Notes under the pieces: model-generated | Databases searched by the model: none | What the model saw: only the letters and a program-made list of their open reading frames with translations | Told to the model about the DNA's origin: nothing | Position numbers and translations under genes: made by a program | Shown: one piece after another, positions 1 through 64,000 of the stretch | Numbering within the stretch: position 1 is the stretch's first letter | How the letters are laid out: every line of letters starts with the position of its first letter | IMG/VR virus record: IMGVR_UViG_3300037467_000627 | Length of the DNA: 64,000 nucleotides | Direction: 5' to 3' (one strand) | Source: a virus

Positions 1-199
1 CCGGCGGAGTCTGTTCTGGGCCTTCCGGCTTGGGCGAAGAGTTTGCAGATCCCTGTACAGACGAGTCTTTTGGGACCGAGGTCTCTTCAGGCTCCTCCTC
101 GACCGCCTTGGGCCGTGCATCCAGCAGGGGGCCGGACTCCTGAGAGCCAGGCGGGAAGAACGCTACCGGGAAGATCTCCCTTGCGTCATCGAGCGACAT
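1..199 (-). CDS. hypothetical protein, N-terminal part (gene continues beyond the left edge)
   Basis: ATG at 199 with AAGGAG 5 nt upstream. Frame stays open to base 1 (MSLDDAREIFPVAFFPPGSQESGPLL...). Not in the ORF track because its stop lies outside the window. Confidence 0.5.
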   Translation of the reverse strand, partial: MSLDDAREIFPVAFFPPGSQESGPLLDARPKAVEEEPEETSVPKDSSVQGSANSSPKPEGPEQTPP

Positions 200-306
200 A
201 TCTTCTCCTTGGGCTTGCGGGCGGTGCTAGTTCGTGGCAATGGTAGCCCAGGGATCGTGCGGCGTAGTACGCTGTAGGTGCGTGTTCTAATATCGACACA
301 GAGTTC

Positions 307-344
307 CTCGAGCCGCCCATCAGTGAGGTGATGGGCGGCTCGAG
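307..344 (-). terminator. stem-loop, putative intrinsic terminator after the 350..973 gene
   Basis: 16-bp perfect inverted repeat CTCGAGCCGCCCATCA / TGATGGGCGGCTCGAG with a 6-nt loop, a few nt downstream of the stop at 350. Confidence 0.55.
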
Positions 345-349
345 CTTTG

Positions 350-973
350 TTACTCGTCTGCGGCGGGCATCCCCTCGGGAAGGGTCTGACCTTCCGCCAG
401 AAGCAGCCCCACCCAGACGACGAACTTGTCCTTGCCCTGCGCCTCGCACTTGGCTGCGATGTTCTCCCCGTCGCGCACGCCGAAGATGTTCGTCTTGCCC
501 TTGCGCCAGCCGTTGATCTTGGTGACCGTCGCCTGGGCGGAATTGCGCTTCGGGTACTCCATGACAGGGTAGTACAGCCCGTACCACTGGTTCTGGCGTG
601 CGTGATTCAGGAAGTCACGCACCTTGTCGGAGGTGACGGGCCGACCGACCGCCGTGTGCGAGGGAGCGAAGTCGTCCTCCTTGCGAGGAGTTGCCTTCGA
701 CCAGTCGATGAAGGTAGCCGTCGTCGGGCCGACTTTCTTCTTGGGCTTCTCCTCTTCGTCCGGCTCGGTCGCAGGCGGCAGCGCATCGAAGGGGTTCTCG
801 GTCGTTGGGTCGTGCACGTCGTCACTCGACAGAGGCTCGTCGGAGTGGTCCGTACTCCAGTTCTCCTCGTCTGGGATTTCTGGAGTACGCGGGTCGTCGA
901 GGTCATCGAGACCGATCATCGCTGGGGCGCCAGGCGCGGCGGGCGGCTGCGGGATAGAGGGCGGTTGAGTCAT
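350..973 (-). CDS. hypothetical protein (Pro/acidic-rich N-terminal half)
   Basis: 207-aa ORF with ATG preceded by GAGGAG. No motif recognised. Confidence 0.7.
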   Translation of the reverse strand: MTQPPSIPQPPAAPGAPAMIGLDDLDDPRTPEIPDEENWSTDHSDEPLSSDDVHDPTTENPFDALPPATEPDEEEKPKKKVGPTTATFIDWSKATPRKEDDFAPSHTAVGRPVTSDKVRDFLNHARQNQWYGLYYPVMEYPKRNSAQATVTKINGWRKGKTNIFGVRDGENIAAKCEAQGKDKFVVWVGLLLAEGQTLPEGMPAADE

Positions 974-1013
974 TCGATTTCTCCTCGGTTGTACTTGTCG
1001 ATGAAGGCCAGGT

Positions 1014-1346
1014 TCATGTTGTCTCGAAGACCGGGGTACGGTCGCTCTCGTTCAAGGGATACGAGGCGAACCATACCAAATGAGTGTCCCCCTGGCCGTG
1101 CTCGTGGATCTTCAAGATCTCCTCGACTGAAGCCCAGGTTGTTGTAGTCGCGATACCACTCGGGCTGTTCACCCAGCGGGTAACCGCAGATCCATCTGGG
1201 AAGACGTAGCCAGACATCACCCAGCCCGTTCCGGACTTTCCGGAGATGTCCTTCGATCGCCAGATACCAAAAGGCTTTCCGACTACGGTGCGCGGGTCTT
1301 CTGGATCTAGCACCTTCGGATCTGGCGGTTGACTTTCTTCTGGCAT
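1014..1346 (-). CDS. hypothetical protein
   Basis: 110-aa ORF with ATG preceded by AAAGGG. Tiles with its neighbours. Confidence 0.65.
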   Translation of the reverse strand: MPEESQPPDPKVLDPEDPRTVVGKPFGIWRSKDISGKSGTGWVMSGYVFPDGSAVTRWVNSPSGIATTTTWASVEEILKIHEHGQGDTHLVWFASYPLNESDRTPVFETT

Positions 1347-1355
1347 GTTGCCCTT

Positions 1356-1508
1356 TCATTCCGGTACGAGCCCAGCGGAGAAGTAGATTGCATCTGGGTA
1401 CTTGTCGGCCAGCGCGGAGATGTCTGGGTTCCACTCCTCGATCACCTGGTCGATTACTCCACCGTTGACCTCGGTCTCGTAGTACACCCAGATCATTTGC
1501 TCAGCCAT
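1356..1508 (-). CDS. small hypothetical protein (50 aa, below ORF-track cutoff)
   Basis: MAEQMIWVYYETEVNGGVIDQVIEEWNPDISALADKYPDAIYFSAGLVPE. Its ATG overlaps the methylase stop as TGATG and it fills an otherwise empty gap. Confidence 0.4.
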   Translation of the reverse strand: MAEQMIWVYYETEVNGGVIDQVIEEWNPDISALADKYPDAIYFSAGLVPE

Positions 1509-2224
1509 CAGAAGAGTCCGTTGCCTGAGCTGTCGAGCTTGGCCTTCGCCCTCTGCCAGTTATGCTCGTCCAGCTCAATCGAAATACCTGACCGATTGCT
1601 TTCGCGGCAAGCACGAGCAAGGCTACCCGATCCCCCGAAGGGATCAACGACAAGGTCGCCGGGACGGGTCGAGTGGGTGACGAGTTGGTTAAGAAGGTCG
1701 GTAGGTTTCTCATGTGGGTGAGTGAGATCCCCTGGTCTGAGCTGAGCGCAATGTAAGACGTTGTTCCTTCGAGGAGCGGTGCCTCGATAGTTCCCTCGCT
1801 TGTAGTAAAGGACAAACTCACATCCCATCCCCCAGGAGTTAAGGTCGCCCATACCTGGGCCATCTTTCTCCCAGACGAGGATGCCCTTTCGTTTGAATCC
1901 GTAGGGCTCGAAGAGCTGTCGTGTGAAGACAAGCCATTCCTCCAGTACCTGATGGGCGGTAAAGACGTAGATGTCTGACTCGGCAAGCATTCCCGGGATG
2001 AGGTTATACATCACCTCGGTGAACACCTTCATGGCCACTTCGGGCGACTCGTCGTTGGCGATCTTGCGGGCATTCTTCTTGCCCTCCGCTGTGACTGCCA
2101 TGTTGGACTGGTTGTCCACGCCGAAGGGCGGATCGGTGACCACTGATCGAACGAGCGCCTTGGTCCAGAAGCGCTTGCAGAGCTCGATCGAATCACCGTG
2201 CCAGACATCCTGAACGACTCTCAC
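1508..2224 (-). CDS. DNA methyltransferase (N4-C/N6-A, beta-class motif order)
   Basis: TDPPFG (motif IV) near the N-terminus and VVDPFGGSGS (AdoMet motif I) near the C-terminus. GTG start overlaps the upstream stop as GTGA. Confidence 0.85.
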   Translation of the reverse strand: MRVVQDVWHGDSIELCKRFWTKALVRSVVTDPPFGVDNQSNMAVTAEGKKNARKIANDESPEVAMKVFTEVMYNLIPGMLAESDIYVFTAHQVLEEWLVFTRQLFEPYGFKRKGILVWEKDGPGMGDLNSWGMGCEFVLYYKRGNYRGTAPRRNNVLHCAQLRPGDLTHPHEKPTDLLNQLVTHSTRPGDLVVDPFGGSGSLARACRESNRSGISIELDEHNWQRAKAKLDSSGNGLF

Positions 2225-2511
2225 GGGATAGGAACCTCCGCGACCTCGACCTTGCGAAACACGGGCTCCTTGGAGTCGTCGATCTCGCAGGTGTGGATGC
2301 TGTTGTGAGCGCAGTTCGGGCAGCCGACGAGCCAGGTGATCGCACCGTTGAGCAGCTCTGTGATGACCAGGGGCTTCATCTGGATCTCGACGCGAACGCC
2401 TTCTGGGTCCGCTTCGATGACGACCAGTTCGACGCCCTTGACTTCCTTGCCGTCCTGCAGAAGGCGAGGCGTCTGGCCGTGGTCATACCTCAGTTCGAGT
2501 GGCACGATCAA
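2221..2511 (-). CDS. hypothetical protein
   Basis: 96-aa ORF bridging the RusA-like gene and the methylase. Start uncertain (TTG 2511 or GTG 2505). Confidence 0.55.
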   Translation of the reverse strand: MIVPLELRYDHGQTPRLLQDGKEVKGVELVVIEADPEGVRVEIQMKPLVITELLNGAITWLVGCPNCAHNSIHTCEIDDSKEPVFRKVEVAEVPIP

Positions 2512-2986
2512 CCAGCTCCCAGATCTCCTTGGGGATCTCGTTCGGATCGAAGCCGACGTACGGCTCGACCTTGACGACGATCACGGGGTGAGTGATGTCA
2601 ACGTCCTGACTGACCATCGTGGACGTGACTCGTCGGTTGTCCTTGTCGTTGTGGTACAGGTACTTCTGGAACGCGTCCTCGATGGCCTTCAGGGCGTTCG
2701 TGGCATCGATCTCGTGCTTGCGAGCCGTCCTGCCCTGGTGTGTGGTGTACGCAGCGCGCTGCCGCCAGAAGTAGCAGGTGAGCTGCAGCTGGGTTCCCTT
2801 CGGCCACCAGAGGTTACCCTCTTCGGTTCCCAGCTGCTCGCGGATGGCCTCCTGGTACGCCTTCAGCTGCAGGTTTGGCCCGATGGCTGCGGCCATGCGA
2901 CCGCCCCTGCGAACGGGGTACGCCTCACCGACAGCCCACGGCTCGGGGTTGACAGGAAAGACGAACCAGCGCGCGCCGTCAGTCAT
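2483..2986 (-). CDS. rusA: RusA-like Holliday-junction resolvase
   Basis: 167 aa. HEIDATNALKAIEDAFQKYLYHNDKD resembles the RusA acidic catalytic core (D-x-x-N-x3-K-x3-D-A). GAGGAG RBS. Confidence 0.7.
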   Translation of the reverse strand: MTDGARWFVFPVNPEPWAVGEAYPVRRGGRMAAAIGPNLQLKAYQEAIREQLGTEEGNLWWPKGTQLQLTCYFWRQRAAYTTHQGRTARKHEIDATNALKAIEDAFQKYLYHNDKDNRRVTSTMVSQDVDITHPVIVVKVEPYVGFDPNEIPKEIWELVDRATRTEV

Positions 2987-3410
2987 CGTTCGGCTCCTCG
3001 GCAGGGTGCTCGTGGTTCCGCTTGGCCATCTGGACCTGAGACATCAGACGCTGGACCGCGTAGCCCGCCGAGTTGAGCGCCATGTCGGCGTCGTAATACG
3101 GTTTGATCTCATCGGGTACCTCGATCGAGATCTCGATCTGAAGGCCGTTGGGGTCGTAGTACCTCACCTCGACGCGAGGGTGATCGGGTGTGTAGCCGAT
3201 CTTCTCGAGAGTTGGCTCCAACTCTGCACCGAGCATCTCATCAGCAACTGACGCGATGCCCCCCGCACGATCGGCGATCCTGCTCAGAAGTTGATCGGTG
3301 ACCTGCTTCGAACGAGGAAGGGTGACACCCTCGACATCCTTGCATGGCTCACCCCAGTGGTTAGTGTGGTTCTGGGCGCAGCCGTCGTAGTGGACCATTT
3401 CTTGGCTCAT
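2979..3410 (-). CDS. hypothetical protein
   Basis: 143-aa ORF, ATGA-coupled to the clamp gene. Confidence 0.65.
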   Translation of the reverse strand: MSQEMVHYDGCAQNHTNHWGEPCKDVEGVTLPRSKQVTDQLLSRIADRAGGIASVADEMLGAELEPTLEKIGYTPDHPRVEVRYYDPNGLQIEISIEVPDEIKPYYDADMALNSAGYAVQRLMSQVQMAKRNHEHPAEEPNDD

Positions 3411-4534
3411 GCTGTTGCCTCTGCTCTTCCTTCTTCTCGGGGGACTCCAACGGCGATGTAACCTGATCCGCCGTCTACCTTCCAGGGTTTGGAGGTGTCG
3501 TCAGGGTTGTAGTAGATGACGACCTTATCGGACGGGCAGTTACTAATCCCGTCGATGATGTTCTGGGGTGTGAACTTCCAGGTCACGCGAGGGTGCGCGG
3601 CCTGGTTGCCGTTGAGCAGGATGCTGTCGCCGAGGAGGCCCATCTCCTGGTCGGCACCCATGGCGGCGAACTCACCCTTACCGACGATAACCGAGATGGT
3701 CGGCACGTCTCGCTCGTTCTGCGTCATGATGACCGCACGCTGCAAGATGTCGAGGATGCCAGACTTGTTGACCTCGATCATCGCCGGTGGCGTGTACTGA
3801 GCGAAGTTGGAGACGTTCGGAAACTGCACATCGTAGATGACTGTGCGGATCTGTGTCGCCTCGTCAGGCATGAGTAGGAGCGTGTTGTCCACCATGCCCA
3901 TCTGGCAGTCAGCCTCGGGCCGTAGTACCGCGCCCAGGATGCCGGACGGGATCGTCACGGGTGCCGGTAGCTCGACAGCACAGGGGATTAGCGCCATCCT
4001 GTAACGATCGGTGGCCGCTATGGCGTGCCCGTTCAAGTGAACGCCCGTTAGTGGTGGCTCGCCACGCTTGGCAGCTGCCCACTCCACCGCCGCGATCAGC
4101 GCGCCGAACTTCTCCACGTTGGACAGCTCGCCAGGCGGGATGGGGTGCCACTGTGGATAACCCTCCGGGCGCATCATGTTGAGGCGACCACGAGAGCGCT
4201 GCTGCGTCAAGTGGACCTGTGCGCCCTTCTGCTCCATCGTCATCGTCTGACCTGAGCCCAGCGGGTACGAGCCGATGATCGAGGCGAGGATGGAAGATGA
4301 CAGGCGCCACACGACAGACTCGCTGGCTGTGACCTCCAAGGCGGGCACCACCTCCAGGTAGAACACCTCCAGGTTGGTGGCCTTGAGGGTGACCTGGTTT
4401 GGGTAGTGAGGGCTGATCTCGAAGATGATTCCAGCCGAGCTGTCCAGTGCCTTGCCCGCCTTCGTGGGTGCAATCCGGCTTGCCTTCTTGATCGCGGAGG
4501 CCAGTGTGGCTACCTCGAACTTGAGCTTCGTCAT
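3407..4534 (-). CDS. dnaN: DNA polymerase III beta sliding-clamp homologue
   Basis: 375 aa, DnaN-like length and N-terminus (MTKLKFEV...AGIIFEIS...VTLKATNLEVFYLEV). Confidence 0.7.
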   Translation of the reverse strand: MTKLKFEVATLASAIKKASRIAPTKAGKALDSSAGIIFEISPHYPNQVTLKATNLEVFYLEVVPALEVTASESVVWRLSSSILASIIGSYPLGSGQTMTMEQKGAQVHLTQQRSRGRLNMMRPEGYPQWHPIPPGELSNVEKFGALIAAVEWAAAKRGEPPLTGVHLNGHAIAATDRYRMALIPCAVELPAPVTIPSGILGAVLRPEADCQMGMVDNTLLLMPDEATQIRTVIYDVQFPNVSNFAQYTPPAMIEVNKSGILDILQRAVIMTQNERDVPTISVIVGKGEFAAMGADQEMGLLGDSILLNGNQAAHPRVTWKFTPQNIIDGISNCPSDKVVIYYNPDDTSKPWKVDGGSGYIAVGVPREEGRAEATA

Positions 4535-4785
4535 CTCTTGTCTGCCACCTTGATGATCATCATGCCAGGGTTGTCACTGTGCTTGATCTGCAAGATAAAC
4601 CTGCTGACATCACGAGCTAGTTCCTCATCTGTAATCACGAACGAGCCACCTTGAGCATGCACCAGGTGACAGATGATCAGCTTGGCAATCTCGACTTCCT
4701 TGACCAGGTCAGCATGAGGAACGCTAGCTCGCATGTTAGCGAAGCCGATCTGATTAGCGAGACTATTGCTCGTGAATAGGCTCAC
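4531..4785 (-). CDS. hypothetical protein
   Basis: The track ORF 4531..4827 was trimmed to the GTG at 4785, which overlaps the exonuclease stop as GTGA. Confidence 0.55.
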   Translation of the reverse strand: MSLFTSNSLANQIGFANMRASVPHADLVKEVEIAKLIICHLVHAQGGSFVITDEELARDVSRFILQIKHSDNPGMMIIKVADKR

Positions 4786-5357
4786 CAGGCGAGATCCTTG
4801 ATCCTCAGGTAGCCGTCCAGCATCCACCGGTAGCGGCTGACAGTGTCCTCGAGGTCGGGGCGCACGCGGTGCATCTCGCGACTCGGAACGTCGGCGTCCA
4901 TCCTGACGTACAGATCGGGGTTGACGATCTTCATCGTCTCGATGATCGAGGTGATGTCGATGTTCCGGTAGTGGAAGCGCTCAACCAGAGGGTCGGGAGC
5001 GTGCCACTCCATGAAGGAGCGATCGAACTGCACCGAGCTGCCGCACATCGGGTGCTTGCTGATGCCGTTCGTGACGACGAAGTGATCGAGCGCCTCCCAG
5101 GCGTGATGCTCGATGGCACCTTCCTTCTTGTTGATGACCGACTGGAACAGGCCGGAGTTCGCGTGCATCTTCTTGACGAACGGATCAGCGCTGACATCCC
5201 AGTTGTACTGCTTGGGGTCGTACTTGATCAGGGTGTCGAACCAGTCCAGCTCCTGCCCCCACTGGTCGGTCACCATACAGCCAACCTCCATGACGATCTC
5301 GGTCCGTGGGTTCAGGCCGCTGGTCTCCAGGTCGATCCAGAACATCTTGTGCATCAT
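4782..5357 (-). CDS. DEDDh 3'-5' exonuclease, oligoribonuclease (Orn)-like
   Basis: FWIDLETSGL (Exo I), CGSSVQFDRSF (Exo II region), HYRNIDITS and MHRVRPDLED (H-x4-D, Exo III). Co-linear with Orn as I remember it. Confidence 0.8.
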   Translation of the reverse strand: MMHKMFWIDLETSGLNPRTEIVMEVGCMVTDQWGQELDWFDTLIKYDPKQYNWDVSADPFVKKMHANSGLFQSVINKKEGAIEHHAWEALDHFVVTNGISKHPMCGSSVQFDRSFMEWHAPDPLVERFHYRNIDITSIIETMKIVNPDLYVRMDADVPSREMHRVRPDLEDTVSRYRWMLDGYLRIKDLAW

Positions 5358-5551
5358 TTCTTGGCGCTCCCGTATGCGTCGTTGACGAGGCGCTCTGCCT
5401 CGCTGTGAGGGATTCTGTAGTCACCGTTCTCGCCGCCGAACTTAGCGGCGTTAATCTTTCCATCGCGGATCCAGGCGCGGATGGTTTGCTGCTTCATCTT
5501 CAGCAACTTGGCGAGCTCGGCAGTCGTGTAAAACTGTTCGATCCCCGTCAC
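5354..5551 (-). CDS. helix-turn-helix DNA-binding protein (excisionase/MerR-like HTH)
   Basis: 65 aa. YTTAELAKLLKMKQQTIRAWIRDGKINAAKFG is a typical HTH_17-type motif. Confidence 0.7.
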   Translation of the reverse strand: MTGIEQFYTTAELAKLLKMKQQTIRAWIRDGKINAAKFGGENGDYRIPHSEAERLVNDAYGSAKK

Positions 5552-7053
5552 GCAGCATCCTCCTCTTCCTGCAGGGCGGCAATAAGCTTCCGCTTGAAGT
5601 CTCCATCATCCTCGTTGACGATCATCCCGAACAGGTTCGTCTTTGTTCGGAGGATAGCCTCTACGCGAGACTCGATCGTGCCTCGACACTGGTACTCGTG
5701 GATCTGGACAGGCTGCGTCTCGTCAGCGCCGATACGGTGCATACGGTCGATAGCCTGCTGGTTCATGCCTGGGGTGAACAACTTGTCGATGAAGAACCCA
5801 TGTCTGGCTGCCGTCATGTTCAGGCCGACGCCCGCGACCTGGAGCATGCAGACGATGACATTGCCTCGGTAGCTGAGGTTCTGCCCACCCCACGCCTTGA
5901 CGATCGCCTGCCTCTCGGACTTGGGAACGTCGCCGTGAAGCTCCCAGATTCCAGTCTCGGGAGCCTCGGCATCTAGGCGCTGACAGAATTGCTCGAGGAC
6001 ATCCCTAAACTGGGTGAAGACGACGCACTTATCGCCGTTCTCCGAGACCTGCAGAACATCGTTGACGACCTGATCGAGCTTGGCTGATATGTCCTTGCCG
6101 TTGAAGCTGAGCGTAGTTCCGCACACCTGCTTGAGCCGGAGGAACTTCGTGAGGGCATTCTCGATCTCCTCTGGCCGGTCAAGGTCAACTCGATCCACCT
6201 GAAGCTCGGTGCGGATCTGCTCGTAGATCCTGCGCTGCTCGGTATGCAAGTCCACGCCATGCTTGATAATCTGAACCTCGGGGAGATTCAGAACCTCAGA
6301 CTTCATGCGACGCAGCATGTACTTGCCGAGGCGACGTTTGAGCTCGGCTTCGTTCTTGACGCCGGTGATCTGCTTGTTCTTGTATCCGCCGAACACACAG
6401 TACCGGCCGACGAAGGTCCAGTACTTCGGGAACTCGTGCGGCGCCACCGAGTACAGCAGTGACCAGAGCTCATCCGGCCGGTTCAGCATCGGCGTACCTG
6501 TCATCGGGAAGGTGCGGGGTGCCCGAAGCTTGTGCCATGCCTTGGTTCGCTCGGCCTTGGGATTCTTGAGCAGGTGCGCTTCGTCCGCGAACCGGTGGCT
6601 GAAATTCATCTGATTGAAATCGTCGACGTGCTTGACGAGCAGCTCATAGTTGACGACCATGAGCTTCGGTCCCTGGATGTCCATGAACGTTGACAGCTGC
6701 TCGTCGCGCTTGGATGGCGACAGCTTGCGAGCTACGCCCTTCTCGTCGTATTCGATTCCGCACAGCATGATGGGGAACCGCGTGAAGTTGTGCGTCTCGT
6801 CGTACCAGTTACCCAGCAGACCTGCAGGGCAGACGACGATGGCATTGTTGGCCCAGGGCTGCTCGGGCGTGGTACGCATGACATCTGCAGCGTAGACAGT
6901 CAGCGCTTGCAGCGTCTTGCCGAGGCCCATGTCGTCGGCCAGGATAATGGACTGCTGGCGCAGCATCCGACGCACACCCTCAAGCTGGTGAGGGTAGTAC
7001 TCGATCGAGTCAAAGAGCCAAGGCTCAAGACTCTTGCGATGCTGCAGGCTCAC
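5548..7053 (-). CDS. SNF2-family helicase / DNA-dependent ATPase
   Basis: LADDMGLGKT (motif I), DEAHLLKN (II), TGTPMLNRPDELW (III), VVFTQF, VAGVGLNMT, QQAIDRMHRIG (VI). Confidence 0.9.
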   Translation of the reverse strand: MSLQHRKSLEPWLFDSIEYYPHQLEGVRRMLRQQSIILADDMGLGKTLQALTVYAADVMRTTPEQPWANNAIVVCPAGLLGNWYDETHNFTRFPIMLCGIEYDEKGVARKLSPSKRDEQLSTFMDIQGPKLMVVNYELLVKHVDDFNQMNFSHRFADEAHLLKNPKAERTKAWHKLRAPRTFPMTGTPMLNRPDELWSLLYSVAPHEFPKYWTFVGRYCVFGGYKNKQITGVKNEAELKRRLGKYMLRRMKSEVLNLPEVQIIKHGVDLHTEQRRIYEQIRTELQVDRVDLDRPEEIENALTKFLRLKQVCGTTLSFNGKDISAKLDQVVNDVLQVSENGDKCVVFTQFRDVLEQFCQRLDAEAPETGIWELHGDVPKSERQAIVKAWGGQNLSYRGNVIVCMLQVAGVGLNMTAARHGFFIDKLFTPGMNQQAIDRMHRIGADETQPVQIHEYQCRGTIESRVEAILRTKTNLFGMIVNEDDGDFKRKLIAALQEEEDAA

Positions 7054-7472
7054 AGTGCCCTGCCTCCGTGGCGGAACGGCCGCGTCCGGTTGTACTCGAT
7101 CTTCCGGCGAGTTTCGGCCATGAGGTCGATGTCGTGGGCGCGGGAGTAGTGAAGCAGGCGGATGAACAGGTCAGCGAACTCGCTGCCGACGCCTTCGGGC
7201 TTGGCGAGGGGAGCTTCGCAGCTGTGCACGTAGTTGCCCTGGTCGACACAGTCCCTGAAGTGCAACATCTCTCCGGTCGCATCGGCGAAGCCGTGGTCCC
7301 TGAATGCCTCGAGTGCCTCACTGATCTCCGAATGGAGTAGGGCGCACTCGTCGCCGAAGGTTCTCTTCTTGTCGGGCTCCCAGCCCTTAGCGCAGTTGAT
7401 CTCGTAGATCTCATCGGACAGCTGCTTCAGGGCAACCGACAAGGTTCCGTCATTGCAGGTGCGGCACATCAC
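7050..7472 (-). CDS. MazG-like nucleotide pyrophosphohydrolase
   Basis: 140 aa. LLHSEISEALEAFR and EGVGSEFADLFIRLLHYS...IEYNRTRP are typical of the all-alpha NTP-PPase (MazG) fold. Confidence 0.65.
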   Translation of the reverse strand: MMCRTCNDGTLSVALKQLSDEIYEINCAKGWEPDKKRTFGDECALLHSEISEALEAFRDHGFADATGEMLHFRDCVDQGNYVHSCEAPLAKPEGVGSEFADLFIRLLHYSRAHDIDLMAETRRKIEYNRTRPFRHGGRAL

Positions 7473-7738
7473 TGCTCCCTTTCGACGGACTCGCCGTCAC
7501 GCTTCTTCCGGCAGTTCTCGCAGCAAACTCCGGTGTTCATGAAGATCTGCATCCTGATCTCGCCCTTGCATTCCGTGCAGCGCTGACCAGGCAGGGCGGG
7601 CACCAGAACGAAGTCACTCTGGTTCTTCGGAACTGGCATCAGGAATGCTCGCTGTACGTTCTCCCCGATCTGCTGCATCGTCTTTCTGATCGCCGGAAGG
7701 TCGATCTGTGGCGTCGGCGGCTTGACTGGCTCGGACAC
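7469..7738 (-). CDS. hypothetical zinc-ribbon protein
   Basis: GTG start with GGAGG 10 nt upstream and high GC3 throughout. CTEC...CCENC cysteine pairs. Confidence 0.6.
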   Translation of the reverse strand: MSEPVKPPTPQIDLPAIRKTMQQIGENVQRAFLMPVPKNQSDFVLVPALPGQRCTECKGEIRMQIFMNTGVCCENCRKKRDGESVEREQ

Positions 7739-7994
7739 TGTTCTCGACCTCCGCGAGTTGGCTCATGAGGGGAGCGTACTTGTTGATGAAGCCCATGGTG
7801 TTGATGAGCTGCTCCGTGAGGGCGCGGAACTTGCTCACGAGCAACTCGACCTCCTCGGGCAGGAGGATGAGGTTCCGGTTCTTCGGGTGCTTCGCGAGCT
7901 TCTCTACCAGCTTGATCCACTTCGGATCGACGGCTGGCTCCTTCGGATTCGCCTCGTCCAGGATGGCTAACTTCGGAGTCTGTCCGTCCATCAC
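7614..7994 (-). CDS. hypothetical protein (3' end overlaps next gene by 125 nt)
   Basis: 126-aa ORF. The first ~85 aa look protein-like. The last 41 codons lie in an alternative frame of 7469..7738 and have poorer GC3. Confidence 0.55.
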   Translation of the reverse strand: MMDGQTPKLAILDEANPKEPAVDPKWIKLVEKLAKHPKNRNLILLPEEVELLVSKFRALTEQLINTMGFINKYAPLMSQLAEVENSVRASQAADATDRPSGDQKDDAADRGERTASIPDASSEEPE

Positions 7995-8206
7995 ACACCC
8001 TCCAGAGGCAGGGGCTCCTGGCCGATGACCTCGACCTTGGCCTTAACGCCATCGCCGCGCACGCAGGCTCCGTGAGCGTACTTCCCGGTAGTCCTGATAC
8101 GCTCACCGTAGGGCATGGTCTTCTTCACCCAGAGCGTGGTCTCCTCGAAGAAGTCCTTGTCATCCTTCGGGATGATCTTCGAGCACAGCGCGCAAAGCTT
8201 CTGCAT
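7991..8206 (-). CDS. hypothetical protein
   Basis: The track ORF 7991..8344 was trimmed to the ATG at 8206, preceded by GGAGAAAG (MQKLCALCSKIIPKDD...). Confidence 0.55.
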   Translation of the reverse strand: MQKLCALCSKIIPKDDKDFFEETTLWVKKTMPYGERIRTTGKYAHGACVRGDGVKAKVEVIGQEPLPLEGV

Positions 8207-8354
8207 GCTTCTTTCTCCTACAAGTACATGTTGGCTTGGAAAGGCCAGCCCGCGCACGAGGTATGTCGATGCAAAGCTCGCACTTGTCGTTCTGGCAGAA
8301 AGTACAGACCCAGGGCTTGCTGGAGACGTCCTTGCGCTGGTCATGGCGCTTCAC
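8160..8354 (-). CDS. hypothetical Cys-rich protein
   Basis: 64 aa (CTFCQNDKCELC...CTC). ATGA-coupled to the upstream gene and overlaps the next gene by 47 nt. Confidence 0.45.
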   Translation of the reverse strand: MKRHDQRKDVSSKPWVCTFCQNDKCELCIDIPRARAGLSKPTCTCRRKKHAEALRAVLEDHPEG

Positions 8355-8920
8355 TGCTTCTCGGGGTCCGGGAAGCGCTGGCCGGTCTTGGTCATCTGGT
8401 GGCAGCCATCACAGTCATCGACGGACTTCATCATCCGATCTTCGAGGGTGATGTAGCGCATGTTGCAGTTCCTGCAGAAGACCGGGTCGGCCTGGTCGCC
8501 CTGAGGCTTGACGTTGAACTCAGCGCACTTCTCGAGGAACTGCGGGTACGTCATGCCGAGCAGGTTCTTCTGGAGAACTTCGCTGAATGCGTCAGCATCG
8601 CCTACCTTGAAGGGAGAGCCCGGAATCGGAGTCCCTTCCAGCGGTGTCGACTTGATGAGGTTCTCGTGTTCCTTCTCGTGGTTGACGCCACAGACGACAC
8701 AGTAACCGAATCGCCGACGCCGCTCGCCCTGGATGATGCCGAGCATCTGCGCGCCCCAGGCTGGGTAGCTGACGCAGGCGTGAACGATCTTCGACAGATG
8801 ATTGAGTTCATCCTCCGTCAGGCCTTCCACCCATGCGTGAACTTCATGAGACACAGACTCGTTCATGAGCTTGTGGATCTCGTACGGATCAGGCTGGTGC
8901 TGCTCGTCCTCTTCGGACAC
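8351..8920 (-). CDS. hypothetical protein with Cys clusters
   Basis: 189-aa ORF with CVVCG...CRNC...CDGC motifs. No family recognised. Confidence 0.7.
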   Translation of the reverse strand: MSEEDEQHQPDPYEIHKLMNESVSHEVHAWVEGLTEDELNHLSKIVHACVSYPAWGAQMLGIIQGERRRRFGYCVVCGVNHEKEHENLIKSTPLEGTPIPGSPFKVGDADAFSEVLQKNLLGMTYPQFLEKCAEFNVKPQGDQADPVFCRNCNMRYITLEDRMMKSVDDCDGCHQMTKTGQRFPDPEKQ

Positions 8921-8991
8921 TTGCTACTCCTAAGAAATGAGGGGGCCGGGAGGGGCATCTCCCGACCCCCTCGGGGAGGGGTGAGGATGGA

Positions 8992-10203
8992 TCAGAAGGG
9001 CAGGTCGTCGTTGTCGTCACCAGGGGCAGCCGCTGGCGAGGCCGCTGGTACTGCAGGGGACGTGGGCACCTGCGCAGACGCAGTAGGAACCGGAGCCGGT
9101 GCAACCTGCGAGGGTGCAGGCTGCGGAGCCGGAGCTGCCGCCTGAGGTGCCGCCGTAGGGGCGGGCTGTGCGGCGGGCGCTGGGGTCGGTGTCGGCACGG
9201 GCGCTGGGGCCGCCACGGGCGCGGGCGCGGGTGCGACCTGGACCGAGACATCCTGCGCGACGGCAGCTGGAGCCTGCATCGGCTGCTGCGCTGGGAAGGT
9301 CTGACCCGCCCACGGGTCAGCCTGCTGGACGACCTCGGCATCCATCACCTGCGCTTGCGGAGCTGGCTGAGCAACCGGCGCGGCCTGAGGCGCTGGCTGC
9401 TGTACGACCACAGGAGCGGCCTGTGGAGCAGGCGCAGCGACGGAAACCTCTTCCTCGAACTTCATGGGATCGCGTGTCAGGTATTCGCGCATCTCCATGT
9501 ACGCGTCTCCCCACTCGCCCCACCGCGCCGAGTCGGTTGGCTCGACGCGCTGAAACATGATGTTCGAGTAGTCGTTGTCCCCCTTCTTCAGGAGCTGCAG
9601 GCTGATGTTCGTGATCGCCGTGAAGGCAGCCTGGTTCGACGCCTTGAAGCCAGCGAGATACCGCCGGGTCGGCGCGAGGTTGGTCTTCGAGAGCGCCAGG
9701 ACCGAAGGGAGGTACTGTCCGGTCTGGTACGGGTCGATGAGGAGGGCCAGCGACCAGACTTCGTTGCACCACGGCGCCTCGCTGTCCGGACGGCTCCCCC
9801 ACTCCTTGAGGAAGCAGTCGGAGCAGTTGAACATCAGCTGGCCGTCCTGGCGCGGCTGGACATGCTCCTGGGTCAGCTTGGACACCTGCCACGGGAACGG
9901 ATGCTGTGGCTGCTCCAGGTTCGGGAAGCCGTGCTGGAAGTCGTTCGACCGACACATCGGCTTCGCAGGCGTGTCGCCGATCTTGGTCGGCCAGAGAGTG
10001 CGCTGCTTGATGAGGCCGAGGATGACGACATTCAGGCTCTGCATCTCGGTGTTCGAGAGGCTGTCCTTGAAGACCCCCTTCTTGTTCACGATCTGCAGCC
10101 GGGGAATGCTGAGATCGGCCTGGGTCATGTCATCGAGACCCATGGCTCCCATGTCGGTCGGGATGGCGACTTCCGCGCCTGGACCAACTGGCGATACCGT
10201 CAT
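8992..10203 (-). CDS. putative ssDNA-binding / replication-recombination mediator protein with SSB-type acidic C-terminal tip
   Basis: 403 aa: a ~255-aa globular N-terminal domain, a ~140-aa Ala/Pro/Gln linker, and a terminal DDNDDLPF resembling the bacterial SSB tip DDDIPF. Confidence 0.5.
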   Translation of the reverse strand: MTVSPVGPGAEVAIPTDMGAMGLDDMTQADLSIPRLQIVNKKGVFKDSLSNTEMQSLNVVILGLIKQRTLWPTKIGDTPAKPMCRSNDFQHGFPNLEQPQHPFPWQVSKLTQEHVQPRQDGQLMFNCSDCFLKEWGSRPDSEAPWCNEVWSLALLIDPYQTGQYLPSVLALSKTNLAPTRRYLAGFKASNQAAFTAITNISLQLLKKGDNDYSNIMFQRVEPTDSARWGEWGDAYMEMREYLTRDPMKFEEEVSVAAPAPQAAPVVVQQPAPQAAPVAQPAPQAQVMDAEVVQQADPWAGQTFPAQQPMQAPAAVAQDVSVQVAPAPAPVAAPAPVPTPTPAPAAQPAPTAAPQAAAPAPQPAPSQVAPAPVPTASAQVPTSPAVPAASPAAAPGDDNDDLPF

Positions 10204-10217
10204 TCTTTCTCGCTTCC

Positions 10218-10661
10218 CTAGGGAGTGTTCTGTTGGGCGACAGCGTCCTGTTGCCAGACCATCGTGAGGTAGGGAAGATACCCACCCAACTCGATCATCC
10301 GAGCGTTCGCGCTGTTGATGCGGTTCTGCTTCGCCTTGATGTCTTGCTCGAGCTTGTCTTCCTGCTTCTGGGTGTCGAGCAAACCCCGTCGCAGTTCCTG
10401 CATTGTCTGATCGACTCGGCGTTCATGCTTCGCCTTGGCGTCCAGAGCGGTTGCCGACAGCTCGGGATGCTGACCTCGTAGATCACGCCAGATGTCAACC
10501 TCGCGGTCGGCCATCTCCTCGGTCATCCTCCGACGCTGATCCCTGACCTCCACCAACTTAACCTGGAGGTCAATCATCTCGCCGTTGGCATCCTGTGCCG
10601 TCTTGTAGACCTCGTGAACACCGAGCTCTTTCTCGGCGTAATCGCGAGCTTTACTGGCCAT
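10218..10661 (-). CDS. hypothetical coiled-coil protein
   Basis: 147-aa ORF, charged heptad-like sequence. Confidence 0.7.
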   Translation of the reverse strand: MASKARDYAEKELGVHEVYKTAQDANGEMIDLQVKLVEVRDQRRRMTEEMADREVDIWRDLRGQHPELSATALDAKAKHERRVDQTMQELRRGLLDTQKQEDKLEQDIKAKQNRINSANARMIELGGYLPYLTMVWQQDAVAQQNTP

Positions 10662-10706
10662 GACGCAAACCTACCATTTCATACGGTGAACGCCAATCGC
10701 CGCCGA

Positions 10707-10961
10707 CTATCGGCGTGCCGGAGGTAGCTTGCCACGCCACACCGACAATTTCGGTAAGTGCTTGAGTGCTTCGTGGTCCTTCGCGTCGTAAATCTCGACG
10801 CCGCTCGGGAGGAAGATCTCGGCCTGCACTTCCTCCTGGATGGTTACAACCGGGACGGTTTCTGGATAGAAGCTCATCTCCGCGTAACCCTCGCCATGGA
10901 GTGGCACTCGCAGGGTGACGCGCTGGAAGCCGTCCTTGTATGTCTCGATGGTGATTCTCAT
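10707..10961 (-). CDS. hypothetical protein
   Basis: 84-aa ORF, ATGA-coupled to the upstream gene. Confidence 0.65.
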   Translation of the reverse strand: MRITIETYKDGFQRVTLRVPLHGEGYAEMSFYPETVPVVTIQEEVQAEIFLPSGVEIYDAKDHEALKHLPKLSVWRGKLPPARR

Positions 10962-11347
10962 AGCTTCTTTCCTGCTCGGTGTTCGACTATCTCGGTCAGC
11001 GAGAATTCGCCGCGTCGCTTCTGACTCTTGGTGTCTCCCAAGAGTAGATTTGTAAGCTCGTCGAAGCGACCGTATGTGCGCTGCGTGCCCTCCTCGATGG
11101 CCTTATCCAGGGCCTCCTTGAAGGACTCGAGGCCAGTGGCGACCGCATCCGAGACTCGAGTATCGACAGCCTCCTGTGCCGCAGACTCCAGCTCTTCGCG
11201 ATACTGCTTCGCCTCGCGCATGACCTCTCGCAAGCCCTGGATGGCCTCGTTGGCTTTGCGCGTCTCGGACTTAATGGCTTCGAGCTTCTTGTCCAGCTGG
11301 ACAAGAAGGCCGTCTGGGTCAACCCCGCCTGGATTTCTGCGCGTCAC
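10958..11347 (-). CDS. hypothetical coiled-coil protein
   Basis: 129-aa ORF. Confidence 0.7.
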   Translation of the reverse strand: MTRRNPGGVDPDGLLVQLDKKLEAIKSETRKANEAIQGLREVMREAKQYREELESAAQEAVDTRVSDAVATGLESFKEALDKAIEEGTQRTYGRFDELTNLLLGDTKSQKRRGEFSLTEIVEHRAGKKL

Positions 11348-11570
11348 TTTGTCTTCGCCTCCACTCCTCTACCCATTCCGGATGATGATCAGGGCAGAAC
11401 GACTTACCGTTCTTCTGGAAGAACCAGCCTTCACCGCCTGCCTTGATCTTTCCCCAGGCGTGATTCTTGATCGTCTTGTCGCACCCGTCGCCGGAGCACT
11501 TAATGCATGAACCCTCGCTCGTAGTACTTGTATCCCTTGTGTCGGAGGAATCTGATGATTTCTCGTTCAC
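11319..11570 (-). CDS. hypothetical zinc-binding protein
   Basis: CIKCSGDGC...FCPDHH. The track start at 11594 was moved to the GTG at 11570 (GGAG 6 nt upstream). It still overlaps the upstream gene by 71 nt. Confidence 0.45.
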   Translation of the reverse strand: MNEKSSDSSDTRDTSTTSEGSCIKCSGDGCDKTIKNHAWGKIKAGGEGWFFQKNGKSFCPDHHPEWVEEWRRRQSDAQKSRRG

Positions 11571-11802
11571 TACATCTCCACTCGGGAAGCGCACCCTTAG
11601 GTGCTATATTGCGAAAGACGATCCTGTCGGGCGACGGAATGCCGATCGAGCGCCCATCGTAGTGAGCGTACTCAAGGTGCACGTAGCTCTCACTAACAGA
11701 CATGAGCATTGCGACCTGATCGATGGTGTACAGGAAAGGTCGAGTAGGGAGTCCGACAGACTTCCGATCGGTCTCGGACTGCCAGCTCGACTTCTCGTCC
11801 AT
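11500..11802 (-). CDS. putative HTH DNA-binding protein
   Basis: 100 aa. LYTIDQVAMLMSVSESYVHLEY looks like an excisionase-type HTH. Confidence 0.55.
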   Translation of the reverse strand: MDEKSSWQSETDRKSVGLPTRPFLYTIDQVAMLMSVSESYVHLEYAHYDGRSIGIPSPDRIVFRNIAPKGALPEWRCSEREIIRFLRHKGYKYYERGFMH

Positions 11803-12410
11803 CAGCGATATCCCCGCTCTGCCTTCGACTTGTTCAGGCGCCGTTGCTGGTCATACTTGTACTTCATGACCTCGAGCCCCTCCTTGCGACCCTCTTGGGT
11901 GTAGCCCGTGAAGGCCAGAGGATCTGATCCCATGGTCGCGTAGCCGTACTTCGCCCAGCGAAGCAGTACCTCGCGAATCGCGCCGACAGACGGGGGAGCG
12001 TCCGGATGAATCTGATTGGCGATGAAGCTCAGCGGGAGTGCGATAGGACCTGACCCGGTATCGAAGCGGTCGCAGATCCTCTTCACTTCATCCTCGAGCT
12101 GCCCGCGCGCCCGGATACCCGATGGCGTCGGATTGAACCGGCGCTCTGCGGGCCGTGACGCGCCATCTAGGCCCCGTTCGATGTCCGCTGGACTAGGGAG
12201 CCTACCCGTGTCATTCGATGCCCGCAGCGCGGCTAGGAATTCGGCATCCGGCATCCAGAACCCAGAATCCTGGCGGACGTATGCAGACACGTCCACTAGC
12301 ATGCGCTCACGTCCGCCGAGCTCGAACATCTCCGTGAGGTCGACGTGGCACTGGCATTCACAGTCTTCCCAGAACTTACATGTAGGAAGCCCGCGTCCAG
12401 ATGGACTCAT
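11802..12410 (-). CDS. hypothetical protein
   Basis: The track ORF 11802..12692 was trimmed to the ATG at 12410 (MSPSGRGLPTCKFWEDCECQCH...), 47 nt downstream of the integrase stop. Confidence 0.6.
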   Translation of the reverse strand: MSPSGRGLPTCKFWEDCECQCHVDLTEMFELGGRERMLVDVSAYVRQDSGFWMPDAEFLAALRASNDTGRLPSPADIERGLDGASRPAERRFNPTPSGIRARGQLEDEVKRICDRFDTGSGPIALPLSFIANQIHPDAPPSVGAIREVLLRWAKYGYATMGSDPLAFTGYTQEGRKEGLEVMKYKYDQQRRLNKSKAERGYR

Positions 12411-12457
12411 CGGTTTGGTACCCTCACACTGTCCTAGGATACAGAATCCGGTACGCA

Positions 12458-13294
12458 CTAAAACTCTACCGCCTTTCGCATGGCTTCCATAGAGGTCAAC
12501 GGATACGCCTGTGTGGTCGTGACAGACGCATGGCCGAGCAGTTCTTTCAGGACAAGGATGTCCTTGGTCTCCGACTGGATGATCGTCGCGTACGTCGCCC
12601 GCAAGTCGTGGCTTGAGATCTCGCGGGACAGCTTGGCAATCTTGCCGAGGCGCGTGACGAGGGCTCGAGCCACGCGATCCGAGAACGGACACAGCAGCGC
12701 GTCAGTCTCGACACACTCCACGAAGGCCGACATGATGGCCGACCAGCACCTTGTGGATACCGGTACGTAGCGAACCTTGTCACCTTTGCCGTGGACAGTC
12801 AGGATCATTGTCTGGAGGTTCAGGTGAGACGGACGCACCCTCCGCGCTTCGTGCACCCGAAGGCCTGCCATGCCACACAGACCGATGATCGCCTCTTCGT
12901 GACAGGTCCTAGAGACCTGGATCAGGAGGAGTAGGGACTGCAGGAGGCCTGGGATAGGATGGGGCTGGGGTGGTGGTGGTGGCGGGGACTTGTACCCCTC
13001 CAGCACTGCCGGGATCCTCGCCCAGGTTGCCAAACTCCGTAGACTCGTAATACGTCGCCTCGTCGTCCTCGGAGATGCCATCTTTCTCTGGATCCCAAGC
13101 CATTCCCGACTCTTCGAATCCAGTTCCTCCGCTGGGAGCATCACTGCCTCGAACGGGATCCTCTGCTGCTGAGCCACCCACTCCAGAAACATCCGGAGAT
13201 CCGTCTCGTACCCCTTCGCCGTGTTCTCCGACAGGCCTGCGTCTAACAATGAGCTGCGGTACTTGGCGATAATTTCTGGAGTCAATGTCGTCAC
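12458..13294 (-). CDS. tyrosine recombinase (XerC/D-like, no arm-binding domain)
   Basis: N-terminal SAM-like core-binding motif (LSENTAKGYETDLRMFLEWV), GLRVHEARR (Arg I), HDLRATYAT (H-x-x-R), LLGHASVTTTQAY (His/Tyr). Confidence 0.85.
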   Translation of the reverse strand: MTTLTPEIIAKYRSSLLDAGLSENTAKGYETDLRMFLEWVAQQQRIPFEAVMLPAEELDSKSREWLGIQRKMASPRTTRRRITSLRSLATWARIPAVLEGYKSPPPPPPQPHPIPGLLQSLLLLIQVSRTCHEEAIIGLCGMAGLRVHEARRVRPSHLNLQTMILTVHGKGDKVRYVPVSTRCWSAIMSAFVECVETDALLCPFSDRVARALVTRLGKIAKLSREISSHDLRATYATIIQSETKDILVLKELLGHASVTTTQAYPLTSMEAMRKAVEF

Positions 13295-13646
13295 CTGATT
13301 CCATCCTTTCTCGGGCTTCCCTATCCCGGAGTTGTACTACAGGCCTCGCCCACTCGAATGCGAGGTTAATAAGCTCCTGAAGAGTGTCGAGCTCCTTCTC
13401 GTTCAGGTTTGTCAGCATGATCACCGAGGAGTGTCGACTCTTCCTCGGGTTGACGACGAGGTGAACATTGTCGCCTGAGCCGAATTCGAGATAGCCAGTC
13501 TGAGCTACTCCGTCATCATCGAAGAGCAGATCCGGATCCTGGACGTAGATAACGAACTCGCCATCTGCGTTGTCTGTCCACGCGTAACGCTGCTCAAGCC
13601 TTTCGCGCGCAGGAATCCGGGGGCCTGGTTTCCACCTTCTGGGCAA
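12909..13646 (-). CDS. hypothetical protein with acidic tail (3' 386 nt overlap the recombinase gene)
   Basis: TTG at 13646 with AGGAG 7-8 nt upstream. The body (EQRYAWTDNADGEFVIYVQDPD...LINLAFEWARPV) looks protein-like. The first in-frame stop is at 12909. Confidence 0.55.
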   Translation of the reverse strand: MPRRWKPGPRIPARERLEQRYAWTDNADGEFVIYVQDPDLLFDDDGVAQTGYLEFGSGDNVHLVVNPRKSRHSSVIMLTNLNEKELDTLQELINLAFEWARPVVQLRDREARERMESGDDIDSRNYRQVPQLIVRRRPVGEHGEGVRDGSPDVSGVGGSAAEDPVRGSDAPSGGTGFEESGMAWDPEKDGISEDDEATYYESTEFGNLGEDPGSAGGVQVPATTTTPAPSYPRPPAVPTPPDPGL

Positions 13647-13656
13647 CAGTATTCTC

Positions 13657-13866
13657 CTACATCTGATATGCGGGCGCGTCGTGCGCGTCGATGTTCCAGT
13701 CTGCATCCTTTACGAGACAAGAAGGACACAGCCACTCCGTCGTGCGCGACTTGATTACCTTCGGTCCGGTGCCTGGCGTTTTGAAGACGGCGTGCTTGAC
13801 TGTCATCTGCTCGCGAGGGATAACCTCGTTGCAGCCCGTGCACCTATACGCCTTCGTGTACGCCAT
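13657..13866 (-). CDS. hypothetical zinc-ribbon protein
   Basis: 69 aa, CTGC...CPSC. TAATG coupling with the upstream gene. Confidence 0.65.
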   Translation of the reverse strand: MAYTKAYRCTGCNEVIPREQMTVKHAVFKTPGTGPKVIKSRTTEWLCPSCLVKDADWNIDAHDAPAYQM

Positions 13867-14474
13867 TAGAGGCTCCCTAGTCCAGAATCATCCGGCCCCG
13901 GAACTACGACTGGCTTGTGTCGATTCCACATGCAGACGACACAAGCGTTCAACGTGAGCTTGCCGACCTTATCCCAGAACTCAAGCATCGGGTATGCGCC
14001 GACTAAGCCGGTCAGCCAGTTGAGGAGGCCTTGGGTCGACATCCGATGGTCGGGGGATTTGCAGCTCCCGAACCGATCTCCTCCGACATAGAACACCTGA
14101 GAGTTGATGAAGTGCTTCAGTGCCGTATAGATCGAGACGATGGCATCCTCGGGGTTCATCGTCATAAGGAAGATGGGATCGGTTGGCGTCACGATACTTA
14201 CCTTGCGAGTCCCGTAGGCATTGATTGCATCACTGACCTGCACCTTGAAGCTACCTAGCTTCTCGCTAGTCAGCTGATCGTTTGGCGCTGCCGGATCAGG
14301 AAACTCGCCAGCCATTGGGAGCGAGGTGATGCCGCTAGGGATCAGCAGATCCTCAGCTGGCGAGGTCATCATCGCATCGACCGTGTGGACGCAGGCGAAC
14401 AGGTCAGCGCATTCCGGCTGATTGCACTTGAGGTACCATATGCCGTTATCTGGCACCCATCCTGTAGAGATCAC
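13866..14474 (-). CDS. hypothetical protein
   Basis: 202-aa ORF. Confidence 0.7.
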   Translation of the reverse strand: MISTGWVPDNGIWYLKCNQPECADLFACVHTVDAMMTSPAEDLLIPSGITSLPMAGEFPDPAAPNDQLTSEKLGSFKVQVSDAINAYGTRKVSIVTPTDPIFLMTMNPEDAIVSIYTALKHFINSQVFYVGGDRFGSCKSPDHRMSTQGLLNWLTGLVGAYPMLEFWDKVGKLTLNACVVCMWNRHKPVVVPGPDDSGLGSL

Positions 14475-14704
14475 AGGTAGCTACTCCAGTCCTCGGGATT
14501 GAGACCCATCCTCCGAAGGGTCCGTTTGAGCCACTCGATGTCACCTTGCATGCGCCGCATCCGCCAATAGTTCCTCACGATCAGCTGGGCTCGGATGGCC
14601 TGCCGGTCGCGGGGAGTAACTCGCTTCTCCGTTGCCTTGTCGAACGAGACGACGTCTTTTCGTTCCATTCGCCGCCGAGGAGTTGGACCCTTGTTAGCGC
14701 GCAT
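14471..14704 (-). CDS. hypothetical basic protein
   Basis: The track ORF 14471..14779 was trimmed to the ATG at 14704 (MRANKGPTPRRR...), which overlaps the upstream stop by 11 nt. Confidence 0.55.
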   Translation of the reverse strand: MRANKGPTPRRRMERKDVVSFDKATEKRVTPRDRQAIRAQLIVRNYWRMRRMQGDIEWLKRTLRRMGLNPEDWSSYL

Positions 14705-15200
14705 TGCGCTCCCTCCAGGCCCGCAGGCGTTGTCGCAGTGTCTTGTGCATCGGTGGGTTGATGTACTTCTTGGCGTCACGCTCCAAGATGAGACCAGCGT
14801 CGAACAGGATCTGCACCGCCTGCTTCAGGTCGGCCTCGTCGCCCGTCATGACCACCGGCTCGACCTCCACAGGTTCAGTGGCATTGAAGTACACGAAGCC
14901 TTGCGTAGCGAATGGCTTCTCGTCAATTCGCACTTCCCTTACAGGAAGCACGACAGTCGGCCGAGCCGCAGGCGGCGGCGGTGGGGGAGTCTCACGGACT
15001 GGGATCGACGGGAGGGGGAACGATGACTGGGGGAGGGGTGACGACTGCTGAACCGGGAGTACTGCCTTCGGGGATGGGAGGGGTGATGTTCCCGTCTCGG
15101 TCGATGACGTAGTCGGCAACTGGCGGCGGGACTTCGACGGCTTGCATGTGCACTCGTTCGGATGGCAGAACATACAACTGTCTGCTTGCTTCTTCGACAC
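14694..15200 (-). CDS. hypothetical Pro-rich protein
   Basis: 168-aa ORF. GTG start with GGAG..GGAGA upstream. The first 209 nt overlap the 3' end of 14992..15432. Confidence 0.5.
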   Translation of the reverse strand: MSKKQADSCMFCHPNECTCKPSKSRRQLPTTSSTETGTSPLPSPKAVLPVQQSSPLPQSSFPLPSIPVRETPPPPPPAARPTVVLPVREVRIDEKPFATQGFVYFNATEPVEVEPVVMTGDEADLKQAVQILFDAGLILERDAKKYINPPMHKTLRQRLRAWRERNAR

Positions 15201-15432
15201 GATGAATCAGTCTCCACTCCTGCTGTCCGGCGTTACGCTTCTCGATCAGCATGACCTTCGTCTTCGGGTACCACTTCTCGACCATCGAGATGTAGTCGAC
15301 GGCAGCCTCGTCTGTCTGGATGGCGCTGGTCACGTGAAGAATCGTGAAGCCGATACTCGTGTAACGGTAGCCAGCCTGGGCGTTCTCGGGCGCTTCGTAG
15401 AGCCTGTCGAGGTAATCGTTGAGGTAGGTCAT
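14992..15432 (-). CDS. hypothetical protein
   Basis: 146-aa ORF with a Pro-rich C-terminal tail. Confidence 0.65.
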   Translation of the reverse strand: MTYLNDYLDRLYEAPENAQAGYRYTSIGFTILHVTSAIQTDEAAVDYISMVEKWYPKTKVMLIEKRNAGQQEWRLIHRVEEASRQLYVLPSERVHMQAVEVPPPVADYVIDRDGNITPPIPEGSTPGSAVVTPPPVIVPPPVDPSP

Positions 15433-15920
15433 CGGAAACTCTCCACTACCTGCACGCTAACCTTATAGAGATCGGCTAGCTCGCTAGCGGGAAACCCAGC
15501 CTTCAGACCGTTGCGAATCTGCTTCTCGGTCTCAGGTGAGACTGTAGGCAACACTACACGCCGACGAGGCTGTGTAGGTTTACGCGTCGCTGCCTTCAGT
15601 TTGTCAGCTCCCGGCGTGATGATGCCAGTCATACCGTGACAGCCAGGTGTGTCAGGGAGTGCCTGACCTTCCTTCTTCGCGTTATAGCGAGCTTTGGCGT
15701 GACGTGAGATTTCCCTCTCGTCTTGGAAGAGCTCGTATCCCCACCACTGACTGCGGCGATACAGGCCCTTGATGGCGAAGGCGAGACCTTTCATCTCGCC
15801 CTTCGCCTGGTCAACTTCGAAGAGCTCGTATGGCTTGGTTGGATCTTCACTGTAGTACCAAGTGACGAGCTCGTCCATCCTCTCCCAGAGGAGGTCGAAC
15901 ATGTTCTTTCCATCTGGCAT
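15429..15920 (-). CDS. hypothetical protein with C-terminal HTH
   Basis: 163 aa. C-terminal SPETEKQIRNGLKAGFPASELADLYKVSVQVV resembles a resolvase/Sigma70-r4-type HTH. First gene after a 350-nt non-coding gap. Confidence 0.6.
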   Translation of the reverse strand: MPDGKNMFDLLWERMDELVTWYYSEDPTKPYELFEVDQAKGEMKGLAFAIKGLYRRSQWWGYELFQDEREISRHAKARYNAKKEGQALPDTPGCHGMTGIITPGADKLKAATRKPTQPRRRVVLPTVSPETEKQIRNGLKAGFPASELADLYKVSVQVVESFR

Positions 15921-15940
15921 TTCGGAGCGGTACCCTTCCT

Positions 15941-15958
15941 GATGATAGTGCTATCATC
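15941..15958. promoter_or_regulatory. 18-bp palindrome GATGATAGTGCTATCATC, putative operator
   Basis: 8-2-8 inverted repeat 21-38 nt upstream of the ATG at 15920. The core TGATAGT(A/G)CTATC recurs at 40127 and 40593. Confidence 0.5.
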
Positions 15959-16274
15959 GAGTCTAACGAAAGGCCAGCTCAACAACTGGGCCTGTCCACG
16001 GCTGCACCGTGCGCTTCTACTGTCGAGCTGGCCTCTCGGTCAGTTTCGAGACCTCCCGGGGGATCTCGTGGGCCGAACTGACAACCCCACCACTATGAGT
16101 TTAACGAGGGGTTACCTCGCTCCCCAGAGCCTCACCATACTCCAGCACGAAGACTGGTGCGTAAATGAGGGCTAGGGCTGGACTGGTGCAGTGGCCATCA
16201 GTCCATCTTACGGCGCTCACGCTCATCCCTCTTGGGGGGCTCGCAGGGGTGGCGAGGGTGAGGTGAGCGCCTGA

Positions 16275-16676
16275 TCAGGCGGCCTTGGCCTCGGCGTCGG
16301 CCTTCTTCTCATGGTCGTGACCCAGCGGCGCGTGGTCGAGGCTGTTGTGCCACTCGAGAGCCTGCTCGGGGCTGTACTTCTCGATATCAGCCACCGCGTA
16401 GCCGTGGCGGTCCACCAGGTGCTGGCGAACGTTCTCGAGGGAGGCTGGCAGGAGGGACTTGCGCGTGATCTTCTTGACCACGGCCGCCGTCTCGATGCTC
16501 TCGATGTCGGTCGGCTCCACGATCACCGAGCCCTTGCCCTTTGGCTTGAAGGCCACGCCGAACGGGCCAGCGGCCTCGACGCGCCCCTCGCCGGACAGGT
16601 TGGCGTACTCGCCGGTCAGCTTGATGTTGACGTTCTTGCCGGAAAACTGAACCAGGCTGTTCGGGTCGACAGACAT
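16275..16676 (-). CDS. hypothetical protein
   Basis: 133-aa ORF directly downstream of tRNA-Met. Confidence 0.7.
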   Translation of the reverse strand: MSVDPNSLVQFSGKNVNIKLTGEYANLSGEGRVEAAGPFGVAFKPKGKGSVIVEPTDIESIETAAVVKKITRKSLLPASLENVRQHLVDRHGYAVADIEKYSPEQALEWHNSLDHAPLGHDHEKKADAEAKAA

Positions 16677-16708
16677 ATTTCTCCTTGGGAAGGCGACGTA
16701 TTACTTCG

Positions 16709-16782
16709 TAGCGGGAGAGGGCTTCGATCCCTCGACCTCCGGAGTATGAGTCCGGCGTTCTGCCAGGCTGAACTATCCCGCA
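16709..16782 (-). tRNA. tRNA-Met (anticodon CAT; could be Ile2/lysidine type)
   Basis: Cloverleaf: D arm GTTC/GAAC, anticodon arm CCGGA-CTCATAC-TCCGG, T arm GAGGG-ATCGAAG-CCCTC, acceptor GCGGGA/TCCCGC. No encoded CCA. Ends accurate to about 2 nt. Confidence 0.8.
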
Positions 16783-16913
16783 TCAGCTAGCCCATTGGAG
16801 GGCGGCTAGGGTAGCCCGCTCCAAACCACCCCAGGCACCCTCCGGGCTAGGGCATCATCATGCACGACATCTACGGCACCCGTCCAGCGTAGGCGCTCGG
16901 CGGGTGCTATCGG

Positions 16914-19901
16914 TCACGCCATGATTAGGCGACGTTCAAGGTGTTTGATGACCTTACCGACGTCGCCCTTGTGGTTGATTCGGACAGTATCCATACCCCA
17001 CTTAGACGGGGAATCCGTCCCGACTCCAACGCCGAGCATGATGATGCCTGCACGCTTGTAAAGGTCGACCTCACGCTGGAGCGTCTCGAGCTCGTCCTGG
17101 TAGTTCGCGGCTGGCATCTCGCCATCGGTGTAGTAGAGCAGGATCTTCGTGGTCGCCTCGGATGCCATCAAGCGCTTGCGGAGGAACTCGAGATTGTGTC
17201 CGTCCAGGTTGGTGTAGACGGGCCGCATCCAAGCCAGACCCTCGCGCGCCTGGTCGGTCCAGGGCTCTCGCCACTCCTTGACGCGGTACATGTCTTGCGT
17301 CCAGGCGTCGTCGTAGTCGGGGTCAAACCCCTTCGGGAGGAGTGAACCCTGGTACTGGTCGGCCGTGTGGAACCAGACTTCGAAGTCAATCCCAATCCGG
17401 TGACACAGCTCGGCCTGCGCTAGCATTGCCTGCTTCTCTACAACAAGCGGACCGTTGTTAGCGGAGGTAGAGGCGTCCCCAGCCATGATGACAGCGTAGG
17501 AGCGCTTAGCGGGCCGCTCCATCTTCTTGAAGAGGCGAGGGTCGTCGTCCGCTTTCCAGGCTCGGCGACCGAGTGCGCGCCCGTCTAGCTTGCCGCGCTT
17601 GAGGTTGCGGTCATACCGCCCGCGCCGATTGTCCGAGAATACGCGTCGCATCTCGAACAGTGCAGGCTGTAGAACTTCCTCGGGCGTCTGGAGTACGCTC
17701 CACTTCTTGTCGCCAATCCGCAGCGTGAGGTTCTCGTTGGAGTAGTACGGCTCCCAGCCTTCGGAGCGCTTGTCGTCCTTCGGCCAGGTGAACACCCTGA
17801 TGTCGTACACTGTGGCCGATGGCTCATCGAAGTGCGAGGCCTGGACGATCGCCTTATCGACGGCCGCCTCGTTATCCTCGTCCTTCGAACCCAGGAGTGC
17901 GGCAACCTCTTCGTTGTCGTCGTGATTGTGACCGCTGAAGTCCTGGATCAGATCCACAACATCTTCAGGGGAACCGGCGTCAGGAAGATCCTCTGGGAAG
18001 GGCTCGTCAGCTCCTCTATCGAGATCGCCTCCGAGTTCATCATCGTCTCCCTGTGCGACGTCTGATCCATCAGGAGTGGCCAGGTCCCCAGTCTCACCGC
18101 CCTCTCCTTCATCGCCAGTTGCCGATCCAGAGTCGCCAGGTTCTGCAGAGTTATCTTCCCCGGCATCCGACTCCCCTTCGGCTTGATCATCATCAGGAGC
18201 ATCTTCACCTCCTGCTCCGCTTCCTTCAGGATCAGACTCTGGTTCAGCATCACTGTCAGGAGTAGATCCAGGGGCAGATAGTCCGGATGATTCCTCTCCT
18301 GAATCAGAGTCATCATCAGATTCGTCAGGTGCTCCCCCCTGTTCGTCACCCAGTCCTCCCTCTGAAGCATCCCCTGACTGTGAGCTATCCTCCTGGCCTG
18401 CTCCATCATCTCCTCTTGGAGAATCTTCTGCTTCATCTCCAGGGTCATCTTCACCCTCCGGATCTCCCACGGAAGATCCATCAGGTCCCGAATCGCCCTC
18501 TCCCCCTCTATCGTCTGCATCCACTCCAGGAGGCTCGGAGTCGAACTCGTCATCCACTCCTTCTTCGTCGCCGGGTTCCAGGTCCCCAGTGGATTGTTCT
18601 CCATCGGATCCAGAGTCATCATCTGCTCCCAGCTCGGACTCGGAAGGCTCTCCTTGTTCAGGATCGTCACCTTCTTCCCGAGCTCCAGGATCTCCTTGGT
18701 CAGGAGATTCGCCGCCTGATTCATCGTCGCCTGATCCGGAAACGTCAGGTTCTGCAGTTTCTGAACCTGTCCCGTCAGGCGCGTCATCTCCTGATTCAGA
18801 GGAGTCATCTGACCCCTGTGGATCGTCGAGTTCAGGCTCATCTGATTCAGAACCTTCCGAATCCTGCTCAGGTGATTCCTCATCCCGCTGAGACTCGTCG
18901 GCGGAACCGGAATCATCTTCGTCTGACTGTTCCACGGACGGCTCATCATCCGGCTCCTCATCCTGGGGCTGCGGCTGGGGTTGCGGGGGAGGTGGGATCT
19001 CTTCGGGAGGGTCGCAGTAGCCGAGCTCCCAGAGTCGAACGAGGGTCTGGATTGCGACAGTAGCCAGGTCGGTTGCGGTGCGAGTCTGCTCCACCTGGAT
19101 GGCGAGATCCGTCAGAACTGGGTCATCGAGGTCGCGCACGATCTTCTCATGAAGGGCCGAGTAGTCAAACCCTTCCGCCTTGCAGAGGAGGCCGATCATC
19201 ATCTGGGCATTGAGGGGCTTCTCGGCCCACGACTGACGCGATCCATCCAGGCGAGTGAACCCTCGCTCCAGAGCTCGCTTCGACACTGACTGGAACATCT
19301 TGCGTGTGCCCTGGCGCGACCTAAACATCTTCAGGTCGATGCGAGCATCCTCAAGCATCATGAGGAGAGTGCCCAGGAAGGGCGACATCCTCTTCATGAT
19401 GATTAAGATGTCTTCTCCCCACTTCGCACTGGCCATCTGCTCCATCAGGAAAGCGCGCGCGATGGGGTTCTGCGCAGCGTTCACGCCAAGGCGCACAGCA
19501 CGCTGCTGCTCCATGGAGCCAGCCTTTGCGAAGGAGCCACCTACGAGGTGGGCTACCTCGTGAGTGATCTGCCTGAGGGCGAATTCACGCACCGAACAGG
19601 CGGGACAGATCAGGTGCCCGTCCGCGTTGCGTCGGTCGCACTGTCCGCCCGCATGTGGCGACGGATCGCCCAGCGCCAGCGGGGGCCGGTAGTAGATCGT
19701 GCGCCCGTCCGTGTGGGCCGTACCAGACGACATTTGTAGGCGCACGGATGGGTCACCCGTCAGAACGCGCGCATACGCCGTCATCGAGTACTCCATGCCC
19801 TGGAATACCTTGATAGCCCTTCGTGCCCACTCGTCACGCTCAGCAGGGGTGAGGTTGACAGTACGATTCGTGAGGTGGACCTCGGTTAGAGCCTCGGTCA
19901 C
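16914..19901 (-). CDS. large HExxH / poly-acidic / von Willebrand A (CobT-like) protein
   Basis: ITHEVAHLVGG (HExxH) near residue 125. A ~330-aa D/E/S/G/P tract in the middle. C-terminal vWA with MIDAS GDASTS (DxSxS) and LLYYTDGE. Start moved to the GTG at 19901 (GGAGGAG RBS, GTGA overlap). Confidence 0.7.
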   Translation of the reverse strand: MTEALTEVHLTNRTVNLTPAERDEWARRAIKVFQGMEYSMTAYARVLTGDPSVRLQMSSGTAHTDGRTIYYRPPLALGDPSPHAGGQCDRRNADGHLICPACSVREFALRQITHEVAHLVGGSFAKAGSMEQQRAVRLGVNAAQNPIARAFLMEQMASAKWGEDILIIMKRMSPFLGTLLMMLEDARIDLKMFRSRQGTRKMFQSVSKRALERGFTRLDGSRQSWAEKPLNAQMMIGLLCKAEGFDYSALHEKIVRDLDDPVLTDLAIQVEQTRTATDLATVAIQTLVRLWELGYCDPPEEIPPPPQPQPQPQDEEPDDEPSVEQSDEDDSGSADESQRDEESPEQDSEGSESDEPELDDPQGSDDSSESGDDAPDGTGSETAEPDVSGSGDDESGGESPDQGDPGAREEGDDPEQGEPSESELGADDDSGSDGEQSTGDLEPGDEEGVDDEFDSEPPGVDADDRGGEGDSGPDGSSVGDPEGEDDPGDEAEDSPRGDDGAGQEDSSQSGDASEGGLGDEQGGAPDESDDDSDSGEESSGLSAPGSTPDSDAEPESDPEGSGAGGEDAPDDDQAEGESDAGEDNSAEPGDSGSATGDEGEGGETGDLATPDGSDVAQGDDDELGGDLDRGADEPFPEDLPDAGSPEDVVDLIQDFSGHNHDDNEEVAALLGSKDEDNEAAVDKAIVQASHFDEPSATVYDIRVFTWPKDDKRSEGWEPYYSNENLTLRIGDKKWSVLQTPEEVLQPALFEMRRVFSDNRRGRYDRNLKRGKLDGRALGRRAWKADDDPRLFKKMERPAKRSYAVIMAGDASTSANNGPLVVEKQAMLAQAELCHRIGIDFEVWFHTADQYQGSLLPKGFDPDYDDAWTQDMYRVKEWREPWTDQAREGLAWMRPVYTNLDGHNLEFLRKRLMASEATTKILLYYTDGEMPAANYQDELETLQREVDLYKRAGIIMLGVGVGTDSPSKWGMDTVRINHKGDVGKVIKHLERRLIMA

Positions 19902-20188
19902 TTCCGCTCCTCCGGGTCGCCGCAGACGATGCACTCATCGCGCAGGTGGTCTTCGTTGCGATACCAGCAGTAACCGTTCGGTGAATCAGGGCACTGCCAG
20001 AAGCCGCCGCCCATTATCGGAGGCTTGTCGAGTTTGAAGAACTCTTGTGCAGCGAGCTCAGCCTTCTCGCGCGTGAGGCGGATATCCTGATCAAGACGAG
20101 TTGTGATGACGCAGCGAGCAGACTGAAGCTTGGCGATCTCGTCTGTGAGGCGCTGAATCTTCTGCTGGCCTGGCTTACTTGGAGGCAT
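19898..20188 (-). CDS. hypothetical protein
   Basis: ATG at 20188 with GGAGGA about 8 nt upstream. CPD...CIVCG cysteines. Confidence 0.6.
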   Translation of the reverse strand: MPPSKPGQQKIQRLTDEIAKLQSARCVITTRLDQDIRLTREKAELAAQEFFKLDKPPIMGGGFWQCPDSPNGYCWYRNEDHLRDECIVCGDPEERK

Positions 20189-20396
20189 CTCCATCCTCCT
20201 CCAGGGGAATCATCACGAACTCGATCTCGAATACTGGCACGACGTACTGATTGCCCTTCTCGTCGACCAGAAGGACGGTCTGTGGGAGCTCGTCAGCCCA
20301 GCGCTGATCGATTTGCTCTGACCACTCTGCGGGAGTCCAAGGCATGATGACCGGGAAGTTATTTCCCGACTTCATGTGCACGAACGCAAGCGCCAT
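20175..20396 (-). CDS. hypothetical protein
   Basis: 73-aa ORF. Confidence 0.6.
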   Translation of the reverse strand: MALAFVHMKSGNNFPVIMPWTPAEWSEQIDQRWADELPQTVLLVDEKGNQYVVPVFEIEFVMIPLEEDGDASK

Positions 20397-20397
20397 G

Positions 20398-20940
20398 TCA
20401 GTCCTCCTGCTCTACGGTCTCGGCCCCTGGCTTCAAGGGCGGCACCGGCACGATGGGTACCGATATCGACTGTCCTGGCGGAAGATCATCCTCCGGTGGA
20501 GCTGACTTCTCGAGCTCCCTGAGCGCGCGTCGATGCTTCGTGCACAGGCCGTCCTTGCCGTTGGCCTTCGTGTCGCAGCCGTTCGCCGGATCGCCGCCGA
20601 CTCCCCACGAGCACTGCGGGCGCTCGATGGCGGCCGCCTTCTTTGCGGGGTTGCCGGAGCGCGCCGCCTTCTTGGCTGGAATCTGCTTGGCGGTCACCTT
20701 CGGAGCAGTGTTCTTCATCTCGCCGGTCTCTGCGACCTGGTCGAAGTAGCGATCAAACTGCTCTGGGTCCTCGTCCAGCAGGCGCGCCATCTCGGCGAGC
20801 TCCCCCCGCGCAGTGCGGAGCTCATCCTCGAGTGCGGCGGCCTGGTGTGGCGCGTCTGGATGTTTCACCTTGCTCAATGCAGCGGCGTTGAGCTGGTTCG
20901 GTGTGGGAGCTGGCACGGCGTTGATACGCTTGGCTCTCAT
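20398..20940 (-). CDS. hypothetical protein
   Basis: 180-aa ORF. Confidence 0.65.
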   Translation of the reverse strand: MRAKRINAVPAPTPNQLNAAALSKVKHPDAPHQAAALEDELRTARGELAEMARLLDEDPEQFDRYFDQVAETGEMKNTAPKVTAKQIPAKKAARSGNPAKKAAAIERPQCSWGVGGDPANGCDTKANGKDGLCTKHRRALRELEKSAPPEDDLPPGQSISVPIVPVPPLKPGAETVEQED

Positions 20941-20952
20941 GGTCTCGTTCTC

Positions 20953-21459
20953 CTAGAACGGTAGGTCTTCGTGATTACTCGTACGGGGAGTGTCTCGCCA
21001 GAACTTGTGACAGTTGCCACAGTACTGCTCGCGTACATCGTTGGGGTTATAGCTGGTCTTGAAGCACTCGGGACACGTGAATGACTCGTGCGAGACAGAC
21101 TCCCAGGCAAGCGTTGTCATCTTGCGCAGGAACCTGGGGTTGCAGTCTGGATGCACACAGTCGACAGCATCGTGAGTGTGATCACTCGGTGGCAGCATCT
21201 CATGCTCCAAGCGCGCAATACTCCATCGCACCTGCGCCCAGGTCATGTCCGTGTTGTACTCGATCTGAAGGGGTGTCCGACGAGGCTTCCGCTGGGGAGG
21301 CATGAGTATCCAATAAAGGCCGGATTTGATGCCATTGAAGATGTCCTCAAAGATGCCCGTGACCTCTTCGAAGTACATGGCGAAGCCTCGAGCGAGCGCA
21401 GCACCTGTTACCACGACACCCGCGCCAAAGAGGATTGTCAGCCAGTCATTAGCCTGCAT
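20953..21459 (-). CDS. hypothetical membrane-anchored zinc-ribbon protein
   Basis: N-terminal hydrophobic segment WLTILFGAGVVVTGAALARGFAMYF. C-terminal CPEC...CGNC. Confidence 0.65.
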   Translation of the reverse strand: MQANDWLTILFGAGVVVTGAALARGFAMYFEEVTGIFEDIFNGIKSGLYWILMPPQRKPRRTPLQIEYNTDMTWAQVRWSIARLEHEMLPPSDHTHDAVDCVHPDCNPRFLRKMTTLAWESVSHESFTCPECFKTSYNPNDVREQYCGNCHKFWRDTPRTSNHEDLPF

Positions 21460-22993
21460 TCGACCTCACAGTATCCAGGAGGATCTCGCGCGTGGTCGGA
21501 TCCAGGTTGTTCGCAACTGCCTGTCGGTATGCCATGACGGGCGAGAAGTACCGGAGGGCTCGTGCCACCTTGATCTGAGGTCGCAGGCCCCACGAGATCG
21601 ACGCGAGCGGGCCGGTCTCGATCAGCCCGCGAATCTCCTCGGCGGCCTTCTTGATCAGGTGAACCTGTGCATCGTTCAGCTGCCAACCGTCGTGGGCCAG
21701 GTGCTTCTGGATGATGCCGAGCTCGATGTCCTCGTCCGGCAGTGGAATCTCGATGTGCATCAGACGGTTCGTGTCCGCGTCGGCCAGCACCTCAGCGCCC
21801 ACGTTGCGCAGGTCCCAGGCGGGGTTCATGGCGAAGCCGAGGTAGGTGTGATCGTGTGGCTTGATCGTCTCGCCGACGTTGACATCCATGATCAGCTGCT
21901 TGCTGTTGTCAATGAGGGGACGAAAGAACTGCTGCACATCCTTCGGTCCAAGGTTCCACTCGTCAACACACAGCCAGCATGCAGTTTGGTATGCCTGCAC
22001 GAAGCGACCGTACGCAAAGAAGGTTCCACGCTCTGGCGAGAAGTGAGGCTTGCCAGCCAGGTCGTCGAGCTCGGATGAGCCGGTGATCGTAAAGCGCTCG
22101 AACGGCAGGCCGCACATCCAGGCCAGATGCCGGAACAGCTCCGTCTTGCCTACGCCAGGCTCGCCCCACACGGCGGGAGCCATCTTCAGCTTGGTGGTGT
22201 GCACCGCAACCGAGTACACGCCTCCGTAGTAGTCGACGTACTCCTCTGGGTGCTCGCGGTCGCCTGTCCTCGGGATCTTCGCCTGGGCGGCCTCGTCGAA
22301 GATGCTGTCCGTGAAGATGGGAAGGTAGACCTCGTGACCGGGGACCTCGATGAAGTCCGGATCTGGATTCTCGATACGCCGCCAGGCGACGATCCCTTGG
22401 GCGCGATCAAGGTCGGTGAGCTCCTTGTCAGAGTCGTACTCGTTGGGGTCGGCTACTAGTAGCGCACCGACCGCAGCTGTGTCCGATCCAAAGCTGTCCA
22501 CCAACTCCGGGAAGAGCGTGATGCCGTGTGTTGTGCGAGTGGCTGAGCCGACTTGACCCTCGGTGCACTCGGATGCCACATCAACCAGCTCGGCACCCAG
22601 GAGGAGCACGCCCTTCTTCTTGCAGAGGGGTGTTGCCCAGCCCAACTCACCAGCGACGATGTCCTCGGGCACGAAGAACTGGCAGCCAGCGCAGGACGGG
22701 GGCTTGACTGTGACTGGCGGCACCGCGCCAGTTGGCGCGGGTGAACTCAGGTCGCCGATGGCCACCGGGAAGACCGTAGTGCCAGCCCTGGTCTTTCGGC
22801 GGTCGCCGTACTCGTCACACAGGCTCGCGTAGTGCTGGGCTAGCTTGGTGATCTCCCGCTCGGTCGATCCCATCTTGCCGAAGACCTTGCCGTGCATGGC
22901 GCATACGGGAGTTCCGAAGGACTTGCCGAAGTGACTCGATGCCTGGGCGGGGGTCAGGAAGTTCGGGCAGTCTTTGCACGAAAGTGCGGACAC
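21449..22993 (-). CDS. AAA+ ATPase, MoxR/CobS-like
   Basis: Walker A WGEPGVGKTE, Walker B LCVDEWN. Downstream pattern AMNPAWD...ADADTNRLMHIEI as in the CobS/MoxR family. ~270-aa Cys-containing N-terminal extension. Confidence 0.8.
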   Translation of the reverse strand: MSALSCKDCPNFLTPAQASSHFGKSFGTPVCAMHGKVFGKMGSTEREITKLAQHYASLCDEYGDRRKTRAGTTVFPVAIGDLSSPAPTGAVPPVTVKPPSCAGCQFFVPEDIVAGELGWATPLCKKKGVLLLGAELVDVASECTEGQVGSATRTTHGITLFPELVDSFGSDTAAVGALLVADPNEYDSDKELTDLDRAQGIVAWRRIENPDPDFIEVPGHEVYLPIFTDSIFDEAAQAKIPRTGDREHPEEYVDYYGGVYSVAVHTTKLKMAPAVWGEPGVGKTELFRHLAWMCGLPFERFTITGSSELDDLAGKPHFSPERGTFFAYGRFVQAYQTACWLCVDEWNLGPKDVQQFFRPLIDNSKQLIMDVNVGETIKPHDHTYLGFAMNPAWDLRNVGAEVLADADTNRLMHIEIPLPDEDIELGIIQKHLAHDGWQLNDAQVHLIKKAAEEIRGLIETGPLASISWGLRPQIKVARALRYFSPVMAYRQAVANNLDPTTREILLDTVRSNAG

Positions 22994-23028
22994 TTGCTAC
23001 TCTCCATTACCTAATGGGTGGTATTGAC

Positions 23029-23577
23029 TCAGGCGGAAATACGGCGGGCGTACTGATCTCGCCTCTCAGAAGCGAGATGGGTCGGGCAGAAGAAGATCGG
23101 CAGGCCGGTCTTGGTGGTGACCAGAGTGAGGTTGGAGTTATGCTGGCAGCGAGCCTCCATGAGCTCTGACCACCAGCCGCATTGGTTACCCGCGCGCTTC
23201 ACGGGTACGTAGATCACCTCACCTGTGCGTTCGGCGTGAGCCTGATCCAGGCGGATCGACCACTCTTGAACGCGCTGAATCTTCTTGAGCTCGGCGCGGG
23301 CGCGCTTGAGATCCATGAACCAGTCCTGCGGTGGATTGTCGCCGACCCTCAGCTGAACTGCGATGAGGCGCGGCGCGTGGAAGGCTGGCTCGAGGGTGTT
23401 GAATCGTCCGACCAGGCCGTAGAAGCGGAAGAATGGACCGTACTGCAACACATTGAAGTCGCCGAACGAGCGTTCTTTGCCTTCTCGGGGGTCCTCGTCT
23501 ACCGTGACAACGAGGTATGGCCTGGCGCGTGTCCCCCAATCCAAGGGGTCCATCACCTGGAACCGCGTGATCTTCAT
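23029..23577 (-). CDS. hypothetical protein
   Basis: The track ORF was trimmed to the ATG at 23577 with a GAGGAG RBS (MKITRFQVMDPLDW...). Confidence 0.65.
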   Translation of the reverse strand: MKITRFQVMDPLDWGTRARPYLVVTVDEDPREGKERSFGDFNVLQYGPFFRFYGLVGRFNTLEPAFHAPRLIAVQLRVGDNPPQDWFMDLKRARAELKKIQRVQEWSIRLDQAHAERTGEVIYVPVKRAGNQCGWWSELMEARCQHNSNLTLVTTKTGLPIFFCPTHLASERRDQYARRISA

Positions 23578-23635
23578 TTCAGACTCCTCAGTCGAGAGGG
23601 ATTGGGGGACACACATTGTACCAGAACCTGATCGA

Positions 23636-24172
23636 TTACTCGACCATGGACCGGAGTTGAGCTGCACGATTCTCCAGCTCTTCAGCCTTGAGCTTCAGCC
23701 ACTCCTCGTCGCCGGGCTCAGGCTTCTCCAGGCCGTCCAGGATGGACTTCCGGCGAGCGACCTCGTACTGCTCCTCGAGGTTCTCCGGGTAGATGTAGTC
23801 CTGCAGGAAGGGCTCGAGCGCTTCGTAGAACGCGGCGACATCGCGCACGGCGTTCTTGCCGCCGCGCTTGTCCTTGGCCTCGTCCCAGCCCGCGTCGATG
23901 GCCGGGAGCAGGTCGGCACCGATCTCGAAACCAGCAGGCGACGGGATGGAGTCCAGACGCGCACCGTACCGCTGGATGCGGACAGTGGCGATGATCACGG
24001 CGAAGCTGTTCGCGTACGCCTCGTACATGCCCCTGCCATACTGGACTCGCTTGTTGAACGCCTGGCCAGACTCATCAGCGTTCTGAACAGGATGCATCGT
24101 CACCATGTCGGCAGTGTAAACGCCGATCATCATCTTGACGGGATCCTGCTTGTTGCTGTAGGTAACTTGCAT
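23636..24172 (-). CDS. hypothetical protein
   Basis: The track ORF was trimmed to the ATG at 24172 with an AGGAGG RBS (MQVTYSNKQDPVK...). Confidence 0.65.
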   Translation of the reverse strand: MQVTYSNKQDPVKMMIGVYTADMVTMHPVQNADESGQAFNKRVQYGRGMYEAYANSFAVIIATVRIQRYGARLDSIPSPAGFEIGADLLPAIDAGWDEAKDKRGGKNAVRDVAAFYEALEPFLQDYIYPENLEEQYEVARRKSILDGLEKPEPGDEEWLKLKAEELENRAAQLRSMVE

Positions 24173-24182
24173 TATCAGCCTC

Positions 24183-24587
24183 CTAGCTGATCTTGCGGAC
24201 GACCGAGACGCCATCCGACTTCGGCATGCTGAGCACCGCCTCGGTGCCGGAGAAGGTGAGGTGGATCTTGTGAGTAGGCTCCCCACCGAGCTCCTCGAGG
24301 TCAACCTCTTCCGGGGTGACCTTCTCGACATCGCGGCTGTAGACACGTCCCCCGCCGATGCCTGGGATCAGATCGTCGATCTGGACATCCCCAGCTGCCA
24401 GCGTCTTCTCCTCGAGCCCGCACGCCATGAGGGCGATCCTCCGGGCGTCGCTCGAGAAGGTCGTGATCTGACTCTCGTTCGTGAACTTGAACCGCTGGAG
24501 GGGTCCACCCTCCGGCAGTACGTCGAGGTAGTAACCCCCCGGCGCAGGAACCAGATCGACGGTCTTGATCTTCTGTGGCTCAGGCAC
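24183..24587 (-). CDS. hypothetical protein
   Basis: The track ORF was trimmed to the GTG at 24587 with AGGAG 5 nt upstream. Confidence 0.6.
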   Translation of the reverse strand: MPEPQKIKTVDLVPAPGGYYLDVLPEGGPLQRFKFTNESQITTFSSDARRIALMACGLEEKTLAAGDVQIDDLIPGIGGGRVYSRDVEKVTPEEVDLEELGGEPTHKIHLTFSGTEAVLSMPKSDGVSVVRKIS

Positions 24588-24603
24588 TACTACTCCTATT
24601 CGG

Positions 24604-25008
24604 TTATTGCCGCTGCCAGTCAGCGGGCAATGGGGCGGACTTGTTTGTGGACAGTAACATGTCCAGATCGGTGTACGAGTCGGTAGCGTTCTGCGCGTGG
24701 ATGCTGGCCTCGTACATGTTCTCATCGTCCAGCGCATCGAGGAGATCGATGGCACACTGGCGAGCCTGACCCAGGATCTGCTCTGCGGTCCTGACTTCGA
24801 CGTACCCAGGGTTGACCTGCCGATCCCGCAGCGCATTCACCTGTCGGTTGATTGTACCGGACTCGCAGGCCACGATCGCCTCGGCCAGCTCGTCATGTGC
24901 GCCCTGCCAGCCGCCCGGGATGTTCATGTGAACGAACCTGTATAGCTCGCGAGCGTAGGACAGAGGAATCGTCCAGACGACAGTCGGCTCACTCGGCGGC
25001 GCAGGCAT
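24604..25008 (-). CDS. hypothetical protein
   Basis: 134-aa ORF, TGATG-coupled. Confidence 0.65.
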   Translation of the reverse strand: MPAPPSEPTVVWTIPLSYARELYRFVHMNIPGGWQGAHDELAEAIVACESGTINRQVNALRDRQVNPGYVEVRTAEQILGQARQCAIDLLDALDDENMYEASIHAQNATDSYTDLDMLLSTNKSAPLPADWQRQ

Positions 25009-25460
25009 CAGACGCTCCTCGGGTGTCGCCAGGGGCCGTCCTTCTGGTAGTCCACTCGTTCGATCTGTGGTCCGCCCCCCTGCATGATGACCCAGTTGGC
25101 GAAGGTCTCGAGATCGAATCGATCCAGGATCTTCACCAGGTAGTTCTCAGCGCCGCCACCGTAGAGGAAGCTCATCCCGTGCGGATGCGGGTAGACGTGC
25201 TGGAAGAAGTCGCCGTACTGATAGTGCTCCAGGCAGACGCTGATCGGCCGAGGCTCGAACGACAGCACCTCCTGTGTGAGCGTGACGTACTTGAGCTCGC
25301 GGATCTGCTCCCATGCCTTGGCCTGGTCGGGAGTAACCCGCATCGGTCCGCCTTGATGCCGTCGCTCTCCACCAGGCATGACCTGGTCAACGGCAATCCT
25401 GATCTCCACCAACTGATCAGGAGGGAAGTTCTCCCTCGGATCAGTCCACTCCTCGATCAC
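25008..25460 (-). CDS. hypothetical protein
   Basis: 150-aa ORF. Confidence 0.7.
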   Translation of the reverse strand: MIEEWTDPRENFPPDQLVEIRIAVDQVMPGGERRHQGGPMRVTPDQAKAWEQIRELKYVTLTQEVLSFEPRPISVCLEHYQYGDFFQHVYPHPHGMSFLYGGGAENYLVKILDRFDLETFANWVIMQGGGPQIERVDYQKDGPWRHPRSV

Positions 25461-25663
25461 TTACACTCCTCATCTTCGTCGTGCACGATGATGAACAAGC
25501 CGCCAGCCAGGTCGACGGACTCTACGGTACGATGGAGGATGCCTGACTCATCCGTGACGACGACAGGAAGTTCTCCTAGCTCGTCGCCGTATTCGAGCAG
25601 GTGCTCGTTTAGAGCGTTGGACAACCCCCGAAAGGTAGTTGCCTTGCGCTCGTGTTGACTCAC
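25457..25663 (-). CDS. hypothetical protein
   Basis: Start moved to the GTG at 25663 (GTGA overlap, AAGGAG upstream). Confidence 0.55.
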   Translation of the reverse strand: MSQHERKATTFRGLSNALNEHLLEYGDELGELPVVVTDESGILHRTVESVDLAGGLFIIVHDEDEECK

Positions 25664-26148
25664 TTGCTCTCCTTTTCGCACTGCTTCCACTTGGACAGGA
25701 ACTGCGGGTAGATGATGGCGTAGTCTTGCTTCGCCTTCAGGGTCGCTGAGTTGAGCTTGCTGATCTTCTCGGACGCCTGGTTCATCTTGTTCTTGTCGCC
25801 GGTTCCAAGCGCAACGCCGACTGCCTTCATGGCATCGATCATCGGCTCGCCCGCGTCGGCCATGTCGACAGCGTTCTGTGACAGACCAGCAGCGAAGGCG
25901 ATTGCATCCTGACAGGACTGAGGCATCTTGACCTCAACGACCTTGATCGGAGGATGCGGCTGGGGAGTAGCGTACACAGTGTGCACCGGCCCCTGCTCGT
26001 GCTTGACGATCGTCTTGGACGGACCGACAGTGCTCATGCCTGCGCCAAAGCAGACGAGCCCAAAGATCGCGCCGACCAGGATGGCGCGCTTGCTGATTTG
26101 AGGTCGAGTGGGCGGTGTGCCTGTCGCCCTGGTCGCTGGGAGGTTCAT
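25660..26148 (-). CDS. hypothetical membrane-anchored/secreted protein
   Basis: N-terminal basic stretch followed by ILVGAIFGLVCFGAGM. Confidence 0.65.
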   Translation of the reverse strand: MNLPATRATGTPPTRPQISKRAILVGAIFGLVCFGAGMSTVGPSKTIVKHEQGPVHTVYATPQPHPPIKVVEVKMPQSCQDAIAFAAGLSQNAVDMADAGEPMIDAMKAVGVALGTGDKNKMNQASEKISKLNSATLKAKQDYAIIYPQFLSKWKQCEKESK

Positions 26149-26327
26149 CGGTTCGAGTAGACCTTTCCATCAGGGCCGACACACTTGTAGCCGAACGTGA
26201 GTGTGGGCTCGCAGCTGTAACCTGTTGGCCCGTTGAAGGTGACGTAGAACCCAATAAAGAAGGTCGCATAGAACACGAAGACGCCAAACAGGATCCAGGC
26301 CAGCGTCAGTCCTACAACGCGCTTCAC
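26145..26327 (-). CDS. small membrane protein
   Basis: Start moved to the GTG at 26327 (GTGA overlap, AAGAGG RBS). VVGLTLAWILFGVFVFYATFFIGFYVTF is hydrophobic. Confidence 0.55.
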   Translation of the reverse strand: MKRVVGLTLAWILFGVFVFYATFFIGFYVTFNGPTGYSCEPTLTFGYKCVGPDGKVYSNR

Positions 26328-26929
26328 TCGTCGGCCTCTTCCTGGCCGTCCACCCACTCGATGACCTCAGGGAACTTCTTCTCGCACTCCGGGCCGATGC
26401 CGTAGTGGATCGAGCGCGCGTCAGTCAGCGCCTTGCCGCATCGACAGCAGTGCTCGAGCTCCTTGGCGTACGCCATACCTGCCGTCAGTGGATCGACCAT
26501 GGCGAGGATGACGTACTTCTCGTACTGCCGCCGCGAGACGCGGAGCCACTCGTCTGAACCCTCCGGCGAATCCAGCGGGCGGTACATGAGAACCTCGTAC
26601 AGAGTTTCGCTCGCCTGGCGCTGGACCTGGATGCAGCCGATCTTGTTGGAGTGCTTCGGAAACTTGCGCGAGATGCGCAGGAATTGGTACGAGTCGTTAT
26701 CGTCCAGACGGACCGCATAGTATCCGTCCGGCGTCTCCGTCAACATGGCCAATGGCACGGACGTGCGGGGTTGCATGGCGTACGGGACGCGCGCTGGGGG
26801 TGCGTCGGATGGTGGGGTGACCCCCGCATCAGCGGACGCGTCTACGGGCCGTGTAGCGCCCCAGCACTTACGGGATTCCTCGACCGTTTGATGCGTGTGC
26901 TCTGGGCCGTTCTTGCAGAGGATAGCCAT
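26324..26929 (-). CDS. hypothetical protein with C-terminal CxxCG...GIGPxC zinc-ribbon (DUF6011-type motif)
   Basis: CCRCGKALTDARSIHYGIGPECEKKF near the C-terminus. Confidence 0.6.
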   Translation of the reverse strand: MAILCKNGPEHTHQTVEESRKCWGATRPVDASADAGVTPPSDAPPARVPYAMQPRTSVPLAMLTETPDGYYAVRLDDNDSYQFLRISRKFPKHSNKIGCIQVQRQASETLYEVLMYRPLDSPEGSDEWLRVSRRQYEKYVILAMVDPLTAGMAYAKELEHCCRCGKALTDARSIHYGIGPECEKKFPEVIEWVDGQEEADE

Positions 26930-27079
26930 GCTCGTCTCATCCTTCCAGGATGGTGAATGAATAACCTGCTAGGGCAGTATGGATCACACTGGTACTGGCG
27001 GGGGGTGGCCAGCCATACGCAGAGCTCGGGGGAGGGCTCTACTCAGCAATCCATACTGCCTTAGCAAGCGATTCACAAG

Positions 27080-27137
27080 TCACGCCAGGCGGGTGACGCG
27101 TGTCCGGACTCCGCTAGTGCGGTCCGCCTGGCGTGAC
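27080..27137 (-). terminator. long stem-loop, putative terminator after 27148..27516
   Basis: 14-bp perfect inverted repeat GTCACGCCAGGCGG / CCGCCTGGCGTGAC with a 30-nt loop, starting 10 nt past the stop. Confidence 0.5.
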
Positions 27138-27147
27138 GACTGTGGAG

Positions 27148-27516
27148 TTACATCAGGGATGCAGGCTTGTTACGGCGCTTGCGCACGGGTCGCGAGCTCT
27201 TCTGCTTGGCGACGTGATCCTTGAGGGCCTCGACAGCCTCTTCGGACTCGGTGAGCTCCTTGACTGACAGACCAGCGATGCGTGCGCGAATCTTCATGGC
27301 CTCCTTGCAGTGGCCAGCGCCGCGCGCCTCGAGCAGCTTGAGCTGCTCGCCGTCGCTACGGGAGTTGCGGGCTGCGAGGCGGATCCTCGCCTCCTCGTCG
27401 CGCCTGATGGTGGCTTGCGACTTCGAGTGACTCTTCACGGCATTACCCTTTCTCGAGAGCCAGACGGGGTATTTTACCCCATGGATGCGATGAAGCTCAA
27501 AACGGCCAAGATGCAT
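27148..27516 (-). CDS. hypothetical basic protein
   Basis: 122-aa ORF. The ATG at 27516 lacks a clear RBS. An alternative GTG at 27438 has AAAGGG upstream. Confidence 0.5.
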   Translation of the reverse strand: MHLGRFELHRIHGVKYPVWLSRKGNAVKSHSKSQATIRRDEEARIRLAARNSRSDGEQLKLLEARGAGHCKEAMKIRARIAGLSVKELTESEEAVEALKDHVAKQKSSRPVRKRRNKPASLM

Positions 27517-27749
27517 ACCGTTAGGACGATGACGGTGATCTCAACTTTGTGACGACGCCAGCTCACTCTAGATCTTTCCCCAGGTTTTTATTGCAGCGTT
27601 TACATACTGTTCGTCCATCGAACTTCGTGGTCAGCGCGTGGTGGAACACATGACAGAAGGTGATTACTATCAGCAAGTACACGAAGCTGAAGAAAGGAAG
27701 GAATGGCCTATCTGCCAACAGCCTAACCATCTCGGATCGATAACTCATG

Positions 27750-27823
27750 TCTGCTAAGAGGGATTTGAACCCCCGACCTCTGGCACCCAAAGCCAGCGCT
27801 CTACCAAACTGAGCTATTAGCAG
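27750..27823 (-). tRNA. tRNA-Pro (anticodon TGG)
   Basis: CTGCTAA-TA-GCTC-AGTTTGGTA-GAGC-G-CTGGC-TTTGGGT-GCCAG-AGGTC-GGGGG-TTCAAAT-CCCTC-TTAGCAG-A. Has the C1:G72 pair typical of tRNA-Pro. Confidence 0.9.
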
Positions 27824-27827
27824 TTGC

Positions 27828-27865
27828 GGCGCTCGCCTCGGGTAGTTCCGGACGAGGCGAGCGCC
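27828..27865 (-). terminator. stem-loop after the small membrane-protein gene
   Basis: 13-bp perfect inverted repeat GGCGCTCGCCTCG / CGAGGCGAGCGCC with a 12-nt loop, between the stop at 27871 and tRNA-Pro. Confidence 0.55.
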
Positions 27866-27870
27866 TGTCT

Positions 27871-28017
27871 TCAGCAGTCGACGACCTTCAGCTGACACAT
27901 GTTCTTGCCCTGCTGTTCCATCTCCTGGTCGGACTTGTGCTGCTCGTAGTTGATCTTGATGACCAGAGCTACAGCGCCGACCACGAGAACTGTCAGGGCG
28001 ATGATCAGCTTCCGCAT
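27871..28017 (-). CDS. small membrane/secreted peptide (48 aa, below track cutoff)
   Basis: MRKLIIALTVLVVGAVALVIKINYEQHKSDQEMEQQGKNMCQLKVVDC. Its ATG overlaps the upstream stop as TGATG. Confidence 0.5.
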   Translation of the reverse strand: MRKLIIALTVLVVGAVALVIKINYEQHKSDQEMEQQGKNMCQLKVVDC

Positions 28018-28889
28018 CAGGACACGCGGTAGATGCGGATGTCGTACGCCACCTTGAACTGCGGAGTCGCGCCGTTGTCCACGCCGCCGAAGCCGGACTC
28101 GTCCTCGTTGTACCCGAAGCCTCGCACGTGGCAGACGCGCCGGTGGTCGGGGTCGCTCACGCCGACCACGCCAGAGGTGTGGCTCGTCAGCTCGATCTTG
28201 CCCTTCTTGCTGATCGGCACGCCCATCGTGGTAGCAGTCGCGTGCTCACCGGCGTCGCCCCACTCGTTCTCGCAGCGCACGGTGAGCTGCGGGTAGGTGT
28301 CGGTGTCCGGCGTGAGGTAGCCCGCCTCGTTGTAGTTGAGGCGATCGAAGACCGCGTTCACTTCCAGGTTGTAGGTGCCAGTGTCGGCGGGCAGGTTGAA
28401 CGCGGTCAGCTCGGTGGCGCGCGTCGCGTAGCTGCCGCCGATGTGCTCGATGTTCTTGTAGTCGCCTGCGACGGACCAGACCAGCTTGCCGAACACGTCC
28501 GGGGTGTTCGCGTCGGTCGTCAGCATGCGCTGCACGTTCGCGTCCAGGGTGTCGAGGTGCACCGAGCCGTCCGCCGGTCCCTGGTTGACCTTGGCGAGCG
28601 CCGCGTTCGAGGTCGTCGTGGCCTTCGTGATCTGGCTGCGGATGTCGGAGCCGAGCTTCGACCAGGGGATCGTGTTGTCGTGGATGTGACCACCCCAGAC
28701 GGAACCGAGGCCGTAGTCGGCAGCGGTGAGGCTGCGGTACTTGACCTGCTCCGTGCCGACCGTGTTGGGGCCTGGCGTGTAGGTGACAGTCGAGGTGGCG
28801 CGTTCGGGCGCGGTGTACGCCTGGGCACTGACACTGCCGCCGAGAATGCAGGCGACCGCCAGCGCACCAGCAATGATGCGTGACTTCAT
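28017..28889 (-). CDS. secreted protein of unknown function
   Basis: The track ORF was trimmed to the ATG at 28889. MKSRIIAGALAVACILGGSVSAQA-YTAP is a classic signal peptide. Visibly higher G+C than the flanks. Confidence 0.65.
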   Translation of the reverse strand: MKSRIIAGALAVACILGGSVSAQAYTAPERATSTVTYTPGPNTVGTEQVKYRSLTAADYGLGSVWGGHIHDNTIPWSKLGSDIRSQITKATTTSNAALAKVNQGPADGSVHLDTLDANVQRMLTTDANTPDVFGKLVWSVAGDYKNIEHIGGSYATRATELTAFNLPADTGTYNLEVNAVFDRLNYNEAGYLTPDTDTYPQLTVRCENEWGDAGEHATATTMGVPISKKGKIELTSHTSGVVGVSDPDHRRVCHVRGFGYNEDESGFGGVDNGATPQFKVAYDIRIYRVS

Positions 28890-29373
28890 GAGGATCTCAT
28901 CTTTCTTGATGGAGCGGAACGGGAAGGTTTGAGGCGATTGCGTCAGCATGGCTCGCCTCGGGCCTACGATTCTTCCTACTGCCCTGGACATTCAGGAGAT
29001 GCCTCAGGGGGTCGTGCCCTAATAACTGGAGTTATTCAGTTGTTTACGAACCAGCCCTCGAGGTGCGAGCTCGATGCTGGTACCCACAGAACTGCTAGGG
29101 CGATACAAGGTCGGCCCAGCAGCCATGCTCGACGCACCTGACGAGGTAGAGATTGCACATCCGAAGAACGCGTCAGGTGTTCCACCGTCTTGCATGGCCA
29201 CTGGGCCAGTTCATAAGGGTGGTCCGTTTACACTCGATCGTACACCTCGTGATCCATGAAGGTGGACCATTCCCTCACGAGGCATCACTGCAAGTAGTTG
29301 CACATTCCTCACAGCTTAGGATTCCATGCCAGGTCTACCCGAAGGTAACCAGTCAGCGGTGCAAATCCCGTCG

Positions 29374-29447
29374 AGCGGCAGGCTGGACTTGAACCAGCTT
29401 GATCCTACACGGGGTGAAGGCGCTCTTTCCATACGAGCATCTGCCGC
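29374..29447 (-). tRNA. atypical tRNA-like gene (anticodon position reads CCC, Gly)
   Basis: Perfect 7-bp acceptor GCGGCAG/CTGCCGC, D arm GCTC/GAGC, T arm GCTGG-TTCAAGT-CCAGC. The anticodon stem has a T:T mismatch and the loop ACCCCGT has C, not U, at position 33. Confidence 0.5.
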
Positions 29448-29799
29448 GCAACAGGTCAGGGTTGGGGGTGAGGCGCCCCTTGCTGACCTGCGCCTGTCCG
29501 AGGGCTGTGAACGACAAAGTCGACCTCGAACAGATTCGTGATCTACCTACCTGCAGTCGCACCCGCCGATCATCGTGTCGTTCGACCGCAAGTCGCCACC
29601 AGGTGGGGAGGGCGGGGTTGGGCGGTGGAGCCCTTGGAAGCACTCCCCACAACCACCTCGATCACGAAGCTTAGCGGAGTGCAGCCCTTCGTTGCACGGC
29701 CGGTAGCGAGTCCCCTTCTGTGATCCCGCACCGTACCCGCAGGCCAATAGGTGCAGCTGGGGTTCATCGCTAGCTGCTAGACTGCACTCCGCCCCTGCC

Positions 29800-30738
29800 T
29801 CAGGCCGCCTTGCGGGCGCCCTTCGGCTGGCCATCGGCGGCGTCCACTGGCTCGACGCCCTCGAGGGTGCACTTGCCGGACTTCGGGAACAGGCGCGCCG
29901 ACACAGCTCCCGGGCTCGGGTGCTCGTCGCCGTACTCGGCCGAGTTGTGCGAGACGATCTGCGCCACGGTCAGGAAGTCGCCGGGGTTCTTGTCCGCGAA
30001 CGCCTCGAGGATGTGCTTGCCGATGTCGCGCCGCGTACCGGTGAACGGCGTGCGAGTGCCGCCACTGGAGCCCTTGCTGACCTTGCCCTGCGCCAGCTTC
30101 AGCGCGCGCCGCGCCAGGGCCGACACCTGCGGCTCCTCGCCCTCGCCGGTGTACTGGGCGAGCTTCTGCACGTCCTGCATCGTCTCACCGGCGAGCTTCT
30201 GCGCCCGGTCGTTCCAGTCCTCGGCGACACCGTCCGGCACGTTCTGCGTGACGTGGCTGTACGCCAGCTGCAGCGCGACGACCTGCTCCACGAAGTTCGT
30301 GGTCGGGTCGGCCGGGGCCTTCGGCTCCTTGGAGCTGCTGCCCTTGGCCTTGGTGATCTCGCCACGGACCGCGTTCAGGGCACGCGCGAGCGGGACGTTC
30401 GGGGTGTCGCCCTCGAGCGCCTCCTTGACGCCGTTCTCGATCCAGGCACGGGCGGCCGCCTTCGGCTTCGCGCCGTCGAGCGACTGGTACGCGGCCAGCA
30501 CGTTGTGCATCTGCTCGGTCGAGAGCGTGCCCGTGGTCGGGTCCATCTCGGCGATGGCCTTCTGGATCGCCTCGTCGAACGCCTTGGTGTCGACGACCGC
30601 CTCGGTCGCCTCGGTGTTCTGCGCCGGGGCCGAAGTCGTCTCGGCTGGCGCGTCGGTCGCGGTGGCAGTCACCGTGTCCTCCTTGGGTTTCGCTGTGGCC
30701 TTCTTGGCCGCAGTCTTGGTAGCGGGCTGACGCGCCAT
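29800..30738 (-). CDS. hypothetical protein, putative winged-helix C-terminus (paralogue A of 36504..37295)
   Basis: Start moved to the ATG at 30738 (GGAGGT RBS). The C-terminus HILEAFADKNPGDFLTVAQIVSHNSAEYGDEHPSPGAVSARL aligns with the 263-aa protein at 36504..37295. Confidence 0.65.
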   Translation of the reverse strand: MARQPATKTAAKKATAKPKEDTVTATATDAPAETTSAPAQNTEATEAVVDTKAFDEAIQKAIAEMDPTTGTLSTEQMHNVLAAYQSLDGAKPKAAARAWIENGVKEALEGDTPNVPLARALNAVRGEITKAKGSSSKEPKAPADPTTNFVEQVVALQLAYSHVTQNVPDGVAEDWNDRAQKLAGETMQDVQKLAQYTGEGEEPQVSALARRALKLAQGKVSKGSSGGTRTPFTGTRRDIGKHILEAFADKNPGDFLTVAQIVSHNSAEYGDEHPSPGAVSARLFPKSGKCTLEGVEPVDAADGQPKGARKAA

Positions 30739-30876
30739 TGCGGATACCTCCTGCGATATCGGGCGTCGGGTGTTCGATCGTCGTTTGACCATCTGAGCTA
30801 TCAGCGAACCTAGCGCTGACACCGCACATGGTCAAGCCGGGGGTGCGTGCCTAGTGTACGAGCCTGCTATCGGAGA

Positions 30877-30930
30877 CCAGCCCTCGCCTGGAACGTTCGA
30901 TTGACTGGGCGAACGGCCTGCGAGGGCTGG
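30877..30930 (-). terminator. long stem-loop between 31096..31344 and 29800..30738
   Basis: 11-bp inverted repeat CCAGCCCTCGC / GCGAGGGCTGG enclosing a 32-nt loop. Confidence 0.4.
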
Positions 30931-31095
30931 CAGCAGTGGTGGGCTATGACGAGTCGAGTCTCACAGATGAGGGCCTCAACCACTGCACTCCGTATGCACT
31001 TGTAGGGTGTTACGGCCGGTACTTCTTGTGAATCAGCCACCCCATTTGTATCACCTCCAGGTGCACTCGCCAGAAGGCATAGCTCGGCTTACTGA

Positions 31096-31344
31096 CTACA
31101 ATACCGACCTGGGGGGCTGTTGGGAAGCATTCGACGGTATGGACTTTGTGAGAGGCGTAGTGAACTGCTGCCCAGGCTTCCACCCATTGGCAAGCGCCAA
31201 GCTGTGACACTTGTCGATGTGCCATGCCCAGGTTGCGTAGTTGGCGAAGTCTTCTTCGAAGCAGTGCGGACACTGCCCCTTGTTGCGTGCGCAGGTGCAG
31301 AAAGCTGCGGCGTGACCGCTGTAGTGCGTAGGTTCCCCAGTCAT
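31096..31344 (-). CDS. hypothetical Cys/His-rich protein
   Basis: MTGEPTHYSGHAAAFCTCARNKGQCPHCFEED...KCH. ATG at 31344 with GGAAGAG upstream. Confidence 0.5.
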   Translation of the reverse strand: MTGEPTHYSGHAAAFCTCARNKGQCPHCFEEDFANYATWAWHIDKCHSLALANGWKPGQQFTTPLTKSIPSNASQQPPRSVL

Positions 31345-31380
31345 GATTCTCACTCTTCCTGAGTGGTAGTGAAGCTGTTG

Positions 31381-31584
31381 TTACTCGACACGTGCTCTGG
31401 TCTTGTTGACCTTGCGAAGAAGGACCTTCTTCTTTTCGATAGCCTCGACCGTTCGCTGTGGCTGGTTCGAGTTCTTCAGTGGCCGCGTCTTGATGTCCCA
31501 GTAGATGTCCCTCGCGATAGAGGCGACAATGTACAGTAGGAACAAGATTGCAATCACTAGCCAGATGTGGCCTGCGAGTGCCAT
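31381..31584 (-). CDS. small single-pass membrane protein
   Basis: MALAGHIWLVIAILFLLYIVASIA followed by a basic tail. AGGGAG RBS. Confidence 0.6.
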   Translation of the reverse strand: MALAGHIWLVIAILFLLYIVASIARDIYWDIKTRPLKNSNQPQRTVEAIEKKKVLLRKVNKTRARVE

Positions 31585-31607
31585 GATTCTCCCTGACTAC
31601 GAGGGGT

Positions 31608-31805
31608 TTACTTCTGGTTCTTGAGGAGACCTTTGCGGATCTCTTGGTACCACGTCATGCCGTACAGGTGGCCAGGCAGGCCGGTTCGCAGGTACCGCTG
31701 GATGCGCGCCTGCATGTTGGGGCTGTGAGCTCGCTGCTCCCAGCCGTTGACGACGACATTGCGGATCTCGACCGGGTCAGGGTGATCCTTCGAATACCTG
31801 ACCAT
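31608..31805 (-). CDS. hypothetical protein
   Basis: 65-aa ORF, TGATG-coupled. Confidence 0.55.
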   Translation of the reverse strand: MVRYSKDHPDPVEIRNVVVNGWEQRAHSPNMQARIQRYLRTGLPGHLYGMTWYQEIRKGLLKNQK

Positions 31806-32071
31806 CAGCGCACCTCATCTACGAGCTCTTCAGCTTCTTCCTCTTCGAGGCCAAGGCTGATTCCGAGCTCGAACACACGCTCATCCCAGAGCATCTCGAC
31901 ATGCCGCTCGTATGCACTGACCATGCTGCGAGCCGCCGCCTTCTGCTCGTCGGTCCACTCGCGCTTCGGCTCGTCTTCGTCTTCATCTCGAGGCGGCTCC
32001 TCGTGGGTGGCCGCATCCTCCTGGAGTTGTTCACGCAGCGCCTTGTCTCCACTCCAGCCCCAGTCACTCAT
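31805..32071 (-). CDS. hypothetical acidic protein
   Basis: Start moved to the ATG at 32071 behind GAGGAGGAGG. Confidence 0.6.
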   Translation of the reverse strand: MSDWGWSGDKALREQLQEDAATHEEPPRDEDEDEPKREWTDEQKAAARSMVSAYERHVEMLWDERVFELGISLGLEEEEAEELVDEVR

Positions 32072-32190
32072 GACCTCCTCCTCGTAGGACAGGCCGGGTA
32101 CTTGTACCAACTGGCGATGACCTGATCGATGTTCCAGTTAAGTACCGGCCAGAGGAGCAGACCTCGGATCGTGCGGACTCCGTTAGTCAT
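32068..32190 (-). CDS. possible small ORF (40 aa)
   Basis: MTNGVRTIRGLLLWPVLNWNIDQVIASWYKYPACPTRRRS. It bridges two genes with overlaps at both ends (ATGA at the 3' end). Confidence 0.3.
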   Translation of the reverse strand: MTNGVRTIRGLLLWPVLNWNIDQVIASWYKYPACPTRRRS

Positions 32191-32683
32191 ACTGGATCAC
32201 CTTGCCGTTGGACCTGATCTCGGCGATGTCGTTGTCGCGCAGCACCCGCTCCTGGAGGCCAGCCTGGCGGAACACGTACTGGCCATCGTCGCGGTAGATC
32301 AGGCCTGGGTGGGTGTTGTAGGCGGACAGGTAGAACCCCCTGAAGCCGTCGTCTCCGTCCGTGTCGTACGGGCGCAGCCACGAGAGGAACAGAGGAATCT
32401 CGTTGCCGTAGTGCTTGAATGAGGTGTCCACGATCAGCTCGTAGCGCTCGGAGATGGTGTTCCAGGCGAACTCCGTGTGCCCAGTGATGTGGGCCTGTGA
32501 CTCCGGACCGTGGATCAGGAAGTGCTTGTGGCGGTTGTTCTCGTTGAACAGCGCATGGTTCGGCCGGTTGCCAGGGTGCGTCCTGCGCGGCGACTGCGGA
32601 TCCACGAGATACTGGATCCAGGGCACAGCCTCGTTGTCCTCGCGGAACTCGGCGACGAAGTGGAACCAGGTGTAGTCACCCAT
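32183..32683 (-). CDS. hypothetical protein
   Basis: 166-aa ORF. Confidence 0.7.
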   Translation of the reverse strand: MGDYTWFHFVAEFREDNEAVPWIQYLVDPQSPRRTHPGNRPNHALFNENNRHKHFLIHGPESQAHITGHTEFAWNTISERYELIVDTSFKHYGNEIPLFLSWLRPYDTDGDDGFRGFYLSAYNTHPGLIYRDDGQYVFRQAGLQERVLRDNDIAEIRSNGKVIQYD

Positions 32684-33033
32684 CAGGACACCAGCTTCCA
32701 GTCGCGATCGTCGTAGGGGTTGTGCTTGACGTAAGTACCCTCGACGAAGGACTGCGTGACGAGGATGATCTGGAGGGCGATCTCGGTCTCCTTGTGGATC
32801 TTCTCCAGCTTCTCGCAGGCATCCTCGTATGCGTCCTGATCGAAGTCGTCGTCATCCTCGTTGGGGAGGTCCCAGCCCAGGATTTCGGCGATGTCCGACT
32901 CAACGAAGGAGTTGCCGTAAGGACGCTTGGGGTTGATGGCAGGTGCGCCATACTCACAGGCATCCCAGGTGACATACATGCGCTGGATCAGCTTCAGGTG
33001 ATCCTCGGTCAGTGTGAATTCAGTGGTGATCAC
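32683..33033 (-). CDS. hypothetical acidic protein
   Basis: The track ORF was trimmed to the GTG at 33033 with AGGAG 8 nt upstream. Confidence 0.6.
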   Translation of the reverse strand: MITTEFTLTEDHLKLIQRMYVTWDACEYGAPAINPKRPYGNSFVESDIAEILGWDLPNEDDDDFDQDAYEDACEKLEKIHKETEIALQIILVTQSFVEGTYVKHNPYDDRDWKLVS

Positions 33034-33043
33034 TGAGGTACTC

Positions 33044-33292
33044 CTAGGTAAGTGTGATATTCTGCGGGTAGTGCTGGCGGCAACGAAACAGAGTCTTGCG
33101 CAACTCCTTCGTTGCCATGCGACCCTTCTTGCTCGGGTCAGGTACTCGGGCGACGTAGATGAATCGGTGAGATGCGATCTCACCGCACTTGACGAACGTC
33201 CAGGTGCAGGGGTGACCACTGACCATGAGTGCTATGTAGTAACAGCATCTCTTGTTGCTCGGGGCGAAGCCGTCAGTAAGGATCTCGAACAT
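33044..33292 (-). CDS. hypothetical protein
   Basis: 82-aa ORF, TGATG-coupled. Confidence 0.55.
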   Translation of the reverse strand: MFEILTDGFAPSNKRCCYYIALMVSGHPCTWTFVKCGEIASHRFIYVARVPDPSKKGRMATKELRKTLFRCRQHYPQNITLT

Positions 33293-33552
33293 CAGTCCCT
33301 GACCTTGTCCTTCGGGATGTAGAAGCGCTTGCCGTTCTCGTCGGGAGATCCGACATACACGCCCGCCTCGCCATGCAGAATCGGGAAGGAGAACTTCTCG
33401 CCCTCGGGGGTGTAGATCTGCACGCCGCGCGACAGGATCTCGATGGTGGCCACCTTTCCAGCAACGTGCATGAACATACAGACCTCGCTGTGCGGGAGCT
33501 CGACCTTCACCTTGTCGCCGACTTCGTAGCTGTTGTGCGTCTCGCTGGACAT
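33292..33552 (-). CDS. hypothetical protein
   Basis: ATG at 33552 with a GGAAGG RBS. The track start at 33582 lacks an RBS. Confidence 0.6.
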   Translation of the reverse strand: MSSETHNSYEVGDKVKVELPHSEVCMFMHVAGKVATIEILSRGVQIYTPEGEKFSFPILHGEAGVYVGSPDENGKRFYIPKDKVRD

Positions 33553-33628
33553 CTTCTCAACCTTCCTAGTTGGTTTGATCATGCACCGAGCGAGTACAGC
33601 AGGGCGGGCTGCACTCGTCGGAAGAAGA

Positions 33629-34060
33629 TCAAGCCTTGCGCTGGCGCACTATCGGACCTGTGTAGGTCGTGGGCATCGCCGAGAAGATGAGGTTTGTCTC
33701 GCGAGGGTAGTTAGCCTTCACCTCCTCTTGGGTCAACCATCGCGTCTCGCCAGTGTTCTCAGTCTTGTAGACCGAGTCATCCTTCCACTCGATGACCTTC
33801 CGGACCTCGAACAGCATCTCAACCTCGACTTCGGGCTTCTTCGGCTGCTCTCTCCAGGGCCAGTTGCCGTGGCGAGTCCAGGGCCAGTTGCCGTGGCGGA
33901 TGCCGTCCGAGATGTACCCCGCGAGGGTGGCATCGATCTCGCGAGTCGTCAGGCCGTCCTTGAACATCTCGCCGATCAGCTCGCCGCACCTTGCCTGGGC
34001 GGAACCTGTCGGCGCGTAGTCCTGTAGGACTGCGAGCAACTTCTGTGCGTTACTACTCAT
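33629..34060 (-). CDS. hypothetical protein with internal RHGNWPW duplication
   Basis: 143-aa ORF containing a 24-bp tandem duplication at 33853..33900. Confidence 0.65.
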   Translation of the reverse strand: MSSNAQKLLAVLQDYAPTGSAQARCGELIGEMFKDGLTTREIDATLAGYISDGIRHGNWPWTRHGNWPWREQPKKPEVEVEMLFEVRKVIEWKDDSVYKTENTGETRWLTQEEVKANYPRETNLIFSAMPTTYTGPIVRQRKA

Positions 34061-34542
34061 GACCAGTGCCTCTCCATCTGCGGTGTGGTGTAGCCCTCGG
34101 CGGTGCGTTGGGCGTTGTCCATCGGGAACCTGGACGCGCCAGGCCGGTAGCAGTCGCCCTCGAACATGCGGCGCTCGCGTTGCGCGGCCTCATCACGGTG
34201 CTGGCTGGCTGCCTCGTGTACGGTGTGCGGCATGAACGTGTCGTCAGGGGCCTCATAGCGGTCATGGAACGACCATTCATCGTTGACACAGGCGTACACG
34301 TCAGCCACGACCCAGGCTGCGTTGTAGCGCGTCTCACGGGCCAGCCGTGTGGCGTCGTAGCGGTAGTACTTGATGATGACCTGGTAGTCATCGATGACGA
34401 CTGCCGTCACCTTCGAGTGATACGGGAGCTTGAAGGGGATACCCATGTGCATCTTCGCGGCCATCTTCAGATGAAACTCGGTGATCTTATCATCTGCGAT
34501 GTGGTGGCCACGCTCGACGGTGACCAGGGGGTTCTTGGCCAT
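34057..34542 (-). CDS. hypothetical protein
   Basis: 161-aa ORF. Confidence 0.7.
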   Translation of the reverse strand: MAKNPLVTVERGHHIADDKITEFHLKMAAKMHMGIPFKLPYHSKVTAVVIDDYQVIIKYYRYDATRLARETRYNAAWVVADVYACVNDEWSFHDRYEAPDDTFMPHTVHEAASQHRDEAAQRERRMFEGDCYRPGASRFPMDNAQRTAEGYTTPQMERHWS

Positions 34543-34543
34543 G

Positions 34544-34861
34544 TCAGATCAGCTCCACACCGACGATACCGGCGATGTCGCGATACATCTGCTCGGCCCA
34601 GTCGATCATCTGCTGGGCCTGGTAGGCGCCCTGCTGGTTGCCAGCTGCGACTGCCTCGTGGCGGTAGTCCGGCACCGACTCCATGATGTACTCGAGCGCG
34701 TTGAGCAGCATGGTCATGTCCGACAGGTTCCAGCTGGTGTGGTACACAGTGCGCGCCATGTGACTGCCTCCGGCAACCTGGACGGGCACTGTCAGGTACT
34801 TCATCATGGCCTCGTGAACGGCATCAATGCCTTCATCCGAGCCAAAAGTCTTGGTGATCAT
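34544..34861 (-). CDS. hypothetical protein
   Basis: 105-aa ORF. Confidence 0.65.
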   Translation of the reverse strand: MITKTFGSDEGIDAVHEAMMKYLTVPVQVAGGSHMARTVYHTSWNLSDMTMLLNALEYIMESVPDYRHEAVAAGNQQGAYQAQQMIDWAEQMYRDIAGIVGVELI

Positions 34862-34884
34862 CTCGTCCTCCTGGACGGTAGGTG

Positions 34885-35022
34885 TTACAACGGCCTCGTC
34901 AGGTACATGATGACTGCGCGCGCCACAGGGCTACCAAGGATAGCCAGGGCGACGAGCGTGCGAGCTGCGTACCAGCAGATCTGATACAGCACGCCTAGCG
35001 GCAAGATGGTGATCGGCTCCAT
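34885..35022 (-). CDS. small membrane protein (45 aa, below track cutoff)
   Basis: MEPITILPLGVLYQICWYAARTLVALAILGSPVARAVIMYLTRPL. Its ATG overlaps the upstream stop as TGATG. Confidence 0.4.
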   Translation of the reverse strand: MEPITILPLGVLYQICWYAARTLVALAILGSPVARAVIMYLTRPL

Positions 35023-35375
35023 CAGTGCCCTTGCCTCCCGTCAGGTCCCCAAGGACCCCACTGCTGCGCTGCACTCGTCGGGCCGAGATCGAAGTCGCTA
35101 TCCGACTCCTCGGCCTGCTCGAGGGGTGCGTTGGCGACTGACGCGAGGTTGCACATCTCGATGTGCATCCGCACCTTCTCCGAACGCAGGGCTGCGTCCA
35201 TCAGCAAGGACTGCACTGCGTCGCCGATCTCCTCGCCGTTCTCGTCGAGCTCCTGCGGCGACTTGTAGCCAGCGTGATAGAGGAACTCGACACACAGACC
35301 TGATGCTTCATCGATCCGACTCTTTTCCAGCTCGGTGAGCCTCGTCCACTGGGACGGCAACTTCGGTAACTTCAC
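35022..35375 (-). CDS. hypothetical acidic protein
   Basis: GTG at 35375 behind GGAGGGG. Alternative starts at 35414 and 35486. First gene of the leftward train after the divergent gap. Confidence 0.5.
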   Translation of the reverse strand: MKLPKLPSQWTRLTELEKSRIDEASGLCVEFLYHAGYKSPQELDENGEEIGDAVQSLLMDAALRSEKVRMHIEMCNLASVANAPLEQAEESDSDFDLGPTSAAQQWGPWGPDGRQGH

Positions 35376-35519
35376 CCCAACCCCTCCGTATCTCGTTATC
35401 GGCGGCCAGGTCATACGTCTGGCCCACATGCCCATTCTACGCCGCACTGGGTGGGGAGAACTAGCAATTGATAGCACACACTTCACTGTCGGTAATCAGC
35501 CGAACAAAGGTATATGGTC

Positions 35520-35556
35520 GTTGCCCTCGGCAACAATACTGGTTGCCCTAGGCAAC
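35520..35556. promoter_or_regulatory. two copies of the 15-bp palindrome GTTGCC-N3-GGCAAC, putative operators
   Basis: GTTGCCCTCGGCAAC (35520-35534) and GTTGCCCTAGGCAAC (35542-35556), 22 bp apart, in the divergent gap between 35022..35375(-) and 35681..36010(+). Confidence 0.55.
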
Positions 35557-35680
35557 ATTCTCTGGCTCGCTTGGAATCCTCTGCGAAAGTAGTTCACCAA
35601 GATCACCCAGAGTGTCGTGAGTTTGGTACAATGGATGTAGTCGGGATGGCCCCGACTGACGCACTAGGAAGGTGTAGACC

Positions 35681-36010
35681 ATGACTAAACGAGGTGGACT
35701 AGCGTCCGGACTATGGATTCACCCTGATGACCCCTGGGGAAAGGTGCATCACCTATCTGGGTATGCCTACGTGCCTATGCGACTGAATGACGACGAGCTC
35801 GGTTGGGGATTCCAATCGACACCTATCCGCACACCTCGCCGATGCGAACACGGGTACACCTGTTGTATCGAGTGCGTTGATTCGTGGGCGCTGGACTATG
35901 AGGTCAATTGGGGCGCGACGGCTGGCGGTAGAAGGTTGCGCCAGGCAATCATCGATCGATACGCCACGGACCCCAACGCGCCCGATGTGCGAGGCGTGCC
36001 TAGGCCGTGA
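35681..36010 (+). CDS. hypothetical protein (only plus-strand gene in the early arm)
   Basis: 109 aa. ATG with GGAAGG upstream. CEHGYTCCIEC cysteine cluster. Followed by its own hairpin terminator. Confidence 0.55.
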   Translation: MTKRGGLASGLWIHPDDPWGKVHHLSGYAYVPMRLNDDELGWGFQSTPIRTPRRCEHGYTCCIECVDSWALDYEVNWGATAGGRRLRQAIIDRYATDPNAPDVRGVPRP

Positions 36011-36040
36011 CGGCACGCGCTAGCTAGCACAAGGCATGAT

Positions 36041-36072
36041 GCGCCCGGACCCCGGTAGGTGGGTCCGGGCGC
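36041..36072 (+). terminator. stem-loop terminator after 35681..36010
   Basis: 12-bp perfect stem GCGCCCGGACCC / GGGTCCGGGCGC with an 8-nt loop, 30 nt past the stop. Confidence 0.6.
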
Positions 36073-36452
36073 ATTGTCGTAGGTGGGCCTGACTGGGCCG
36101 TAATGGGGCCTAGAACGCGCGTTCAGGCGGTCCGGGTAGGTGGGTGTGGGTGCGGGGGTTCAGGCCGTCAGAACGGCACACACGGCGTGTGGCGCGCGGG
36201 CCGTGGTCGGCGCGGGCCGGTAGCGGGCTAGGACTCGCTACGCGCGGGCCGTAGACGGGCCGTAGGCGGGCGCTGGGCGCGTGATGCGGTGTCGGGTGTA
36301 GGTGGCATCTAGCGGGCCGTTAGAACGGCACACACGGACGCGCCACGAGGTATGTAACACAGGCGGTGTCACATGGCGTGTCGGCACGGGATTGTCGACT
36401 GTATACAGCTGATCGTCGGCGGCATGCCGGATACTGTATACAGCAGGTAGCA

Positions 36453-36494
36453 AAACAAACCACCGACCAGGTTGCCCTGATCGGTGGTTTGTTT
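36453..36494 (-). terminator. intrinsic terminator after 36504..37295
   Basis: 14-bp perfect inverted repeat AAACAAACCACCGA / TCGGTGGTTTGTTT with a 14-nt loop. On the minus strand the stem is followed by TTTTG. Confidence 0.75.
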
Positions 36495-36503
36495 CCTACG
36501 GGG

Positions 36504-37295
36504 TCACGCGGCCAGGCGGAACCCCTTGACCTTGCTGGCGTTCTCGGTCGACTCGATGCCGTCCATCTCGCGACCGTGCGCCGCGCCGATGGCACCGACC
36601 GAGGGGGCCTCGTCCGGGCCGTACGCGTCCGACCGGTGGTTGTGGATCTGCGCGCAGGTCAGGATGGTGCCCTCGGGTGCGGCCTCCAACGCGGAACGGA
36701 TGTGCGCCTCGACGGACCGCTGCGGGCCGGTACGCCGGTTGCCGGACTTGACCGTGGCCAGCTTCGTGGCCAGCGCGTCACGGGCCTCCGTCTCCTGGTC
36801 ATCCAGGCCACCGTTGACCCGTTCCACGAGTGCGGCGTACGCGTCGGCACCGTGCGCCTCCTTGAACGCGTTCAGGGCGATCTCGCGCGCCGACTCCAAC
36901 GCGGCCAGGTGGATGACGTACGCGTCGGCGGGGTCAACCTCGACCGTGGGCCGTGACGTGACCAGCACCGCGTTGACGTCACGAACCAGGGCCAGCTTGC
37001 CCATGTCCAGGTCGTTCAACGCGTCGGACTGGAACTTGGCCCAGGCGGCCCGCATGGCGGCCTTGGTACCCTTGTCCGCGTTGCGGTACGCCGCGCCGAC
37101 CGACTCGACGTAGGCGGCCTGGTCCGTGTCGGCCGACCAGTCCGGGATGACGTACGCGGGGGCCTGGGTGGTCGGCGCGGCCTTGTCGGTGCCCGTGTTG
37201 GTGTCCGTGGCCTGGACGGGCGCGGGGGTCGGCGCGGGCGCGTCGGCGGTCTGGGCGGTCTTGCGGGTGCGGCGGGTGTTGGTGTTCGTGGTCAT
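36504..37295 (-). CDS. hypothetical protein, putative winged-helix C-terminus (paralogue B of 29800..30738)
   Basis: 263 aa, AGGAGG RBS. The C-terminus HIRSALEAAPEGTILTCAQIHNHRSDAYGPDEAPSVGAIGAAH...KGFRLAA aligns with 29800..30738. Confidence 0.65.
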   Translation of the reverse strand: MTTNTNTRRTRKTAQTADAPAPTPAPVQATDTNTGTDKAAPTTQAPAYVIPDWSADTDQAAYVESVGAAYRNADKGTKAAMRAAWAKFQSDALNDLDMGKLALVRDVNAVLVTSRPTVEVDPADAYVIHLAALESAREIALNAFKEAHGADAYAALVERVNGGLDDQETEARDALATKLATVKSGNRRTGPQRSVEAHIRSALEAAPEGTILTCAQIHNHRSDAYGPDEAPSVGAIGAAHGREMDGIESTENASKVKGFRLAA

Positions 37296-37387
37296 GATTC
37301 TCGGCCTCCTAGCCGGGTAGTGCGGCGGGCACGGTGCCCGCCTAGATCCAGAATGGGTGATGGGTAGGTGCGTGTCAATAGGTGGGC

Positions 37388-37422
37388 GGGTAACGATCTC
37401 GGCGAGTCCGGGATCGTTACCC
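37388..37422 (-). terminator. stem-loop after 37435..37830
   Basis: 11-bp inverted repeat GGGTAACGATC / GATCGTTACCC with a 13-nt loop, 12 nt past the stop. Confidence 0.5.
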
Positions 37423-37434
37423 GACTATGGGTGA

Positions 37435-37830
37435 CTACGGGGTCACTCGGTGCCAGTCGTAGGTGCGCCCGTTCCACACGGGTAGGCACGAGTCCTCGGT
37501 GGGGCACTCGGCGGAACGGACGTAGGCGGGGGTCGGCGGGGTGTCGAGGCGGTCCGTGAGGCGTGTAGCCGTGTAGGCCGACGCCATGACCGATACGACG
37601 ATCACGCTGGCCACCAAGGCGGCCCATGCGGACGCGCGGCCCATGATGCGGAAGGCGGCCCGAAGGTGTGTGCGCCGTACGTGGCGACGGTACGCGCGGG
37701 CCGAACGCGCCTCGGCCTCGGCGGTACGCGGGTAGGTGGGCCGGATACGGGTGATACCTGACTGGTCCGTGATGCATACGCGTCCGTTGCGTGTGACGGT
37801 GCGTACGTTCGTGTAGGTGGGTGTGCGCAT
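37435..37830 (-). CDS. hypothetical single-pass membrane protein
   Basis: The track ORF 37435..38097 was trimmed to the ATG at 37830 (GGGAGG RBS). ASAWAALVASVIVVSVMASAY is hydrophobic. Contains PTY/RTY motifs. Confidence 0.55.
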   Translation of the reverse strand: MRTPTYTNVRTVTRNGRVCITDQSGITRIRPTYPRTAEAEARSARAYRRHVRRTHLRAAFRIMGRASAWAALVASVIVVSVMASAYTATRLTDRLDTPPTPAYVRSAECPTEDSCLPVWNGRTYDWHRVTP

Positions 37831-37963
37831 GGTGTCTAGCCTCCCAGGCCGTGTGTAGCGGTGTGTGTGCCCGTGTGCGGGCCGTTCAGGTGTGTGTAGG
37901 TAGGTGGGTGTGGGTGGGCACCTACGAGGCGTGTAGGCGGCATAGGTGCCCGTGTAGCGCGTG

Positions 37964-39586
37964 CTAGCGGATGGCGTAGTGCGCGTCGAGTGTGTCGGCC
38001 CATGCGGTGTAGTGCGCGCGGGACGGTTCGTAGGTGCCGAGCTCCATCTCGCGCACCAACGATGCGTACGCCGCGCCGACCGTGGGGAACGCGACACCCA
38101 CCCACATGGCCCATGTGCGGCGGAACTCGTCCACCATGGCCGCTACGTCGTCGCGTAGCACGGTGCGGTAGGTGTCCCGCTCGAACGGCACGCGCGTGAC
38201 TACGCGGGTGTAGGTGTCGGGCGCTACGGGGCCGTAGGTGCCCGCGTAGCGTGCGTTGGCGCTACCGGTGAACGTGTGCCCGTTGGCGTCACGGTGCGCG
38301 CCCGCGTGACCGATAGGTGCGATGCATGCGCCGTACGCGCCGTGATCGTGTAGGCACGTGGCGACCATGGGCCACGATGCCGACGACACGCGGTCATAGG
38401 TGCCCTCGGCAACTTCCTGCCAATAGGTGCCCTCGGCAACTACGTAGGTGGTGGTGCGACCGGACTCGTCGGTGTACCACATGTGGTTGACGTCCGCGCG
38501 GGTGACCGTGCCATCCGCGTAGGTGCGCGTGGTGACCGTGCCATCGGTGGTAACGGTGTAGTCGGTGCCGTGTCGGGATGTGCCCGTGTAGGTGCGACCG
38601 GGGATCATGCCGACCCACGGCGCGGGGTCTACTACGCCCATGGCGCGCGCTACGTGGGCGCGTACGGGCCGACCGAACACGGACACGTAGGTGTCGGTGT
38701 CGGCGGGGTCCGTGGCGTCTACGGGCGCGCTAGGTGTCGCTACGAACGGCACACCGAACGCGGATACGGCGTCGGTGTCATCGGCGGTAGGTGCGTCGTT
38801 GGTGTCGGTGGCAACGTGCACGATGTAGTCACTACGCGGTGTGGTCCATGACCCGTTGTCCGTGATGATGCGAACAATGGTCCAACCGTCATCGTCGGTG
38901 TCGGCATCGATGGTGTCGTGTTCCACGGTGCCCGCGATGGTGCGGGTGATCGTGCGCCCGGTGCCGTCACCCGTGTGCATGTGCAACGTGACGTAGGTGC
39001 CGGGCGCAACGGTGTCTAGCAACACGCCGTGTTCCCCGCACGCGATGCACACGGGTGCGTCGGTGCCGGTAGGTGCGTAGGTGTCGGTGTCGGCACCGTG
39101 TACGTCTAGGTAGGACATGCCCGTTTCGGGGTCGGTGTCCGCGTCGGTGGTGTCACGGTCGAACCACGGCGTAGCGTCGGTTGCCGGAACCGTAGGTGCG
39201 CCGTAGGTGTTCGTGCCGGTAGACGCGTAGCCCATGCCATCGGCGGTACCCACGTAGCTACGCGCGGGGTCAACGGTGGTGATGGGCACGCCGTAGCGGG
39301 TAGCTAGCACGGTGGGTTCGTCGGTGTAGGTGTGGTCGGTGTGCGGGGGGGTGGGCATGTAGGTGCCGAACACATCCGCACCGGACGACAACGGTGCACA
39401 CCACACGGCGTAGCCATCGGTGTAGGTGTCGGACCCCACGTAGTAGCCCCATCCCGTAGGTGCGGTGTCGCGGTGCGCGTCGAACCACCGGGTAGCGCCC
39501 GCATGGGTGCGGTAGCCACTACGGATGATGTGTGCGGTCATGTCGGTGTGGTCGGTGTGTGCGTGGGTGCGGATGGTGTTCGTCAT
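37964..39586 (-). CDS. orphan 540-aa Thr/Tyr/Asp/His/Gly-rich protein
   Basis: ATG at 39586 with AGGGG upstream. At least 15 (G/D/P)-T-Y tripeptides, encoded by the recurrent CACCTAC heptamer. No domain recognised. Confidence 0.6.
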   Translation of the reverse strand: MTNTIRTHAHTDHTDMTAHIIRSGYRTHAGATRWFDAHRDTAPTGWGYYVGSDTYTDGYAVWCAPLSSGADVFGTYMPTPPHTDHTYTDEPTVLATRYGVPITTVDPARSYVGTADGMGYASTGTNTYGAPTVPATDATPWFDRDTTDADTDPETGMSYLDVHGADTDTYAPTGTDAPVCIACGEHGVLLDTVAPGTYVTLHMHTGDGTGRTITRTIAGTVEHDTIDADTDDDGWTIVRIITDNGSWTTPRSDYIVHVATDTNDAPTADDTDAVSAFGVPFVATPSAPVDATDPADTDTYVSVFGRPVRAHVARAMGVVDPAPWVGMIPGRTYTGTSRHGTDYTVTTDGTVTTRTYADGTVTRADVNHMWYTDESGRTTTYVVAEGTYWQEVAEGTYDRVSSASWPMVATCLHDHGAYGACIAPIGHAGAHRDANGHTFTGSANARYAGTYGPVAPDTYTRVVTRVPFERDTYRTVLRDDVAAMVDEFRRTWAMWVGVAFPTVGAAYASLVREMELGTYEPSRAHYTAWADTLDAHYAIR

Positions 39587-39774
39587 GGTGTGCCCCTAGG
39601 TGTGATCGGTGGGTGGTAGGTGGTGCATGAACAACGTACGTGTAGGCGCATCGTAGGTGTAGGGGTAGGTGTGGGTTTCGGGATCTTGTTACCATACTGC
39701 AATGTACGCACCGTGATAAGGCGTCACAAGGTGTAGTCGTGTGATGTGTGCGTGTAGGTGTGGCATGAGTGGTG

Positions 39775-40046
39775 GTTGCTAAGGGCAACAAAGCGCCGAA
39801 CGAGTGCATGACTTCGTTGCCAAAGGCCCCTATTGAGTCATCGTTGCCTCGTGCAACCTTTGCCATGGGCAACAATACACCTTTGTTGACCTCGGCAACG
39901 ATTACGTTGCCATCGGCAACTGATGCCAAAGGCAACCGATAACGTACATTATCGGTCGGCATATCGATGCCTGACGCAACGAGTTTTGTTGCCAACGGCA
40001 AACACCTTTGATGCCCTCGGCAACTAAACCGATTGCCCTTGGCAAC
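39775..40046. repeat. phased array of 11 copies of the 15-bp palindrome GTTGCC-N3-GGCAAC
   Basis: Sites start at 39775, 39816, 39843, 39859, 39885, 39906 (perfect), 39922, 39966, 39988, 40010 and 40032. The last four are exactly 22 bp apart. No convincing ORF. Confidence 0.85.
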
Positions 40047-40124
40047 AAAGAAAATTCCGACCCCCCCTCGCGTGGCGCGCCTCTGAGCGCTTTTCGTACC
40101 TGACAAATTTTTTGGGTACCTAAG

Positions 40125-40142
40125 GATGATAGTACTATCATT
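40125..40142. promoter_or_regulatory. palindrome GATGATAGTACTATCATT (perfect core TGATAGTACTATCA)
   Basis: Same core as the 15941 operator-like palindrome. Confidence 0.5.
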
Positions 40143-40199
40143 AAGAGCCCTACAAGCTACGCCCTCTGCACCCATGAAGCCGACCATGGACAAGACGAG

Positions 40200-40795
40200 G
40201 ACACCTGACACCCTACAGAGTATATATACTATATATATACTTTAATTACTGTATAATATACACGAGCTATTCACGGGCGGTCCACCTGTAGCGTTTGCCC
40301 ACGTCACGGGCCATCTTTGGGGTTTGTGCGGGTTTCCTGACCCCCATTCCGTCCCCCTCTGTGCGGCATGCCTCACTGACACCGACCGTTTTGTACCATG
40401 TCTCCCCTTGTAGCGTTGTACCATCAGTCTCCCCTTCTCCTCCCTTTTGGGCCTATATAAGGACCCCGTATTAATTAATTCCCCGACGATCGCCAAAGAT
40501 GCCCCGTGACGTGGGAAAACACACCAGGGGATTAGTTTTTCGGCCGCTGGCGTTTATCCCATGGACGGAATTAATCCGAGTGACCTGCCTGGTGATAGTG
40601 CTATCCATTGTCAGACCCTACTCCACAAGTTTTGTACCAAGTCTAGCCTATTCTAGACCGTTTTGAATAAACACGAGCGGTATACTCACCAAAATTATCA
40701 GAAATCCGGATTAATTGCCCTGATATGACAAGTCTAACGCGAAACCGTCCACTTCGGCCACGTTCTGGCGCCTTTTTAGACTGAAAGTAGACACG
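40200..40795. other. AT-rich, ORF-free, repeat-dense segment (candidate origin / regulatory hub / ncRNA locus)
   Basis: TATATATAC x2 (40221-40240). Three copies of TTGTACCAnnGTCT (40388, 40413, 40629). 13-bp long-range inverted repeat CCCACGTCACGGG (40298) / CCCGTGACGTGGG (40503). TGATAGTGCTATC at 40593. ATTAAT-containing motifs. Confidence 0.6.
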
Positions 40796-40839
40796 AAAAA
40801 GCGCCCACTCAGCGCCTGTTTTGCAGGTCTGAGGGGCGC
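40796..40839 (-). terminator. intrinsic terminator ending the replication-gene transcript
   Basis: On the minus strand: GCGCCCCTCAG...CTGAGTGGGCGC stem (one bulge) followed by TTTTTCG, 15 nt past the stop at 40854. Confidence 0.75.
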
Positions 40840-40853
40840 GATTTCGACGCTAG

Positions 40854-41102
40854 TTAGACGACTTTGATCTCGTGGCGTAGGTGTCCGCGCCCGTCGATGA
40901 CCGACTTGTGGCCGATGCAGAGCACGCGATGGAACGAAGCAGCGGACTGAATGAGCCAGATGAAGTCGATTTCCTCTTGAACTCCTAGGCCAGATTCGCC
41001 CAACTTGCGCTCTTTCCCCTCCTCGCGCAGAAATGCGTTGAGTTTGCCATCGATGCGCTCGATGACGATTCTTGCGTCCTCACTTAGCGGTGTAGCAGTC
41101 AT
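40854..41102 (-). CDS. hypothetical protein
   Basis: The track ORF was trimmed to the ATG at 41102 (MTATPLSEDARIVIERIDGKLNAFL...). Confidence 0.55.
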   Translation of the reverse strand: MTATPLSEDARIVIERIDGKLNAFLREEGKERKLGESGLGVQEEIDFIWLIQSAASFHRVLCIGHKSVIDGRGHLRHEIKVV

Positions 41103-41109
41103 CAGCTTG

Positions 41110-41430
41110 TCACTTCCTGGTCCAGTACCCACACTGGCCGGTCGACGAGAACGTCTGGTTTTTGGACCCCGTGCCGAGGATGATCGACGGAGTTTGGTTC
41201 TTTCTGGAGTACTTTTGGCGCCAGATCAGGGTGCCGTTGATGTTCTTCATCGAGTACGTGCAGCCCGGTGAGGCGCTCTTTGCGTACCAGATTCCGTAGT
41301 ACGCGGGGGTGACTTTGCGATTACCTGAGCCCATGGACTCGGCCGACCCGACATCGTCGGGACAGCCAGTCAGGGCCACAGTTGAGGCGGCGACAGCGAG
41401 TACAGCTAGTACTTTTCGTGCAGAATTCAC
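41110..41430 (-). CDS. putative lipoprotein
   Basis: MNSARKVLAVLAVAASTVALTGC: signal peptide ending in the lipobox L-T-G-C. Confidence 0.7.
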   Translation of the reverse strand: MNSARKVLAVLAVAASTVALTGCPDDVGSAESMGSGNRKVTPAYYGIWYAKSASPGCTYSMKNINGTLIWRQKYSRKNQTPSIILGTGSKNQTFSSTGQCGYWTRK

Positions 41431-41876
41431 AGTGATGCAACCTTGTCAGCGAAGTGGACATGACCGATGATCTCGTTGGGAAGAATGCGGGACTCGGCTT
41501 CGGTGATGAGCTCGTCTAGAACCTCGTATCGTGCGTTGGCGGACTTGGCTTGCTGGCTGCGGACGGCCAGCCGATGGGCGCGGCGGCACAGCAGGCCACG
41601 ACAGCCTTGCATGTACCCTGCGCGCCTACCGTGCTGGCCGGAGAACTGAGGCTGGGCTACCTCGGCCATGAAGTGAGCGATGAGCTTGGTGATCAGCTCG
41701 GTCCGCGTGCCGTCTAGCACCGCGCCGAGGTCGCGCACTGGGCAGGGAGTGCCCGCGACGTCGGCAACGTGCATCTTCAGCTGGGCGTCCCAGTAGACCG
41801 GGCCGTGCTCCATGTACTCCAGGCACTGCTTCGTGAGATTGGTCGCTTCTTCGCCGACCGGGTAGGGGTTAACCAT
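41427..41876 (-). CDS. hypothetical protein
   Basis: The track ORF was trimmed to the ATG at 41876, which overlaps the primase-helicase stop by 8 nt. Confidence 0.6.
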   Translation of the reverse strand: MVNPYPVGEEATNLTKQCLEYMEHGPVYWDAQLKMHVADVAGTPCPVRDLGAVLDGTRTELITKLIAHFMAEVAQPQFSGQHGRRAGYMQGCRGLLCRRAHRLAVRSQQAKSANARYEVLDELITEAESRILPNEIIGHVHFADKVASL

Positions 41877-43974
41877 GCTGGACACTCCTGAGACGGACGG
41901 GGGGACGACCAGCCTTACCGGTCTGAACCTTGACTTCCTCGATGAATCCAGCCTTGATGAGCTCATTGATGGCCTCGTTGACCTGCTTGGTTCCGATGTT
42001 CTTGGTCTTCATCGCGTCATACAGCATCGAGCGGTTCGGGCCGAGTCCGTTGCCGAATTCAGCCTCCTTGCGCTTGATGTAGTTCAGCACACGATCGATG
42101 AACTCCTGCTGCTGCGACTTGCCGATCTGAGCGCCGACGAGCCTGAGATTCGCGAGGATGTAGGGGTGGAGCTTCTCGATGAACGCTACGTCGAGCTCGC
42201 TGACTTCGGTCGCGCGGCGGTTGATTGCGTGACACAGCATGAGCTTCTTGTAGTGGATCTCGAGGCGGGCGATCATGTCATCGTCGGACCGCTTGATCAT
42301 CAGATCGACCGGAGCGAAGAACTCCTTGAACGCCTGGCGACCCTCGGGGGTTACCTCGAGGATGACCGGGGCGTCTGTGGGGTTCTTCCTCTGCGAGGCA
42401 ATCGCGATCCCGCTGAGCGTATTGAGTGCCTGCTGCAGATTGATCGCCACTCCACCGAAGTAGTCGTCGCGCTGCTTGGTCGGCCCGGATACATACAGCC
42501 AGCGGTTGAGGTAGCCCGACGCCTGATCCTGGCTGTCGAGGAGCTTGCGGAGCGCCCTCGGCTGGCTGGAAGTGCTGAACGTGGCGAACGCATCGCGGGC
42601 AGCCTTGCGTCCGTGCGTCTGAGAGGAGTTGGTGATGATGTGACGCCCGTCGATGAAGTCCATGATCTTGGTCTTCAGCGTAGACCCTTGGATGGATGAC
42701 TTCGCCAGGATGGTCGACAGCTCCGAGAACTCGACGTAACCCTTGATTGGCCTGGGTGCGGCTACACCCTTGAGGGTTCCCTCGAACTCTCCGATCAGCG
42801 CTTCGCCGGACGCTACCTCGCCGACGTAGCGAGCTCCCTCAACCATCACGCCGATGTCATTCTCAGGCATCGCGTAGCCGATGGCCTTTGCGATGTAGTT
42901 CTGTGCGGTCGACTTACCCGAGCCCGTCTTGCCGAGGTAGCAGATCGGCAAGTTCGCCATGACCGGTCGGTCGCCACCCATCAACACATCCCTGCCCGCC
43001 GCCAGGCCAAGCAGGAGAAGCCCGCTAAACAGGTGATACTCCTCCGGACTGTAGTCGTGGCTCGTTGCGTCGCACCACTGATACAGGAAGGTGTCCTGGT
43101 AGTCCTTCAGAGCTTCCCGCCACGGAAAACTTGGAATGTTTGCGTCTGAGTCAAGTTCCGGGTCGTAGGCGTCGACTTCCGGATCGATGGAGATAACCTC
43201 CGCGAGAGGCTCATCAGGCTCCGGAGGTATGCCCGTTGCAAGCGGAACAAAGCCGAGCTGTGTGGGCGGCGGCACAAGATGCAGTGCTGGGGGTGTGGCC
43301 CCATCCTCCACCGGCTGCACGCCTGGAGAATCAGGCGCAACTGGCTGTACCGCACTGGGTCGCGGCGCGGGTTGCAAAACCGGAGGGGGTGGAACAGGTG
43401 TAGATACAACGACCGGCGGTACGAGGTCATACCCGCCTCCTACTTTCTCGTTGAACGAATAGCCCAGATCTTCGCCCATGGCGCGCCTGAGCTTGTGGAA
43501 CATGGCACCCTCTTTATATCCGGGCACCGGGAATCCGTGGTGGTATGCAGCGATGTCGTAACCATCGCCGCCCTCCTGGCAGCCTCCGCAGAACCAAGTA
43601 TTCTTCTCGGTATTCAGCCAGGCGGAAGGGTTAGCGTCCTTATGACTGGGCTTCGGACAGGACACCATGATCGACTCGGTGCGGCCGGACGAAACCTTTG
43701 GCTTCATCTTTCCGCACCACTTCGCGTACGCCTCGAGGATGCCGATTCCGTCGAGGATCCTGTCCAGCTCGATGTCCTCGTCTGTACGCGTGTGAGACGA
43801 GTCTGAGTCAGTGTCCGGAATGAGTGCAGGGTCAAACTGAGGTGTAGGCGGCGACGCCGGAGCTACAGCTTCTTGTTCAGCTGCGCGCTTGGCGTTCGCC
43901 GCCGCCTGAAGCTGACGAGCCCTCTCCAGAAGCGAGAGAGGCTGGTCAGTCACGGAATGGGTCTCCCATCTCAA
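41869..43974 (-). CDS. DNA primase zinc-finger / P-loop helicase fusion protein
   Basis: CPKPSHKDANPSAWL...WFCGGCQEGGD (CHC2-type zinc finger of DnaG-like primases). Walker A LGKTGSGKST about 330 aa downstream. 701 aa. Confidence 0.7.
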   Translation of the reverse strand: MRWETHSVTDQPLSLLERARQLQAAANAKRAAEQEAVAPASPPTPQFDPALIPDTDSDSSHTRTDEDIELDRILDGIGILEAYAKWCGKMKPKVSSGRTESIMVSCPKPSHKDANPSAWLNTEKNTWFCGGCQEGGDGYDIAAYHHGFPVPGYKEGAMFHKLRRAMGEDLGYSFNEKVGGGYDLVPPVVVSTPVPPPPVLQPAPRPSAVQPVAPDSPGVQPVEDGATPPALHLVPPPTQLGFVPLATGIPPEPDEPLAEVISIDPEVDAYDPELDSDANIPSFPWREALKDYQDTFLYQWCDATSHDYSPEEYHLFSGLLLLGLAAGRDVLMGGDRPVMANLPICYLGKTGSGKSTAQNYIAKAIGYAMPENDIGVMVEGARYVGEVASGEALIGEFEGTLKGVAAPRPIKGYVEFSELSTILAKSSIQGSTLKTKIMDFIDGRHIITNSSQTHGRKAARDAFATFSTSSQPRALRKLLDSQDQASGYLNRWLYVSGPTKQRDDYFGGVAINLQQALNTLSGIAIASQRKNPTDAPVILEVTPEGRQAFKEFFAPVDLMIKRSDDDMIARLEIHYKKLMLCHAINRRATEVSELDVAFIEKLHPYILANLRLVGAQIGKSQQQEFIDRVLNYIKRKEAEFGNGLGPNRSMLYDAMKTKNIGTKQVNEAINELIKAGFIEEVKVQTGKAGRPPVRLRSVQHG

Positions 43975-44773
43975 GAACCCGAGCCTGGTCGGCGTGAGGC
44001 CGAAGGTCGACAGGACGTCCCCCCATGTCGAGGAAGAAGGTCGGGTCTGTGGTCTTACGATTGCGGCCTAGCGGTAGACGCATGAGATTCCCCAGATCTT
44101 TCCCGTCGAGCGTGTCCTGCTTAGGGAACACCTCGATCTGGAAGTTCTTGTAGCCTGTAGTTGGCTCTTCGCTGACGTGCCTGTAGAAGTTGTCTCCGCG
44201 ACTCGGCGTGAATTCCCCGGTCGCCTGTAGTGCGATCTTTGCTACCTCTCTGACCTCGGCGGCGGGCATCTCGCCAGTGAAGCCGTAGACATGGATGCCC
44301 TTGCCGCCGGTGTAAGCCACGGCGCAGGGCAGCTGAAGGTCTCGCGTGATGACCTTGGCAAGCTTCGAGCCAAGCATCTTCATCTGGTACTTATACCAAT
44401 CCCGCGACGGATGACGCCGATCGCGCCACTCCTCGCGGGGATTACCCTTGTAGATCTGGAAGTTCTCGCCATGCTGGAACGAGATCCAGGTGCCTTCCTT
44501 CTCGAGATCGATATCGAAGGCGAACAACTTGCAAGTGCCCTCAGGGCTCAGCATGTAGTGGCCATAGGTCTTGTCTCCGGACAGGTGATCACGGAGGTGG
44601 GTCATCTTGAAACCCACTGGACCGTAGGGGGCGAGGCGATTCGTGCCTTTTTCTGCATCGATCTCTGCAAGGCGAGTGTCTGGGCAGTAGCTGCCGTCGT
44701 CGAACTGGATCGCCTTGACATCTCGCCGAACGATGAATTTCTTGGCGAGCTGAACAGCGAGATCTTCTGCCAT
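43946..44773 (-). CDS. archaeo-eukaryotic-type primase-polymerase (AEP / prim-pol)
   Basis: Start at the ATG at 44773 (AGGAG RBS). FAFDIDLE (DxD), YTGGKGIHVYGF (GxGxH), later MRLPLGRN, all typical of AEP catalytic motifs. Confidence 0.7.
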   Translation of the reverse strand: MAEDLAVQLAKKFIVRRDVKAIQFDDGSYCPDTRLAEIDAEKGTNRLAPYGPVGFKMTHLRDHLSGDKTYGHYMLSPEGTCKLFAFDIDLEKEGTWISFQHGENFQIYKGNPREEWRDRRHPSRDWYKYQMKMLGSKLAKVITRDLQLPCAVAYTGGKGIHVYGFTGEMPAAEVREVAKIALQATGEFTPSRGDNFYRHVSEEPTTGYKNFQIEVFPKQDTLDGKDLGNLMRLPLGRNRKTTDPTFFLDMGGRPVDLRPHADQARVLEMGDPFRD

Positions 44774-45076
44774 CTGTACTCCTGGGAAGAGGCGACCGAT
44801 ATTACATACAGCTGTTACAGTGGAAACATTAGCCGCACGGGCGTCTACGGTCAATCATAGGTGTTATCCTATGCTTGACTATCGGCGAGCTGGCTCGCTA
44901 CTCTGTGTGCACCTCCTTGTATCTGCGATCGGGCGACGGCAGATGAGGGCAGTAGGCGACGACCTGGCACCTGGTCTGGGAAGAACCGGTGTCGGGTCGT
45001 CGCTGCTTCTCCACGCGCGCCCGCGTCGTGTACCGTAGCTGCACGCCCGTAGCTACGAGAGATATCGGATACTTTC

Positions 45077-46414
45077 ATGGAGCGAGTCTGGTTTCGCGAA
45101 CCCGGCCGTATCGCCGGTGAGATTGGCGAGGTAGGTCATCTTTATGTGACCTGGGATCGTACTGATCTCAACAGGACGAAGACCGACCCTAAGGCGTTCG
45201 GCAACCTCCACTGGGGGCAGAGCTCCAAGTGGCAGGGCCTGGTTATCGGAGCTGGTAACGCTATCCACGTGGACGGCGAGCACGGCCTCGATGAACCTCG
45301 CGCCGTGTACCCGGTCTGGGAGTTCGGTGACAACTGGGAGATCCTCGAGGAGCTTGCCTCGAGTCCGATCGGGCAGGATGAGGAAGTCTGCTCTGATCCA
45401 GTGATTGATCAGGCTTATCGGCCTGTCTACGGCCAAGAGCACGTGATCGTCATCACCGGACTTCCCTCGTTTGGAACTGGCGTCGGCAAGTCGATCGTCC
45501 GTCGACTGGTCGAGTTCCAGAACGACTATCCCGAGTGCTGCGTCTTCATGGACGGGATGACCTCGTATAATGCACTGTTTGGGATGAACTTCCAGGCGTG
45601 CAACATCGACCCGCTGAATCTCGCCAAGAATGACGCCGTGATGCTCCCCTCCGGCCGACAGGCGAAGACACATTCTTTTCCGCAGCACTCGCAGTGGATT
45701 CACCTGCTCGGGTTCTCGCTGCCGGACCTGCGCGAGCAGGGTAAGCGCGTCAGATTCAACATTAAGTCAGCGCTCTGGGCTGCCGAGAACTATCAGAAGG
45801 ACATCGCCTTCAAGACGCGGCAGCCATCCCAGCCTGTCGATCCTAACGCCTTGGTTCACGTCCCGGAGCAGACGATACTGAGCGTTGGCGTCGGCCAGGA
45901 GGGCGACAAGGTTAACTGCGACACCTGCTCCCTGCAGCTCAGCTGCAAGGTATACAGGGAGGGTTCCGTGTGTAATCTCCCGAAGAGCGAGGGCAAGAAC
46001 CTCGCCAAGATGTTCGGCACTCGTGACGCAGATACGATCGTGGACGCCCTCGGCGTCCTGGTTGGCAAGCAGGCGGATCGAGTGCAGCGTGGAATGGCCC
46101 AGGAGGAGATCCTCGGGGAACTGGACCCGGAGGTCGGCAAGCAGCTGAACTCCACGATTGATAACGGGATCAAACTTGCGAAACTCATCGACCCATCGCG
46201 GGCCGGGGGCGCCAAGGTTCAGGTCAACGTCGGGCAAGGGTCGGCGGCGGAAATCAAGCTGGCTAACCCGCAAGTTGTCATGGGTCAAGTCATTCGTGAG
46301 ATCCAGCAGCAGACAGGAATCCCGGCATCGCAGATCACGCCAGACATGATCGCTAACCAGCTGCGGATGATGGCTGGCGGGCAGGACGTCGTGGCGGGAG
46401 AGATCATGCCATGA
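45077..46414 (+). CDS. hypothetical protein immediately upstream of the large terminase (possible small-terminase/packaging role)
   Basis: 445-aa ORF with good GC3. ATGA-coupled to the terminase gene. Near-Walker-A VITGLPSFGTGVGKS. No family recognised. Confidence 0.55.
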   Translation: MERVWFREPGRIAGEIGEVGHLYVTWDRTDLNRTKTDPKAFGNLHWGQSSKWQGLVIGAGNAIHVDGEHGLDEPRAVYPVWEFGDNWEILEELASSPIGQDEEVCSDPVIDQAYRPVYGQEHVIVITGLPSFGTGVGKSIVRRLVEFQNDYPECCVFMDGMTSYNALFGMNFQACNIDPLNLAKNDAVMLPSGRQAKTHSFPQHSQWIHLLGFSLPDLREQGKRVRFNIKSALWAAENYQKDIAFKTRQPSQPVDPNALVHVPEQTILSVGVGQEGDKVNCDTCSLQLSCKVYREGSVCNLPKSEGKNLAKMFGTRDADTIVDALGVLVGKQADRVQRGMAQEEILGELDPEVGKQLNSTIDNGIKLAKLIDPSRAGGAKVQVNVGQGSAAEIKLANPQVVMGQVIREIQQQTGIPASQITPDMIANQLRMMAGGQDVVAGEIMP

Positions 46415-48264
46415 GTAACCCGATGTTCAGTTACGACGACATCAAGAGGAACCTGGAGTTTATCCAGAAGTACCCTTGGTTCGCCGAGCGGCCCGCCAGT
46501 ATCATGGAGTTTCTCGGCCCTCAGTATCTGAACATCGAAAAGGGTGTGCGACCTGGCATCAAGGAAGAGCTACTGACGATCTTCGGCACCGAGCCGAACC
46601 CTAAGCGTGTCGCGCTGTTCGAAGAGGCGATGTTTACTGGTGCTATCGGCATCGGCAAGACGACCATGGCCTCGATCGTCATCCCTTACATGGTGCATCA
46701 CACCTTGTGCTTGGAAGATCCCCAAGACTTTTACGAGCTCCTGCCTGGGTCGCGTATCGCCTTTATGCAGATGTCCACGTCGGACTCGCAGGCCAAAGAG
46801 ACGCTCTTTGGTGACATCAAGGCCCGCATTCAGTACTCGCCGTGGTTCATGCAAGGCTGGATGTACGACAAGGATTACAAGAACCAGCTGCGATTCCCCA
46901 AGGAAGTCTGGGTCTTGCCTGGTAACAGTCAAGAAACGACTTTCGAGGGTTACAACATCCTCGGCGGCATCCTCGACGAGGCTGACTCGCACAAGGTGAC
47001 CGAGGAGAAGGATTACGCCGACCAGGGCTTTACGACGATCGACTCTCGTATTCGATCTCGCTTCCAGGATCGCGGCTTCCTGATGGTCGTCGGGCAGATG
47101 AAGAAGTCTGACGGCTTCGCTGCTCGCAAGTACAAGGACATGCAGAAGAAGGCGAAGGCCCACACCGTCAGGATGACGATCTGGGAGTCGCTGGGTTGGC
47201 AGAAGTTCACGCTGCCTGACGGTACTCGGGACAGCTTCTTCTACGACACGCACCGGAAGGTCGTCGTCCCGAGGGAGGCTGTGCCTCTTCTCAAGAACAC
47301 CGAATACTTGATCGAGATCCCTCGTGTCTATCAGGATCCATTTGAGAACGCGCCCGAGAAGGCACTCCGGGACCTGGCTGGCATTCCGCCTGCGATCGAT
47401 GATCCGTTCATCTCGCTCGTGGACCGCATCACTGCCGCTCAAGATAAGTGGGTTGAGATCTTTGGACAAGAGACGCCGGTTGACCGTGGACTTTACCGTC
47501 CTCAGTTCCATGACTGGTTCACCGCAAAAGACGGCCTTAAGCGCGCGCTTGCCATCGATACAGCTGTCTCCGATACTGGGGACGCCTTGGGTATGGCAAT
47601 GGGCCACGTTCGGGAAGTCGTTGACATCGATGGAGAGCTCAAGCCCTTCATCGTCTACGACTTTCTCATGCGGATTAAAGCCGCCCCCGGCACTGAGATC
47701 ATTCTCGCTGATGTCCGGCAGATCGTCTACCACCTCATCGATGACCTCAATTTCAAGATCAAGACGGTCACGATGGACGGCTTCCAGTCGACCGACACGC
47801 TCCAGCAGTTCCGCAAGAGGCGCATCAATGCCGACTACCTCTCGGTCGATCGCCAGAAGCTTCCGTACGAAGATCTCCGCGAGGCGATCTACGAGTTCCG
47901 TTGCGCCTTCCCGCGCTACATGGTGAACCTTATCAAGGGCGACAATGACGCAACCAACATTGCCTTCAAGGAGCTTTCCGAACTCCAGGATACTGGCAAA
48001 AAGATCGACCACCCGCCTTCGGGTAGTAAAGACGTTGCAGATGCGATGGCGGCTGTTGCGTACATGCTAATGGGTGACAGGAGCTTCCGGAAGGGAGTAA
48101 CGTCCATATCGTTCGCGCAACCAGACGAACAATCTCAACCAGTTGGCGCAGCTGGTCCGGGCGGTAACCTTCTGCATCCAGCCCTCGGCGGCTTCGGTAG
48201 CTTGACAGCTCCCGTCCCTCCATCGGCAGAGCTTGTCGGTTTCTTCCCTCTCCCGAAGCGCTAA
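46411..48264 (+). CDS. terminase large subunit
   Basis: Walker A FTGAIGIGKTT, Walker B ILGGILDEADS, C-terminal nuclease-like part (VTMDGFQSTD...DHPPSGSKDVADA). 617 aa, followed by the portal gene. Confidence 0.85.
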   Translation: MSNPMFSYDDIKRNLEFIQKYPWFAERPASIMEFLGPQYLNIEKGVRPGIKEELLTIFGTEPNPKRVALFEEAMFTGAIGIGKTTMASIVIPYMVHHTLCLEDPQDFYELLPGSRIAFMQMSTSDSQAKETLFGDIKARIQYSPWFMQGWMYDKDYKNQLRFPKEVWVLPGNSQETTFEGYNILGGILDEADSHKVTEEKDYADQGFTTIDSRIRSRFQDRGFLMVVGQMKKSDGFAARKYKDMQKKAKAHTVRMTIWESLGWQKFTLPDGTRDSFFYDTHRKVVVPREAVPLLKNTEYLIEIPRVYQDPFENAPEKALRDLAGIPPAIDDPFISLVDRITAAQDKWVEIFGQETPVDRGLYRPQFHDWFTAKDGLKRALAIDTAVSDTGDALGMAMGHVREVVDIDGELKPFIVYDFLMRIKAAPGTEIILADVRQIVYHLIDDLNFKIKTVTMDGFQSTDTLQQFRKRRINADYLSVDRQKLPYEDLREAIYEFRCAFPRYMVNLIKGDNDATNIAFKELSELQDTGKKIDHPPSGSKDVADAMAAVAYMLMGDRSFRKGVTSISFAQPDEQSQPVGAAGPGGNLLHPALGGFGSLTAPVPPSAELVGFFPLPKR

Positions 48265-48277
48265 GAAGGGAACAGAG

Positions 48278-49960
48278 GTGGGTATCGAGGTTTTCGGTAA
48301 GAATAACCAGCCTCTCGGGAACAGCGACAACCTGTTCAGGAAGGCTAAGCCGCCCACCATGGGCGAGAAGTACGGCAACTGGTCAGGCGACAATCACCTG
48401 ATCACGAACTTCCCCGGAGGCGGCGCTCTCGTTTTCAACCTGGATCGTCTGACGCTCCAGGACTTCCGGTCGATGCGCGATCACTACCAGATCAACGCGT
48501 CGCTGTCGGTACTCACGTTCATGCTGCACCAGCTGGACTGGCACCTCGAGTCCGAAGAGAAGAAGATCGCTTCGACTTGCGAGGACATCCTCCGTGACGT
48601 CTGGACGCGGCTGGTTCGCGCCAAGTCGCAGGCGTTCTGGGCGGGGCGCTCGCCCAACGTTCTCCAGTGGGAGAACAACGCGATCAAGGGGCGCGTTGAC
48701 CTCACGAAGATCAAGGACCTTTATCCAGAGGACTGCACGGTCAACTGGAAGAAAGTCGAGGGTGCGAAGAGCTCTGGAGGTGCAACTCAATGGATCAAGA
48801 TCTACGACGGGATTCGCCAGGTCGGCTGGACGGACCCGATCCCTGTCAAGGCGACGTACTGGTACCCGCTCCTGATGGAGAACGGGAACTACTACGGGAA
48901 GAAGATCCTTCGGAGTGCGTTCGTTCCATGGTTTTTTTCGAACCTGATGCATCTCTACTCGAACAGGTACTACGAGAGGTTCGGGGAGCCCCTCCCGGTG
49001 GGTCGAGCTCCATTCGACGAAGAGGTTGACATCGACGGCAAGAAGGTTCGCGGCAACATCATGATGGGGAACATTCTCCAGCAGATCCGCAACCGTGCCG
49101 CCGTCGTTCTCCCGAACCAGAAGACGCAGGTCGGCCTCAACGACTCGAACCCTGACTTCGACTACCAACTCGAGTATCTCGAGTCTCAGATGCGTGGCGT
49201 CGACTTTGACCGCTACATCACGCGTCTGGATGAGGAGATCACGCTTGGCCTGTTCACGCCGCTCCTGGTGACTCGCACCGCTGACGTTGGATCTTATAAT
49301 CTCGGCGTCGGGCACATGCAGACTTACCAGTGGATGCTGAACGCGATCGCCATGGACTGGACGGAGTACATCAACAAGTACATCCTCGGCCCGATGGTCG
49401 ACTTCAACTTTAGCGAGAAGGCTCCGCGCGCCAAGATCGTCTTCCGCAAGCTCGGCGCAGAGTCTGCTGACACTATTCGGGCGATCGTCACGGCACTGAT
49501 CGGCAACGGTTCGATCAAGCCTGACATCACCGAGCTCGGCGAGATGGCGGGCTTGACCCTCAAGGAGGTCCAGCAAGTAACCGAAGATCCGGCCGACCCT
49601 GCTGATTCCGGCCAGGATCCGGCCGACCGACGACGCAGCGGCCCGCGTGGCACCGACGAACCGCGCGCTACTGCCAAGGATGTGACCGCACGTGTCAGGA
49701 AGCAGGCTGAAAAGGCTTTCAAGGCCGGGACGTTCGGGCCTGGCCTCACGCTTAAGTTCGGCTACGAGCGCCAGCTTGAGCAGAGTCTCAGCGCTGTTGG
49801 CGTTGACGATGCAGCGAGCACCGTCCGAAAGCTGTATGACCGAGTCGGTGCGTGGTCTGCTGAGGTAGCTGAAGCCAGGATCTACAACTCGGCTGATGAC
49901 TTCATGAACGGCTTCGAGAAGGTATTGGATTACCAGCTCGAGGAACTGGCGGCGGCGTGA
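48278..49960 (+). CDS. portal protein
   Basis: 560 aa from the GTG at 48278 (GAAGGGA RBS, just past the terminase stop). Call rests on position and size between the terminase and the protease/scaffold. Confidence 0.7.
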   Translation: MGIEVFGKNNQPLGNSDNLFRKAKPPTMGEKYGNWSGDNHLITNFPGGGALVFNLDRLTLQDFRSMRDHYQINASLSVLTFMLHQLDWHLESEEKKIASTCEDILRDVWTRLVRAKSQAFWAGRSPNVLQWENNAIKGRVDLTKIKDLYPEDCTVNWKKVEGAKSSGGATQWIKIYDGIRQVGWTDPIPVKATYWYPLLMENGNYYGKKILRSAFVPWFFSNLMHLYSNRYYERFGEPLPVGRAPFDEEVDIDGKKVRGNIMMGNILQQIRNRAAVVLPNQKTQVGLNDSNPDFDYQLEYLESQMRGVDFDRYITRLDEEITLGLFTPLLVTRTADVGSYNLGVGHMQTYQWMLNAIAMDWTEYINKYILGPMVDFNFSEKAPRAKIVFRKLGAESADTIRAIVTALIGNGSIKPDITELGEMAGLTLKEVQQVTEDPADPADSGQDPADRRRSGPRGTDEPRATAKDVTARVRKQAEKAFKAGTFGPGLTLKFGYERQLEQSLSAVGVDDAASTVRKLYDRVGAWSAEVAEARIYNSADDFMNGFEKVLDYQLEELAAA

Positions 49961-50274
49961 CTGGCCTTCGAGCGGTAGGCAGACGAGCAGGTAAGAAGAC
50001 AACGCATGATCTGCGTTGTACTTGCCGCCGTCGCCCACTGCTCGCAGTGTACGGGGTGGACGGCAAAGGTCACCGCTACATCGAGGTGAAGGTCTACAAG
50101 CAGCGCTCTGTCTATGGCCACATTGTGGTTAACCTTCGAGACGGAGATGTCAAGTTGTTCTGTCGCGAGTGTCACCGATGGTACGTCGTCATGGTGCGAC
50201 CTGACGACATTGCTGTCCTGCAGGAAGTGGTGAGTCCGGTCCCAGAAGAGGCATCGGATAGCGAAAATCCGTAA
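49957..50274 (+). CDS. hypothetical zinc-ribbon protein
   Basis: 105 aa, CTC...CRECHRW. ATGA/GTGA-type overlap with the portal gene. Confidence 0.45.
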   Translation: MTGLRAVGRRAGKKTTHDLRCTCRRRPLLAVYGVDGKGHRYIEVKVYKQRSVYGHIVVNLRDGDVKLFCRECHRWYVVMVRPDDIAVLQEVVSPVPEEASDSENP

Positions 50275-50317
50275 TGCTTGCCGGGGATACAACCTACCGA
50301 GTAAGGTATGCGATGAG

Positions 50318-51553
50318 ATGAGTACTGCAACCCTGAGCCGAAACGACCGGATGAACGTAGCCCTGTTCTCCGGGCCTTCTTTCGCGCCTGCCTCCGTGGG
50401 CATGGAGTGCTTCAAGAAGGATAACGGCGTCGTCGTCGTCAAGCGGAAGCCAGTCTTCCGGTCGGGCACCTTCCGTGACAGCATGGGCATTCAGTCGACG
50501 TGGGAAGCTCTCCACATCGACATGATGAAGAACCACTTCGACATGCTGCGAAACCGCAACATCCTGACGGACGTGCCAGTTCGCGACGGCCACCCCGGCT
50601 GGCTGATCCATGGCCTTCCGGGAACCGGTCAGGTGATCGGTTGGCACACAGACGTGACCTCGGAAGAGATCGAGATCGAGCAGGGGAAGTTCCAGTTCCT
50701 GCTCGCGGACTACGAGATCACCGACGAGGACGCGAAGGTCAAGGAGCAGAACGGGACCTACCGCAACAGGTCTTCCGAGATCGGTGAGTATCACACCAAC
50801 GACGAGGCGATGTTCTGGCCTGTCTACATGGGAGTCGCGATGGTCGACTTCTCTGCAGTCGAAGGTCTGAACTTCTCCAAGTTCGGTGCGAATCTCCAGA
50901 GCCCGGAAGGCAGAGTTTTTCATGTGTTCATGGACGAGAAGGAGGCACCAGCAGTGAGCGGCGCCCAGACCCCCCCGAACCAGGCGACGCCTCCTGCGGC
51001 GCCTGCTGTTCCAGCAGTTCCGGCGGTACCGGCTCCACCGGCCGCCGACCAGCAGCACGCGCAGGCTCCTCAGCAGCCTTCGTTCCAGTTTTCGATCAAC
51101 GGCCAGCTGACCACCGACTTCGCGGCGGTCCAGACTCACATCACCGCGCTCGAGGGCTTCCGTCGCGAGACGGAGGAGTCGGCGGTTGAGAACTTCGTTC
51201 GCAGCCTGGCGACGCCTGCGGGTGGCAACAAGATCCTGGCCTCTCAGATCGACGACACCCTCGTCTGGGCCAAGACCCAGACGCCGGAGCAGTTCGCCGC
51301 CTGGAAGAAGCTCCAGGAAGGTGCCCCGGCGCACCCGATCGTCGGCCAGTCGTTCGGCCAGACGCCGACCGAGGGTCAGACGCCGACCGGCAGCCAGGCG
51401 ACCAACGTGCTCGACGAGTACAACATCGCCAAGGAGCAGGTCGCGATGCACACTCGGGCCGGTGTCAAGCCGGAGCAGCTCGAGAAGATGGCCTCCTACC
51501 AGAAGATGAAGGCCCTCGAGCCCCAGGTCCAGGCCGCGCAGGCCCAGAGCTAG
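50318..51553 (+). CDS. Mu gpI-like prohead protease / scaffolding protein
   Basis: VPVRDGHPGW...GQVIGWHTDV...LLADYEITDEDAKVKEQNGTYRNRSSEI follows the Mu-I pattern (vPvd..H....GW....L.a.v.wT.....G.YryrS.e). Ala/Pro-rich linker and helical C-terminus. Confidence 0.55.
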   Translation: MSTATLSRNDRMNVALFSGPSFAPASVGMECFKKDNGVVVVKRKPVFRSGTFRDSMGIQSTWEALHIDMMKNHFDMLRNRNILTDVPVRDGHPGWLIHGLPGTGQVIGWHTDVTSEEIEIEQGKFQFLLADYEITDEDAKVKEQNGTYRNRSSEIGEYHTNDEAMFWPVYMGVAMVDFSAVEGLNFSKFGANLQSPEGRVFHVFMDEKEAPAVSGAQTPPNQATPPAAPAVPAVPAVPAPPAADQQHAQAPQQPSFQFSINGQLTTDFAAVQTHITALEGFRRETEESAVENFVRSLATPAGGNKILASQIDDTLVWAKTQTPEQFAAWKKLQEGAPAHPIVGQSFGQTPTEGQTPTGSQATNVLDEYNIAKEQVAMHTRAGVKPEQLEKMASYQKMKALEPQVQAAQAQS

Positions 51554-51565
51554 GAGATCTGATCC

Positions 51566-52051
51566 ATGCCAGGATTCACTAAGCAGGACGTGGCTGACCG
51601 GTCCCCGTTCGGCATCAACGAGTACCTTCGCAGCACGAAGGGAATCCGGTTCGAGCACTACACCCTGTCGGCGGCGACGATCCTCAGCCAGACGATCGAC
51701 GGCGTTTCGGGGCTCAAGATCGTCAAGCGCGGTCTGGTGCTCGCCAAGATCACGTCGGGCGCGGAGTCCGGCAAGATCGGTCCATTCGTCGCCGGTGCGA
51801 CTGACGTCGTGGACGGTCGGCAGACGACCTCCAACATCGTCGGCCTCAACGACACCTTCCTGCCGTGGCAGACGATGGACCGTGACGTCGAGGTCGCCGT
51901 CGCGTACGACGCGGCTGCGGTTCAGGCCTGGTGCTTCGAGTACAACGGCAACGCGGCGACTCCGTCGCAGGTCACCCTGTCCAACGGCACGGCCACTGCC
52001 ATGCAGCCCGGTGGGGCAGCTGGCAAGGGCGTCGCCATCCTGTGGAAGTAA
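51566..52051 (+). CDS. head protein, possibly decoration protein
   Basis: 161 aa with an AGGAG RBS. Sits between the scaffold and the major capsid gene, like lambda D before E. Confidence 0.45.
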   Translation: MPGFTKQDVADRSPFGINEYLRSTKGIRFEHYTLSAATILSQTIDGVSGLKIVKRGLVLAKITSGAESGKIGPFVAGATDVVDGRQTTSNIVGLNDTFLPWQTMDRDVEVAVAYDAAAVQAWCFEYNGNAATPSQVTLSNGTATAMQPGGAAGKGVAILWK

Positions 52052-52066
52052 GGAGGTAGCCGAAGC

Positions 52067-53344
52067 ATGAGCGGCACCACTCTCAACCCCAACGCCTTCC
52101 AGGCGGCCCTGGCTGCCTTCTCGGCGGCTGGCGGCGATGTGAACCAGCTGCAGCACTTCGCGCCGAGCCTGATCGGCCAGGATCGTCTGGTTCGCAAGGA
52201 GGTGGCTCTCGGTGTCATCCGCGAGATCCTGCCTCCCGACGAGCACATCGGCCTGAGCCTCGTCCCGTGGCTGTCGGTCGCGTCTGACGACGTGATCTTC
52301 GCGTACGCCAAGGGTCTCACGGATGGTCTGGCCCCGGCTCGCGCCGAGGACAGCGAGTCCGAGCTCGCGATGAAGGACGACATCTTCCCTGGACAGGGTC
52401 GGGCGTCCATCATCGACTGGGCGCACAAGACTCGGTACTCGGCGTCCGACGTCACGCGCTACCGCGAGATGAACCGCATTCTCGAGCAGATGCGGGACAC
52501 CAACTCGCTGCCACTGACCATCGGCTCGATGACGGAGGACTGGGCGTCGAAGGTCGCTCGGGACACCGCGCTGCGTCGTCGGAAGCTCGACAACCGGATC
52601 GAGTGGATGATCATGACCTCCTTCGGGACCGGTCAGCTCGCCTACAACGACGGCAAGATCAAGTTCACTGTCCCGTGGGGTCGTCCGGCTGCCCAGGAAG
52701 CTGGCAACGCCGCCAACGACATCGCAGGCTTCGTCGTGGACGGTGCGGTCGACTGGTCCACCACGACCTTCGACCCGATCGGCTTCATCCTGGCCGTTCA
52801 GGAGATGATGTACGACCTCTACTCGGTCCACATCACTCGGGCGATCACCTCGCGGCGTGTTCTCAACCGGATCGTCGCGAGCGACAAGTTCGCTCAGCGT
52901 TCCGGTCTGATCGTGCCAGGCGCTACGGCGGGCAGCATCGCGGCAGCTGACCCCAACTACGTCATGGACGGCTGGGGACCTCGGGCGGCGATGCAGGTCG
53001 TGGAGAACGCGACCAACCTGAAGTTCATCGAGTACGACTCGGTGTACCGCACCCGCGCGGTCGGCTCCACCTCGGTGGTCACGACTCGGTTCCTCCCGCA
53101 GAACGAGATCATCTTCCTGCCGGACGAGTCGGAGATCGCGCAGTTCGACGACACCGAGATCGGCTTCGGCAAGATGCTCACTTCGCCGCACCCGGAGGGC
53201 CAGTGGCAGTCCGGGTTCTACGAGTGGGAGCAGGAGCGGATGGACCCCTGGGGTTACGACGTCGGAACTGGCGTCAAGGCCTTCCCGGTCCTTCCGCACA
53301 TGGACAAGACCTACGCGGTCAACGTCACCGGCGTTGCCCCGTAA
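52067..53344 (+). CDS. major capsid protein (gpE-like family)
   Basis: 425 aa with a strong AAGGAGG RBS. Position after the protease/scaffold and decoration-like genes. Overall resemblance to E-type capsid proteins. Confidence 0.7.
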   Translation: MSGTTLNPNAFQAALAAFSAAGGDVNQLQHFAPSLIGQDRLVRKEVALGVIREILPPDEHIGLSLVPWLSVASDDVIFAYAKGLTDGLAPARAEDSESELAMKDDIFPGQGRASIIDWAHKTRYSASDVTRYREMNRILEQMRDTNSLPLTIGSMTEDWASKVARDTALRRRKLDNRIEWMIMTSFGTGQLAYNDGKIKFTVPWGRPAAQEAGNAANDIAGFVVDGAVDWSTTTFDPIGFILAVQEMMYDLYSVHITRAITSRRVLNRIVASDKFAQRSGLIVPGATAGSIAAADPNYVMDGWGPRAAMQVVENATNLKFIEYDSVYRTRAVGSTSVVTTRFLPQNEIIFLPDESEIAQFDDTEIGFGKMLTSPHPEGQWQSGFYEWEQERMDPWGYDVGTGVKAFPVLPHMDKTYAVNVTGVAP

Positions 53345-53358
53345 GATCGGAGTCTGAC

Positions 53359-53544
53359 ATGGCACGCAACAAGGCTACGAGTCGCGGCGGAGGCGTTGTC
53401 ATCCGTCGCACCCAGGGCCGCCCGGACGGTACTCGCACCTCTCTCGGGAAGAACGCGACGGCGAAGGCCATCGGCGGTCCGACCTCGAGCAAGGCGAGCA
53501 TCCCGAAGAAGACGACCGTGGTGCCGCGTCGCATCGCGGACTGA
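53359..53544 (+). CDS. small basic protein
   Basis: MARNKATSRGGGVVIRRTQGRPDG... 61 aa from the ATG at 53359 (GGAG upstream). The track start at 53203 would overlap the capsid gene. Confidence 0.45.
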   Translation: MARNKATSRGGGVVIRRTQGRPDGTRTSLGKNATAKAIGGPTSSKASIPKKTTVVPRRIAD

Positions 53545-53552
53545 CACGACGA

Positions 53553-53588
53553 AAGGGGGAGGCTGGAGATGTCTCCAGTCTCCCCCTT
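53553..53588 (+). terminator. stem-loop after the capsid block
   Basis: AAGGGGGAGGCTGGAGA / TCTCCAGTCTCCCCCTT (one mismatch) with a 3-nt loop. Confidence 0.55.
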
Positions 53589-53612
53589 CGCTTCGAGAAA
53601 CGAGAGAGGCAA

Positions 53613-54110
53613 ATGGCACGAGGTCAGAGGCAGCAGAAGGCTACCGAGGCGGACGAGACTCCGGCCGTGGAGGAAGAGACGCAGGATGTCTCGGCCTACA
53701 TCGGAGTCGACCCTGTCTACATGAACTACTCGGACGAGCGCAACAAGCCCTACAAGGCCGAGCTCGAAGAGGACGAGGACGGCAACGACAACTCGCACGT
53801 CGTGGAGGCCGAGGAGACGGCGTACGCCCATCAGGCGGCGATCCGAGAGAGCTCCGGCCAGGACCCCGAGACCGGCGAGGCGATCGCCGCGAGCCCGGAC
53901 GAGGAGTACGAGACGAAGCGTGGCGCGTACACGCACGAGGCTCAGTGGTCCCCGAACCAGGCCACCTCGAACAACACTGGCGTGGGCGTGGCGACCATGG
54001 ATCAGGGCACCGGCAGCACCGAGACCGTGAACCAGGACGGCACCACAGGCGACAAGTCGGACGACGGCACTCCGTCGAACCCAACTCCCCCGGCCCCTCC
54101 GGCCAGCTGA
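53613..54110 (+). CDS. hypothetical acidic protein
   Basis: 165-aa ORF with a GAGAGG RBS. Confidence 0.6.
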   Translation: MARGQRQQKATEADETPAVEEETQDVSAYIGVDPVYMNYSDERNKPYKAELEEDEDGNDNSHVVEAEETAYAHQAAIRESSGQDPETGEAIAASPDEEYETKRGAYTHEAQWSPNQATSNNTGVGVATMDQGTGSTETVNQDGTTGDKSDDGTPSNPTPPAPPAS

Positions 54111-54123
54111 CAAGGAGCTAGGG

Positions 54124-54627
54124 ATGGCCTACTGCACTGCAGCAGATCTCCTTAAGGGAGACATTCCCCTCGCCGCACAGTACGGCGATGGTACGGGGTT
54201 CGTGAACACTGCTGCGGACGAGATGGACGTGGTACTCGGTCAGCTGTACGTGACGCCGATCGAGCTTCTCGACACGCCCGAAAACAGGCCATCCCTGCTC
54301 TGGCTGAAGACGTGCAACAAGTTCATTGCTAGTGGCCGTCTCATTCTGGACATCGCCATAGCCGCCGAGGATGACAACCTGAACGCATACGGGCTTAGTC
54401 TGTTGAATCAGGGTCTCGACATGCTGAAGGCGATCCAGAGCGGGGCAGCTTCTATCACTGGAGCAACTCCACTGGATCCAACCGCCGGTACTCACGCAAC
54501 CGGCCCGATGATCTACAACGAGGACTCGGTGAGCCTAGTTCAGGCTGGCTACGAGTTCTTGCTTGATCCGCTAGCCCTTCCTGGCTGGCCGCCGATCGTC
54601 GGCTCTGAAGTAAGGCCGTACAACTGA
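54124..54627 (+). CDS. head-tail connector protein (DUF1320 / Mu gp36-like)
   Basis: MAYCTAADLLKGDIP... N-terminus and size typical of this adaptor family. AAGGAG RBS. Confidence 0.5.
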   Translation: MAYCTAADLLKGDIPLAAQYGDGTGFVNTAADEMDVVLGQLYVTPIELLDTPENRPSLLWLKTCNKFIASGRLILDIAIAAEDDNLNAYGLSLLNQGLDMLKAIQSGAASITGATPLDPTAGTHATGPMIYNEDSVSLVQAGYEFLLDPLALPGWPPIVGSEVRPYN

Positions 54628-55154
54628 TGGCGGGCGGAGCCAAGGGCTACATCGACATCGAGCTTACTGGCGATGCCGATTATGTCGAGAAGTTGCTTGA
54701 CCATCTGGATCAGAAGTTGGGTCCACAGGGCTTGACAACCTTCTTGTCGATGACGGTTTACCCTTACCTTCTGAGGCGCGCGAAGGAGCGGTTCCAGAAT
54801 GAAGGCGATGACGTGGTTGGCAAGTGGGCTCCTCTGGCGCCTGCTACGGAGGTCATCCGCCAGACGATGGGCTACGGGGGGGCGCATCCCATCAACGTCA
54901 GGACAGGGGAGCTCGAGCGCTATATTACTCAGGGAAGTATCACCTCTTCCGTGCAGGCCACTCCTGTCGGAGCTTTCCTGCAGCACCCCTCCAAGGCGCC
55001 AACAGGGAAGTTGAAGAAAAAGCTGAAGGGCGCCCAGCAGGGTGATCCGACTTCAGGGTTTCGCGGAGCGCCACCTCGTCCGGTCCTCGGCATGGATGAG
55101 GTTGACCTCGGCTTCGTCATGGCTCAGCTAGCTTTCTTTGTGGGGACGCCATGA
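54627..55154 (+). CDS. virion morphogenesis / head-tail joining protein (Mu gpG-like)
   Basis: FQNEGDDVVGKWAPLAPATEVIRQ...INVRTGELERYI resembles the virion-morphogenesis family motif. TGATG coupling. Confidence 0.45.
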   Translation: MAGGAKGYIDIELTGDADYVEKLLDHLDQKLGPQGLTTFLSMTVYPYLLRRAKERFQNEGDDVVGKWAPLAPATEVIRQTMGYGGAHPINVRTGELERYITQGSITSSVQATPVGAFLQHPSKAPTGKLKKKLKGAQQGDPTSGFRGAPPRPVLGMDEVDLGFVMAQLAFFVGTP

Positions 55155-55642
55155 TTACAGCGGATCCGACTGTTTTTCCGAACAACATTGTCCAGATGAT
55201 CGTAACAAGAGTTCCAGTTGCGGTTGATGTGGACCTTACGATTCTGCGTCGTGCACTTCGTCCGACTGACCCAAATCAGTCGATAGGAGTCTACCCAAAC
55301 GTCTGGGGTCCAGAATCCCTGTCGTTCGAGATGGCTCCGAACATGAAGAACATCCCGACGATGCAAGACTATCGAGTCTTCGTTCAGTCGTTCGTGAAGC
55401 ATCAGGACGAGGAAGAGGCGATCAATACTCATGCTGTCCTCGCTCAGCGTATTCGCTCAATGCTTTACGCCGACGAACTTCTCCAGCTAGCATTCGCAGA
55501 TCTGGTCTATACGAGTAACGGGAAGACTGAGAGAGCAATGCGCTGGGGGCCTCAAGCCCAACGCTTCATGTCGAATGAGGTTCAGGGCTCGTTCCTACAG
55601 AGTTCGATTACCGAATTCTGGCTGCAGACCGTTACTCAGTGA
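55151..55642 (+). CDS. hypothetical structural protein
   Basis: 163-aa ORF, ATGA-coupled. Confidence 0.6.
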   Translation: MITADPTVFPNNIVQMIVTRVPVAVDVDLTILRRALRPTDPNQSIGVYPNVWGPESLSFEMAPNMKNIPTMQDYRVFVQSFVKHQDEEEAINTHAVLAQRIRSMLYADELLQLAFADLVYTSNGKTERAMRWGPQAQRFMSNEVQGSFLQSSITEFWLQTVTQ

Positions 55643-55654
55643 GAAGGAGATGAG

Positions 55655-56074
55655 ATGCCAACCAGCGAGCAAGACCTCGAAGCCCTGCACGAAGGGAACG
55701 AGGAACTTCGCACCCAGATCGCCGAGGCGCGGGCTGCCCGAGAGCAGGTCACGAACCAGGCCGAGAACGATGCGCGCGCCGCCGCACTGAAGGAAGAGCA
55801 GGCTCGACTGCAGGCCGAGCTCGAGGCCGAGCTCGCGGCTGCAACAGAGGGCCAGGCTGCCGCCGACGAGCTCGCGGCGAAGGCCGACGAGCCGGTCGAG
55901 ACTCCGTACCAGCGCATGATGCGCGAGGCGGAGGAGGCGAACGCTGCCGCCCAGGCTGCTGCGGACGAGGCGGCGGGCGTCAAGAAGAAGTCGAACGGCA
56001 GCGGCAACGGTGGCCAGACGCCTCCGACGACGCCGACGCCAACCTCGGCTCCAACCGGGAACGGAGGACAGTAA
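55655..56074 (+). CDS. hypothetical coiled-coil protein
   Basis: 139 aa, Ala/Glu-rich, GAAGGAG RBS. Confidence 0.6.
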   Translation: MPTSEQDLEALHEGNEELRTQIAEARAAREQVTNQAENDARAAALKEEQARLQAELEAELAAATEGQAAADELAAKADEPVETPYQRMMREAEEANAAAQAAADEAAGVKKKSNGSGNGGQTPPTTPTPTSAPTGNGGQ

Positions 56075-56077
56075 GTC

Positions 56078-57088
56078 ATGGGGTACTCATCGCAGGCAGG
56101 TAGCGTTGCCTTCATGACGCAGGGCACGCCCGACACCTTCCCGGCGGCGTTCGACACTACGTCCCTGGCAATGAAGCTTCGGTCGGGGCAGCTGTCCCCG
56201 AACCGCGAGCTTCTCACCACCGACCCTGAGATCGGCGGCGGGCGCGACACTGTCGACGCCTACCTCGGTGCGGTCTCGTTCTCGGGTGAGTACGAGGCGT
56301 ACGTTCGCCTGAACACGCTGTGCACGCTCCTCAAGGCTGGCTTCGGCTCGGCCGTGACCGCCACCGTGACTGGTGTGACGACTCACACTTTCACGCCGCT
56401 CGACTCCGCGACCCTGCCCTTCGTGGCTGTCCAGGAGAACATCGGCGGCGGCCTGGAGAAGTTCAACTACACTGACGGTGTGGTGAACACCCTGCACTTC
56501 GAGTGCGACGCCAACGGCTACATGATGTGCACCGTGGGCATGATCGCTCGCAAGCAGGTCGCGGGCGTGACTGTCGACCCCACTCCCACGTGGGACGACA
56601 CCTTCATGATCGTCGGCACCAACATCAGCATCACCTACGGAGGCGTGACGCTTCCGGCGAAGTCGTTCTCGTTCGACATGACGAACAACTTCGAGGACGA
56701 CGACTTCCGGCTGGGCTCGTTCTACATCGGCGACCTGACGGCGAAGTCGCGGGAGTTCAGCGGCTCGATCAACATCCGCCCACAGGACTCCAGCCTCTGG
56801 CGGAAGGCTGTGTACGGTGCGGCTGCTGCGACCGCCCCTGGTGGACTCACCAACAAGGAGCAGCTGGTCATCACCGCGACGACCTACGAGGACATCCCGG
56901 CCAGCAGCCCGCTGACCAAGGAGTCCATCACGTTCACCCTGCCCAAGGTCGCGTTCGAGCCGTACGCCCTGGAGCAGTCCGGTGACGACGTCATCGAGAA
57001 CGACATCAACTGGCGCGGTCTCCGGCCGGTCTTCGCGACGCCCGCCTGCACGGCGGTCGTCAAGAACGGCCTCGCCGCCATCGCGTAA
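56078..57088 (+). CDS. major tail protein
   Basis: 336 aa with a GGAGGA RBS. Directly precedes a strong hairpin and the G/GT chaperone pair and tape measure gene. Confidence 0.65.
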   Translation: MGYSSQAGSVAFMTQGTPDTFPAAFDTTSLAMKLRSGQLSPNRELLTTDPEIGGGRDTVDAYLGAVSFSGEYEAYVRLNTLCTLLKAGFGSAVTATVTGVTTHTFTPLDSATLPFVAVQENIGGGLEKFNYTDGVVNTLHFECDANGYMMCTVGMIARKQVAGVTVDPTPTWDDTFMIVGTNISITYGGVTLPAKSFSFDMTNNFEDDDFRLGSFYIGDLTAKSREFSGSINIRPQDSSLWRKAVYGAAAATAPGGLTNKEQLVITATTYEDIPASSPLTKESITFTLPKVAFEPYALEQSGDDVIENDINWRGLRPVFATPACTAVVKNGLAAIA

Positions 57089-57092
57089 GACC

Positions 57093-57145
57093 GATAGCAC
57101 ACCGGCCCAGGGTCCGCCATCGCCCTGGGCCGGTGTTGTGCTATC
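57093..57145 (+). terminator. long stem-loop after the major tail gene
   Basis: GATAGCAC-ACCGGCCCAGGG / CCCTGGGCCGGT-GTtGTGCTATC: 13-bp core stem plus an 8-bp extension, 10-nt loop. Confidence 0.6.
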
Positions 57146-57186
57146 ATCCGCAGTCAAGATCCATACGCCTTAGAAGGGGCACCAGG

Positions 57187-57753
57187 ATGCCAAGCAACGA
57201 TTACGACCCGACCTATCCCAACGAAGAGCAGCCGACTCAGCTCGATCACAGCGGGCACACGGTGGTGAGTCAGGGTACCGATGTCGACGAGGTCATCATC
57301 GAGGACTACTGGGGTACGAGCGAGACCACGAAGTACTTCATGCCGGACGGCGTGCAGTGGTTCGAGATCAAGAAGATGAACGAGGGCGACCGGTCTCGCT
57401 ACCAGTACGAAGCTCAGCTCAAGATGACCACGAAACGCAAGACCGGCGACACCGAGATCGACCTGGACCAGGCGAAGGATCGCCGCGCCCTGATCATGAA
57501 CTCGGTCGTCAACTGGCACATGCGCAAGGAAGGCGTCTGGCTGCCGTTCAATCGGCAGGCCCTCGGCGCGTGGATCGTCGCGACCAACCCGAACTACGTG
57601 GACAACCTGATCTCCAAGATCCGGAAGTTCAACCCCTTCCTCCAGGAAGACCTGTCGTCGGCCGACATCCGCGAGCAGATCAAGGACCTCGAGGAGATGC
57701 TCGTGGTCGCCGAGAAGCGCGAGGCCGAGGCGGATTTTTCACCCGCCAAGTAG
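57187..57753 (+). CDS. tail assembly chaperone (gpG-like)
   Basis: ATG at 57187 (GAAGGGG RBS). Located between the major tail and tape measure genes, with a -1 frame ORF overlapping its 3' end. Confidence 0.7.
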   Translation: MPSNDYDPTYPNEEQPTQLDHSGHTVVSQGTDVDEVIIEDYWGTSETTKYFMPDGVQWFEIKKMNEGDRSRYQYEAQLKMTTKRKTGDTEIDLDQAKDRRALIMNSVVNWHMRKEGVWLPFNRQALGAWIVATNPNYVDNLISKIRKFNPFLQEDLSSADIREQIKDLEEMLVVAEKREAEADFSPAK

Positions 57754-57992
57754 AGCTGTTCGTTGACGACAAGCCCATCCCTGGGCAGTGGCACGGCGCT
57801 CTCGAGCTGATCAACTGGATGATCCTGTCCCAGTTCACAGTTTGGCCTGAAGCCGGAGGTCTCCTCGATCAGGATCCACTCTTCCTGCGTCGACTGGGGC
57901 AGTACACAGTCCTCAAGTCACGGGCGGACGAGAGGAAGAAGGCGCAGGAGAAGAACAAGAGCCCCAACGTGAGGCGTAGGGGCAGGCGATAG
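57187..57992 (+). CDS. tail assembly chaperone, -1 frameshift product (gpGT-like)
   Basis: ORF 57357..57992 is in the -1 frame relative to 57187..57753. A T5 run (57735-57739, G GAT TTT TCA) lies 4 codons before the G stop. Confidence 0.6.
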
Positions 57993-57994
57993 AT

Positions 57995-58130
57995 GTGCCC
58001 AGTCGTTTAGCGGCCTAGGACGCTCCGGGGAAGTCGAAACCGACTGAGTAGGACCACCGGTTAGTGCGGTAGGACTCGGAGAGGTCGGCCAGCCGGAGAA
58101 ACACTGGTTCAAATCCAGTCGGGCACGCCA
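57995..58130 (+). ncRNA. 136-nt tRNA-like gene with encoded CCA and a ~64-nt insertion in place of the anticodon loop
   Basis: Acceptor GTGCCC(A)/CGGGCAC, discriminator G plus CCA. D arm CGTT-TAGCGGCCTAG-GACG. Stem TCCGG (58024)...CCGGA (58093). 5-nt variable GAAAC. T arm ACTGG-TTCAAAT-CCAGT. Confidence 0.55.
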
Positions 58131-58163
58131 TCCCCCATTGCTTGACGAAGCGATGGGGGATGG
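58128..58163 (+). terminator. stem-loop following the tRNA-like gene
   Basis: 11-bp perfect inverted repeat CCATCCCCCAT / ATGGGGGATGG with a 14-nt loop, followed by CTTATCTTAT. Confidence 0.5.
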
Positions 58164-58236
58164 CTTATCTTATGCCTGCACTCGGGCACAGTGGAGGCCC
58201 ATGACTGGACCTTAAGGTCAGCGAGGGAGATTCACT

Positions 58237-61200
58237 GTGCAAGGCTACATGAACATTACTGTTCGTGTTGCGGCAGCTCGAGCTCAGCAGCAGATCAAGC
58301 AGCTGCAGAGTCAGGTTGCAATGCTGGAGCGTGAGTTGGGCCGCGCCAGCGCTGCCGGTGGTTCTTTCATCGGAGACAAGCACATCTCCGCGATGGCCAA
58401 GTGGGGTAATCAGGTCCAATGGACCGGCAGACAGATTACCTATAACTTCACTCTGCCCTTGGCGATCGCTGCCGGTGCGGCTACGAAGTGGCAGCTAGCG
58501 AACGAGAAGGCCTTCACGCAGGTTCAGAAGGTCTACGGTGACACTCAGGCGGCGGCCGCCTTCTACATGAAGACCCAGAAGGGTCTCACGCAGGAGATGG
58601 CTAACCAGAAGGCCACCGAGACGTTCAATCATGAACTTGAGGCTCTCCAAAAGAACTTCAAGGCGCTGAGTAACTACTACGGCGTACAGCAAGACGAGGT
58701 CATCAACGTCGCCGCAGCCTGGGCTGCCGCTGGAGCATCCGGCAAGGATCTCGCGGTCGCGACAGATGCCACGATGAAGGCCATCATCCTGGGCGATATG
58801 AACGCTGCCGATGCTACGCAGGCGCTCATCTCGATCCAGTCGCAGTATCAGCTGAACAGCGAAGAGTTGATGAAGACTCTGGCGCAGCTGAACGCAGTTG
58901 AAAACCAGACCGGCATCTCGATGCAGGGTCTGATTGAAGGCTTTGAAAGAGCCGCTGGGACGGCGCGCACCGCTGGAGTCTCTACTCGCGAGCTCGCCGC
59001 CATGCTGGCCGCACTCACACCTGCCACTGGTTCCGCCGCGAACGCTGGTAACGCCCTCAAGACCATTCTGTCTCGCCTCATGGCTCCGACCAAGCAGGCT
59101 GCAGACGTCATGGCCGAGATGGGCATCAACGTCACCGACATGAGCTGGAAGTCGGCCAACGGCGCTGAACGCCTCAAGATTATGGAGCAGCGCTTCGATA
59201 AGCTGTCTGACTCCGGCAAGGCGTTTGTCAGTTCGATTATCGCCTCGCGCTGGCAGGTGAACAAGTTCGACGTCCTGATGCGAGAACTCGGTAGCTCGAC
59301 TGGGTTCTATCAGAAGGCTCTCGATGCCACATCGTCGGACACCAAGGTCTTCCAGATTGCTAACCAGGAGCTCCAGAAGGTTCTTGACAGCAATCCGCGC
59401 AAGCTACAGATCATCTGGGCCACACTTCAGAACGGCGCGGCAGATGTAATCCAGCCGCTCATCCCGTACATCATCTATCTGGCCGGTGTCATCAAGGATG
59501 CCGTCCTGGCCTTCCAGGACTTGCCGCCCGTCGTACAGAAGGCTGCTCTGGCGCTGGCGATCATGGTCGCCCTGTTCGGACCACTTCTGAAGTACTTCGG
59601 TTCGACTGCAACACTTATTGGGCAGCTAGGACTGTTCTTCGGTAAGTTCCTGGTGCTCCCGGTACGGGCCGCTTCATTGGCGCTCGGGGGATTGGGGTTC
59701 GTCCTATCCAGCGTCGGTACGTTGTGGGGTGCAACGGTCGGCATCCTAGTCCGTGGCGGCGCGGCCGTAGCTACCGGCATCGGAGCAATGGCTGCTGGCG
59801 TAGTCAGGTCGTTCGGTGCCGTCGTCGTAGGCGCTCGCGTTCTCGCGGGCATCCCTGCGGCAGTCTTTGCTACCTGGCGCGGAGCCATGGCGGCGATGAT
59901 GGGAGCCTGGGTCGCCTTCGGTGCGGCAGTCCGTGCGGCATGGCTTGGCGTGCAGCTCGGAATGATCGCTGCGACGAGGATGGGAGCTATTGCTCAGGCT
60001 GGCCTCCAGGCCACCATGATGCGCTCCTGGATGATCTTCCTCGGTGCGTGGCGTACGACTGGCATGGTGATGTTCGGCGCAGCTGGCATCGGCATGCGCA
60101 CCGCCCTACTGGCCGCCCTCAGTCCAGCGAAGTTGTTCGCAGCGATCGGCGCAGGTCTTTCGCGCCTCGGTCCGCTCCTTCTTCGGTTCATCACTGGTCC
60201 GGTCGGCCTAGTCGTCACGGCAGTTATCACCCTGCTCCTTCTGTGCCGCAAGCAGATCGAGCAGATCTGGACAAACATCTCTGACTGGTGGAACAGCAGT
60301 AACAACAACCTAGTCGAGAACATCATCAAGGCTTGGTACGCCCTCCCAGAGGGTGTGCGCAACGCGCTAGTCGCGGTCGCTAAGATCGTCGAGACTGTCG
60401 CGATGAAGATCTACGAACTCTTCAGCTACATCAACCCCTTCGCGCATCACTCGCCATCTCTGGTCGAGAACGTCACGCGAGGCATGGCGGTCATTAAGAA
60501 GGAGTTCGCAGGTCTTGGCTCTATTGAAGGCGACATCAAGGGCGCCTACCGAGCTATCAAGGCTTTTGGTGGAGCAGCTGCCGCCCTCGGTCTGGATGAC
60601 TTCAGCCGTGACCTAGCGCAGATGAAGGAGTTTGCTCCTTCGCTCGTTCCAGGCTTCATGGCTCTCCATGGCGTGCTCGGAGTCCTGAACAAGGATCTCG
60701 CCGTCATGGAGCAGCGCATCGCTGCCCAGAAGGCTGTTGTAGACAGGTGGTCTGCTGCGCTGGACGCAGCCAACGCTCGCCTCGACGCGGCGCAGGACAA
60801 GCTCGACGCGCTCCAGAAGATTTCGCAGAATTACTCGGATCTTCTTGACGCCGCGAAGAGCAGGCTTCAGGACTGGGCTGACACGCCCATTCAGGGCATG
60901 CAGGCGATGTCCGACAAGATCTTTGCCAACGAGATGGCGCAGAAGAAGCTCCGTCTCGAGATGATGAAGATGGAGGACGTAGTCGGTCCTCTGGATGACA
61001 TCAAGGGCAAGATTGACGCGATCAACGGCTCGCAAGAGTTGCTGCGCGGACAGCAGGCTGACCTCCGATCTGCCGGTGCCGGTTCCGAGATCCTCAAGGT
61101 CTACGACCAGGAGATCGGCAAGCTTGAAGAGCAGAAGAACACGTACGGCGACGCGTCTGAAGCACTGCAGAAGATGCAGGATCAGCTCGACGCATTGCAG

Positions 61201-64000
61201 CGCGCAGGTGAGCGTCTCGACCTTGAGAACTCCCTGAAGTTCGACCCACTGACTCGTCAGATCCAGCAGGCGTCCAACGCTATGCAGGAGATGCCCTTCG
61301 ATGTCATCATGGCGGGCATCAAGGGGTCGAAGGCTGATGTCGACAAGTACACCAATGCACTCAACACTGCCAACGCGGCAGTCGACAAGCAGAAGCAGGT
61401 CGTAGATCAGCTGACGGCTGCCCGCGACGCGACAAGTAAGCAGCTTGACGTAGAGAAGGCGAAGCTTGACAAGCTGAACGACGCTTACTCGGCACTCAAG
61501 GATGCGATCAACGACGTCGAGTCTGCGATGCGCGACATGTCAGCTGCCGCCCAGGCTGCTGAGTCTGCACAGAAGGCGAAGAAGGCAAAGGAGGGTGGTC
61601 CCCTCACTCTAGCCGACATGCAGGGTGGAGACTTCGCCGATGTCGGCGGTACTGGTGTCCAGCTTCGCAAGGACTGGAATGACCAGTCTGCTTTGATCGA
61701 TCAGCTCACGAAGGATTTGCAGACTAAGGCTGCGAACGCCTTCAAGGGTATCGACATGTTCGGTCCGATCAAGCAGAAGTGGAACGAGTTTAAGGGCTGG
61801 TGGACCGCCAATATCAGCCCAATCTTTGCGACGATCGGCGATTTCCTCAGTCACATCTTTGACAATGTAGACTGGGGTGGAATCTTTGAACCGTTCCAGA
61901 AGGCGGCAGGCTTCATCGCGAAGGTCGGCAAGGCCTTGTGGGCTCTGTTCAGTCCAGCGTTCAAGGAGATTGTCGACGGAGTCAAGAAGGGTATCAAGCA
62001 GTTCTGGGAAGAGGTCGGCCCTGCACTGTCTGGCCTGAAGGACATCGTTGAGCCAACCAGGAAGGCTTGGGCTACGCTTTGGCCAGCCCTCAAGGGTTTG
62101 TTCGGTCTCATCATCGGCGCAGTCCTCCTCGTCCTGACTACCGTCTTTAACATCCTCGGCAACATCATCGGACCTGTCCTTCAGACGATCGGTGCTGTTC
62201 TTAACGGCATCATCGACATCATCAAGGGCGTTATCATGGTCGTCGCTGGAATCATCAGCGGCGACTGGAAGACGGTACTTGATGGCCTCTGGCAGATCCT
62301 CAAGGGCGTTGTTCAGATTATCTGGGGTATCCTCAAGGGTGCCGCAAAGGTAATCTGGGGAATTGTTAAGGGCATCGTCGAAGGTATCGTAGACTTCTTT
62401 ACCTGGCTCTGGGACGTCCTGGTCGGACACTCGATCATCCCAGACATGGTGAACGCCATCATCGCAGTCTTCAAGTGGCTTAACTCGATTCCGAAGTGGA
62501 TCTGGGACAATGTACTGAAGCCGATTGCCAACTTCTTCAAGTCCATCTGGGACAACTTCCTGAAGCCTGGCGTAACAAACATCGCCAAGGGTACGATTGC
62601 GATCTGGCAGGGCATCAAGGCGATTGTTCAGTGGATCTGGCTTAATGTACTTCTTCCGATTGCAAATTACTTCAAGGGAGTATGGACCGGTTATCTGTCG
62701 CCAGCGATCAATACGATCAAGGACGGCATCATCACAGGGTTCCAGAAGATCGGAGCTCTGATCAAGTGGGTCAACGACAAGTTCATCACTCCACTGAAGA
62801 CCGCGTTCTCGCTGTTCACTGACGCCGTTGGCAAGATCTTCGACAAGATCAAGGACAAGATCTCCGGGCCGATTGACAAGATCAAGGGCTGGATCAACAA
62901 CAACCTGATCGACCCACTCAACAAGGTCGTGAAGTTGTTTGGCATCACTATCCCGAAGTTCAGCACGGGTGGTGGGATCAGTACCGAGGGTCACGGGCAG
63001 AATTCTGCGGGTCGTCTGGCTACCGGTGGACCGGTGCGTGGGTTCTCGTCGTCATACAAGGCGGACAACATCCCAGCCTGGCTTACGGCTAACGAGTACG
63101 TGCAGCCGGTGTCAGCTGTTAGACACTACGGCGTCGGTTTTATGGACGCGATCCGCCGTAAGCAGATTCCGAAGGATGCGTTCAGCACTGATGGATTCTT
63201 CCTCGGCGGTCTGATTGACAAGGGCATGAAGACGGTTGACTCCTGGATGGAGAAGGGTCCGGAGTTTGCTGTCAACAAGATTCTCAACCCAGCTATCGGA
63301 ATGCTTAACCGTGGCTTCCCGACGCCAGAGTTTGTGAACAAGATTGCAACCGGAGTTCCAACCTCACTGCGCGACTCCATCATCAAGTGGAGTAAGGGCA
63401 AGTTCACTGCCGATGGTCCAGCTGGTCCTCCCGGAAACGTTGTCAATTATCGAGGTGTGCGACTTAACGAGCGCACCATTCAGATGCTCCTGGCGGCCGA
63501 GAGGATTCTTGGTAAGCAGTTCCACATCACCCAGGGGTCGTACTCCACCAGTGTTGCCGCGTCGGGTTCCACTCACGCAGGCGGCGGCGCGATGGACACC
63601 AACGATGCTGGAGCAGGCTGGGAGCGCGCGCAGAACGCTTTGCGTCAGGTTGGCTTTGCGGCCTGGTGGCGTCACCCGTGGCAGGGTCCATGGAATGATC
63701 ACATTCACTCGATCGCACTTGGCGACCCGACCGCCTCGCAGGCAGCCAAGAACCAGATGGCGGCTTACAAGCGTGGTGGAGATGGACTGGGGCACGGCAT
63801 GTTCGGCGGTGGACTTGTTCCTACCAAGAACGGCGTGATCTCCAGCCTGCGCGGCCTCCAGAGCGGTGCGATCATCAAGGGTGGCCAGGGTGGCACTCAG
63901 GTCGTGATTGGCGAGGGTACGCGAGACGAATTGGTACAGCCGCTGCCGAAGAACTGGAAGAACAACACGGATAGCGGTTCGGGCAAGACCGAGATCCATA
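58237..64000 (+). CDS. tail tape measure protein (5' 1921 codons; continues beyond the right edge)
   Basis: GTG at 58237 behind GAGGGAG (ATG at 58249 in frame). Frame open to the window end, so absent from the ORF track. TP901-type TMP core (TPATGSAANAGNALKTILSRL), hydrophobic Gly/Ala-rich block, W/F-periodic repeats, C-terminal peptidase-like motif. Confidence 0.85.
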   Translation, partial: MQGYMNITVRVAAARAQQQIKQLQSQVAMLERELGRASAAGGSFIGDKHISAMAKWGNQVQWTGRQITYNFTLPLAIAAGAATKWQLANEKAFTQVQKVYGDTQAAAAFYMKTQKGLTQEMANQKATETFNHELEALQKNFKALSNYYGVQQDEVINVAAAWAAAGASGKDLAVATDATMKAIILGDMNAADATQALISIQSQYQLNSEELMKTLAQLNAVENQTGISMQGLIEGFERAAGTARTAGVSTRELAAMLAALTPATGSAANAGNALKTILSRLMAPTKQAADVMAEMGINVTDMSWKSANGAERLKIMEQRFDKLSDSGKAFVSSIIASRWQVNKFDVLMRELGSSTGFYQKALDATSSDTKVFQIANQELQKVLDSNPRKLQIIWATLQNGAADVIQPLIPYIIYLAGVIKDAVLAFQDLPPVVQKAALALAIMVALFGPLLKYFGSTATLIGQLGLFFGKFLVLPVRAASLALGGLGFVLSSVGTLWGATVGILVRGGAAVATGIGAMAAGVVRSFGAVVVGARVLAGIPAAVFATWRGAMAAMMGAWVAFGAAVRAAWLGVQLGMIAATRMGAIAQAGLQATMMRSWMIFLGAWRTTGMVMFGAAGIGMRTALLAALSPAKLFAAIGAGLSRLGPLLLRFITGPVGLVVTAVITLLLLCRKQIEQIWTNISDWWNSSNNNLVENIIKAWYALPEGVRNALVAVAKIVETVAMKIYELFSYINPFAHHSPSLVENVTRGMAVIKKEFAGLGSIEGDIKGAYRAIKAFGGAAAALGLDDFSRDLAQMKEFAPSLVPGFMALHGVLGVLNKDLAVMEQRIAAQKAVVDRWSAALDAANARLDAAQDKLDALQKISQNYSDLLDAAKSRLQDWADTPIQGMQAMSDKIFANEMAQKKLRLEMMKMEDVVGPLDDIKGKIDAINGSQELLRGQQADLRSAGAGSEILKVYDQEIGKLEEQKNTYGDASEALQKMQDQLDALQRAGERLDLENSLKFDPLTRQIQQASNAMQEMPFDVIMAGIKGSKADVDKYTNALNTANAAVDKQKQVVDQLTAARDATSKQLDVEKAKLDKLNDAYSALKDAINDVESAMRDMSAAAQAAESAQKAKKAKEGGPLTLADMQGGDFADVGGTGVQLRKDWNDQSALIDQLTKDLQTKAANAFKGIDMFGPIKQKWNEFKGWWTANISPIFATIGDFLSHIFDNVDWGGIFEPFQKAAGFIAKVGKALWALFSPAFKEIVDGVKKGIKQFWEEVGPALSGLKDIVEPTRKAWATLWPALKGLFGLIIGAVLLVLTTVFNILGNIIGPVLQTIGAVLNGIIDIIKGVIMVVAGIISGDWKTVLDGLWQILKGVVQIIWGILKGAAKVIWGIVKGIVEGIVDFFTWLWDVLVGHSIIPDMVNAIIAVFKWLNSIPKWIWDNVLKPIANFFKSIWDNFLKPGVTNIAKGTIAIWQGIKAIVQWIWLNVLLPIANYFKGVWTGYLSPAINTIKDGIITGFQKIGALIKWVNDKFITPLKTAFSLFTDAVGKIFDKIKDKISGPIDKIKGWINNNLIDPLNKVVKLFGITIPKFSTGGGISTEGHGQNSAGRLATGGPVRGFSSSYKADNIPAWLTANEYVQPVSAVRHYGVGFMDAIRRKQIPKDAFSTDGFFLGGLIDKGMKTVDSWMEKGPEFAVNKILNPAIGMLNRGFPTPEFVNKIATGVPTSLRDSIIKWSKGKFTADGPAGPPGNVVNYRGVRLNERTIQMLLAAERILGKQFHITQGSYSTSVAASGSTHAGGGAMDTNDAGAGWERAQNALRQVGFAAWWRHPWQGPWNDHIHSIALGDPTASQAAKNQMAAYKRGGDGLGHGMFGGGLVPTKNGVISSLRGLQSGAIIKGGQGGTQVVIGEGTRDELVQPLPKNWKNNTDSGSGKTEIH

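Follow-up and report, generated by a model that had tools for sequence, protein, structure and literature searches.

Examination of the 64,000-nt window (the entire stretch of viral DNA analyzed, IMG/VR record IMGVR_UViG_3300037467_000627) between 35.5 and 40.85 kb reveals genes for proteins of 109, 263, 131 and 540 aa (Table 1), all present in the ORF calls as the first-pass annotation had listed them; the 540/131/263 trio is also called independently in near-identical contigs. The ~380-nt non-coding stretch described there is likewise real, and lies between the hairpins at 36039-36074 and 36453-36494. It includes a C-rich segment that is kept in all six lineages, including those without the 109-aa gene; this segment has no match in Rfam, and its consensus fold is weak and gains no net support from covariation. 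The nearby ACTGTATACAGC palindrome occurs in 2-3 copies at the same position in every lineage, and may act as an operator or promoter for the C-rich segment. At the left edge, the -10-like TAGAAT hexamer falls within a mechanically called 154-aa ORF, so that the real start of this ORF is probably near 35375; gene calls at this locus in near-identical contigs are of 117-137 aa. Ahead of the 540-aa gene a TATGGT hexamer is missing in L005, and no promoter could be confidently placed. An AT-rich tract and two further palindrome types lie 80-270 bp upstream of the main palindrome array, the tract being ~170 bp from the nearest palindrome. The 23-bp CGCAGGTCACGGGnCATCTTTGG-family unit carries the same changes in both of its copies in the window, which fits either an RNA stem or paired protein sites.

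Table 1. Genes and cis elements of the block, with positions in the window
Feature	Position	Strand	Evidence or context
Candidate early-operon promoter (TAGAAT, -10-like; predicted function)	35434..35439	-	Conserved in alignment A4
Two perfect GTTGCC-N3-GGCAAC palindromes, 22 bp apart	35520..35556		Upstream of long leftward early-gene train
109-aa Cys/His-rich protein	35681..36010	+	Gene comparison across lineages
14-bp perfect hairpin, bidirectional terminator-like element	36039..36074		Inverted-repeat listing (I24) and sequence
C-rich, G-poor non-coding segment, ~300 nt, internal duplication, 4 CACCTAC copies	36075..36380	-	Alignment A4
Second palindrome ACTGTATACAGC, 2 copies (36398-36409, 36433-36444)	36398..36444		Lineage comparison
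Terminator hairpin 3' of 263-aa gene	36453..36494	-	Inverted repeat I9; conserved in A4
263-aa protein, candidate palindrome binder (predicted DNA binding)	36504..37295	-	Fold model, paralogy, GC3
131-aa protein, one hydrophobic segment	37435..37830	-	ORF and near-identical gene calls
540-aa Thr/Tyr/Asp/His-rich orphan, 18 CACCTAC copies	37964..39586	-	Homologue alignment
540-aa gene leader, 4 CACCTAC, conserved AGGGG Shine-Dalgarno and ATG	39587..39770	-	Alignments
Array of 11 GTTGCC-N3-GGCAAC palindromes	39775..40046		Mismatch scan and lineage comparison
Invariant core CCGATAA-TGTACG-TTATCGG, 7-bp inverted arms, 6-bp asymmetric spacer	39937..39956		Lineage alignments
Third palindrome type ATGATAGTACTATCAT	40126..40141		Invariant block in alignment A2
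TATATA-rich tract, candidate DNA-unwinding element and/or divergent promoters	40214..40260		Inverted repeat I7, alignments
Two inverted copies of 23-bp unit (CGCAGGTCACGGGnCATCTTTGG family), ~150-200 bp apart	40285..40528		Inverted repeat I1
GATAGCACTATC, copy related to ATGATAGTACTATCAT	near 40590		Alignment A2
Helicase/primase operon terminator	40799..40817	-	Conserved in A2

The whole block, in the same order and place, is found in every relative recovered (L004, L005, L006, L009, L010, L025 and many near-identical strains). In L004, L005, L006, L009, L010 and many near-identical strains, the genes for terminase/portal, an AEP primase and a DUF3987 helicase and a set of small genes are followed by a ~1.2-kb gap, the 540-aa homologue, a gene for a 109-163-aa protein, the 263-289-aa homologue, another gap and the early genes. 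Truly variable pieces are restricted to the 109-aa gene, missing in L004 and L009, and a 92-aa ORF just outside the block; the 109-aa protein shows 67-83% identity in L005, L006 and L010, and its gene is genuine but dispensable.

Windowed counts give 67-69% G+C and a GC skew of +0.10 to +0.22 at 36-39 kb, and 51% G+C at 40-41 kb. The raised G+C earlier claimed for the block thus holds, whereas the early arm has ~57-62% and not the ~52% with which the block had been contrasted. Equally G+C-rich 1-kb windows occur elsewhere (0.68 at 9-10 kb and 0.67 at 30-31 kb), and it is the skew, rather than G+C, that is unique to the block. In relatives the homologous block has 65-70% G+C and a skew of -0.2 to -0.3, with 48-60% G+C elsewhere. 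The six diverged lineages share gene order, palindrome geometry, high G+C, C>G skew and enrichment of a heptamer, GTAGGTG/CACCTAC; given that composition and heptamer enrichment are conserved, they are maintained features and not the scar of a recent transfer. The raised G+C stems from codon and amino-acid usage, and is conserved rather than imported.

The block had initially been viewed as a horizontally acquired accessory island, and such a recent acquisition (of a partition, maintenance or defence cassette) would agree with a composition unlike that of the flanks, with centromere-like arrays similar to parC/parS sets, and with the absence of the three genes and the palindrome arrays from the phages ReqiDocB7, Perlina and Kvothe, which implies that the genes arose or arrived in an ancestral non-coding gap at a deep node. 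We regard it as highly improbable, since the block is collinear, with a shared composition anomaly, in all six diverged lineages, the flanking palindromes are putative operators and not att-type direct repeats, the recombinase gene is not adjacent to the block, and the 263-aa gene arose by internal duplication of a core gene and was not imported. As previously proposed, it has a paralogue, encoded at 29800-30822 (26% identity, E 2e-6), which belongs to the ReqiDocB7 gp081/phrog_6708 family, the 263-aa gene itself being clade-specific. The suggestion of maintenance as an extrachromosomal prophage fared no better: no ParA/ParM/TubZ-type partition NTPase was found among the ORFs scanned (those of the block and the larger ones of the window), PADLOC gave no matches, the 18-mer of the invariant core is absent from actinobacterial genomes, and the closest relatives in culture have been described as lytic (PMC5559632). 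What stands is the idea of one coherent module, in which binding-site arrays are combined with genes for a winged-helix protein, a large orphan and a membrane protein.

Rhodococcus phage ReqiDocB7 and the cluster-CS Gordonia phages are distant relatives of the clade and have helicase, AEP primase, XerC-like recombinase and gp081-family genes in common with it. In these relatives the same slot, which follows the primase/helicase operon and precedes the leftward early-gene train, is occupied by 1.2-2.5 kb of repeat-filled non-coding DNA. At the block position, ReqiDocB7 carries a gap of 2.5 kb that is unannotated and dense in repeats, and the cluster-CS gap holds 1.17-kb direct terminal repeats, the 1,172-bp terminal repeat of Kvothe being located in the syntenic gap; this size is confirmed for Kvothe sister phages, cluster CS including Kvothe and Katyusha (PMC4919401). 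A long non-coding inverted-repeat region has been described as an unusual feature common to ReqiDocB7, GTE7 and GordTnk2, the comparison group being ReqiDocB7, GTE7 and GordTnk2/Gmala1/GordDuk1 (PMC4563357). As in those gaps, the non-coding DNA of the slot exceeds 1 kb here, with densely spaced inverted repeats and an AT-rich patch. However, the regions are not similar in sequence, those phages have other repeat words (AATG-N6-CATT together with phased GATC in ReqiDocB7; AAACTATAA in Kvothe), and they lack the 540-, 131- and 263-aa genes, the C>G skew and the heptamer.

That the block is bracketed by one 15-bp palindrome, GTTGCC-N3-GGCAAC, was confirmed by a mismatch scan: the query GTTGCCNNNGGCAAC has 13 matches at ≤1 mismatch against 0.13 expected, and at ≤2 mismatches there are exactly 2 palindromes at 35520/35542 and 11 between 39775 and 40046. 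One or two sites equivalent to the pair are seen at the same place in L004, L005, L006 and L010. Read in the order of leftward transcription, the array comprises four palindromes at 22-bp phasing on the helicase side (39966-40046 in the window, with centres 94, 72, 50 and 28 bp from the core), the invariant core, and 5-7 more palindromes on the side of the 540-aa gene (centres at 16, 32, 53 and ~80 bp and beyond). These offsets are identical across all six lineages, including L004, L005, L006, L009 and L010. Compensated half-site pairs number 0/76 among the deviating pairs, and this pattern of substitution indicates that the palindromes evolve as protein sites on double-stranded DNA, not as RNA hairpins.

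The core sits centrally in the ~270-bp array, occurs once in the window, and varies among lineages only in its spacer, in L009. It looks like the core of a tyrosine-recombinase site, presumably akin to dif and lox sites, and the block could accordingly be read as a device for recombination or genome-end processing, in which the core is the crossover site of the phage XerC-like tyrosine recombinase (12458-13294) and the palindromes on either side serve as sites for an accessory architectural protein, as in attP, cer and res. Once injected, genomes with terminal repeats would be circularized in this way, or else multimers formed in replication would be resolved, comparable to Cre-loxP in P1. The inverted 7-bp arms, 6-bp asymmetric spacer, accessory array and phage recombinase are all in keeping with attP, dif/cer and loxP. 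The recombinase (278 aa) has Phage_integrase and SAM-like domains and conserved counterparts in ReqiDocB7, Perlina, GordTnk2, GMA3 and Mbo2, the Kvothe terminal repeats map to the syntenic region, and at least ReqiDocB7 and GordTnk2 also have the long inverted-repeat non-coding region (PMC4563357). We nevertheless deem this reading unlikely: the recombinase gene is 24 kb from the core, the core is missing from ReqiDocB7 and Kvothe, although these have the recombinase family or the gap, and the two extra palindromes at the early operon are given no role. Unlike the known systems, the accessory sites are 15-bp palindromes, not arm-type or IHF/ArgR-type, and a search of 185,579 reference genomes gave only chance matches to an attB or dif-like partner, so that integration at an identical core is ruled out.

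The saturation of the block with GTAGGTG was borne out by 41 occurrences against 4.7 expected; 32 of these fall within 36055-39760, all but one of the 32 on the + strand (31/32), so that the word is nearly one-stranded. Thr before Tyr is encoded by ACC in 96/98 cases as against 301/458 elsewhere (p 1.8e-13), and the base preceding this ACC is C in 91/98 (p 1.6e-11). Synonymous shuffles yield 6.5-9.8 copies against the 16-19 observed in each of six homologues, with 0/1000 shuffles reaching the observed number. In a second frame, read as Ala-Pro-Thr, the rare codons GCA (21/24 vs 78/510, p 8e-14) and CCT (30/65 vs 18/207, p 1.7e-10) are favored. Motif positions are lineage-specific in 48/65, with the density retained. 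Given that CACCTAC is kept by synonymous codon choice in two reading frames, selection acts at the nucleotide level on a single strand, and does so throughout the 540- and 131-aa genes as well as in the non-coding parts beside them. The heptamer resembles Chi (RecBCD/AddAB) and KOPS/SRS (FtsK/SpoIIIE) in being a short G/T-rich word with a strand polarity of 31:1, kept by DNA- or RNA-level rather than protein selection, and GTAGGTG read 5'->3' on the + strand points to the array and core. Unlike KOPS and Chi, it is confined to 3.7 kb at a density of ~1 per 120 bp and its polarity is one-sided, convergent copies being absent beyond the core. We know of no Chi or KOPS word for Actinobacteria. Two signals of the block call for explanation: the palindromes, protein-binding sites in a fixed array, and the 7-base word that codon choice keeps on one strand.

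Consistent with the earlier failure to recognize any known family among the block proteins, Pfam, PHROGs, NCBIfam, PADLOC, a PDB sequence search and a fold search returned nothing functional and no described family. In the structure model of the 263-aa protein (pLDDT 77.6), a disordered basic/Thr-Ala-Pro-rich N-terminus and a helical middle (59-179) precede a winged-helix C-terminus (195-263), in line with its initial wHTH-like assignment; the best fold matches, to Forkhead, Fur and LOTUS domains, are weak (E 0.2-1). Its GC3 of 0.94, the top value measured among ORFs in the window, suggests high expression. The 109-aa protein is ruled out as the palindrome binder because L004 and L009 lack its gene yet retain the arrays. 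Based on this exclusion, co-occurrence and fold, the 263-aa protein is the best candidate for binding the palindromes, though this role could fall to the paralogue at 29800-30822 or another clade-specific protein. Certain winged-helix domains bind RNA or protein instead of DNA.

The 131-aa protein shows 37-49% identity in relatives and the 540-aa protein ~40% among the six diverged lineages, the latter conserving an N-terminal domain, a C-x-H...C...H...H-x-D motif and C-terminal helices. With 20 matches among 1.84 billion representatives, the 540-aa protein is a true, clade-restricted orphan. It is conceivable, but improbable, that the 540-, 131- and 263-aa genes form an immediate-early host-takeover or anti-defence operon, expressed first from the entering genome end in the manner of T5 pre-early or T7 class I genes, with the 540-aa and membrane proteins targeting the host (counter-defence, exclusion or shut-off) and the arrays merely regulating them. 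Besides the restricted distribution of the 540-aa family, this would fit its hypervariable centre, where indel variation is extreme, its invariant Cys/His residues, the small membrane protein gene coming next, the strong expression suggested by GC3 values of 0.82-0.94, and the proximity of the block to the site of the relatives' physical ends; a first-entering operon beside a repeat-dense non-coding stretch in or near terminal repeats might resemble the T5 pre-early/injection-stop region, with no homology. On the other side, there are no PADLOC defence-model matches and no anti-defence annotation among the PHROG matches, the 540-aa structure model (pLDDT 48.7) is too poor for interpretation, and the fixed array geometry, core and heptamer are left unaccounted for.

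The most likely function of the block is joint control of transcription and replication from a platform near the genome end, situated directly upstream of the 540-131-263-aa genes, with two more palindromes ahead of the early-gene train. We propose that a phage-encoded dimeric DNA-binding protein, potentially the 263-aa protein, coats the palindromes cooperatively; through such binding, the concentration of the protein would set how strongly its operon and the early train are expressed, and probably also the opening of the adjacent AT-rich tract for replication. Such a logic would be akin to that of lambda O acting at ori, of iteron-binding Rep proteins or of p6 at the ends of the phi29 genome. 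As in lambda ori and the iteron plasmid origins (P1, F, R6K, RK2), there are multiple initiator-type sites with ~22-bp phasing near an AT-rich tract, extra sites away from the putative origin at a promoter, adjacent replication genes, and a candidate binder with a winged-helix domain. In contrast to them, there is no homology to lambda O or Rep, all sites are palindromic, and the array and the gene of the candidate binder lie 2.5 kb apart, the origin itself being putative. Binding by phi29 p6 is largely structural rather than sequence-specific; the proposed binder would, like p6, be an abundant small protein that coats phased sites near a linear end and controls early transcription and replication, again with no homology. 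The distance of the AT-rich tract from the sites (~170 bp) exceeds that of classical origins, the high expression suggested by GC3 is unusual for a replication initiator, and a pure operator or origin does not account for the recombinase-like central core; these points speak against the platform model, which also leaves the heptamer unexplained. With these reservations, we tentatively favor the view that the block, which is no acquired island, constitutes the conserved control region and first leftward operon of an uncultivated actinobacteriophage clade.

The block at 35487-40853 is probably a control, origin or terminus region of a phage clade that has no cultured member. The window represents a tailed-phage genome of ~60% G+C, in which minus-strand genes extend from ~44.9 kb down to position 1 and plus-strand structural genes start at 45.08 kb. 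Its 701-aa primase-helicase (41869-43974) has only distant relatives, namely those of the Rhodococcus phages Perlina (34% identity) and ReqiDocB7 (29%) and of ~100 cluster-CS-type Gordonia phages (~25%). ReqiDocB7, GTE7 and the cluster-CS phages have been isolated many times and are in use for foam biocontrol. A megablast search with 35.0-41.5 kb against 50,697 phage records recovered no DNA-level match to the block. The 540-aa protein encoded in it has 13 metagenomic homologues; we fetched the contigs of five of these and later that of a sixth (L025), and scans of the IMG/VR and JGI metagenomes for further relatives added only three loci. Identity across the six lineages is only ~40% for the 540-aa protein and ~66% for the 263-aa protein, yet they share one gene order: terminase and portal genes are divergent from those for an AEP primase, a DUF3987 helicase and 2-3 small proteins, which are followed by a ~1.2-kb gap, the 540-aa homologue, a 109-163-aa gene, the 263-289-aa homologue, a second gap and the early genes.

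The first-pass annotation had interpreted the block as a horizontally acquired accessory island. The four ORFs that it listed (109, 263, 131 and 540 aa) are present, with the 540/131/263-aa trio also called by independent gene callers in near-identical contigs, and its view of a coherent, undescribed module is supported. However, the block is collinear in all six diverged relatives (L004, L005, L006, L009, L010 and L025) and in all near-identical contigs, and such universal synteny satisfies most of the condition that the first pass had itself named as refuting its view, leaving the island reading unsupported. The composition is indeed not ordinary, with a raised G+C of 67-69% at 36-39 kb (the early arm lies at ~57-62%, not at 52% as had been estimated), yet this anomaly is kept in relatives at ~40% protein identity, where the homologous genes have 65-70% G+C and a skew of -0.2 to -0.3 between flanks of 48-60%. 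The peculiarity of the block lies in its GC skew (+0.10 to +0.22 at 36-39 kb) rather than in its G+C content, which is equalled in other 1-kb windows and is 51% at 40-41 kb. The raised G+C results from GC3 values of 0.82-0.94 and GC2 values of 0.53-0.63 in the block genes; the 263-aa gene has the highest GC3 measured among the window ORFs (0.94), and values of 0.86-0.90 occur elsewhere in the phage in large structural-arm genes and in the paralogue of the 263-aa gene. The only truly variable pieces are the 109-aa gene, missing in L004 and L009, and a 236-bp segment (40867-41102), which holds most of a 92-aa ORF (40854-41132) just outside the block. This segment is present in the window and L012 and missing from L003, L011, L013 and L015; outside it, BLASTN aligns the contigs to the window at 97.7-99.8% identity. 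It is this segment, and not the block, that is the real presence/absence polymorphism here. The BLAST alignments flanking the 236-bp gap overlap by 8-15 bases in these contigs.

In ReqiDocB7 the equivalent slot begins past three small genes that follow the helicase; it spans 2.5 kb, has no annotation and is packed with direct and inverted repeats. A repeat-filled non-coding region of 1.2-2.5 kb is common to ReqiDocB7, GTE7, GordTnk2, Gmala1 and GordDuk1, and its unusual character has been remarked upon with no function being proposed (PMC4563357). In Gordonia phage Kvothe the slot corresponds to two non-coding stretches, one of 1.86 kb at the left end and one of 0.76 kb at the right end, and the repeat families reveal a direct terminal repeat in which 1-1172 equals 74291-75462 (1-1172 of stretch L008 and 8292-9463 of stretch L007); a terminal repeat of 1,172 bp has been published for the sister phages of Kvothe (PMC4919401). 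Given these terminal repeats and the synteny of the slot, the block sits where the cultured relatives have their genome ends. Contig breaks scatter (window 40326, 41322 and ~39695), such that physical termini are not placeable from contig ends. Cluster CS has been described as being without temperate features (PMC5559632). The start of Kvothe gene 99 falls within the terminal repeat, which is separated from gene 1 by an AT-rich cluster of inverted repeats of the AAACTATAA type. The ReqiDocB7 gap contains GATC motifs mostly 8 bp apart over ~90 bp (5462-5552 of stretch L001, record ~70221-70311), as well as at least 6 AATG-N6-CATT palindromes; its repeat words differ from those of the window, whereas its repeat density is analogous. 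The three block genes and the palindrome word are absent from the cultured relatives ReqiDocB7, Perlina and Kvothe, and neither the GC skew nor the heptamer GTAGGTG was found in Kvothe or ReqiDocB7. Thus, the gene trio is an innovation of the clade inside an ancestral non-coding region.

The palindrome that had been described as bracketing the block is real: GTTGCCNNNGGCAAC has 13 matches at ≤1 mismatch against 0.13 expected, and at ≤2 mismatches it forms a pair of sites (35520/35542) and a group of eleven (39775-40046). The centers of the four sites on the helicase side of the core follow a 22-bp phasing that is kept in six lineages. Across 56 array sites, 76 half-site positions deviate from the consensus, in no case with a compensating change in the opposite arm; the central 3 bp show no constraint. 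This lack of compensation rejects the palindromes as RNA hairpins, and together with the free center it is the pattern left by a protein dimer that reads the DNA as a double strand. Of the remaining RNA-based readings of the region, an sRNA at 36.0-36.4 kb is unsupported (weak consensus fold, positive covariation term), Rfam returned only a chance miRNA match at 35.0-41.5 kb, and both window tRNAs lie outside the block. A 19-bp long-range stem at 40.25-40.86 kb shows some double changes and is uncompensated in L010, a pattern that fits repeated protein sites equally well.

Layout of the cis elements, from the gap alignment across lineages and a site scan of all six, with other genes of the window
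Feature	Position	Strand	Remarks
Helicase-operon terminator	40817-40799	-	First element along leftward transcription
~550 bp with conserved blocks			Includes an inverted 23-bp unit in two copies (40285-40332, 40481-40528)
TATATA-rich tract	40260-40214		Conserved
Palindrome ATGATAGTACTATCAT	40141-40126		
A/T tract, then block GGTCGGAATTTTCTTTGTTGCC	Between the ATGATAGTACTATCAT palindrome and the four palindromes		Block invariant
Four palindromes, helicase side	Centers 94, 72, 50 and 28 bp from core		Layout fixed across six lineages
Core CCGATAA-TGTACG-TTATCGG	39956-39937		One copy in window; invariant but for spacer
More palindromes, 540-aa-gene side	16, 32, 53 and ~80 bp or more past core		
CACCTAC-rich leader	Past array		Followed by conserved Shine-Dalgarno sequence and ATG
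Conserved terminator	Past 263-aa gene		Far end of block
Second palindrome CTGTATACAG	Past 263-aa-gene terminator		2-3 copies
C-rich conserved non-coding segment	Past CTGTATACAG copies		~300 nt; then hairpin, then 109-aa gene in some lineages
GTTGCC-N3-GGCAAC	~80-120 bp upstream of conserved TAGAAT hexamer		One or two sites, 22 bp apart
N6/N4 DNA methylase	1508-2224		
SNF2-family helicase	5548-7053		
XerC-like tyrosine recombinase	12458-13294	-	278 aa; Phage_integrase and SAM-like N-terminal domains
1006-aa protein	16914-19934	-	C-terminal CobT/VWA-like domain; near the MoxR-like ATPase
MoxR-like AAA_5 ATPase	21449-22993	-	514 aa
324-aa high-GC3 gene	28017-28991	-	Adjoins the 340-aa paralogue; CACCTAC at 28299, 28377 and 28785, among few copies outside block

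The conserved TAGAAT hexamer stands ahead of the first early gene. The 154-aa ORF (35022-35486, minus strand) probably starts ~37 codons too early; its first 110 nt hold a conserved non-coding block and the hexamer, the relatives match there in another frame, and its counterparts in near-identical contigs are called as 117-137 aa. Three extra GTTGCC-N3-GCAAC-type palindromes occur in L005 (13349-13402) between the 263-aa terminator and the C-rich segment, and L004 has one palindrome (11546) directly upstream of the 263-aa homologue. Two near-palindromes GGTGCCCTCGGCAAC, 27 bp apart (38399-38440), lie inside the 540-aa gene, where they coincide with the repeated peptide VAEGTY, and may be a coding coincidence or extra binding sites.

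Judging from co-occurrence, fold and exclusion, the strongest candidate binder of the palindromes is the 263-aa protein. Its model (pLDDT 77.6) predicts a basic N-terminus without ordered structure, followed by a helical domain at 59-179 and a winged helix at the C-terminus, and the best PDB matches in fold searches were Forkhead, Fur and LOTUS domains with weak E-values. A sequence-profile search of the PDB gave 0 matches and a BFVD fold search retrieved one uncharacterised TIN2 homologue only. All 19 sequence homologues of the protein fall within this clade. The paralogue noted in the first pass is confirmed (29800-30822), and the 263-aa gene derives by duplication from a core gene that belongs to the ReqiDocB7 gp081/phrog_6708 family. 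The 109-aa protein was rejected as a repressor or binder, given that L004 and L009 are without the gene and yet their arrays persist. The 131-aa protein has a single hydrophobic segment. The 540-aa protein combines a conserved N-terminal domain, duplicated in some members, with a hypervariable center and the invariant residues C411, H413, C421, H427, H431 and D433. An exhaustive profile search against 1.84 billion representatives recovered 20 proteins (13 at E ≤1e-30), which are clade members and fragments only; Pfam found nothing in the weak extra matches, and searches of the protein itself by tblastn against phages and against Pfam, PHROGs, NCBIfam and PADLOC likewise found nothing. Its AlphaFold model is poor (pLDDT 48.7) and not interpretable, and the fold search had no meaningful match (TMq ≤0.12).

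The best-supported explanation for the block is that it acts as a control platform of DNA and bound protein. A dimer encoded by the phage, in all probability of the 263-aa protein, would occupy the phased sites upstream of its own operon as well as the site pair upstream of the early train. Both transcription units, and plausibly also the opening of the nearby AT-rich tract beside the replication genes, would thereby be coupled to the concentration of this protein. In its logic, such a platform would parallel lambda O/ori, iteron Rep proteins or phi29 p6. The picture builds on the observed conservation of the block, site geometry and protein-site character, and on the predicted fold of the candidate binder; dimer binding, promoter positions and origin function are inferences. 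The four helicase-side sites of the array lie about two helical turns apart, as in iteron or lambda-type origins, and the TATATA tract lies ~170 bp from the last site of the array; the 263-aa candidate has no sequence homology and no strong fold homology to the Rep/O initiators. A partition centromere would consist of clustered repeats bound by a small DNA-binding protein; the block has a repeat cluster and a predicted winged-helix candidate, and no partition NTPase (ParA, ParM or TubZ) was detected in the block or in the other scanned window ORFs, larger ones included. A defence role had also been raised; the PADLOC defence models gave no match among six proteins tested. The platform picture leaves the central core and the polarity of the heptamer unexplained.

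Saturation with GTAGGTG, as claimed in the first pass, is borne out by 41 copies against 4.7 expected, with 32 of them within 36055-39760, and 31 of these on the plus strand. Read on the coding strand as CACCTAC, it outnumbers every other 7-mer of the block by a wide margin (31 copies). In the large gene of the relatives it occurs 6-8 times per 500 bp, with zero copies on the opposite strand. Most copies in the 540-aa gene read C-ACC-TAC, which encodes Thr-Tyr. In six homologues Thr before Tyr is encoded by ACC in 96/98 cases, against 301/458 elsewhere (Fisher p 1.8e-13), and the preceding base is C in 91/98 (p 1.6e-11); in the rest of the genome Thr-Tyr occurs 20 times in 14,206 residues without such codon bias. 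A second frame, GCA-CCT-ACN (Ala-Pro-Thr), uses codons that are rare in these genes, namely GCA in 21/24 against 78/510 elsewhere (p 8e-14) and CCT in 30/65 against 18/207 (p 1.7e-10). Amino-acid content as the cause is ruled out by this codon bias and by synonymous-codon shuffles, which yield 6.5-9.8 copies against the 16-19 observed in every homologue (0/1000 reach the observed number). Furthermore, 48 of the 65 alignment columns with the heptamer are lineage-specific, yet 16-19 copies are kept per gene. Codon bias, the use of two frames, the shuffles and the positional turnover therefore show the nucleotide word and its polarity to be under selection. The flanks of the heptamer are unconstrained. 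It is also seen in the leader, the intergenic spacers and the C-rich non-coding segment, at positions not conserved between lineages, and is absent from the 263-aa gene. The block has a single GTAGGTG on the minus strand (37919-37925); its pairing partner is the CACCTAC at 37900-37906, and the two might make a hairpin (7-bp stem, 12-nt loop) in the 540/131-aa spacer.

A strand-polar excess beyond coding is a property that GTAGGTG shares with Chi/KOPS-like motifs. The convergent polarity of the KOPS type is absent: past the core, towards the helicase, neither the window nor its relatives have copies on the opposite strand. Read 5'->3' on the plus strand, GTAGGTG points towards the array, the direction that a Chi-like word needs for stopping a nuclease that enters from an end in the gap. 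A literature search on GTAGGTG and Chi in actinobacteria yielded nothing usable. We know of no described reader of the CACCTAC word in actinobacteria or in phages that infect them. Candidates would be a nuclease, a translocase, a factor that binds RNA, or the machinery for replication or packaging.

The form of the core, with inverted 7-bp arms around a 6-bp spacer, is that of a tyrosine-recombinase crossover site of the attP/dif/lox type (spacers of 6-8 bp), and a candidate cognate enzyme is the XerC-like recombinase of the window, which is conserved in ReqiDocB7, Perlina, GordTnk2, GMA3 and Mbo2. A live rival to the control platform is that the core and this recombinase would circularise or resolve terminally repeated genomes. 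No attP/attB evidence for the enzyme was found in the window. The exact core 18-mer has 8 matches in 596 Gb (185,579 genomes) against ~17 expected by chance in our own estimate; none of them is actinobacterial, and integration at an identical core is therefore unlikely. In a further reading, GTAGGTG might be a polar DNA signal for a translocating enzyme and the block an end-protection and circularisation device of a terminally repeated genome, a proposal to which we assign a low probability. Here, the one-strand polarity of the cluster would fit the stopping of a RecBCD/AdnAB-type nuclease coming from an end in the 39.8-40.9 kb gap, or alternatively the heptamer cluster would steer a translocase towards the core, and the core, flanked by a palindrome-bound scaffold, would be recombined by the phage XerC-like enzyme. 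If true, GTAGGTG would be the first word proposed to act like Chi in an actinobacterial host, and the device would explain the presence of a tyrosine recombinase and a long repeat-filled gap in all supposedly lytic ReqiDocB7/CS-type phages.

In this uncultivated sister clade, the repeat region of ReqiDocB7, GTE7 and the CS phages takes a sharper form, with a single 15-bp site arrayed in fixed geometry, a recombinase-like core that does not vary and a clade-specific winged-helix paralogue. With the array, the core and a directly testable candidate binder, the function of the region becomes experimentally tractable. For the heptamer, selection at the nucleotide level cleanly overrides the codon preference of a protein-coding gene, and it does so in two reading frames and across lineages, despite high positional turnover. 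The palindrome array and the heptamer are two unexplained, well-supported signals of the block that are worth experiment.

Follow-up and report, generated by a model that had tools for sequence, protein, structure and literature searches.

What maintains a single heptamer, repeated in one orientation over a few kilobases, in a phage genome? The question is raised by a stretch of 64,000 nucleotides (the window) from an uncultured actinophage that is distantly related to the Rhodococcus and Gordonia DTR phages. An exact search between positions 36055 and 39760 found 31 copies of GTAGGTG on the plus strand and one on the minus strand (37919-37925), where about one would be expected. An earlier note on this DNA had given the same counts by reading the letters, and the positions that it listed were all right, being off by 1–3 bases at most. 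Its claim of a strong local excess over chance also held, since the 31 copies compare with a plus-strand expectation of 0.4 (order-0 Markov model) or 1.1 (order-1) for the interval 36000-39800, in which GTAGGTG is the commonest heptamer. Over the whole window, the two strands together hold 41 copies, where dinucleotide shuffles gave 4.7 ± 2.1 and never more than 9, and the best heptamer of any 2.5-kb stretch reaches 25 copies in the array and at most 8 elsewhere. Outside 36055-39760, the window holds 7 copies on the plus strand and 2 on the minus strand, rather than the "about two" reported before. Copies in intergenic DNA, also reported, were recovered, with 10 located in the non-coding DNA of the window. 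Read along the genes, the word is CACCTAC. We conclude with high confidence that CACCTAC, with any base but T after it, is under selection as a cis-acting recognition word, and we are equally firm that about 17–33 copies, oriented with transcription, are kept over the first 1.3–2.9 kb of a leftward early gene block in a single clade of uncultured actinophages.

Within the window, the copies form a main array at 37364..39760 (minus strand; 27 CACCTAC in gene sense, about one per 93 bp), which covers a leader, the T/Y gene, a spacer, a small gene, and a second spacer, and a separate distal group of four non-coding copies at 36055..36304 (minus strand). The two are treated as distinct because the gene between them, which encodes a protein of 263 aa whose C-terminal part has a winged-helix fold (36504..37295, minus strand; GC3 0.94), holds no copy; in all relatives, this gene is kept immediately downstream of the array. 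The T/Y gene (37964..39586, minus strand) encodes a 540-aa Thr/Tyr/Asp-rich protein that lacks lysine (Thr 17%, Tyr 6%, with ACC and TAC as preferred codons) and has a conserved Cys/His cluster close to its C-terminus. It carries 18 copies, 14 of them read as Thr-Tyr and 4 as GCA-CCT-ACx (Ala-Pro-Thr), which corrects the previous statement that the word inside genes is always xxC-ACC-TAC. The small gene (37435..37830, minus strand) encodes a protein of 131 aa, predicted to have a single membrane segment, and contributes three copies, in the Thr-Tyr frame. Neither the T/Y protein nor the 131-aa protein matched a known family.

Several structural elements accompany these genes. A conserved hairpin located directly after the T/Y stop codon (37917..37953) is formed by the arms GGGCACCTA (37917-37925) and TAGGTGCCC (37945-37953), the first of which includes most of the sole reverse copy of GTAGGTG within 36055-39760. 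A hairpin with an 11-bp stem, GGGTAACGATC...GATCGTTACCC (37388..37422), follows the small gene and, as read from the sequence, likely ends the T/Y transcription unit. A third, terminator-like hairpin with a T-rich tail (36453..36494, minus strand) lies between the 263-aa gene and the distal copies; an Rfam match at this site was judged spurious. Directly upstream of the first array copy, a block of 11 GTTGCCnnnGGCAAC palindromes (39775..40046) shows the same layout in relatives, and two further palindromes are found at 35520-35556. An AT-rich TATATA block (40221..40284, minus strand), also kept in relatives, contains sigma-70-like putative promoter matches facing the array and resembles the block that follows the left terminal repeat on its inner side in the Rhodococcus phage Reynauld. 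In the DTR phages Reynauld, Kvothe, and Jellybones, the primase lies at 1–2 kb from the left end and the winged-helix homologs at 2.5–3.3 kb from the right end. Synteny with these cultured, distantly related phages suggests that the non-coding gap at ~39.8–40.85 kb, beside the array, probably holds the physical genome terminus, in which case the array would be the first DNA inward from the right end.

The array was present in all 10 independent relatives found, despite proteins that are just 40–55% identical. CACCTAC is the top heptamer in each of 11 independent array regions, which together hold 264 forward and 9 reverse copies (17–33 per region, over 1.3–2.9 kb). The region is no insertion but a syntenic module conserved across the phage clade, so the term "island" used for it previously is misleading. 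As to whether relatives keep the positions of the motif, a check that the earlier note had proposed, the array as a whole is retained in all of them, but individual positions turn over with copy number held: 36 of the 64 motif-bearing alignment columns are found in one gene only, and T/Y genes encoding 388 to 696 aa carry 15–19 copies each (24 in the relative L098). In the relative L100, the T/Y gene encodes just 264 aa, yet the array is denser, with one copy per 72 bp. The word itself is strict, with 165 exact occurrences against at most 8 for any single variant mismatched at position 1, 3, 4, or 6, and T is the next base in only 2 of 175 cases. Spacing between copies is random and without helical phase, which fits independent monomer sites.

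A word of this kind could be a by-product of Thr/Tyr-rich composition and high GC3, the flanking copies being decayed coding sequence. The amino acid content and codon preferences of the T/Y gene favor this account, as does the share of its copies that Thr-Tyr explains, and most of the few copies in the rest of the window share the sense orientation. However, when synonymous codons were resampled with the protein held fixed to predict the word count, about half of the observed number was obtained in every homolog, i.e., 6.6–9.8 copies per gene and 59 against 121 when pooled (z = 11). Under the same resampling, the control word CACCGAC gave z = 3, and CACCTAC ranked first among all heptamers; codon shuffling yielded only ~2–4 copies per gene. 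Additionally, Ala-Pro-Thr, which gives the second reading frame of the word, is written with the minor codons GCA-CCT in 19 of 24 cases, and Thr-Tyr dipeptides are themselves in 3-fold excess and change position among homologs. Non-coding DNA (11.9 kb) contains 58 forward and 2 reverse copies, the latter both being hairpin arms, compared with about 2 expected from composition, and the spacers exceed coding sequence in word density (14 copies in 759 bp). Since nothing is conserved outside the heptamer, recent decay of coding repeats is ruled out. The resampling, the minor codons, and the spacer density refute a codon by-product as a sufficient explanation, and we regard it as very improbable; the word is not the mere codon signature of a protein repeat family.

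Because codon choice is overridden, the word is a real nucleic-acid signal. The earlier proposal that such a signal constrains the protein is borne out by the synonymous excess, the minor codons, the non-coding enrichment, and an array that is conserved while its members turn over. Selection almost certainly targets nucleotides and copy number rather than particular protein residues, and we have little doubt that the T/Y gene is a fast-evolving, compositionally permissive carrier whose choice of codons and residues is shaped to accommodate the word. Its protein evolves fast (dN/dS 0.42–0.77) and ranges from 264 to 713 aa across relatives through large insertions and deletions; with the primase gene of these genome pairs as the reference, constraint on the protein is weak and silent sites are conserved.

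Regarding what reads the word, our best guess, which we hold with low confidence, is that a protein binds the array in an orientation-dependent way and thereby acts on early transcription, in the manner of stoperators. CACCTAC would be a monomer-type double-stranded DNA site for a phage-encoded protein whose binding would depend on orientation relative to RNA polymerase, and many filled sites could create a roadblock or occupancy zone once the binder accumulates, shutting off or metering transcription of the terminal early unit and anything downstream. In the simplest form, the T/Y protein would bind its own array (autoregulation), since it is the only protein that strictly co-occurs with the array; the winged-helix 263-aa neighbor is a weaker candidate. 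Precedent is provided by the stoperators of cluster A mycobacteriophages (L5 gp71-type), which, like the array, are asymmetric actinophage sites present in more than 20 copies per genome, with orientation tied to transcription and no fixed spacing, and which are bound independently by monomers, as we presume for the array (PMC9283540). In contrast, stoperators are 13 bp long, spread over whole genomes, and mostly located in short intergenic gaps of temperate phages with a known repressor, whereas the word described here spans 7–8 bp, is confined to ~2.5 kb at about one copy per 100 bp, lies mostly in coding sequence, and determines which codons and residues are used there. Neither a repressor nor an integrase was seen. 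Other points also weigh against a double-stranded DNA binder: a specific monomer site would be expected to exceed 7–8 bp, no DNA-binding domain is recognizable in the T/Y protein, whose predicted model is poor (pLDDT 48), and Kvothe encodes the winged-helix protein in a genome with zero CACCTAC.

About equally well, an RNA-level reader would account for the sense orientation, the single transcription unit, and a transcript that is rich in C, poor in G, and predicted to be accessible. CACCUAC, in some 25 exposed copies of the early sense transcript, could act as a sponge or decoy that captures a sequence-specific RNA-binding protein or endoribonuclease of the host or the phage, as CsrB does for CsrA and pseudo-ToxI for ToxN, or as programmed cleavage sites limiting the lifetime of the early message, as for T4 RegB; we consider this possible, though somewhat unlikely. 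The copies keep their sense orientation even in non-coding DNA (58:2), often lie in leaders or spacers ahead of ribosome-binding sites, and are maintained in number and not in position, as expected of a titrating RNA. Since the array starts past the palindrome block and mostly stops at the small-gene hairpin, it appears to correspond roughly to one transcription unit. The transcript is predicted to be unusually poorly structured, with an unpaired fraction of 0.24 at the motif against 0.09 in the background, but the gain over matched G-free control words is small (0.19, p = 0.01). Furthermore, the first spacer copy is hidden in the conserved hairpin stem, no known RNA family was matched, and four copies in the window, as well as four in L100, lie beyond the terminator-like hairpin that follows the 263-aa gene; counterparts of this distal group also occur in the relatives L004 (2) and L001 (1). 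Known sponges (CsrB/RsmZ for CsrA, phage pseudo-ToxI against ToxN) hold ~5–22 copies of a short motif per transcript, copy number is decisive, and use as phage anti-defence decoys has precedent. Those RNAs are non-coding, however, and carry their motifs within defined loops or tandem 36-nt units, whereas the carrier here, as read from the genes, is a translated mRNA. We know of no binder or nuclease specific for CACCUAC.

That the word is a polar signal read at the genome end by a DNA-translocating machine of the phage is rather unlikely. The reader could be the terminase nearing the right terminal repeat, with commitment to the terminal cut, the DNA-entry machinery, or a primase-helicase of the DnaG-zinc-ribbon/D5 type, which would prime or load at the copies on the strand that reaches the terminus with its 3' end. 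Repeated one-direction sites would raise the chance of recognition, as for KOPS, Chi, and the TraB recognition repeats. Chi (RecBCD/AddAB) and KOPS/SRS (FtsK/SpoIIIE) resemble the array in being short, G-rich, strictly polar words read by a translocating enzyme, for which number and orientation count and exact position does not, but they are chromosome-wide and replication-oriented, while the array is local and in a phage. Near-absolute orientation, random spacing, turnover, and held copy number are what imperfect per-site capture by a moving enzyme would leave; the probable place of the array directly inside the right terminus and the 5' to 3' course of the G/T-rich strand toward that end are also consistent with it. 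In phage T7, short-repeat arrays lie beside the terminal repeats and primase sites are G/T-rich (GGGTC, TGGTC). The arrays at T7-like terminal repeats and the hexamer repeats of the P1 pac site, internal to pacA, each extend over ~100–200 bp; they share with the present array 6–7-bp words beside a terminal repeat or packaging site, one of them within a gene, and differ from its 1.3–2.9 kb and its conjectural link to a terminus. Origin iterons can likewise be embedded in initiator genes (lambda ori within gene O, the type I iterons of P4 alpha), with 4–10 copies of 8–20 bp, usually phased, within 100–300 bp. They resemble the array in constraining a coding gene that has an AT-rich block and a primase-helicase module close by, but not in its ~25 copies, randomly spaced over kilobases, with the AT-rich block 470–650 bp away. 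Against a translocase signal, no mirror-image array was found across the gap, a locally confined heptamer cannot serve genome-wide priming, and the terminus is placed by means of distant relatives. No comparable array was found in Kvothe, Jellybones, Reynauld, or Perlina, cultured relatives with the same end architecture; the array is therefore no general requirement of the packaging or replication system.

A Chi- or KOPS-like motif, a class that the earlier note had entertained, in the form of a host "self" word copied by the phage to tame the end-resection nuclease of the host (AdnAB or RecBCD) or to engage FtsK, is highly unlikely. The orientation would suit a nuclease entering the inferred right end, where the GTAGGTG strand ends 3', the word shares its G/T-richness with known Chi sequences, and the niche is open in that no Chi is known for mycobacterial AdnAB (PMC5314763, PMC12848934). 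Nevertheless, in 58 actinobacterial dnaA/oriC loci (1.14 Mb), GTAGGTG is not enriched and its strand bias is opposite to that of Chi (49 leading, 106 lagging; any-heptamer mean 70). In a high-GC gene sense strand it requires the stop TAG or one of two rare codons (GTA, AGG), so it is no cheap leading-strand word, and related phages lack it.

Finally, a fossil DNA repeat expansion, also raised earlier, or a microhomology spread and kept by recombination in a hypervariable gene, would agree with the 264 to 713 aa range and big indels of the T/Y gene and with an exact 18-mer containing the word that is present twice in non-coding DNA, but is scarcely credible given that Tandem Repeats Finder reported no array, that direct-repeat families are just 64–86% identical and centered on the heptamer alone, with flanks devoid of information, that inserted segments tend to lack the word (e.g., a 621-bp gap in the relative L006), and that the heptamer is unchanged across lineages whose silent sites have diverged.

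An exact search of both strands of the 64-kb window returned 41 copies of the heptamer GTAGGTG, compared with 4.7 ± 2.1 in dinucleotide shuffles. Between 36055 and 39760 the word occurs 31 times on the + strand and once on the - strand, just as the earlier note had counted by reading, with an accurate list of positions, and the Markov expectation for 36000-39800 is 0.4 copies at order 0 and 1.1 at order 1. GTAGGTG is the top heptamer of 36000-39800, and the maximum heptamer count per 2.5-kb stretch reaches 25 at the array and at most 8 everywhere else in the window. Nine copies lie in the other 60 kb, where about two had been noticed. The interval first described holds at both of its ends, with + strand copies at 36055-36304 and 37364-39760, but not in its middle: the gene at 36504-37295, encoding a 263-aa protein, contains no copy, so the array consists of 37364-39760 (27 copies) and a distal group of four at 36055-36304. 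The G+C content of the array region is 64-68%, against approximately 59% in the rest of the window, and G is in excess on the + strand (GC skew +0.15 to +0.17). All credible genes of the region are on the - strand; the word therefore reads CACCTAC in gene sense, on a sense strand that is rich in C and poor in G and T. Other one-strand heptamers are mildly over-represented elsewhere, namely TCAAGGG (8:0, 60001-63750) and TTGACGA (7:0, 5001-7500).

The word is a nucleic-acid signal and not a by-product of codon usage. When the protein was held fixed and synonymous codons were resampled from each gene's own usage, 6.6-9.8 copies per gene were expected and 15-19 were observed; for seven genes pooled, the values were 59 and 121 (z = 11). 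CACCTAC and the words overlapping it ranked first among all heptamers under this resampling, while the control Thr-Asp word CACCGAC reached only z = 3. In the large gene at 37964-39586 (- strand), which encodes a 540-aa Thr/Tyr/Asp-rich protein without lysine (hereafter the T/Y gene), all 16 Thr-Tyr pairs use ACC after a codon ending in C, and the pairs themselves are in three-fold excess (16 vs. 5.4 expected from composition). The earlier note had read every in-gene copy as Thr-Tyr, but four of the 18 copies in the T/Y gene are GCA-CCT-ACx (Ala-Pro-Thr), and across homologs Ala-Pro-Thr is written GCA-CCT in 19 of 24 cases despite GCA and CCT being minor codons. Its proposal of a DNA-level signal that constrains the protein is thus borne out by the synonymous excess, by these minor codons, and by the non-coding DNA, where 11.9 kb from 11 loci (the window and ten relatives) contain 58 forward and 2 reverse copies and composition predicts about 2. 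Both non-coding reverse copies are the 3′ arms of hairpins. In the spacer of approximately 115 bp after the T/Y gene, the word is more closely packed than in coding DNA (14 copies in 759 bp). At positions 1, 3, 4, and 6, one-mismatch variants number at most 8 each against 165 exact copies; the base following the word is T in only 2 of 175 cases, and the flanks are otherwise uninformative, giving a flat logo. The codon signature of a protein repeat family, named at the outset as the finding that would undo the claim, is very improbable, given that protein sequence and codon usage yield about half of the observed count (z = 11), coding copies use two or three reading frames, and 58 copies are non-coding. 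The fossil of a tandem or dispersed repeat expansion, another early candidate, is rejected with similar confidence, since neither a tandem array nor a longer repeat structure is present, the repeat families are 64-86% identical and built on the core, and the copies share nothing past the heptamer.

When compared to 50,697 phage records by megablast, the window proved to be without a close relative: the island gave no match and its flank matched one tRNA alone. The primase-helicase is 25-34% identical to those of the Rhodococcus phages Perlina, ReqiDocB7, and Reynauld and of cluster CS Gordonia phages. Beyond their own record, the 540-aa protein has 12 metagenomic homologs (38-68% identity) and the 263-aa protein has 18 (51-80%). 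Ten independent syntenic loci were used for comparison (L001, L002, L003, L004, L006, L008, L096, L097, L098, and L100), and in all ten the most frequent heptamer of the corresponding stretch is CACCTAC. Each island carries 17-33 copies, one per 72-118 bp and co-directional with the genes, which amounts to 264 forward and 9 reverse copies over the 11 islands; approximately 70% of them lie within coding sequence, and the sites are confined to 1.3-2.9 kb. A search for a variant word among the relatives found none, all of them carrying the identical CACCTAC, so that the reader cannot be exposed by co-variation, and scans of viral and metagenome collections for further relatives returned only contigs already recovered.

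Selection acts on the number of copies and not on their positions. In a protein alignment of seven genes the word falls in 64 columns, of which 36 are occupied in a single gene and only 7 are common to four or more; the motif positions, whose conservation the earlier note had proposed to check, are therefore not kept, whereas the count per gene stays at 15-19 across gene lengths of 388-696 aa. In L100, where the T/Y gene is cut to 264 aa, there are 17 copies in 1.3 kb and 5 more downstream, for a total of about 22. Spacing is near-exponential (median 77 bp, CV 0.9) with no helical periodicity of 10-11 bp. The protein encoded by the T/Y gene evolves quickly, with a dN of 0.39-0.55 and a dN/dS of 0.42-0.77, compared with a dN/dS of 0.11-0.22 for the primase in the same genome pairs, where dS is 0.3-0.9 for the T/Y gene and 0.7-1.6 for the primase. 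The 263-aa gene, with its high GC3, likewise shows low dS, which indicates that codon bias contributes to the low silent divergence. The dS of both island genes (36504-39586) is up to about 4-fold below that of the primase-helicase gene (41869-43974), for instance 0.32 and 0.36 vs. 1.32 in the L001/L004 pair, reflecting either a module-wide constraint on silent sites or a more recent exchange of the module. The homologs of the T/Y protein differ widely in length (264-713 aa) and show large insertions and deletions. The 540-aa protein itself lacks lysine, contains only one glutamine, and is 17% threonine; it begins with a His/Thr-rich stretch, MTNTIRTHAHTDHTD, and its invariant cluster C411, H413, C421, H427, and H431 suggests a metal site.

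The window is a phage genome encoding a portal, a terminase-like gene, an AEP primase-polymerase, an SNF2 helicase, two tRNAs, and a D5-type primase-helicase with a DnaG-like zinc ribbon. On the - strand, the module is preceded by an AT-rich TATATA block (40221-40284) with two sigma-70-like promoter matches, which is kept in relatives approximately 200 bp before a series of palindromes, is similar to the one flanking the left terminal repeat of phage Reynauld on its inner side, and could serve as an early promoter or in unwinding. At 40126-40141 lies a perfect 16-bp palindrome, ATGATAGTACTATCAT, with a GACAAATTTTTTGGGTACC stretch beside it, and the corresponding gap of L100 has two copies of the ATGATAGTACTATCAT box with AAATTTGTCAGGTG after each. 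Just upstream of the array, a 270-bp block (39775-40046) contains eleven copies of the 15-bp palindrome GTTGCCnnnGGCAAC, which occurs 25 times at up to two mismatches against 2.6 expected; two further copies follow the module (35520-35556), and near-copies lie within the T/Y gene at 38399 and 38426. This layout is identical across all relatives, and the palindromes are probably operators of a dimeric regulator, or RNA hairpins. A leader of 174 nt with four copies of the word separates them from the T/Y gene; a promoter search in the leader found a TTGTGA-17-TACATT box common to the window and L100 alone, with a partial one in L097. Directly after the T/Y stop codon, the spacer before the next gene contains a conserved hairpin (37917-37953) with the word as one arm, GGGCACCTA...TAGGTGCCC, which accounts for the rare reverse copies, has counterparts in L001, L002, L004, L008, L098, and L100, and may function in attenuation, in termination, or in RNA stability. 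The gene for a predicted 131-aa membrane protein (37435-37830, - strand) is followed in gene sense by a hairpin, and the 263-aa protein gene (36504-37295, - strand) by a terminator-like hairpin, beyond which lies the distal group of four copies.

Regarding the position of the module in the genome, Reynauld has a terminal repeat of approximately 390 bp with an AT-rich block just inside the left copy; its gene order opens with the primase and closes with a large gene that faces inward. In cluster CS phages with direct terminal repeats, such as Kvothe, 2.5-3.3 kb separate the homologs of the 263-aa protein from the right end. These landmarks place the inferred terminus of the window phage in the gap at approximately 39.8-40.85 kb, through which the metagenomic contigs run. 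The array is thus probably the first DNA inward of the right genome end and, given that terminus, its G/T-rich strand would run 5′ to 3′ toward the end, with transcription of the early genes proceeding inward.

Concerning candidate readers, searches of the island proteins against Pfam, PHROGs, and NCBIfam returned no family except phrog_6708 (function unknown) for the 263-aa protein. No phage match was found for the T/Y protein by tblastn, and profile searches against PDB sequences gave no match for it or for the second protein searched; its AlphaFold model (pLDDT 48) was too poor for a structure search. The model of the 263-aa protein has a C-terminal winged helix; the folds closest to it, at match probabilities of up to 0.99 but with weak E-values, are those of forkhead-DNA complexes, Fur/Zur, and linker histone. 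Kvothe has a homolog of this protein and zero CACCTAC in its last 6 kb, which weakens the winged-helix protein as a specific reader. The T/Y gene family alone co-occurs strictly with the array, and no comparable array was found in Reynauld, Perlina, Jellybones, or Kvothe. The right-end non-coding DNA of cultured relatives has repeated boxes of its own, GAACCCTAG and GCGGTCTAG in the last 760 bp of Kvothe (L102) and TAGTGGTACTAG at the right end of Jellybones (L101), so members of the group may use different words there.

Altogether, CACCTAC is a selected, strictly oriented recognition word, maintained in copy number and carried by a permissive gene that adjoins a regulatory and probably terminal gap. 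The array is an oriented recognition-site array, unusual in having approximately one copy per 100 bp over kilobases and in visibly rewriting a coding gene. It resembles stoperators, Chi/KOPS, in-gene iterons, and RNA sponges, but lacks tested defining features of the first three. Natural cases in which a nucleic-acid signal overrides the genetic code are seldom this clean: codon choice, minor codons included, is fixed by a seven-base word that also drives Thr-Tyr, Ala-Pro-Thr, and the lack of lysine, as a whole-gene effect in every member of the phage clade though single sites come and go. This pattern implies a highly specific, conserved, and directional reader. This reader would act on what is probably the first phage DNA used after infection; its identity could reveal new actinophage control or protection of the early region, and the word could yield a compact, orientation-dependent sequence tool for Actinobacteria.

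Our tentative explanation, by analogy, is that the copies are stoperator-like DNA sites that would be bound by a monomer-type protein and would act on early transcription according to their orientation; the binder might be the T/Y protein itself, giving autoregulation. The stoperators of cluster A mycobacteriophages are orientation-dependent and act on transcription (PMC9283540). Their orientation follows transcription, as it does here (264:9, all co-directional with the genes, and 58:2 in non-coding DNA). In contrast, stoperators have a 13-bp asymmetric consensus, whereas the present word has seven bases plus "not T" and flanks without signal; and they number more than 20 genome-wide in promoters and short intergenic gaps, whereas 17-33 copies are packed here into 1.3-2.9 kb, approximately 70% of them coding. 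Stoperators are bound by a phage-encoded monomeric repressor with HTH and stoperator domains; among the proteins encoded here, those of the island match no known family, and the 263-aa protein has a predicted winged-helix fold but also a homolog in Kvothe, where the array is absent. Iterons, in turn, are several clustered and phased copies of 8-22 bp adjoining an AT-rich unwinding element, while the array spans kilobases, is unphased, and has its AT-rich block 470-650 bp upstream, past the palindromes.

Two other readings are nearly as likely as these binding sites. One of them, to which we give perhaps a one-in-several chance, is an RNA-level sponge, decoy, or cleavage-site array. An RNA sponge or decoy presents a short motif many times, single-stranded, in an abundant transcript, to a defined binding partner. 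The predicted accessibility of the sense RNA is 0.24 at word sites and 0.09 in the background, but 0.19 at G-free control words (p = 0.01), so the sites are barely above these controls and the support is weak; an Rfam search found no matching RNA family. Copies of the word are located upstream of start codons in 7/11, 6/11, and 3/11 loci, often but not always preceding ribosome-binding sites. A dedicated translation-initiation element was considered and rejected, because the copy, often 20-30 nt upstream of the start codon, is variable in position and missing from some loci. A mimic of the anti-Shine-Dalgarno sequence was rejected as well: CACCUAC is one base off the 16S tail CACCUCC, and the invariant A at position 6 argues against it. 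A 14-nt stretch near 39665, which we take to match actinobacterial 16S rRNA, was judged to be within chance.

The other reading, somewhat doubtful, is that a phage translocase, i.e., the terminase, the primase-helicase, or the entry machinery, takes the array as a polar signal at the end of the genome. Equally doubtful is the proposal of an undescribed type of cis-acting device, situated at the leading end of the linear phage genome: a kilobase-long "coded carpet" of approximately 25 one-way words running through a dispensable, fast-evolving gene kept largely as a carrier. A nuclease, terminase, or primase-helicase moving along the DNA would read this carpet, or its RNA would be a decoy for a host defence nuclease. 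Chi sequences are read as single-stranded DNA from the 3′ side by a host helicase-nuclease whose activity they switch, and they are over-represented in the host chromosome and co-oriented with the leading strand; KOPS/SRS motifs are skewed across the whole genome, with the skew reversing at the origin and at dif. A count over 1.14 Mb from 58 actinobacterial dnaA/oriC loci gave 49 GTAGGTG on the leading strand and 106 on the lagging strand, where the heptamer average is 70, so the word is neither enriched nor Chi-oriented; the bias around these origins is weak and of the codon-driven type. A host Chi or KOPS motif, which the earlier note had listed as a candidate, therefore finds no support in these loci and is highly unlikely, though the host may differ from the sampled taxa. 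No Chi is known for AdnAB (PMC5314763, PMC12848934), and if the reader were the host end-resection machinery, the word would be the first Chi-like sequence of an actinobacterial AdnAB/RecBCD system.

Several minor features surround the module. The D5/DUF3987-type primase-helicase (41869-43974) has the N-terminal DnaG/T7-type zinc ribbon CPKPSH...FCGGC, a ribbon that is the template-sequence-reading module of T7-type primases, and a separate AEP primase-polymerase is located just upstream (43946-44854). Just past the 263-aa gene and its terminator-like hairpin, there are two copies of the palindromic decamer CTGTATACAG, 35 bp apart (36401-36410 and 36436-36445). The 23-nt direct repeat GGCCGTYAGAACGGCACACACGG is found at 36163-36185 and 36315-36337, many GGGCCGT-type words lie at 36195-36283, and the exact 18-mer GGTAGGTGGGTGTGGGTG is shared by two non-coding stretches 1.76 kb apart (36135-36152 and 37899-37916). 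The sole + strand ORF of the leftward arm (35681-36010) converges on the module, and its coding statistics are weak (0.62/0.55/0.60 GC at the three codon positions); at its position a gene is called on the opposite strand in relatives such as L002, L003, L008, L096, and L100 but not in others. If this ORF is transcribed, the distal copies would be read as GUAGGUG in its 3′ region.
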